Shown: positions 1 to 22,118 of the stretch, piece after piece
Position numbering within the stretch: the stretch's first letter is position 1
Layout: every line of letters starts with the position of its first letter
Source of the DNA: Nitrospinota bacterium
GTDB taxonomy: Bacteria > UBA8248
Assembly: GCA_046581755.1 (NCBI GenBank)
Contig: JAYGFR010000140.1
Span: forward strand, 1 to 22,118
Direction of reading: 5' to 3'
DNA: 22,118 bases
Translations under genes and position numbers: made by a program
The notes under the pieces: model-generated
Databases searched by the model: none
The model's input: only the letters and a program-made list of their open reading frames with translations
Told to the model about the DNA's origin: nothing

Positions 1-1232
1 CCCTTGAAAAAGGCAGCGGCCAGTATTTCGTCCTTGCTCCAAAAACCCGCGAGCGGCGGAACCCCGGCGATGGCGACCGCGCCAATCACGAACGTCCAGT
101 AGGTGATGGGCAAACGCGACCTCAGTCCGCCCATATAGCGCATATCCTGTTGTTGATCGGCTGGCGCCTGGTGGAGCGCGTGGATAACGCTTCCGCTGCC
201 CAAAAAGAGCAGGCCCTTGAAGAAGGCGTGGGTCATGAGGTGAAAAATCCCCGCCCCGAATGCGCCCACGCCCATGGCCATGAACATGAAGCCGAGCTGG
301 CTCACCGTACTGTAGGCAAGTACGCGCTTGATGTCGTTTTGAACGAGTCCGATGGAGGCCGCGAATATCGCCGTGACCGCGCCAACGACGGCGATGACCT
401 CGAGCGCCCCGGTGCCCATCACATAGATGTGGCTCGACCGCGCCACCATGTAGACCCCGGCCGTCACCATGGTGGCCGCATGGATGAGGGCGCTGACCGG
501 AGTGGGGCCTTCCATCGCGTCCGGGAGCCAAACATAGAGCGGAATCTGGGCGCTCTTTCCGACCGCGCCGATGAACAGGAGCAGGCCGATGGCGGTTGCC
601 GTCGACTCCATCATTTTCGGCGCCGCCCGGAAAACTTCTTGATAAACCAGGCTGTCCGTGCTGATCCAGATGAGGAACATCCCCATGAGGAATCCCGCAT
701 CCCCGATGCGGTTGACGATGAACGCCTTTTTCCCGGCATCGGAGGCGGATTTCTTTTCGAACCAGAAACCGATCAGGAGATAGCTGCAAAGCCCCACACC
801 CTCCCAACCGACGAACATGAGCAGGTAGTTGTCGCCCAGGACGAGGATGAACATCGATAGCATGAAGAGATTCAGGTAGGCGAAGAACCGGGGATAGCCG
901 GGATCGCCCTGCATGTATCCGACCGAGTAGATATGGACCAGGAAGCCCACGCCCGATACGACGAGGAGCATGATCGTACTCAGGGGATCGATCAGGAAGC
1001 TGACCGACACCGAAAACTTGCCCGCGTCGATCCAGGGCCACAGGGTGACCGTTCCGCCCTTGCCGGCGCCGAAGATCATCTCGGCCGCGATTACGAGAAC
1101 GACGAGGAACGAGAGCCCCGCCATCGCCGATGCGATGAGGCCCGCCTTGTCCCGGGTGCGGGAGCCGAAGCAGCCGTTGATAATTGCGCCCACCGCCGGA
1201 AACAGCGGAATGAGCCAGGCAAGTCCAATCAT
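1..1232 (-). CDS. nuoL: Complex I-like antiporter subunit L, second operon; 5' part only, truncated by window edge (about 410 codons visible)
   Basis: Absent from the ORF track because no stop lies in the window; translated by hand. ATG at 1232 follows TAGGAATCGC. Reads MIGLAWLIPLFPAVGAIING...FVGWEGVGLCSYLLIGFWF...GKSAQIPLYVWLPDAMEGPTPVSALIHAATMVTAGVY...HLMTHAFFKGLLFLGSGSVIH...GFWSKDEIL, all NuoL signature motifs. Confidence 0.96.
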   Translation of the reverse strand, partial: MIGLAWLIPLFPAVGAIINGCFGSRTRDKAGLIASAMAGLSFLVVLVIAAEMIFGAGKGGTVTLWPWIDAGKFSVSVSFLIDPLSTIMLLVVSGVGFLVHIYSVGYMQGDPGYPRFFAYLNLFMLSMFILVLGDNYLLMFVGWEGVGLCSYLLIGFWFEKKSASDAGKKAFIVNRIGDAGFLMGMFLIWISTDSLVYQEVFRAAPKMMESTATAIGLLLFIGAVGKSAQIPLYVWLPDAMEGPTPVSALIHAATMVTAGVYMVARSSHIYVMGTGALEVIAVVGAVTAIFAASIGLVQNDIKRVLAYSTVSQLGFMFMAMGVGAFGAGIFHLMTHAFFKGLLFLGSGSVIHALHQAPADQQQDMRYMGGLRSRLPITYWTFVIGAVAIAGVPPLAGFWSKDEILAAAFFK

Positions 1233-1239
1233 GCGATTC

Positions 1240-1542
1240 CTACCACTTCAAAAGGTTGACTTCGTCTACGTTGAGGACCGTCCGGTCCCGGTTCAGGGCG
1301 ATCAAGATGGCCAGGCCCACGGCCGCCTCGGCCGCCGCCACGGTGATAACGAAAATGGCGAACACCTGGCCCGCCATATCTCCCCACTGGCGCGAGAAGC
1401 CGACGAAGGTGATGTTCACGGCGTTCAGCATCAACTCGATGCTCATCAAGATGATGATGGCGTTTCGCCGCATCAAAACGCCCGCGGCCCCGATCACGAA
1501 CATGATCGCGCCCAGCGCCAGATAATGAGAAAGAGGAACCAT
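1240..1542 (-). CDS. nuoK: Complex I-like subunit K, second operon
   Basis: 100 aa with 3 TM segments; [19 protein letters not shown] and [11 protein letters not shown] retain both conserved Glu residues. Confidence 0.97.
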
Positions 1543-1559
1543 CTAAATTCTCCCAGCCC

Positions 1560-2078
1560 TTACCGTTCGATTGTCCGCTTTGCGAGGACGATGGCGCCGA
1601 TCATGGCCGCCAGCAGCAGCACCGATGCCACCTCGAACGGAAACAGATACTTCGTATAGAGAACCGACCCGAGGGCCTCGACGTTTCCCGGGGTTGCCCC
1701 GAGGGTCCATGCATACCCTTTAAACGCCGGATAAGCCGTTCCCCGCCCCAGGACCGTCCAAACCTCGGCCGCCAGAACCAGGGCGGCGATGACCACAAAG
1801 AAACTTTGGCGGTGATACTGGCGCAGCCGCACGGATATTTCCACGTTCATCAACATGATGGAAAACAGGTAGAGCACCATAATGCCGCCCACGTAGAGCA
1901 GAATCTGGACCACCGCCAGGAATTCGGCCCCGGCCACGACGTACACCCCGGCCAGGAAAAAGAACGTCAGCACAAGCAGCAGCGCCGCGTGGATGACGTT
2001 CGATCGGGTCACCATCAGGAGCGAGGCTCCGATGATGCCGGCCGCGAACATATAAAAGAACAGTTTTTCGAATTCCAA
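1560..2078 (-). CDS. nuoJ: Complex I-like subunit J, second operon
   Basis: 172 aa hydrophobic protein; AEFLAVVQILLYVGGIMVLYLF and YLFPFEVASVLLLAAMIGAIVLA; TTG start with GAGG upstream. Confidence 0.95.
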   Translation of the reverse strand: MEFEKLFFYMFAAGIIGASLLMVTRSNVIHAALLLVLTFFFLAGVYVVAGAEFLAVVQILLYVGGIMVLYLFSIMLMNVEISVRLRQYHRQSFFVVIAALVLAAEVWTVLGRGTAYPAFKGYAWTLGATPGNVEALGSVLYTKYLFPFEVASVLLLAAMIGAIVLAKRTIER

Positions 2079-2096
2079 AATTCTCGCCTCGCCCGG

Positions 2097-3065
2097 CTAT
2101 TCGATAAAGAGAAACTTCACCAATCCGGTCAGGAAAATATTCAGGATCACGAGCGGGAACATGAACTTCCACCCCAACCGCATCAGCTGATCGTAGCGGT
2201 AGCGGGGAAGGGTCGCCCGAATCCAGATGAACACAAATATCAAGACCGCCAATTTTATCAGGTACCAGACGAAACCGGGCAGCGGAATGCCCGGGATTCC
2301 GTGCCATCCGCCCAGGAACACCGAGATGCCGATGGTCGATATCGCCATGATGTTGGCGTACTCGGCCAGGAAGAAAAAGGCAAATTTCATCCCGCTGTAC
2401 TCGGTGTGGAAACCGGCCACGAGTTCGGTTTCCGCCTCGGGCAGATCGAAGGGAATGCGGTTCGTCTCGGCCAGCGCTGCGACGAAAAACACGATGAACG
2501 CCAAGGGCTGATAAAATACGAACCAGCCTCCCGCCTGGGCCTCCACGATCATTTTCAGATTGAGCGAACCGGCCAGCATGAGCGGCCCGATGAGGGAGAA
2601 GCCCAGAAAAATTTCATAGCTCAGCATCTGGGCCGCACTGCGCAGCGCGCCAAGGAGGCTGTATTTGCTGTTCGAGGCCCAGCCCGCCATGACGATGCCG
2701 AATACGCCCAGCGAACTCACCGCCAGAACGAGGAAAATTCCAACGTTGACCTGGGTGATGTAGAAGTTGGGATCGAAGGGAAGCACCGAGTAGACCACGA
2801 ACGCCGGCACCAGCACCATAATGGGCGCGATGACGAAAACGATCTTGTCCGCCTTGTCGGGGATGATGTCTTCCTTGAGGAAGAGCTTGAGCCCGTCGGC
2901 GATGGGCTGGAGGAGCCCGTGCCAGCCGACGCGCATGGGGCCCAGGCGCATCTGGATATGCCCTATGATCTTGCGCTCCAGGTAGGTCAGGTACGCCACC
3001 ACCAGGGATATCGCGCCGAGGACCATCGCAATCTTGATAAAGGCGGCAAGTAGTTCAGCAATCAT
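2097..3065 (-). CDS. nuoH: Complex I-like subunit H, second operon
   Basis: 322 aa; [67 protein letters not shown]. Confidence 0.97.
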
Positions 3066-3088
3066 ATCCTGTAAAAAATCCCTCTCCT

Positions 3089-3111
3089 CCTGGAGCCGGG
3101 CCGGCCCCAGG
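3089..3111 (-). other. GC-rich stem-loop between nuoD-2 and nuoH-2
   Basis: mRNA strand CCTGGGGCCG-GCC-CGGCTCCAGG forms a 10-bp stem with one G.U pair, followed by AGGAGAGGGATTTTTT. Confidence 0.45.
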
Positions 3112-3113
3112 GG

Positions 3114-4256
3114 CTATCTGTCGCACTCTCCCAGGACGATATCGATGCTGCCGATAATCGAGATTACGTCCGCCAAAAGCACGCCCACGCAAAGCTTTTT
3201 CAATCCGGCGAGATGGATGAACGAGGGCGGCCGGATACGTACGCGGTAGGGCGTCTCCGTCCCATCGCTCACGACATAAAATCCGAACTCGCCCTTGGGG
3301 TTTTCGATGCTGTGATAAATCTCTCCCGCCGGAGGTTTGATCGTGCGCGGCGTCTTGCAGCTCACCGGCCCCTCCGGAAGCATGTCGAGGCATTGGTTGA
3401 TGATGTGCGCGCTCTGGCGCATCTCGATGATGCGGACCAAGTAGCGGTCGTACACATCGCCGTTCTCGCCGATGGGCACCGTGAAATCCACAAACGGGTA
3501 GGCGGCGTAGGGCTTCGCGCGCCGAAGGTCCCACTTCACCCCGGAGGCCCGGAGAATGGGCCCCGTCATGCCGTAATCCATGGCGTCTTCGGCCGAAATA
3601 ACGCCGACCCCGCGCGTCCGCTGAATCCATATGCGGTTCTCGGTCAACAGGGTCTCGTAGTCGTCCACCCGGCTCGGGAAGATATCGATAAACTCCTGGG
3701 CCTCGGTCAGGAACTGGGGAGGAACGTCCTGGTACAGCCCTCCCAGGCGGAATGCGTTCACGGTGAGACGCGCCCCGAAGGCCCTCTCGAACAAATCGAG
3801 CACCATCTCGCGCTCGCGGAAGCACCAAAGAAAAACCGTCATCGCGCCAATATCGAGCGCGTGGGTGGCCAGCCACAAGAGATGGCTTGCGATCCTGGAA
3901 AGCTCGGCGACCATGGTTCGGATAAAGAGCGCCCGCAGCGGGATTTCCCAATCGAAAAACGACTCAACCGCCTGAACCCAGGCCAGGTTGCTCGACGGGG
4001 CGGCGATGTAGTCGAGCCTGTCCGTATAGGGGATGAACATCGTGTAGGTGAGATTTTCCCCCATCTTCTCGGTGCCCCGGTGAAGGTAGCCAATGTCGCA
4101 ATCGAGGTCCTTGACCGTCTCGCCTTCGAGTTTGAGGATGACGCGGAGCACCCCGTGCGTGCTGGGATGCTGCGGCCCCATGTTGATGACGAGTTCCTCG
4201 GTCCCCGGCACCGTGCTGATGCGCTCTATCCGGGAAGAAGAATCCACTCCGACCAT
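3114..4256 (-). CDS. nuoD: Complex I-like subunit D, short form, second operon
   Basis: NMGPQHPSTHGVLR, GYLHRGTEK, DRLDY, ENPKGEFG, DIVLGECDR. ATG at 4256 is preferred over TTG at 4259 because of the GGGAG site upstream. No NiFe CxxC motifs. Confidence 0.96.
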   Translation of the reverse strand: MVGVDSSSRIERISTVPGTEELVINMGPQHPSTHGVLRVILKLEGETVKDLDCDIGYLHRGTEKMGENLTYTMFIPYTDRLDYIAAPSSNLAWVQAVESFFDWEIPLRALFIRTMVAELSRIASHLLWLATHALDIGAMTVFLWCFREREMVLDLFERAFGARLTVNAFRLGGLYQDVPPQFLTEAQEFIDIFPSRVDDYETLLTENRIWIQRTRGVGVISAEDAMDYGMTGPILRASGVKWDLRRAKPYAAYPFVDFTVPIGENGDVYDRYLVRIIEMRQSAHIINQCLDMLPEGPVSCKTPRTIKPPAGEIYHSIENPKGEFGFYVVSDGTETPYRVRIRPPSFIHLAGLKKLCVGVLLADVISIIGSIDIVLGECDR

Positions 4257-4278
4257 CAAAATTTCTCCCGCATCGATT

Positions 4279-4342
4279 CAACCGCTCAACTTACCCAACT
4301 GCTCAACTTAAATAGCGCCGCACCCGGCCATTCAAACTTAAA
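4279..4342. repeat. Short direct-repeat tract in the nuoC-2/nuoD-2 spacer
   Basis: CAACCGCTCAACTTA (4279-4293) and CAACTGCTCAACTTA (4296-4310); CAAC recurs with 8/9/8-bp spacing; related TCAAACTTAAA at 4332-4342. Confidence 0.6.
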
Positions 4343-4357
4343 ACGGGACCGCTGGCG

Positions 4358-4945
4358 CTAATCGCCGATTTCCTTGCGCTTGGGTTTCGTGTACACCCGC
4401 TCTCCTAGGCCCTCGAGAGGATAATCCTTGCGGAGCGGATGGCTCCCCCAATTCTCGGGAAGGAGAATCCGGCGGGGGTCCGGGTGGTCCTTGAAACCGA
4501 CGCCGAACAGGTCGATGACCTCGCGCTCCATCCAGTTGGCGCTGGACCACACCTCCGACAAGGTGGGGACATCCTGCCTCTCTTTCACCTTCACCTTCAG
4601 GCGGAGGAGGCGACCATGATCGATGCTGACCAACTGGTAGACAATCTGAAACGGCTTCTCGTCGTCCGGATAATGGACGGCGGCCAAATCGGTCAAAATC
4701 TTGAAGCTCGAATCCGGGTGATCGCGCAGAAGGGTGGCCACCTTCACCAGCGCGTCCTCCTTGAGGACAAACGTGGCCTCATCCTCCCGGTCCTCGTATG
4801 CCGTCACTTCGAGGATCGCGTCCGGGTACTCGGCCTCGACCAAATCCCTGAGCGCCTGCCCGGGAGGCGTCTTCGGCGCCACGGGCGCTTCGGCCTCTTG
4901 GGCATTTTCTCCGTTCGCTTCTCCGGCTACGGCCTCGTCTGGCAT
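4358..4945 (-). CDS. nuoC: Complex I-like subunit C, second operon
   Basis: 195 aa; WSSANWMEREVIDLFGVGFKDHPDPRRILLP...HPLRKDYPL; acidic N-terminal extension. Confidence 0.96.
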   Translation of the reverse strand: MPDEAVAGEANGENAQEAEAPVAPKTPPGQALRDLVEAEYPDAILEVTAYEDREDEATFVLKEDALVKVATLLRDHPDSSFKILTDLAAVHYPDDEKPFQIVYQLVSIDHGRLLRLKVKVKERQDVPTLSEVWSSANWMEREVIDLFGVGFKDHPDPRRILLPENWGSHPLRKDYPLEGLGERVYTKPKRKEIGD

Positions 4946-4955
4946 CTTTGGGAAT

Positions 4956-5447
4956 CTACGCCGCCGAACGACTCCTGCGGACGAACCTTTCTTGCTCGAT
5001 CTTTTTCTGAAGCTGCATTACGCCCCACATCAAGGATTCCGGGCGGGGGGGGCATCCCGGGATATACACATCGACGGGGATGATCTCGTCCACCCCCTGC
5101 ATCACAGCGTAATTCGCGTACGGCCCGCCGCACGTCGAACAATTGCCCATCGAAATGACCCACCGGGGCTCGGGCATCTGGTTGTAAACCCGGAGGATGG
5201 CATCGCCCATTTTGTGGGTCACAGTCCCGGCGATGATGATGACGTCCGATTGCCTGGGAGAGGCCCGGAAAATGACCCCGAAGCGGTCGAAGTCGTACCG
5301 CGCGGCCCCGGAGGCCATCATCTCGATGGCACAGCACGCCAGGCCGAACGTCATCGGCCAAAGCGAGCTTTTCCGGGCCCATGCCACCAGGCTGTCGAAT
5401 TTCGTGGTGATAAAATTATCGCCGAGCTTTCCGTCGATTAAGCCCAT
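4956..5447 (-). CDS. nuoB: Complex I-like subunit B (N2 cluster), second operon
   Basis: Likely start is ATG at 5447 (MGLIDGK...), overlapping the nuoA stop by 10 bp; the track ORF is over-extended. Motifs [36 protein letters not shown]. Confidence 0.96.
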
Positions 5448-5833
5448 TCCAGCGCTCCCTTCCGCCAGGCATAAAAATAGCCGACGAGTAGAATCGCGAT
5501 GAACAGCATCATTTCCACAAACCCGAAGAGACCCAAGGCATCGTATTTCACCGCCCAGGGAAAAAGGAACATGGCCTCTACATCGAAGAGGAGAAACAAA
5601 ATACCGAGGAGATAAAAACGGATCGAAAACCGCTCGTGAGCCTCCATGAGCGGGGGCATTCCGCACTCGTAGGGAGCCAGCTTTTCGGGATTGGGCTTGT
5701 GCGGCCGGATGATGAAGGCGGCCAGCAGAGTCCCGCCGGCGAAGCCGAGAGCCACAAGCAAGAAGATGAATAACGGAACGTATCCGTTAATCACGCTGTA
5801 ATCGCCAAAAAACGCAGCTAAGAACTCCTGCAA
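5438..5833 (-). CDS. nuoA: Complex I-like subunit A, second operon
   Basis: [43 protein letters not shown]. Start uncertain: TTG at 5833 has GAGGT 5 nt upstream; the alternative is GTG at 5845. Confidence 0.93.
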
Positions 5834-5980
5834 ACCGTACCTCACTCAGGCTCGAACATTGGTATGCGGGCTCCGGAATTTTTTATGCGTCTACCCGTAA
5901 ATACCCGGCTGATTATGAATACGCCACGAGGGCGAAAATGGTCTAAGCTTTTGTATATCTTCTTCATTCCACGTGTTGTG

Positions 5981-6008
5981 ACTATACCACGGGAAATGGG
6001 CAAATCAA
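5981..6008 (-). promoter_or_regulatory. Putative sigma70 promoter of the second operon (extended -10)
   Basis: Minus strand TTGATT-N16-TATAGT with TGn immediately before the -10 (TGGTATAGT), in an AT-richer spacer. Confidence 0.6.
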
Positions 6009-6028
6009 AGCCCAACCGCCCCGGCCGC

Positions 6029-7534
6029 CTAGTTCAAAAGGAGGCTCGAGTGCCGGGCGAGTTCCATCACCACGCCCGGGAACAACCCCAGATTCAGGGT
6101 GGCGATAACCGCCAAAAACAAGGCGAAAAAAGCGTATGGCCCCGCCCAGTCCGCCGCCCCCGGACCGGGGTGCTCCTCCCCGCCGGCGGCGGGCTCATTC
6201 ATGTACATCAACACCACCAAGCGGAGATAGTAATACACCGATACCACGCTGTTCAGGACCGCCACCACAACCAGCCATACATGGCCCGTCTCGATCGCCG
6301 CGCTGAAAATGTAAAACTTTGCGACAAATCCGCCCGTGGGAGGCAGGCCGGCCAACGAAACCATGAAAATCGCCATCGCGGCGGCCAGAACCGGTCGGGT
6401 GAATCCCATCCCGGCGTAATCCTCAATCTCGGTCCGCTCTCCGCCGCCCGCTCCCGCCACGGTCACCACGCAAAACGCACCCAAGTTCATGAACGCATAG
6501 ACGAGCAGATAGTACAGAAATCCGCCCGTGGCCAGGGTCCCGCCCTCGCTGGCAGATACCAGGGCGACCAGGATGTATCCCGAATGGGCGATGCTGGAGT
6601 AGGCCAACATTCGTTTTATGTTCGATTGCCAGATGGCCACCACGTTGCCCACCGTCATCGTTATGGCCGCGATGATCCAAAGGACCGTGACGAAATTCGG
6701 GCCCGAAAAATCCGAAACCGTCAGCACAATCCGGAAAAACGCCGCGAATGCGGCCGCCTTCGGCCCCACCGACATAAACGCCGTCACCGCCGTGGGCGAG
6801 CCCTCATAGACGTCCGGCGTCCACATGTTGAACGGAACCGCCGCCACCTTGAAGCCCAGGCCAACGACGAGGAACCCGATACCCAACAGGAACGCCGAAT
6901 TCCGCGATACGGGGTTGGCGCGCAAATGCACCGCGATCTCAGCTAGGTCCACCGATCCCGCCGCGCCGTAAATCATGGCCATCCCGAACAAGAGGAATCC
7001 CGAGGCGAACGACCCGAGGATGAAATATTTCAGCGCAGCCTCGTTCCCCTTCAAATCGAACCGGAGATAGCCCGCCAGCACATAGAGCGAGATCGAGAGA
7101 ATTTCCAGGCCGATGAAGATCATCAGCATATTCCGCGTCCCCGCCATGAGCATCATCCCCGAACTGGCGAAAAGGATGAGCGCGAAATACTCGCCCGCCG
7201 GAGCCTCATCGAGGCTCATTTGAGCGCCGGCGACCAGGACCGATAGAAAACTCGCCAAAAGAATCAGGATAAAAACAAAGGCCGTGAATCTGTCGAATAC
7301 ATACATGCCCCCGAACGAGACGGCCCCGCCCGAGGGGCCGGCCATGGCCCACAGCACCGCGCCGCCGGCGCTGACCAATACCGCCAAGGTCAAGCCGGTG
7401 AGGAATGTCCGGTCCCGCGAGCGGAAAAACGTATCCCAGAGCAAAACCGCAACGGCCCCGACCACCACTATCAGCAGCGGCGACAACTCAAGCCAATGAA
7501 TCGTGGGAATGACGAAGCCGGCGGCCTGTTTCAT
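6029..7534 (-). CDS. nuoN: NADH-quinone oxidoreductase subunit N
   Basis: 501 aa; FIGLEILSISLYVL, EAALKYFILGS, GFKVAAVPFNMWTPDVYEGSP, KRMLAYSSIAHSGY, GLPPTGGFVAKF; ATGA overlap with nuoM. Confidence 0.97.
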   Translation of the reverse strand: MKQAAGFVIPTIHWLELSPLLIVVVGAVAVLLWDTFFRSRDRTFLTGLTLAVLVSAGGAVLWAMAGPSGGAVSFGGMYVFDRFTAFVFILILLASFLSVLVAGAQMSLDEAPAGEYFALILFASSGMMLMAGTRNMLMIFIGLEILSISLYVLAGYLRFDLKGNEAALKYFILGSFASGFLLFGMAMIYGAAGSVDLAEIAVHLRANPVSRNSAFLLGIGFLVVGLGFKVAAVPFNMWTPDVYEGSPTAVTAFMSVGPKAAAFAAFFRIVLTVSDFSGPNFVTVLWIIAAITMTVGNVVAIWQSNIKRMLAYSSIAHSGYILVALVSASEGGTLATGGFLYYLLVYAFMNLGAFCVVTVAGAGGGERTEIEDYAGMGFTRPVLAAAMAIFMVSLAGLPPTGGFVAKFYIFSAAIETGHVWLVVVAVLNSVVSVYYYLRLVVLMYMNEPAAGGEEHPGPGAADWAGPYAFFALFLAVIATLNLGLFPGVVMELARHSSLLLN

Positions 7535-9075
7535 TGCTTGGGCCCCTGGATGCGCCGGGAGGCCAGGCGCGGCGCTGGCGCCTTCACGCTAAGCACCCGC
7601 CGGTTGACCTGGCGGAGCCACTTCTGGGCGGAGGGCTCGATTGTTTTCAGGATGGGCCTGGGATAAAGACCCAGCCCGAACATCAACGCCACGAGGGGAA
7701 CCAGGACACACCACTCGCGCGCGCTCAGGTCACGAAGCCCGAGATTGGCCGCCGAGGGATTTCCGTTAAACAAAACACGCTGGAGCATCCAGAGCATATA
7801 GACCGCCGCCAGCACAACGCCCGAGGCCGCCACTATCGTGAAGACCGGGTGCGGGCCGAAGGCCCCCGCCAGGATCGTGAACTCGCCGACAAATCCGTTC
7901 AGGCCGGGAAGGCCGATGCTGCTCAGGGCGGCGATCACGAAAAAGACGGAAAAGACCGGCATCACCCGGGCGATACCGCCGAAGTCCGCAATCATCCGGG
8001 TATGCCTTCGGCTGTAAATCATTCCGACGATCAGGAACAGCGCCCCGGTGCTTACCCCGTGGTTCACCATCTGGATGACACTGCCCGTGGCGCCCAGGAG
8101 GGTGAAGCTGAAGAGCCCGAGAACGACAAAGCCCAGGTGGCTCACCGACGAGTAGGCCACCAGCTTTTTCATGTCGTCTTGCACCATCGCGACGAGCGCA
8201 CCGTAGACGATCCCGATAACGGCCAGGACCATGATCGCCGGAGCGAACTCGCGCGCCGCCTCCGGGAACAGGGGCATGGCCAGCCGCATGAGGCCGTAGG
8301 TGCCCATCTTCAGGAGCACGCCCGCCAGAATCACGCTCCCCGCCGTGGGGGCCTCGACGTGGGCGTCGGGCAGCCAGGTATGGAACGGGAAAACCGGAAC
8401 CTTGATCGCGAACGACAGGGCAAAGGCGGCGAAGAGCCAGCCTTGGAGCGCATGATCGACCGGATCGCTCAGGTGGGTCAGGATGTCGAACGTCTTCGCG
8501 CCGGTCGCGAAATAAAGCCACAGAATCGCCACCAGCATGAGCGCGCTGCCCGCCATCGTGTAGAGAAAAAATTTCACCGCCGCGTAGATGCGCCGGGCTC
8601 CACCCCATACACCGATGATCAGGTACATCGGAATGAGCATCCCCTCCCAGAAGACATAGAAGAGGAAAAAATCCAGCGCCACGAACACGCCGAGCATACC
8701 GGTCTCGAGAAACAGGATTGACATGTAATAGAGGCGAACGCGCCGATCCACGTCCTGCCAGGAGAACAAAACGGCGATCGGCGTCAGAAACGTCGTCAGG
8801 AGAACCAAGGGAAGGCTGATGCCGTCCAGCCCCACGTGGTAGGAAATCCCGAACTGGGGAATCCATGCCGCCTTCTCGGTGAACTGCATTTCGGCATTCT
8901 CGCGGAATCCGGCATATATCCAGGCGGAAATCGCGAACGCCGCCAGGACGAACGCCATCGAAATGAGGCGCACCCGCCGCCTTCCCTCCTCGCTGGCATC
9001 GTTCACGAAGACCAAGGCAAGCCCTCCCGCCAGCGGGAGGAAAATCATCCACGTAATCAGGGGAAAATCGCTCAA
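7531..9075 (-). CDS. nuoM: NADH-quinone oxidoreductase subunit M
   Basis: 514 aa; FYVFWEGMLIPMY, AIKVPVFPFHTWLPDAHVEAPT, LLKMGTYG, GLPGLNGFVGEF; TTG start. Confidence 0.97.
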   Translation of the reverse strand: MSDFPLITWMIFLPLAGGLALVFVNDASEEGRRRVRLISMAFVLAAFAISAWIYAGFRENAEMQFTEKAAWIPQFGISYHVGLDGISLPLVLLTTFLTPIAVLFSWQDVDRRVRLYYMSILFLETGMLGVFVALDFFLFYVFWEGMLIPMYLIIGVWGGARRIYAAVKFFLYTMAGSALMLVAILWLYFATGAKTFDILTHLSDPVDHALQGWLFAAFALSFAIKVPVFPFHTWLPDAHVEAPTAGSVILAGVLLKMGTYGLMRLAMPLFPEAAREFAPAIMVLAVIGIVYGALVAMVQDDMKKLVAYSSVSHLGFVVLGLFSFTLLGATGSVIQMVNHGVSTGALFLIVGMIYSRRHTRMIADFGGIARVMPVFSVFFVIAALSSIGLPGLNGFVGEFTILAGAFGPHPVFTIVAASGVVLAAVYMLWMLQRVLFNGNPSAANLGLRDLSAREWCVLVPLVALMFGLGLYPRPILKTIEPSAQKWLRQVNRRVLSVKAPAPRLASRRIQGPKQ

Positions 9076-9094
9076 ACGCTTCTTCCTTTCCCGG

Positions 9095-11014
9095 CTACTT
9101 CGCGCCCGCGGTGAGGTAGAGAATAATCGCCAGCGCTCCGGCGAGCATCACCGCCGCGTAGCTTTTTACGTAACCCGTCTGAAGCCGGCGGACGGCCGAG
9201 CCGGCCATGCCGACAAATCCGCCCGCGCCGTTCACCGAGGCATCCAACAGGCCATCGTCGAAATTCCGCCAGAGGCGCACGGAAAGCCGCCGGATGGGCT
9301 GAACGATTCGCGCATCGTAAATCTCGTCGATGTAGTATTTGTTGAACACCAGGCGATAGAGGCCCGGCCAGCGTTCGGCGTAGGCGCTGGCGCCGGCGCC
9401 GGCCGAGTTCATGACGAAAAGGCTGTAGGCCAGATACCACCCCAAAATGGCGATGGCGAGCGAGAACAGCATCATCGCCAGCTCAAAGATCACCTCGTGA
9501 TGCGCCTCTGCGCCTCCGCCGAAAACGGGTGCGAGGAAATCGCCGAAAATGTTCGCCCCCGCGATGATGGGAATTCCGACCCAGCCGCCCGCGATGGAAA
9601 GAAACGCCAGCACCATGAGCGGCCCGGTCATGGTGCCGGGAGATTCATGCAGTTTTTGTTGATTCTCGATCGATAGGGCGCATCGTCCGTAGAAGGTCTT
9701 GAATATCAGCCGGAAAATATAGAACGCCGTCATAAGCGCGCCGGCCGCGCCGGCCAGCCAAAACCCGATCCCTCCCCGCGAGGAGGTCATCGCCGAATAC
9801 AAAATGGCGTCCTTGCTGAAGAATCCCGCCAGCGGAAACACCCCGGCGATGGCGAACGCGGCGATGGTGCAGGTCCAGCACGTCACCGGAAGCGCCGCGC
9901 GCAGGCCGCCCATCCGGTTCATTTTCTGCTCGCCGCCCACCGCGTGGATGACGCTCCCCGCGCCCATGAAGAGAAGCGCCTTGAAAAAGGCGTGGGTCAT
10001 CAGGTGAAAGATGGCGGCCGTATAGGCGCCCAGCCCGCAGGCCATGACCATGTACCCGAGCTGGCTCACCGTGCTATAGGCGAGCACGCGCTTGATGTCG
10101 GTCTGCACCATCGCGATCGAGGCCGCCACCAGGAGGGTGAGCGCCCCGACCACCGCCACGACGTTCATCGCCAGCGGCGAGAGTTCGAAAAGAAAATAGG
10201 TCCGCGCCAGCAGGTAAACCCCCGCCGTGACCATGGTCGCGGCGTGGATGAGCGCGCTGACGGGGCTGGGCCCCTCCATCGCATCGGGCAGCCAGATATA
10301 GAGCGGGATCTGCGCGCTCTTGCCCGTCGCCCCCGCAAAGAGGAGCAGGCCTATCGCGGCCGCCACGCCGCTCCCGGCCGTCAGCTTGGCCGCCGCGGCG
10401 GCCTGGATTTGGGTAAAGTCGAGCGTTCCGAAGATTCCGATGACGATGAACATCGCGGTCAGGAAACAAAAATCGCCCACCCGGTTGACGATGAAGGCCT
10501 TCTTGCCCGCCTCGGAGGCGGCGGGCCGCTCGAACCAGAAACCGATCAAAAGATAGCTGCAAAGCCCCACGCCCTCCCAGCCAACGAACAACACGAGGAA
10601 GTTCGAGCCCAGGACCAGCGTGAGCATGAAAAATACGAACAGGTTCAGGTAGATGAAATACCGGACCGCGCTCCGGTCGCCGTGCATGTATCCCATCGAA
10701 TACACGTGGATGAGCGTGCCCACGCCAGTCACGACGAGCGTCATGAGCGAGGAGAGCGGATCGAGCATGAACCCGGCGCCGACCCGGAACGTCCCGATCG
10801 AGATCCAATCGAAGAGATCGATCCGGATCGCCCGGGCGTCCGCAGGAAGGCCCAGGAGCAGGAAAAAACCGATCAACGCGGCCGCGAACGCCAGCCCCAT
10901 AACGGAAACCGCCACCCAAGCGGCGAATTTCTCCCCCCGTCGCCAGCCGAAGATCAGGTTTACCAGGACTCCCGCAGCCGGGAGCAGCAATATGAATAAG
11001 GTCGGATTCATCAT
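9095..11014 (-). CDS. nuoL: NADH-quinone oxidoreductase subunit L
   Basis: About 639 aa; FVGWEGVGLCSYLLIGF, GKSAQIPL, HLMTHAFFKALLF, FFSKDAIL, C-terminal lateral helix ending RRLQTGYVKSY. ATG at 11014 overlaps the nuoK stop (TGATG). Confidence 0.97.
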   Translation of the reverse strand: MMNPTLFILLLPAAGVLVNLIFGWRRGEKFAAWVAVSVMGLAFAAALIGFFLLLGLPADARAIRIDLFDWISIGTFRVGAGFMLDPLSSLMTLVVTGVGTLIHVYSMGYMHGDRSAVRYFIYLNLFVFFMLTLVLGSNFLVLFVGWEGVGLCSYLLIGFWFERPAASEAGKKAFIVNRVGDFCFLTAMFIVIGIFGTLDFTQIQAAAAAKLTAGSGVAAAIGLLLFAGATGKSAQIPLYIWLPDAMEGPSPVSALIHAATMVTAGVYLLARTYFLFELSPLAMNVVAVVGALTLLVAASIAMVQTDIKRVLAYSTVSQLGYMVMACGLGAYTAAIFHLMTHAFFKALLFMGAGSVIHAVGGEQKMNRMGGLRAALPVTCWTCTIAAFAIAGVFPLAGFFSKDAILYSAMTSSRGGIGFWLAGAAGALMTAFYIFRLIFKTFYGRCALSIENQQKLHESPGTMTGPLMVLAFLSIAGGWVGIPIIAGANIFGDFLAPVFGGGAEAHHEVIFELAMMLFSLAIAILGWYLAYSLFVMNSAGAGASAYAERWPGLYRLVFNKYYIDEIYDARIVQPIRRLSVRLWRNFDDGLLDASVNGAGGFVGMAGSAVRRLQTGYVKSYAAVMLAGALAIILYLTAGAK

Positions 11015-11316
11015 CAAAGTTTCAATAAGTTCAATTCGTCAACGTCGGTGGACTCATGGTTCCGGTAAATCAATATCAGGATGGCGAGCCCGACCGCCGC
11101 TTCGGCCGCCGCCACTCCCATCACGAAAAACACGATGAGCTGGCCATCCATCGAATTCAGAAAATGGGCATACGTGACGAAAGCGAGATTTCCGGCGTTC
11201 AGCATGATCTCGATCGACATCACGACCACGATGGCGTTCCGCCGCACCACGACGCCCACGACGCCGATGACGAACAAAAGCGCGCTGATGGCCAAGTAAT
11301 GTTCCAGAGGAGCCAC
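11014..11316 (-). CDS. nuoK: NADH-quinone oxidoreductase subunit K
   Basis: 100 aa; [30 protein letters not shown]. Confidence 0.97.
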
Positions 11317-11335
11317 GCCTGCCCTTTCTTCGGGA

Positions 11336-11851
11336 TCAACCCGCTCTGCGGCGGGCCAGAACCACCGCGCCGATAACGCCCACGAAAAGCAATACCCCCA
11401 TCGCCTGGAAGGGCAGGAGGTAGTCGGTGAGCAGGATTTTTCCGATGAGCTGGGTATTGCCGATCTCGCTCACGCGCTCGGCCGAATATTGACCCTTCGC
11501 ACCGGTCAGGGGCGAACCCGAAAAAATCACCTTGAGCAGCAGGCCGAATATCCCCACCCCAGCCATGGCTCCAAAAAACTTTTGAACCGGCAGCCGCAGG
11601 GGAATCCGCTCGTCGCGCCGAAGGTCGAGAAGCATGACCACGAACAGGAAGAGCACCATGATGGCGCCGGCGTAAACGACCACCTGGACCACCGCGATAA
11701 ATTCCGCGCCCAGCGACAGGTAGAGCCCGGCCAGCCCGAGAAACGCCGCGACCAGACTGAGCACGCAGTAGAGTGGGTTCGGCAGCGCCACCACCCCGGC
11801 CGCGCCCGCGACCGTAACCGCCGCCGTGAGATAAAATAAAAATGAACCCAC
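11336..11851 (-). CDS. nuoJ: NADH-quinone oxidoreductase subunit J
   Basis: 171 aa; [27 protein letters not shown]; canonical position between nuoI and nuoK. Confidence 0.96.
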
Positions 11852-11875
11852 TAGCCTTTCCTCTCCCGCCGGCGC

Positions 11876-12355
11876 CTAGACATAGGTGAGCAGTTTCCGC
11901 TCGTCGTACCGGGTCTGGAGCTCCGGAATCTCGTCCGGGCGCTTCACCAGCAGATCGCCTTTTTCATAAAGGAACTTGCTCCGGTCATCCGCGCAGAATT
12001 CGTACTCGCTGCCCAATACGATGGCGCCCACCGGGCACGCCTCCTCGCAATAGCCGCAAAAAATGCACCGCAGCTCGTTGATCTCATACACCGAGGCGTA
12101 GCGCTCGCCTTTCGACACGGGCCGGGACGCCTCGTTTTCCTCCGATTCGACGAAAATGCAATCCACCGGGCAGGCCGCCGCGCAGAGCTTGCAGCCCACG
12201 CAGCGCTCGAGCCCGTCCTCCCACAAAAGCAGCTTGTGCAGGCCCCGGTATCCGGGCGGAAGCTCCTCCTTCACTTCGGGATATTGCACCGTCTCCCGGT
12301 TTTTGAACGAGTGCTTGATCGTCACCCACAGCCCGCGAAATATTTCGCCCAGCAT
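11876..12355 (-). CDS. nuoI: NADH-quinone oxidoreductase subunit I (2x[4Fe-4S])
   Basis: 159 aa; TVQYPE, CVGCKLCAAACP and CIFCGYCEEACP. Confidence 0.97.
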   Translation of the reverse strand: MLGEIFRGLWVTIKHSFKNRETVQYPEVKEELPPGYRGLHKLLLWEDGLERCVGCKLCAAACPVDCIFVESEENEASRPVSKGERYASVYEINELRCIFCGYCEEACPVGAIVLGSEYEFCADDRSKFLYEKGDLLVKRPDEIPELQTRYDERKLLTYV

Positions 12356-12404
12356 GTCATCTCCCCGCCCGGCCGCATCTCAAAGGGGGTCCCCCTCCGG
12401 CGGC

Positions 12405-13388
12405 TCAGGAATCCATAAAAACGATCACGCCCGCCGTCACCACCACGTTCAGAATCGAGAGCGGAAGGAGCACCTTCCAACCGAACGCCATGAGCTGATC
12501 GTAGCGCAGGCGCGGCGTCGAAGCCCGCAGCCACATGAAAAAAAACATGAACGCGAAAATCTTGATCAGGAACCACACCACCGGAGGAAGGATGGGCCCC
12601 CGCCATCCGCCCAGAAAAAACGTCGCCGCCACCGCCGAGAGCGTGATCATGTTGCAATACTCGGCCAGAAAATAGACCGCGAAGTTCATGCTGCTGTACT
12701 CGGTGTGAAAACCGCCCGTCAGCTCGCTCTCGGCCTCGGCCAGGTCGAACGGCGCCCGGTTGGTTTCGGCGATCATGCAAACCACGAACAGGAGAAACCC
12801 GAGCGGCTGAAGCACGATATAGGGCATCCCCGCCTGGCCCGCGACGATATCCTTCAGGCTCAGCGACCCCTGGATCATCACCACCCCGAGGAGGGACAGC
12901 CCCAGGGACAGCTCGTAGCTGATGAGCTGGGCCGAGGAGCGAAGGCCTCCCAGGAGGGGGTACTTGCTGTTCGATGCCCAGGCGCCGAGCACCACGCCGT
13001 AAACGCCCATGCCGCTCAGTGCGAGTATATACAGGATGCCCACGTTTACATCGGCCACCACCATGTCGATCTTCCGCCCGAAGAGAGTCAGCGAATCGCC
13101 GAAGGGCACCACCGCGAAGGCGGCGAGCGCCGGGATCAGCGTAATCGCCGGCGCGAGAAAATAGACGAACTTATCCGCCTGCATCGGGATAATCGTCTCC
13201 TTGAACATGAGCTTGATCCCGTCGGCGATGGGCTGGAGGAGGCCGGCCGGACCCACCCGGTTCGGGCCGTAGCGCACCTGGACGAGCGCGAAGACGCGCC
13301 GCTCCATCCACGTCATATAGGCGGCGATCAAGATCAGGGATCCGAACGCAACGGCGATCTTGACGATGACGATGATCAGCCCGGCCAT
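12405..13388 (-). CDS. nuoH: NADH-quinone oxidoreductase subunit H
   Basis: 327 aa; [60 protein letters not shown] directly abuts the nuoG stop. Confidence 0.97.
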   Translation of the reverse strand: MAGLIIVIVKIAVAFGSLILIAAYMTWMERRVFALVQVRYGPNRVGPAGLLQPIADGIKLMFKETIIPMQADKFVYFLAPAITLIPALAAFAVVPFGDSLTLFGRKIDMVVADVNVGILYILALSGMGVYGVVLGAWASNSKYPLLGGLRSSAQLISYELSLGLSLLGVVMIQGSLSLKDIVAGQAGMPYIVLQPLGFLLFVVCMIAETNRAPFDLAEAESELTGGFHTEYSSMNFAVYFLAEYCNMITLSAVAATFFLGGWRGPILPPVVWFLIKIFAFMFFFMWLRASTPRLRYDQLMAFGWKVLLPLSILNVVVTAGVIVFMDS

Positions 13389-15986
13389 TTAATCCCCCGC
13401 CCCCTCTTTTTCCGCGATCGCAACCCGGATAGCGGCGCCGCGCGCTCCCCCGTCTCCGCCCCGGTTCAAGAAGGCCCCGCCCAGCGCGCCCAGATATCCC
13501 TCCGGGGCCAGCGCCACGCCCACGGGAAGGGAGCTGTCCACCCGCACGGGCAGCCGGACCGTCTCCCCGCCCAAATCGATGCGGGCCTCCTGGCCGTCCT
13601 CAACGCCCAGCCTTCCGGCGTCGGGAGGAGATAGCCGCAACGCGGCCCCCGGCAGGTCGGCGAGGTGGCGCGCCGAGGCGGCGTACGCTCCGGCGAGCCA
13701 GAGGGTGGGCGATAAAATCATCCGCAGCCCCTCCGGCGGGGTTTCGGCGGGAGTGTGATCCACGGCCCGGAAAGCGCCTTCTTTTATTCGCGCCAGCCGG
13801 ATTCCCGCTTCCGGCATCTTTCCGAAGACCTGGCCGTATTCCCCGGAGAGAAGGCGAATTTCGGCCTGGATGGCGGGCACGCCCTGGGCTTTCATCGGGC
13901 GATTCATGCACCGGGCGATCTCTCCGAATACGCGCCATGCCTCCCGGCCTCCCGGCCCGGCCGGGGGCTTCACCGCCCGGCGCAGCCGCTGGACGCGGCG
14001 CTCCATGTTCGTGACCGTTCCCTCTTCCTCGTAGGTCGTCAGCGCCGGGAGAATCACATTGGCGTACTCGAGGCTCGCGTTCCGGTGGGATGCGTGGACG
14101 ACCACGAACTCCGCACCCGCCAGCCCCCGGCGTGCGAAATCGCCGTCCGGGTGCTCGGCGGCGGGATCGCACTCGAACAGGTAAAGGCCCTTGATTCCGC
14201 CCTCGGCCGCTCCGGCGAGGATAGCGTCCGTCCCGAGGCCCGAGGAATCCGGGACCGGCCTTCCCCACACATCGGCGCAGGCCTGTCCGGCGGCATCATC
14301 GCCCGCCGGCCGTCCTCCCGGAAGGAGACCGGGGTGGACGCCCATGTCGATCGCTCCCTGAAGGTTCGATGCGCCCGAAGCGAAAAGGATTTCCGCGTTC
14401 AGCATCCGGGCGATGTTGATCGCCTCGGCCGCCGCCTCCCCGTCCCGAAGGCCGGGGCCCACGACCACCGCAATTCCCCCCTCTGCCGGGCGAAGCGCAC
14501 GGCCCGCCGTCTCTATTTCTCCGGCATCGACAGCCGATTCCCGGCAAAGCGATCCCGCATCCGCCTTCTCGATAGCGCTCCGGTAGGCATCGGCCCCCTC
14601 TCCCCTGGGAGCGGCGCCCGCATCCAGGAGTGTTTTGGCCAGCGCCGTAAGCGCCCGCACCTCCTCGCCCGGAACGGGGTTTAGATGGTGCATCCGCCCG
14701 GACAAGTTCAAATCAATCCGCCGGGGATGGACGCTGACCACGCTCCCGCCGGCGGCGTGGGCCTTGCGCACCTGGAGGGCCATGATCGGGTGCTCCTCGA
14801 AGGGATCGCTTCCCACCAGCAGTATCGCCTTGGCCCGGCCGAGGCCTTCCAGGGAGCCGAACCCGCCGGCCGCGCCGAGCCCGGCGCGCTGGGCCTCGGT
14901 CTGGTTCACGTCGCGCGGGTGAATCCGGCAGTCGAGGTTGTTGCTCCCCAGGACCGAGCGGACGAAGGCGCCGAACCGGTAGGCCCCCTCGTTCGTCGAG
15001 CGGGCCCCGCCCAGCCCGGCCAGGGCGCCGCCGCCGCTTTGAGCGCCGATCTCCCCGAGGCGCCGGGCAATCAGGGCGAGCGCTTCGCCCCAGTCCGCGG
15101 GCCGGAGATCGCCGCCCTCGCGGATCATGGGGCCCTCGATCCGGCCCTCGCCCTGGACGCCGCTCCAACCCCACCGGCCCACGTCGCAGATCCAGCTGTC
15201 ATTCACCGCGTCGTTCTCGCCGGCGGTGACGCGCTTGAGCTCATCCTCGCGGCTCCAGACCCTCTGGCGGCAGCCCACGCCGCAAAGCGTGCAGGGCCCC
15301 TCGACGTGGCGCATCTCCCAGACGCGGGCGGTGAAGCGGTACTTGTTGTCGGTGAGCGCGCCCACGGGGCAGATATCGATCACGTTGCCCGAGACGATGC
15401 TCCTCATCGGCAGATCCCCGAAAACGCCCACCTCGGTCCGATCGCCCCGGTTGGCCCAGCCGAACTCGCCGCCCCCGTCGATCTCCTGGGTGAAGCGGAT
15501 ACAGCGGGTGCAGTGCACGCACCGGTTCATCTCAGGCTTGATGTAGGGACTGATCATTTTTTGGGGATAAATCCGCCGCAACTCGTGCGTCCGGCTAATG
15601 GCCTTGGCGTAGGCCATCGACTGATCCTGGAGGGGGCATTCGCCGCCCTGATCGCAGACCGGGCAATCGAGCGGGTGGTTCTTGAGCAAGAACTCGAATA
15701 CGCCCTCGCAGGCCTGTTTGACGCGCGTGCTCTCGGAGTCCACCACCATCCCCTCGGCCACCGGGATGGCGCACGAGGGCTGGAGCTTGGGGATGGGTTT
15801 TCCGTTGCCCGCGTCCAGGATTTCCACCAGGCACGCGCGGCACTGGCCCACGACGGAAAGGTTCTTGTGGTAGCAAAAATGCGGGATATGGGTACCCGTC
15901 TGGAGCGCCGCGCCGAGGACGCTTTCGCCCTTGCGCGCCTTGATCGTGCGCCCGTTCAGGGTAAACGTGAGTTTCAAATCCACCAT
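13389..15986 (-). CDS. nuoG: NADH-quinone oxidoreductase subunit G (N1b, N4, N5, N7 motifs)
   Basis: 865 aa; HFCYH...GQCRAC...PSC, HPLDCPVCDQGGEC, CVHCTRC...ICPVGAL, CTLCGVGC-x27-C; molybdopterin-oxidoreductase-like C-terminal body. Confidence 0.96.
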   Translation of the reverse strand: MVDLKLTFTLNGRTIKARKGESVLGAALQTGTHIPHFCYHKNLSVVGQCRACLVEILDAGNGKPIPKLQPSCAIPVAEGMVVDSESTRVKQACEGVFEFLLKNHPLDCPVCDQGGECPLQDQSMAYAKAISRTHELRRIYPQKMISPYIKPEMNRCVHCTRCIRFTQEIDGGGEFGWANRGDRTEVGVFGDLPMRSIVSGNVIDICPVGALTDNKYRFTARVWEMRHVEGPCTLCGVGCRQRVWSREDELKRVTAGENDAVNDSWICDVGRWGWSGVQGEGRIEGPMIREGGDLRPADWGEALALIARRLGEIGAQSGGGALAGLGGARSTNEGAYRFGAFVRSVLGSNNLDCRIHPRDVNQTEAQRAGLGAAGGFGSLEGLGRAKAILLVGSDPFEEHPIMALQVRKAHAAGGSVVSVHPRRIDLNLSGRMHHLNPVPGEEVRALTALAKTLLDAGAAPRGEGADAYRSAIEKADAGSLCRESAVDAGEIETAGRALRPAEGGIAVVVGPGLRDGEAAAEAINIARMLNAEILFASGASNLQGAIDMGVHPGLLPGGRPAGDDAAGQACADVWGRPVPDSSGLGTDAILAGAAEGGIKGLYLFECDPAAEHPDGDFARRGLAGAEFVVVHASHRNASLEYANVILPALTTYEEEGTVTNMERRVQRLRRAVKPPAGPGGREAWRVFGEIARCMNRPMKAQGVPAIQAEIRLLSGEYGQVFGKMPEAGIRLARIKEGAFRAVDHTPAETPPEGLRMILSPTLWLAGAYAASARHLADLPGAALRLSPPDAGRLGVEDGQEARIDLGGETVRLPVRVDSSLPVGVALAPEGYLGALGGAFLNRGGDGGARGAAIRVAIAEKEGAGD

Positions 15987-16018
15987 GGCCTACGCCTCGT
16001 TTCGCCCGCTCGCCGCCC

Positions 16019-17332
16019 TCAGGCGGGATAGGGGCTCCCGAGCGGGCAGCGCCCGCCCTCGATATGCGCCTCGAACTCGCTCCGGAATTTATTCACGAAC
16101 GCGCCGAACATCATCGCGCACGCATCCGAGAGGACGCAGATCGTGTTTCCGCGCATGTTGGGGTCGATCGAATTCAGGGTGGCAAGATCGTCCGGTTCGC
16201 CGTGGCCGTCTTCTATGCGCGCGAGGATGCCGGCGACCCAGCCCGTCCCCTCCCGGCAGACCGAGCATTGGCCGCAGGATTCGTGCTCGAAGAAAACCGC
16301 GAGCCGCTGGGCGGCCTGCACCATGCACGCCGTCTCGTCCATGACTATGATGCCGCCGCTTCCGCCCATGCTCCCGGCACGGGCCAGGGCGTCGAAATCC
16401 ATCCGCACCTTTTCCTCGCGAACCTCCCGCGCGGTCAGGACGGGGGCGCTCGCTCCGCCGGGGATGACCGCCTTGAGCGCCCTCCCCCTCAGCACGCCGC
16501 CGCAGGGCCCATCGATGATCTCCTCGAGCGTGAGGCCGAGCGGAAGCTCGTAGAGGCCGGGCTTTTCCACATGCCCCGACACACAGTATATCCGCGTGCC
16601 CGTGTTCTTCTCGTCGATACCGATGGCGGCGAACCATTCGGCACCCTTGTTGATGATGTGCGGGAGGTTGGAGAGCGTCTCGACATTGTTCACCACGGTG
16701 GGCCGCCCGTAGAGGCCCACGATGGCGGGAAACGGCGGCTTCAGGCGCGGATGTCCGCGCTTGCCCTCGAGCGATTCGATCAGCCCGGTTTCCTCCCCGC
16801 AGATGTAGGCGCCGGCACCCATGTGGGTGTGGATGTCGCAGGAAAAGCCGCTGCCCAGGATATTTTCTCCCACGTAGCCCCGCTCGTAGGCCTCGGCCAG
16901 CGCCTTGTTGACGGCCCGTGCCGGAGCGGCGAACTCGCCCCGGATATAGATATAGGCCTTCTCGATGCCCACCGCGTAGCAGGCGATGAGGATGCCCTCG
17001 ACGAGCTGATGCGGGTCGCGGAGCATCAGTTCGCGATCCTTGAAAGTGCCCGGCTCCCCCTCGTCGGCGTTGACGGCGAGATATTTGGGGCCTTCCATGT
17101 CGGGAACGAAGCTCCACTTCAGGCCGCAGGGAAACCCCGCCCCGCCCCGGCCGCGCAGGCCGGAGGCCCTGACGATTCCGGTCACCGCTTTCGGCGCGAG
17201 CTTCCCGAAAATTTCCCGGATGGCCCGGTAGCCGCCCGAGGCCTCGTACCCATCGATATGGGGCGCCTCGGGGTTGCCGAACCGGCCCGAAACGATCTTT
17301 TCATCGACAAGAGCGTCCAACCGCTGATTCAT
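16019..17332 (-). CDS. nuoF: NADH-quinone oxidoreductase subunit F (FMN/NADH site, N3)
   Basis: 437 aa; GLRGRGGAGF, NADEGEPGTFKDR, GAGAYICGEETGL, ESCGQCSVCREG...TIC. Confidence 0.97.
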   Translation of the reverse strand: MNQRLDALVDEKIVSGRFGNPEAPHIDGYEASGGYRAIREIFGKLAPKAVTGIVRASGLRGRGGAGFPCGLKWSFVPDMEGPKYLAVNADEGEPGTFKDRELMLRDPHQLVEGILIACYAVGIEKAYIYIRGEFAAPARAVNKALAEAYERGYVGENILGSGFSCDIHTHMGAGAYICGEETGLIESLEGKRGHPRLKPPFPAIVGLYGRPTVVNNVETLSNLPHIINKGAEWFAAIGIDEKNTGTRIYCVSGHVEKPGLYELPLGLTLEEIIDGPCGGVLRGRALKAVIPGGASAPVLTAREVREEKVRMDFDALARAGSMGGSGGIIVMDETACMVQAAQRLAVFFEHESCGQCSVCREGTGWVAGILARIEDGHGEPDDLATLNSIDPNMRGNTICVLSDACAMMFGAFVNKFRSEFEAHIEGGRCPLGSPYPA

Positions 17333-17347
17333 CCGCTCCGCATCTCC

Positions 17348-17974
17348 TTACCCGCGACCTTCATCCCCGGACCGTCCGGACTCGCCGCCGCCGTCCGCCG
17401 CCGCCACGGCTCCCGCGCCCGGCGGGGCCACTTCGTCCGCCCCGATGGGCGGCACGTACTCGCCTTTTTCGAGCGCCGAGACGATCTCCTCGAGCATCCC
17501 GGGCGTCGCCCACTCGAAGTAATCCTCGTTCACCTGCAGGCAGGGCGCGCCACCGCAGGCGCCCAGGCACTCGACCTTTTCGATGGAAAACTTGCCGTCC
17601 TCGCGGGTCTGGCCCGCCTTGATCCCCAACCTCGCCTCCAGCCCCCGCAGGAGCGGGTCCGCCCCCATCAGCGCGCACGAGAGATTGTTGCAGACCTGGA
17701 AGTGATACTCTCCGATAGGATGGGTCTTGAGCATACTGTAGAAGGTGACCACGCCCCAGACTTCCATCGGAGAGATCTCGAATATCCCGGCCACATGCTG
17801 CATGACCGCGCTCGAAATGAAGCCGTTTTGTCTCTGTGCAAGCGTGAGCGCCGGGACGAGGGCCGAGCGCTTCACCGGGTATTTTTCGATAATCCGATCC
17901 AGTTCGGCGCGCGCGCCGGGCTCGAACTCGAACCGCTCTTCCTTCGCCGAATGCGGAAACCGATCGATCGACAA
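17348..17974 (-). CDS. nuoE: NADH-quinone oxidoreductase subunit E (N1a)
   Basis: 208 aa; VVTFYSM, CNNLSC, ECLGACGGAP; TTG start with AGGAG upstream; Gly/Ala/acidic C-terminal tail. Confidence 0.96.
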   Translation of the reverse strand: MSIDRFPHSAKEERFEFEPGARAELDRIIEKYPVKRSALVPALTLAQRQNGFISSAVMQHVAGIFEISPMEVWGVVTFYSMLKTHPIGEYHFQVCNNLSCALMGADPLLRGLEARLGIKAGQTREDGKFSIEKVECLGACGGAPCLQVNEDYFEWATPGMLEEIVSALEKGEYVPPIGADEVAPPGAGAVAAADGGGESGRSGDEGRG

Positions 17975-18001
17975 GTAGTGCTCCTGAATTCCGGACCGCC
18001 G

Positions 18002-19228
18002 CTAGCGGTCGATCTCTCCGAGAACGATATCCAAGCTTCCCATCGCAGCCACCACGTCGCCAAACAGGCCGCCAAGAACCATCTCGGGCAGCGAAAATAG
18101 ATTCGAAAAACTCGGCGCCCGGACTTTCACCTTATACGGCTGCGGGCTTCCATCGCTGACGATGTAGTAGCCAAGCTCCCCCCGGGGGGACTCGATGGCA
18201 AGGTAGACCTCGCCGGCCGGGACATGGTAGCCCTCGGTGAATATCTTGAAATGGTGGATGAGCGCCTCCATGTCGTGGGCCAGCAGCTCCTTGGGCGGAG
18301 GGACGACCTTGGGATCGTCCGCCATCAGCGGCCCCTCCGGCATGCCCTCGATCGCCTGCAGGGCGATTTTCCGCGACTCGCGCATCTCGGCCATGCGCAC
18401 GAGGTAGCGGTCGTAAATGTCGCCCGTCTCCCCGAGAGGAACCTCGAAATCGAACTCCCCATAGGTCAGATAGGGCTCTTTCTTGCGGATGTCGTAGTCG
18501 AATCCGCAGGCGCGGAGAAGGGGTCCTGTCACGCCCAGGCCAATCGCCTGGTCCGCCGTCATCGCACCGACCCCGCGCGTGCGGTAGCGGAAGATCGGGT
18601 TGTCGGTGAGCAGTTCCTCGTAGTCGTCCATCTTGGAGGGAAAGTCATCGAGGAAGGCAAGGCAATCGTTCAGGAATTCGGGATAGGGCTCCCGCGCGAC
18701 GCCCCCTACGCGGAAGTAGCTGGTCATCATCCGGACGCCCGATATTTTTTCAAAAATTTTGATGATGGCTTCCCTCTCGCGGAAGGCATAAAGGAAAACC
18801 GTCATCGCTCCCAGATCCAGGGCGTGGGTTCCCAGCCAGACGAGATGGCTCTGGATACGGGTTATCTCGGCCAGGAGCACTCTCAAATACTGGCACCGCC
18901 GGGGAATTTCCATGCCGAGCAGTTTTTCGACCGCCAGAACGAAGCCCAGGTTGTTCGACATGGGCGCGAGGTAGTCCATCCGGTCGGTCATCGGGAGGGC
19001 CTTGTTGTAGGTCTTTACCTCCATGTTTTTTTCGATGCCGGTATGGAGATAGCCGATGATGGGCCGGCAGCCAGTGACCGTCTCCCCCTCGAGATCGAGC
19101 ACGACGCGGAGAACGCCGTGGGTGCTCGGGTGCTGCGGACCCATGTTGAGGGTCATCGTCTCGGTTCGAATGGGACCGAGAATATCTCGATCCGGCCCAG
19201 CGGCGCGGCCGGCCTCTGCACTCATCAT
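18002..19228 (-). CDS. nuoD: NADH-quinone oxidoreductase subunit D, long form
   Basis: 408 aa; NMGPQHPSTHGVLR, DRMDY, MEALIHHFKIFTEG, ESPRGELG, DIVLGEIDR. Confidence 0.97.
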   Translation of the reverse strand: MMSAEAGRAAGPDRDILGPIRTETMTLNMGPQHPSTHGVLRVVLDLEGETVTGCRPIIGYLHTGIEKNMEVKTYNKALPMTDRMDYLAPMSNNLGFVLAVEKLLGMEIPRRCQYLRVLLAEITRIQSHLVWLGTHALDLGAMTVFLYAFREREAIIKIFEKISGVRMMTSYFRVGGVAREPYPEFLNDCLAFLDDFPSKMDDYEELLTDNPIFRYRTRGVGAMTADQAIGLGVTGPLLRACGFDYDIRKKEPYLTYGEFDFEVPLGETGDIYDRYLVRMAEMRESRKIALQAIEGMPEGPLMADDPKVVPPPKELLAHDMEALIHHFKIFTEGYHVPAGEVYLAIESPRGELGYYIVSDGSPQPYKVKVRAPSFSNLFSLPEMVLGGLFGDVVAAMGSLDIVLGEIDR

Positions 19229-19260
19229 GCGCTCCTGTCCGAGCCTCCTCCTCCGGGCGG

Positions 19261-19830
19261 CTACCCGGCGGCCTCCGGCTTGCCTTCGGGCGTCCCGCGG
19301 AACGAGAACGCCACCGGTTCGGCGGAGATATCGAAATCCTTCCGGTGCGGATGCCCCTCGAAACCATCCGGGGTCAGAATCCGCTCCAGATTCTCATTGC
19401 CCTCGAATACGATTCCCACGAGGTCGTAGGCCTCGCTCTCATGCGGCGAAGCACCGGGCCAGACGCCGCTCACGGTCGGCACCCGGGGCTCGAGGTCGTC
19501 CCCGCAGGGGACCTCCAGGCGAAGCCGCTTGGTGCGCTCCATATCCAAAAGGGAGTAGGTGACTTTGAAACGGTAGGGGACCGGAAGTTCCAGGCAGTCC
19601 ACCCCAGCGAGAAAGGAAAGCTGACGGAATCCCCTGGAATCGCACAGAAATTCGGCGGCCCGGGCAAGCGCCGATGGAGCGATCTCCACCGATATCTGGC
19701 CCCGGTGGAGCCTGACGCCAAGGATTCCATCGCCCAGGAGGCCTCGGAGCGCCCGGACATCCTCATCCATCTCCTCGGGGCGCTCTTCTTCTTTTCCGGA
19801 TTCGGGCGACTCTTCGATCTCATCCGCCAC
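19261..19830 (-). CDS. nuoC: NADH-quinone oxidoreductase subunit C
   Basis: 189 aa; VPTVSGVWPGASPHESEAYDLVGIVFEG...RILTP...GHPHRKDF; GTG start after AAAGGAAA. Confidence 0.94.
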   Translation of the reverse strand: MADEIEESPESGKEEERPEEMDEDVRALRGLLGDGILGVRLHRGQISVEIAPSALARAAEFLCDSRGFRQLSFLAGVDCLELPVPYRFKVTYSLLDMERTKRLRLEVPCGDDLEPRVPTVSGVWPGASPHESEAYDLVGIVFEGNENLERILTPDGFEGHPHRKDFDISAEPVAFSFRGTPEGKPEAAG

Positions 19831-19869
19831 GGTCTGGTTTCCTTTTAAAAGGCCGGGCGCCGCCTGCCC

Positions 19870-19916
19870 GATTCATCCACTCGTGATTCATCCACTCGTG
19901 ATTCATGCGCTCGTGA
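19870..19916. repeat. 15-bp tandem repeat, three copies, in the nuoB-nuoC spacer
   Basis: GATTCATCCACTCGT at 19870 and 19885, GATTCATGCGCTCGT at 19900, then a partial GA. Confidence 0.9.
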
Positions 19917-19980
19917 AAATTAGTGCAAGGGCTGGTCCCGAACTCCTTTCCCTGCCAGGGGAAGGGTGCGGCCCTCTCGA

Positions 19981-20478
19981 TCAGGCCGTTTTTGCCTTGC
20001 CGTGGTCTGGGTAGAGGTCTTCTTCCTCAATTTTCTTTTGGAGCTTGAGGATTCCGTCGAGCAAAGTTTCCGGACGCGGCGGGCACCCGGGGACATAGAT
20101 ATCCACGGGAATCACCTCGTCCACGCCCTGGACAAGCGCGTAATTATTGAAAATGCCTCCTGTCGAAGCGCATGCACCCATCGAAATCACCCATTTGGGC
20201 TCCGGCATCTGATCGTATATTTGGCGAAGGACGGGAGCCATCTTCCGCGAAACCCTGCCCGCCACGATCATCAGGTCCGCCTGGCGCGGGGAAGCGCGGA
20301 AGACCTCGGCGCCGAAGCGCGCTATATCGTACTTGCTCGCCGAGGTGGACATCATCTCGATGGCGCAGCACGCCAGGCCGAAGAGCGCGGGCCAAAGGCT
20401 GTTTTTCCGCGCCCATTTGATGACGTCGGCAGCCCGGCCCAGGACCACCTGGCCCTCGAGCAGTTCCTCTAATCCCAT
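19981..20478 (-). CDS. nuoB: NADH-quinone oxidoreductase subunit B (N2)
   Basis: Likely start is ATG at 20478 (MGLEELLEG), with a 10-bp overlap of nuoA; the track ORF is over-extended. [36 protein letters not shown]. Confidence 0.97.
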
Positions 20479-20825
20479 TCCAGAGCTCCACGCTTCCATT
20501 CGTATACGAGGCTGGCCACCAGCAGGAACATGAAGGGGAGCATCGCGACGAAAGCGTATCCCCCCATCTGGCGAAGCACCACGGCCCAGGGGAACAGGAA
20601 GATCGTCTCCACGTCGAAGATGATGAAGAGCATCGCCACGAGGAAGAATTTGATGGAAAACCGTCCTCTCGCGCTCGTCTCCGGGACAATTCCGCACTCG
20701 TAGGCCACGTCTTTTTCGGGGGAGGGCCGCCTTTTGCCAAAAAAGAAGGAAATGCCCAGATTCAGGACCGCAAAACCGGACGCCATGGCGAGAAGAATGA
20801 GGATAGGCACATATTCCTGGGGCAC
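20469..20825 (-). CDS. nuoA: NADH-quinone oxidoreductase subunit A
   Basis: GTG at 20825 with GAGG upstream gives 118 aa; [36 protein letters not shown]. Confidence 0.95.
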
Positions 20826-20894
20826 GGCCAAACCTCGCCGAAAGGGTTCCATGTGTAGAAAAATCAAAGCTCAAACGCACTTTTACCGGGGGTT

Positions 20895-20923
20895 ATTTTA
20901 AGGACCGCCACCTGGGGTGTCAA
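20895..20923 (-). promoter_or_regulatory. Sigma70 promoter of the complete nuo operon
   Basis: Minus strand TTGACA (20923-20918), exactly 17 nt, then TAAAAT (20900-20895), about 70 nt upstream of nuoA. Confidence 0.8.
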
Positions 20924-21004
20924 GAATTCAAACCCATCCTCGCCCGCAAACGGTGGAGGGCCGCCGGGGTGGGCAATAAACGGGCCGAGCTCCGAGTCTA
21001 GGCA

Positions 21005-21030
21005 GGGGGCAGGAAATCGGGGGCAGGAAA
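21005..21030. repeat. 12-bp direct repeat with 14-bp period
   Basis: GGGGGCAGGAAA at 21005-21016 and 21019-21030. Confidence 0.6.
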
Positions 21031-21047
21031 CCGGCCGGAGGGCGGGT

Positions 21048-21704
21048 TCAGATTTTCTTTCGCGATTCGGACAGTTTCTTCTCTAGAATTTCGATGTAGC
21101 GCACCGCGCTCCTCGAATAGGGCAAAATTTCGAGGGTGCGCTTGAATGCATCCAGCGCCGCCTCCATATCGTTCATCCCGAGATAATTCAGCCCCAAGCC
21201 CGAAAGCGCGCCGAAATGATGGGGATTGAGTTCGATGACCTTGATACAGTCGGCGACGGACTCCTGGTAGCGCCTCGCCATCCAGAGCGCCGTCGCCCGC
21301 TTGTTCCACCCCTCCGCATAGCCGGGTTTAAGGCGGATCATCTCGGCGAACACCGCGATGGCCTCCTCGAGCCGGCCGCTCTCCATCAGCCCCACCCCCC
21401 GCTTCATCAGCGTGTCGATCTCGGGATTGTCCGAGCGCATCCAGATTTTCCACAGCGAGCGGTTCGCCGCCTCCCGGACGGCGGCGTTCTCATCGGCCAA
21501 GAGGGAGGCGAGGCGGGAGGTATGCTCCATCTTTCCCACCCGGCCCAGCTCCACGGCCGCCTGGAAGCGGACGGCGGGATTTTTGTTCTTCAGGCGCATG
21601 AGCGCGTCCGGAGCGGGCGCCGCGCCCGCCACCCTCGATATGCCCGCCGAGCCTAGAACCGCCAGGGCGATGGCCGTCAAAAAAATCAATGCCGCATGGC
21701 GCAT
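21048..21704 (-). CDS. Putative exported HEAT-repeat plus tetratricopeptide-repeat protein
   Basis: ATG at 21704 follows a strong GAGGAGG (218 aa). Signal-like N-terminus MRHAALIFLTAIALAVLGS; HEAT-like NPAVRFQAAVELG and DENAAVREAANRSL; TPRs PGYAEGWNKRATALW and LNPHHFGALSGLGLNY. Confidence 0.85.
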   Translation of the reverse strand: MRHAALIFLTAIALAVLGSAGISRVAGAAPAPDALMRLKNKNPAVRFQAAVELGRVGKMEHTSRLASLLADENAAVREAANRSLWKIWMRSDNPEIDTLMKRGVGLMESGRLEEAIAVFAEMIRLKPGYAEGWNKRATALWMARRYQESVADCIKVIELNPHHFGALSGLGLNYLGMNDMEAALDAFKRTLEILPYSRSAVRYIEILEKKLSESRKKI

Positions 21705-21791
21705 GATGAGTCCTCCTCGAAGCGGCGGCCGGATTCCGATTCCCCCCGATTCTGGTTCCAGAAAGCGGGCCGCCGGCGGTAGTCCCATCCC

Positions 21792-22118
21792 TCAGTGAGT
21801 CACCCCTTGTTTTTCGAAATACTGCTGATGATACTCCTCGGCCCGGTAGAAGACCGGGGCGGGCGAAATCTCGGTCACGATGTCGCTCCGGAACTTGCCC
21901 GAGGCCGCGAGCGCGTCCCGCGAGGCGATGGCCGCCGTCTCCTGGGCCGAGCCGTGGAAGTGGATGACCGATCGGTACTGGGTGCCGACATCGGGCCCCT
22001 GGCGGTTCAGCGTCGTCGGATCGTGAATCGCCCATAAAACCTCTAACAGTTCATCGTAGGAAACCACCGAGGGATCGAAATCCAGCTCCACCACCTCGGC
22101 GTGCCCGGTTCTTCCCGT
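21792..22118 (-). CDS. msrA: Peptide-methionine (S)-S-oxide reductase; 3' part only, 5' end outside window
   Basis: Frame is open to the window edge: [10 protein letters not shown]...[21 protein letters not shown]...[11 protein letters not shown]. Confidence 0.95.

Follow-up and report, generated by a model that had tools for sequence, protein, structure and literature searches.

A headless complex I-like operon with a remote, trxB-linked nuoI in Nitrospinota: probably one ferredoxin-fed enzyme of eleven subunits

Complex I-like enzymes of eleven subunits (NuoABCDHIJKLMN), devoid of the N-module and with ferredoxin as the proposed electron donor, were recorded in 181 of 1,516 organisms in one survey. 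A headless core also characterizes the cyanobacterial and chloroplast NDH-1, in which ferredoxin docks on NdhI and NdhH, with NdhH positions 315 and 321 named as contacts (PMC7021789), and the archaeal Fpo, in which an eleven-subunit core is joined by FpoF (PMC3144371). Split nuoACDHJKLMN operons have been reported from Acidobacteria (Hausmann et al., bioRxiv 10.1101/197269). Nitrospina gracilis possesses, beside its canonical set, NUO-2, composed of nuoACHIJKLMN and nuoEGD with nuoB and nuoF separate, for which reverse operation has been proposed (PMC3578206). The 2M complexes have two nuoM genes, an additional NuoM having been linked to a higher pumping stoichiometry (PMC8004040). For the layout presented here we found no description for this lineage in the open-access literature, and passages of PMC12170339, PMC4758237 and PMC12361115 contain nothing specific to it.

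Gene content of operon 2 and its remote nuoI

The stretch of DNA analysed (the window) comprises the 22,118 nucleotides of contig JAYGFR010000140.1 from a Nitrospinota bacterium, whose genome we refer to as G000. It carries two nuo operons on the minus strand, the second of which (operon 2) directly follows a complete 14-subunit one (operon 1; table 1). All eight operon 2 reading frames in the window are open and stand in the order A-B-C-D-H-J-K-L. The 48-bp gap between nuoD-2 and nuoH-2 and the 18-bp gap between nuoH-2 and nuoJ-2 leave no room for nuoE, F, G or I, just as the earlier note had described, and the single nuoE/F/G set detected by searching the genome lies inside operon 1, so that its description of operon 2 as headless holds. 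The remainder of nuoL-2 is found on contig C211 (L002), the end of which matches window positions 1-213 without gaps at 94.4% identity; this contig also encodes intact NuoM-2 (522 aa) and NuoN-2 (503 aa). The nuoL gene is whole in 14 relatives and in G000 is spread over the two overlapping contigs. NuoD-2 exhibits the HPSTH and DRLDY motifs, NuoB-2 retains the four cysteines that ligate cluster N2 (as judged from the translation and the alignment to NuoB-1) and NuoK-2 both glutamates. Together with scores above the TIGR01962 and TIGR01957 cut-offs, these residues, most of them already pointed out in the earlier note, identify a NuoD of the quinone-reducing type and a NuoB with N2 ligands. The separate promoter proposed in the same note comes down to a weak sigma-70-like match, to the consensus only (9 of 12 positions; 0.3 such matches expected in shuffled sequences).

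Table 1. Positions of the features discussed (window coordinates unless a contig is named).
Feature	Position	Strand	Remarks
nuoL-2, 5' part	1..1232 (ORF 3-1232)	-	cut by contig end; rest on C211
nuoK-2	1240..1542	-	open reading frame
nuoJ-2	1560..2078	-	18 bp after nuoH-2
nuoH-2	2097..3065	-	48 bp after nuoD-2
nuoD-2	3114..4259	-	TIGR01962 511 bits, over cut-off; short-loop type
NuoD-2 Lys302...Lys308	3336..3356	-	candidate ferredoxin-contact residues
nuoC-2	4358..4945	-	TIGR01961 134 bits (cut-off 122.45)
nuoB-2	4956..5447	-	163 aa from ATG at 5447; TIGR01957 239 bits (cut-off 142.7)
nuoA-2	5438..5845	-	ORF and NCBIfam NuoA matches
sigma-70-like consensus match	5981..6008	-	in 183-bp gap between nuoN-1 and nuoA-2
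operon 1, nuoA-N	6029..20867	-	complete, 14 subunits; nuoI-1 at 11876-12355; context, outside complex 2
nuoI-2	contig C351 of G000 (L001), 3405-3959		184 aa, full length, behind trxB

The G000 genome contains a second nuoI after all, which leaves the earlier suggestion of an unusual enzyme without NuoI and with N2 as its only cluster unsupported: given this gene, complex 2 probably belongs to the ordinary eleven-subunit type. NuoI-2 scores 124.2 bits against TIGR01971 (cut-off 113.05), covers all 121 model positions and keeps eight cysteines in two 4Fe-4S motifs. NuoA, B, C, D, H, I, J, K, L, M and N are all encoded and intact in G000, with I remote from the operon. Other 4Fe-4S proteins of the genome were considered as substitutes for NuoI and rejected, the 11 further TIGR01971 matches reaching at most 41 bits. 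Two candidates for a third complex I were likewise dismissed, namely a protein on contig C140 (24% identity to NuoG), which matches formate dehydrogenase models, and the genes on contigs C229 and C249, which match the Mrp antiporter.

In G000 the nuoI-2 gene starts 43 bp after trxB, and trxB lies immediately upstream in all 20 loci fetched. This linkage, together with one contig from an RNA run that spans the trxB-nuoI-2 junction, could be taken to mean that the detached NuoI acts on its own, as a ferredoxin-like partner of thioredoxin reductase, with complex 2 working on N2 alone or with another ferredoxin-like protein. We regard this as hardly credible. NuoI-2 spans the full NuoI model with a score above its cut-off, and its alignments to NuoI/TYKY chains of known structure begin at residue 3-9 and take in the N-terminal region; the adjacent TrxB passes the ordinary TIGR01292 cut-off; and two Acidobacteria genomes that carry the sister operon have a single nuoI, located next to their single nuoB. 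Among contigs from RNA runs, which were picked with window positions 1-9000, operon 2 is covered in four of four runs and nuoI-2 in three of four, DNA carry-over being possible; the run lacking nuoI-2 cover (X4) is evidence neither way.

Distribution and phylogeny

NuoD-2 occurs in 50 of the 51 genomes of the phylum, and NuoI-2-type matches, three of them fragments, in 48. Two drafts of 93-94% completeness, G021 and G051, carry NuoD-2 but yielded no NuoI-2. G027 and G028 (95% complete; six and two contigs) possess one NuoI and one NuoH each, these being NuoI-2 and the product of operon 2. Genome searches of these two found no NuoE, F, G or NuoI-1, and both contain a type II NADH dehydrogenase (NDH-2). 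The two genomes belong to one genus, so they count as a single event. Of the ways of supplying NuoI that the earlier note had listed, a remote gene is thus favoured, and borrowing from operon 1 is not supported, as NuoI-2 persists where operon 1 is absent.

The earlier view that operon 2 is not decayed is borne out. A decaying relic, a reading with nothing to commend it beyond the missing genes, is already refuted at the level of the sequence and has next to no chance of being correct: the ten operon 2 genes, including nuoM and nuoN downstream of nuoL-2, are free of stops and frameshifts, NuoD-2 is 62-90% identical across the 50 genomes, and operon 2 encodes the sole complex I of G027 and G028.

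Our first NuoI tree (79 rows) included one non-NuoI outlier, its careful search was unfinished and the placement of NuoI-2 was not settled in it; the tree was therefore rebuilt on 47 rows after removal of the outlier and 31 near-redundant rows. A single clade of NuoI-1 and NuoI-2 is rejected (p-AU 6e-6). NuoI-2 joins the NuoI proteins of other headless operons, with support of only 89/79 and on long branches, and the clades formed by NuoI-2 and by NuoD-2 agree in their genus and family groups. From this agreement and from the co-occurrence of the two proteins we infer that NuoI-2 would be built into complex 2. GC3 gives no signal of a horizontal arrival of operon 2 (0.80-0.81 in three of its genes against 0.79-0.85 in four genes of operon 1); the value for nuoI-2 is 0.74.

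The NuoD-2 loop, the electron donor and the direction of complex 2

In the alignment, NuoD-2 is 25 residues shorter than NuoD-1 ahead of the C-terminal PxGE motif. The missing segment is present in all seven rows with nuoEFG directly after nuoD, and we take it to be the region contacting NuoG; a supporting passage for this contact was not found in the literature. Complex 2 has neither N-module genes of its own nor a long-loop NuoD, as a 14-subunit NADH:quinone oxidoreductase would. It might still share NuoEFG and NuoI of operon 1 and serve as a second NADH-fed isozyme, considering that the operons stand in tandem in 13 of the 15 genomes read, that one row (L093) has a short-loop NuoD inside an operon with EFG, so that a short loop and an N-module are not strictly incompatible, and that Syntrophobacter has been described as having one nuoEFG alongside duplicate sets of the other genes (PMC4453560). 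We nevertheless judge such sharing very unlikely: G027 and G028 keep complex 2 without EFG or NuoI-1 and carry NDH-2, a dedicated NuoI-2 exists, and the segment presumably facing NuoG is lacking. The headless operon and its retention in these two genomes support an electron input other than NADH, as the earlier note had proposed.

The short loop bears two lysines, Lys302 and Lys308, which map to NdhH positions 315 and 321, a mapping based, like that to NdhI, on aligned ranges of equal length. Basic residues occupy the two positions in 86 and 87, respectively, of the 88 short-loop rows, versus none of the seven long-loop rows. The inter-cluster hairpin of NuoI-2 measures 26 aa with a mean net charge of +0.6 (21 rows), as against 33 aa and -4.4 in NuoI-1 (37 rows). 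In G000 it is neutral (net 0), and its K85, R87 and K92 lie beside, not on, the mapped NdhI positions 86, 89 and 91.

We consider it probable, at roughly two chances in three, that operon 2 and the stand-alone nuoI-2 encode one headless complex I-like enzyme of eleven subunits that passes electrons from ferredoxin to menaquinone and pumps ions; the ferredoxin:menaquinone activity itself is likely, as far as sequences can tell. Electrons would travel from ferredoxin through N6a and N6b of NuoI-2 and N2 of NuoB-2 to menaquinone, NADH being left to operon 1 and the low-potential pool to operon 2. The donor would be a ferredoxin (or flavodoxin) reduced by 2-oxoacid:ferredoxin oxidoreductases, which may supply it to complex 2: POR_N is present in 50 of the 51 genomes, and G000 has two KorAB-type sets and one three-gene set. 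On the acceptor side, MqnC exceeds its cut-off in four of five genomes and a heme-copper oxidase is found in five of five. The absence of PF16114 (ATP-citrate lyase) matches from all 51 genomes is uninformative, as the control genomes gave none either.

The same eleven subunits could instead receive as a head the FrhB/FpoF-like flavoprotein of an F420 biosynthesis operon, yielding an Fpo-like bacterial F420H2:menaquinone oxidoreductase. A single PF04432 protein in 48 of the 51 genomes and matches to cofG, cofH, cofD, cofC, cofE and npdG in G000 speak for it, as does the make-up of Fpo. This protein was not found in G026, G027 and G028, however, all of which have operon 2 and NuoI-2. In G000 its gene is split into two frames while complex 2 is intact, and it scores higher with FrhB-type models (217 bits) than with FpoF (96 bits), all below cut-off. 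Moreover, relatives of the flavoprotein at 64-68% identity are labelled Gammaproteobacteria, most of which, to our knowledge, lack a headless complex. We thus hold this head to be improbable. The same goes for a version in which most of the phylum would assemble an aerobic, ion-pumping F420H2:menaquinone oxidoreductase from genes at three unlinked loci, while G000 and the genus without operon 1 would rely on ferredoxin instead.

A ferredoxin-fed complex 2 would presumably run forward. The earlier note had raised reverse electron transport, in which the ion gradient would drive electrons from menaquinol to ferredoxin, and Sat-AprBA-QmoABC of G000 could feed the quinone pool for a mainly reversed enzyme of the kind proposed for NUO-2. 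This, too, appears unlikely. On textbook potentials, four protons would barely span the gap between menaquinol and ferredoxin, and G000 has a single nuoM, as do all 14 relatives whose operon was followed as far as nuoN. Searches of five genomes, with working controls, turned up neither acetyl-CoA synthase nor RuBisCO, and the NUO-2 of N. gracilis has its own E, F and G and another gene order.

Since complex 2 probably does contain a NuoI, the finding is modest, though still of use. In this uncultured marine phylum a complex I for NADH stands in tandem with a second one, likely for ferredoxin; one genus has lost the former, retains the headless complex and carries NDH-2. The lineage thereby offers a clean comparative case for what feeds eleven-subunit complexes. 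Two markers follow for annotation: a remote nuoI (here behind trxB) should be sought before an operon is named NuoI-less, and a short, lysine-bearing NuoD loop flags headless copies.

Comparison with known systems

Complex 2 of G000, G027 and G028, with no dedicated NuoE, F or G, agrees in gene content with the eleven-subunit type; it differs in its detached, trxB-linked nuoI and, in G000, in the position of its operon directly behind a complete 14-subunit one. The likeness to NDH-1 may extend to the lysines of the short NuoD loop. NDH-1 departs from it in using plastoquinone, in the extra subunits NdhO, S and V and in an insertion of about 24 residues that NdhH has just upstream of the mapped positions, and the relatives scanned gave NuoI-2 scores far below the ndhI cut-off. 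With the archaeal Fpo, complex 2 shares the core, and the G000 genome has an FrhB/FpoF-like protein and F420 genes, but the eight operon 2 subunits scanned all score below the Fpo cut-offs, and the FpoF-like gene does not travel with the core: it lies at a separate locus, is split in G000 and was not detected in three relatives with the complex. The N. gracilis set resembles operon 2 as a second complex I beside a canonical one, but neither the NUO-2 gene arrangement nor the two nuoM of the 2M type fits it.

The nearest NuoD outside the phylum is that of Acidobacteria, at 57-61% identity, which forms the sister group at SH-aLRT 89 in a tree (45 of 95 rows) whose outgroups were drawn from the NuoD-2 search and are hence biased. 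The acidobacterial operons share with operon 2 the short NuoD loop and a nuoI outside the operon. They differ in that nuoB is displaced as well, lying beside the remote nuoI in three of five genomes checked, whereas here nuoB has kept its place inside the operon.

Operon 2 in the source genome and among relatives

The source genome (4.2 Mb, 400 contigs, 96.5% complete) contains the window as an entire contig, in which operon 2 is interrupted within nuoL. The end of another contig, C211, matches the first 213 bases of the window without gaps and with 94.4% identity, and carries the remaining nuoL-2 together with intact nuoM-2 and nuoN-2 genes, both scoring above the TIGRFAM cut-offs; operon 2 thus reads nuoABCDHJKLMN, with a single nuoM. 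The break between the two contigs is probably due to strain variants. The earlier note had described operon 2 as intact and devoid of nuoE, F, G and I between nuoD and nuoH and between nuoH and nuoJ, and both points hold, the two spacings being 48 and 18 bp. Operon 1 is preceded by a TPR protein gene (also upstream of operon 1 in the relative G010) and by the 3' part of msrA, and an Mrp-type cation/proton antiporter operon is divided between contigs C229 and C249.

The same arrangement recurs in the phylum group compared (51 genomes). NuoD-2 is present in 50 of them, the sole absence being a 79% complete genome; nuoH-2 adjoins nuoD-2 in 30/30 loci and nuoJ-2 adjoins nuoH-2 in all 29 that extend that far. 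Among the 15 genomes read over long stretches, operon 2 lies directly behind nuoN-1 in 13, and a single nuoM, readable through to nuoN, occurs in 14. In G026, which has 9% contamination, the nuo locus appears twice with identical scores (contigs C8 and C11). In family f4, a divergently oriented pair of NuoF-like (41%) and NuoG-like (26-28%) genes, probably of the formate dehydrogenase type, lies just upstream of operon 1; no such set was found in the source genome.

Contigs from four marine metatranscriptome runs (four studies) cover operon 2 in every case at ~97-100% identity (one spans 1,178 bases of nuoD-C-B with 11 differences), and nuoI-2 is covered in three of the runs. This fits transcription of both without proving it, and such contigs cannot rank genes.

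Coordinates of the features discussed (C, contigs; L, DNA stretches read; G000, source genome; G027 and G028, relatives)
Feature	Location	Position	Strand
Operon 1, complete nuoA-N	window	20867 to 6029	minus
Operon 2, nuoA, B, C, D, H, J, K and start of L	window	183 bp past operon 1	minus
TPR protein gene	window	21048-21689	
msrA, 3' part	window	21792-22118	
Mrp-type antiporter operon	C229 and C249	L003 7164-10518, L004 1-2574	
F420 biosynthesis operon (cofG, cofH, cofD, cofC, cofE, FrhB/FpoF-like gene)	G000, C231	L212 3608-10001	
sat-aprBA-qmoABC	G000, C27	L214 5266-13432	
Rieske, split cytochrome b and ferredoxin-like genes	G000, C75 (L216); L250	L216 1734-5733; L250 10953-12409	
KorA-type gene in two frames	G027, C6	803387-804015	
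Type II NADH dehydrogenase-like gene	G027; G028	L254 916-2184; L255 919-2187	
NuoF-like/NuoG-like pair	family f4	L178 15984-19971; L180 15910-19426	
Thermoleophilia nuo operon	L093	8516-21097	

A second NuoI encoded behind trxB

The lack of nuoI is confined to the operon; for this phylum the data favour a dedicated remote gene over a NuoI borrowed from the complete operon. A genome-wide search did place the only copies of NuoE, F and G within operon 1, but it retrieved two NuoI proteins above the TIGR01971 cut-off (113.05), one encoded in operon 1 (142.6 bits), the other on contig C351 (124.2 bits); the 11 other matches in the genome all fall below it, the best at 41 bits. The C351 gene, nuoI-2, is a 184-aa ORF located 43 bp behind trxB and followed by genes for nicotinate phosphoribosyltransferase and a DHH phosphoesterase. 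Its product retains both four-Cys motifs and aligns with solved NuoI/TYKY chains over approximately residues 3-150. NuoI-2-type matches (at least 50% identity) occur in 48 of the 51 genomes, three as fragments, and were not found in the drafts G021, G044 and G051; trxB lies upstream in all 20 loci fetched, a subset of the second-copy matches.

A quick tree of 45 NuoD rows groups the NuoD-2 orthologues together (SH-aLRT 98), with acidobacterial NuoDs as their sister group (89) and NuoD-1 elsewhere. The NuoI tree (47 rows) likewise unites the NuoI-2 orthologues (98/94), with the genus and family groupings of the NuoD-2 clade; NuoI-1 falls across a branch supported by just 89/79, with long branches in play. 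Constraining NuoI-1 and NuoI-2 together was rejected (p-AU 6e-6), ruling out NuoI-2 as a local duplicate of NuoI-1. The acidobacterial sister operon, named nuoACDHJKLMN by Hausmann et al. (10.1101/197269) in the text available, runs A-C-D-H-J-K-L-M-N in most loci, with nuoB outside, whereas operon 2 includes nuoB. In two Vicinamibacterales genomes the single nuoB and the single nuoI are neighbours, far from this operon, so displacement of nuoI appears to be a habit of the clade. Operon 2 and nuoI-2 together very probably represent an ordinary 11-subunit headless complex I with a displaced nuoI, and we put the probability that the remote gene completes complex 2 at roughly 0.9.

Electron input of complex 2

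NuoD-2 lacks a 25-residue segment near the C-terminus, which we take to contact NuoG. The segment is kept in 7/7 rows with nuoEFG directly after nuoD and missing from 88 others (some genomes are duplicated among the rows), with one exception to the rule among the 88, a Thermoleophilia operon ordered A-B-C-D-H-I-E-F-G-J-K-L-M, in which EFG come later. In three bacteria (L083, L088, L089) the genes of short-loop complexes are rearranged differently, in clusters ordered nuoB-D-I-C. Over its last 102 residues NuoD-2 aligns with cyanobacterial NdhH (positions 23-102 of that stretch against 315-394), placing K302 and K308, as mapped from range lengths, on NdhH 315 and 321. Lys315 and Lys321, with NdhI Lys86, 89 and 91, are ferredoxin contacts according to the available text of Zhang et al. 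(PMC7021789). Both positions are basic in nearly all short-loop rows (86 and 87 of 88) and in 0/7 long-loop rows, although NdhH has its own, different insertion just upstream. The inter-cluster hairpin of NuoI-2, which by the same kind of mapping spans the NdhI lysine positions, has 26 aa and a mean charge of +0.6 (21 rows; +3 in G027 and G028, 0 in the source genome), against 33 aa and -4.4 in NuoI-1 (37 rows).

The relatives G027 and G028 belong to a single genus and are 95% complete at 2.1 Mb, in 6 and 2 contigs respectively. In each, NuoI and NuoH are encoded once, the former by nuoI-2, again downstream of trxB, and the latter within an ABCDHJKLMN operon; protein and family searches with positive controls found no NuoE, F or G. 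Both also encode a flavoprotein of 422 aa that, among solved structures, matches a type II NADH dehydrogenase best (E 5e-119); it has no close match in the remaining 49 genomes, of which only three match it, at 30-36% identity. This genus has apparently exchanged its NADH entry point, the 14-subunit operon, for a type II enzyme, an absence counting as one evolutionary event, not two; operon 2 and nuoI-2 thus persist without operon 1 where NADH has another outlet.

The head of complex 2 might instead be the FrhB/FpoF-like protein of the F420 operon, whose gene occurs in 48/51 genomes and is whole in four relatives read. However, it is split over two frames in the source genome, its product is nearer to FrhB models than to FpoF, and of the 51 genomes searched it was not found in G026, G027 and G028, making this role improbable.

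Sources of reduced ferredoxin are present: POR_N occurs in 50/51 genomes (split in G027, where a KorA-type gene is spread over two frames, perhaps through a sequencing error), and the source genome has two KorAB-type pairs, a three-gene oxalate/pyruvate-type set, an aldehyde:ferredoxin oxidoreductase-like gene and small FdxA-like ferredoxins. Among five genomes searched, MqnC exceeds its cut-off in four and a heme-copper oxidase is present in all; neither acetyl-CoA synthase nor RuBisCO was found in any of the five. From these data and the NuoD and NuoI features, forward ferredoxin:menaquinone flow is the most likely role of complex 2 as judged from sequence: ferredoxin reduced by 2-oxoacid-type oxidoreductases would pass electrons through complex 2 to menaquinone. 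That the complex is both ferredoxin-fed and running forward we regard as fairly probable. A divergent multi-cluster ferredoxin-like gene accompanies Rieske and split cytochrome b genes in the source genome, and in G027 and G028 a similar one, a candidate carrier, lies ~3-4 kb from the KorAB genes. In the source genome a sat-aprBA-qmoABC cluster with npdG nearby suggests that sulfite is oxidised, or APS reduced, in connection with the quinone pool.

Comparison with known complexes

The following comparisons draw on the accessible sections of the papers cited. Enzymes with 11 subunits were counted in 181 of 1,516 organisms, dispersed genes being called common (PMC3144371), ferredoxin has been put forward as the donor in Desulfitobacterium (PMC11238625), and one genome has a single nuoEFG for two cores (PMC4453560). 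NUO-2 of N. gracilis, the only such set covered in PMC10839748, differs from operon 2 in layout and in having its own E, F and G (PMC3578206). The Chloroflexus 2M cluster is written without an I yet counted as 12 genes, and is therefore not taken here as a precedent for a missing NuoI (PMC8004040). UBA8248 is named in PMC11920076, with no description of complex I in those sections, and in the literature searched neither the linkage of nuoI to trxB nor the tandem arrangement of the two operons is described. Operon 2 is conserved and intact; its nuoI has very probably been relocated, not lost, and the complex would be of a known kind, the 11-subunit headless complex I.
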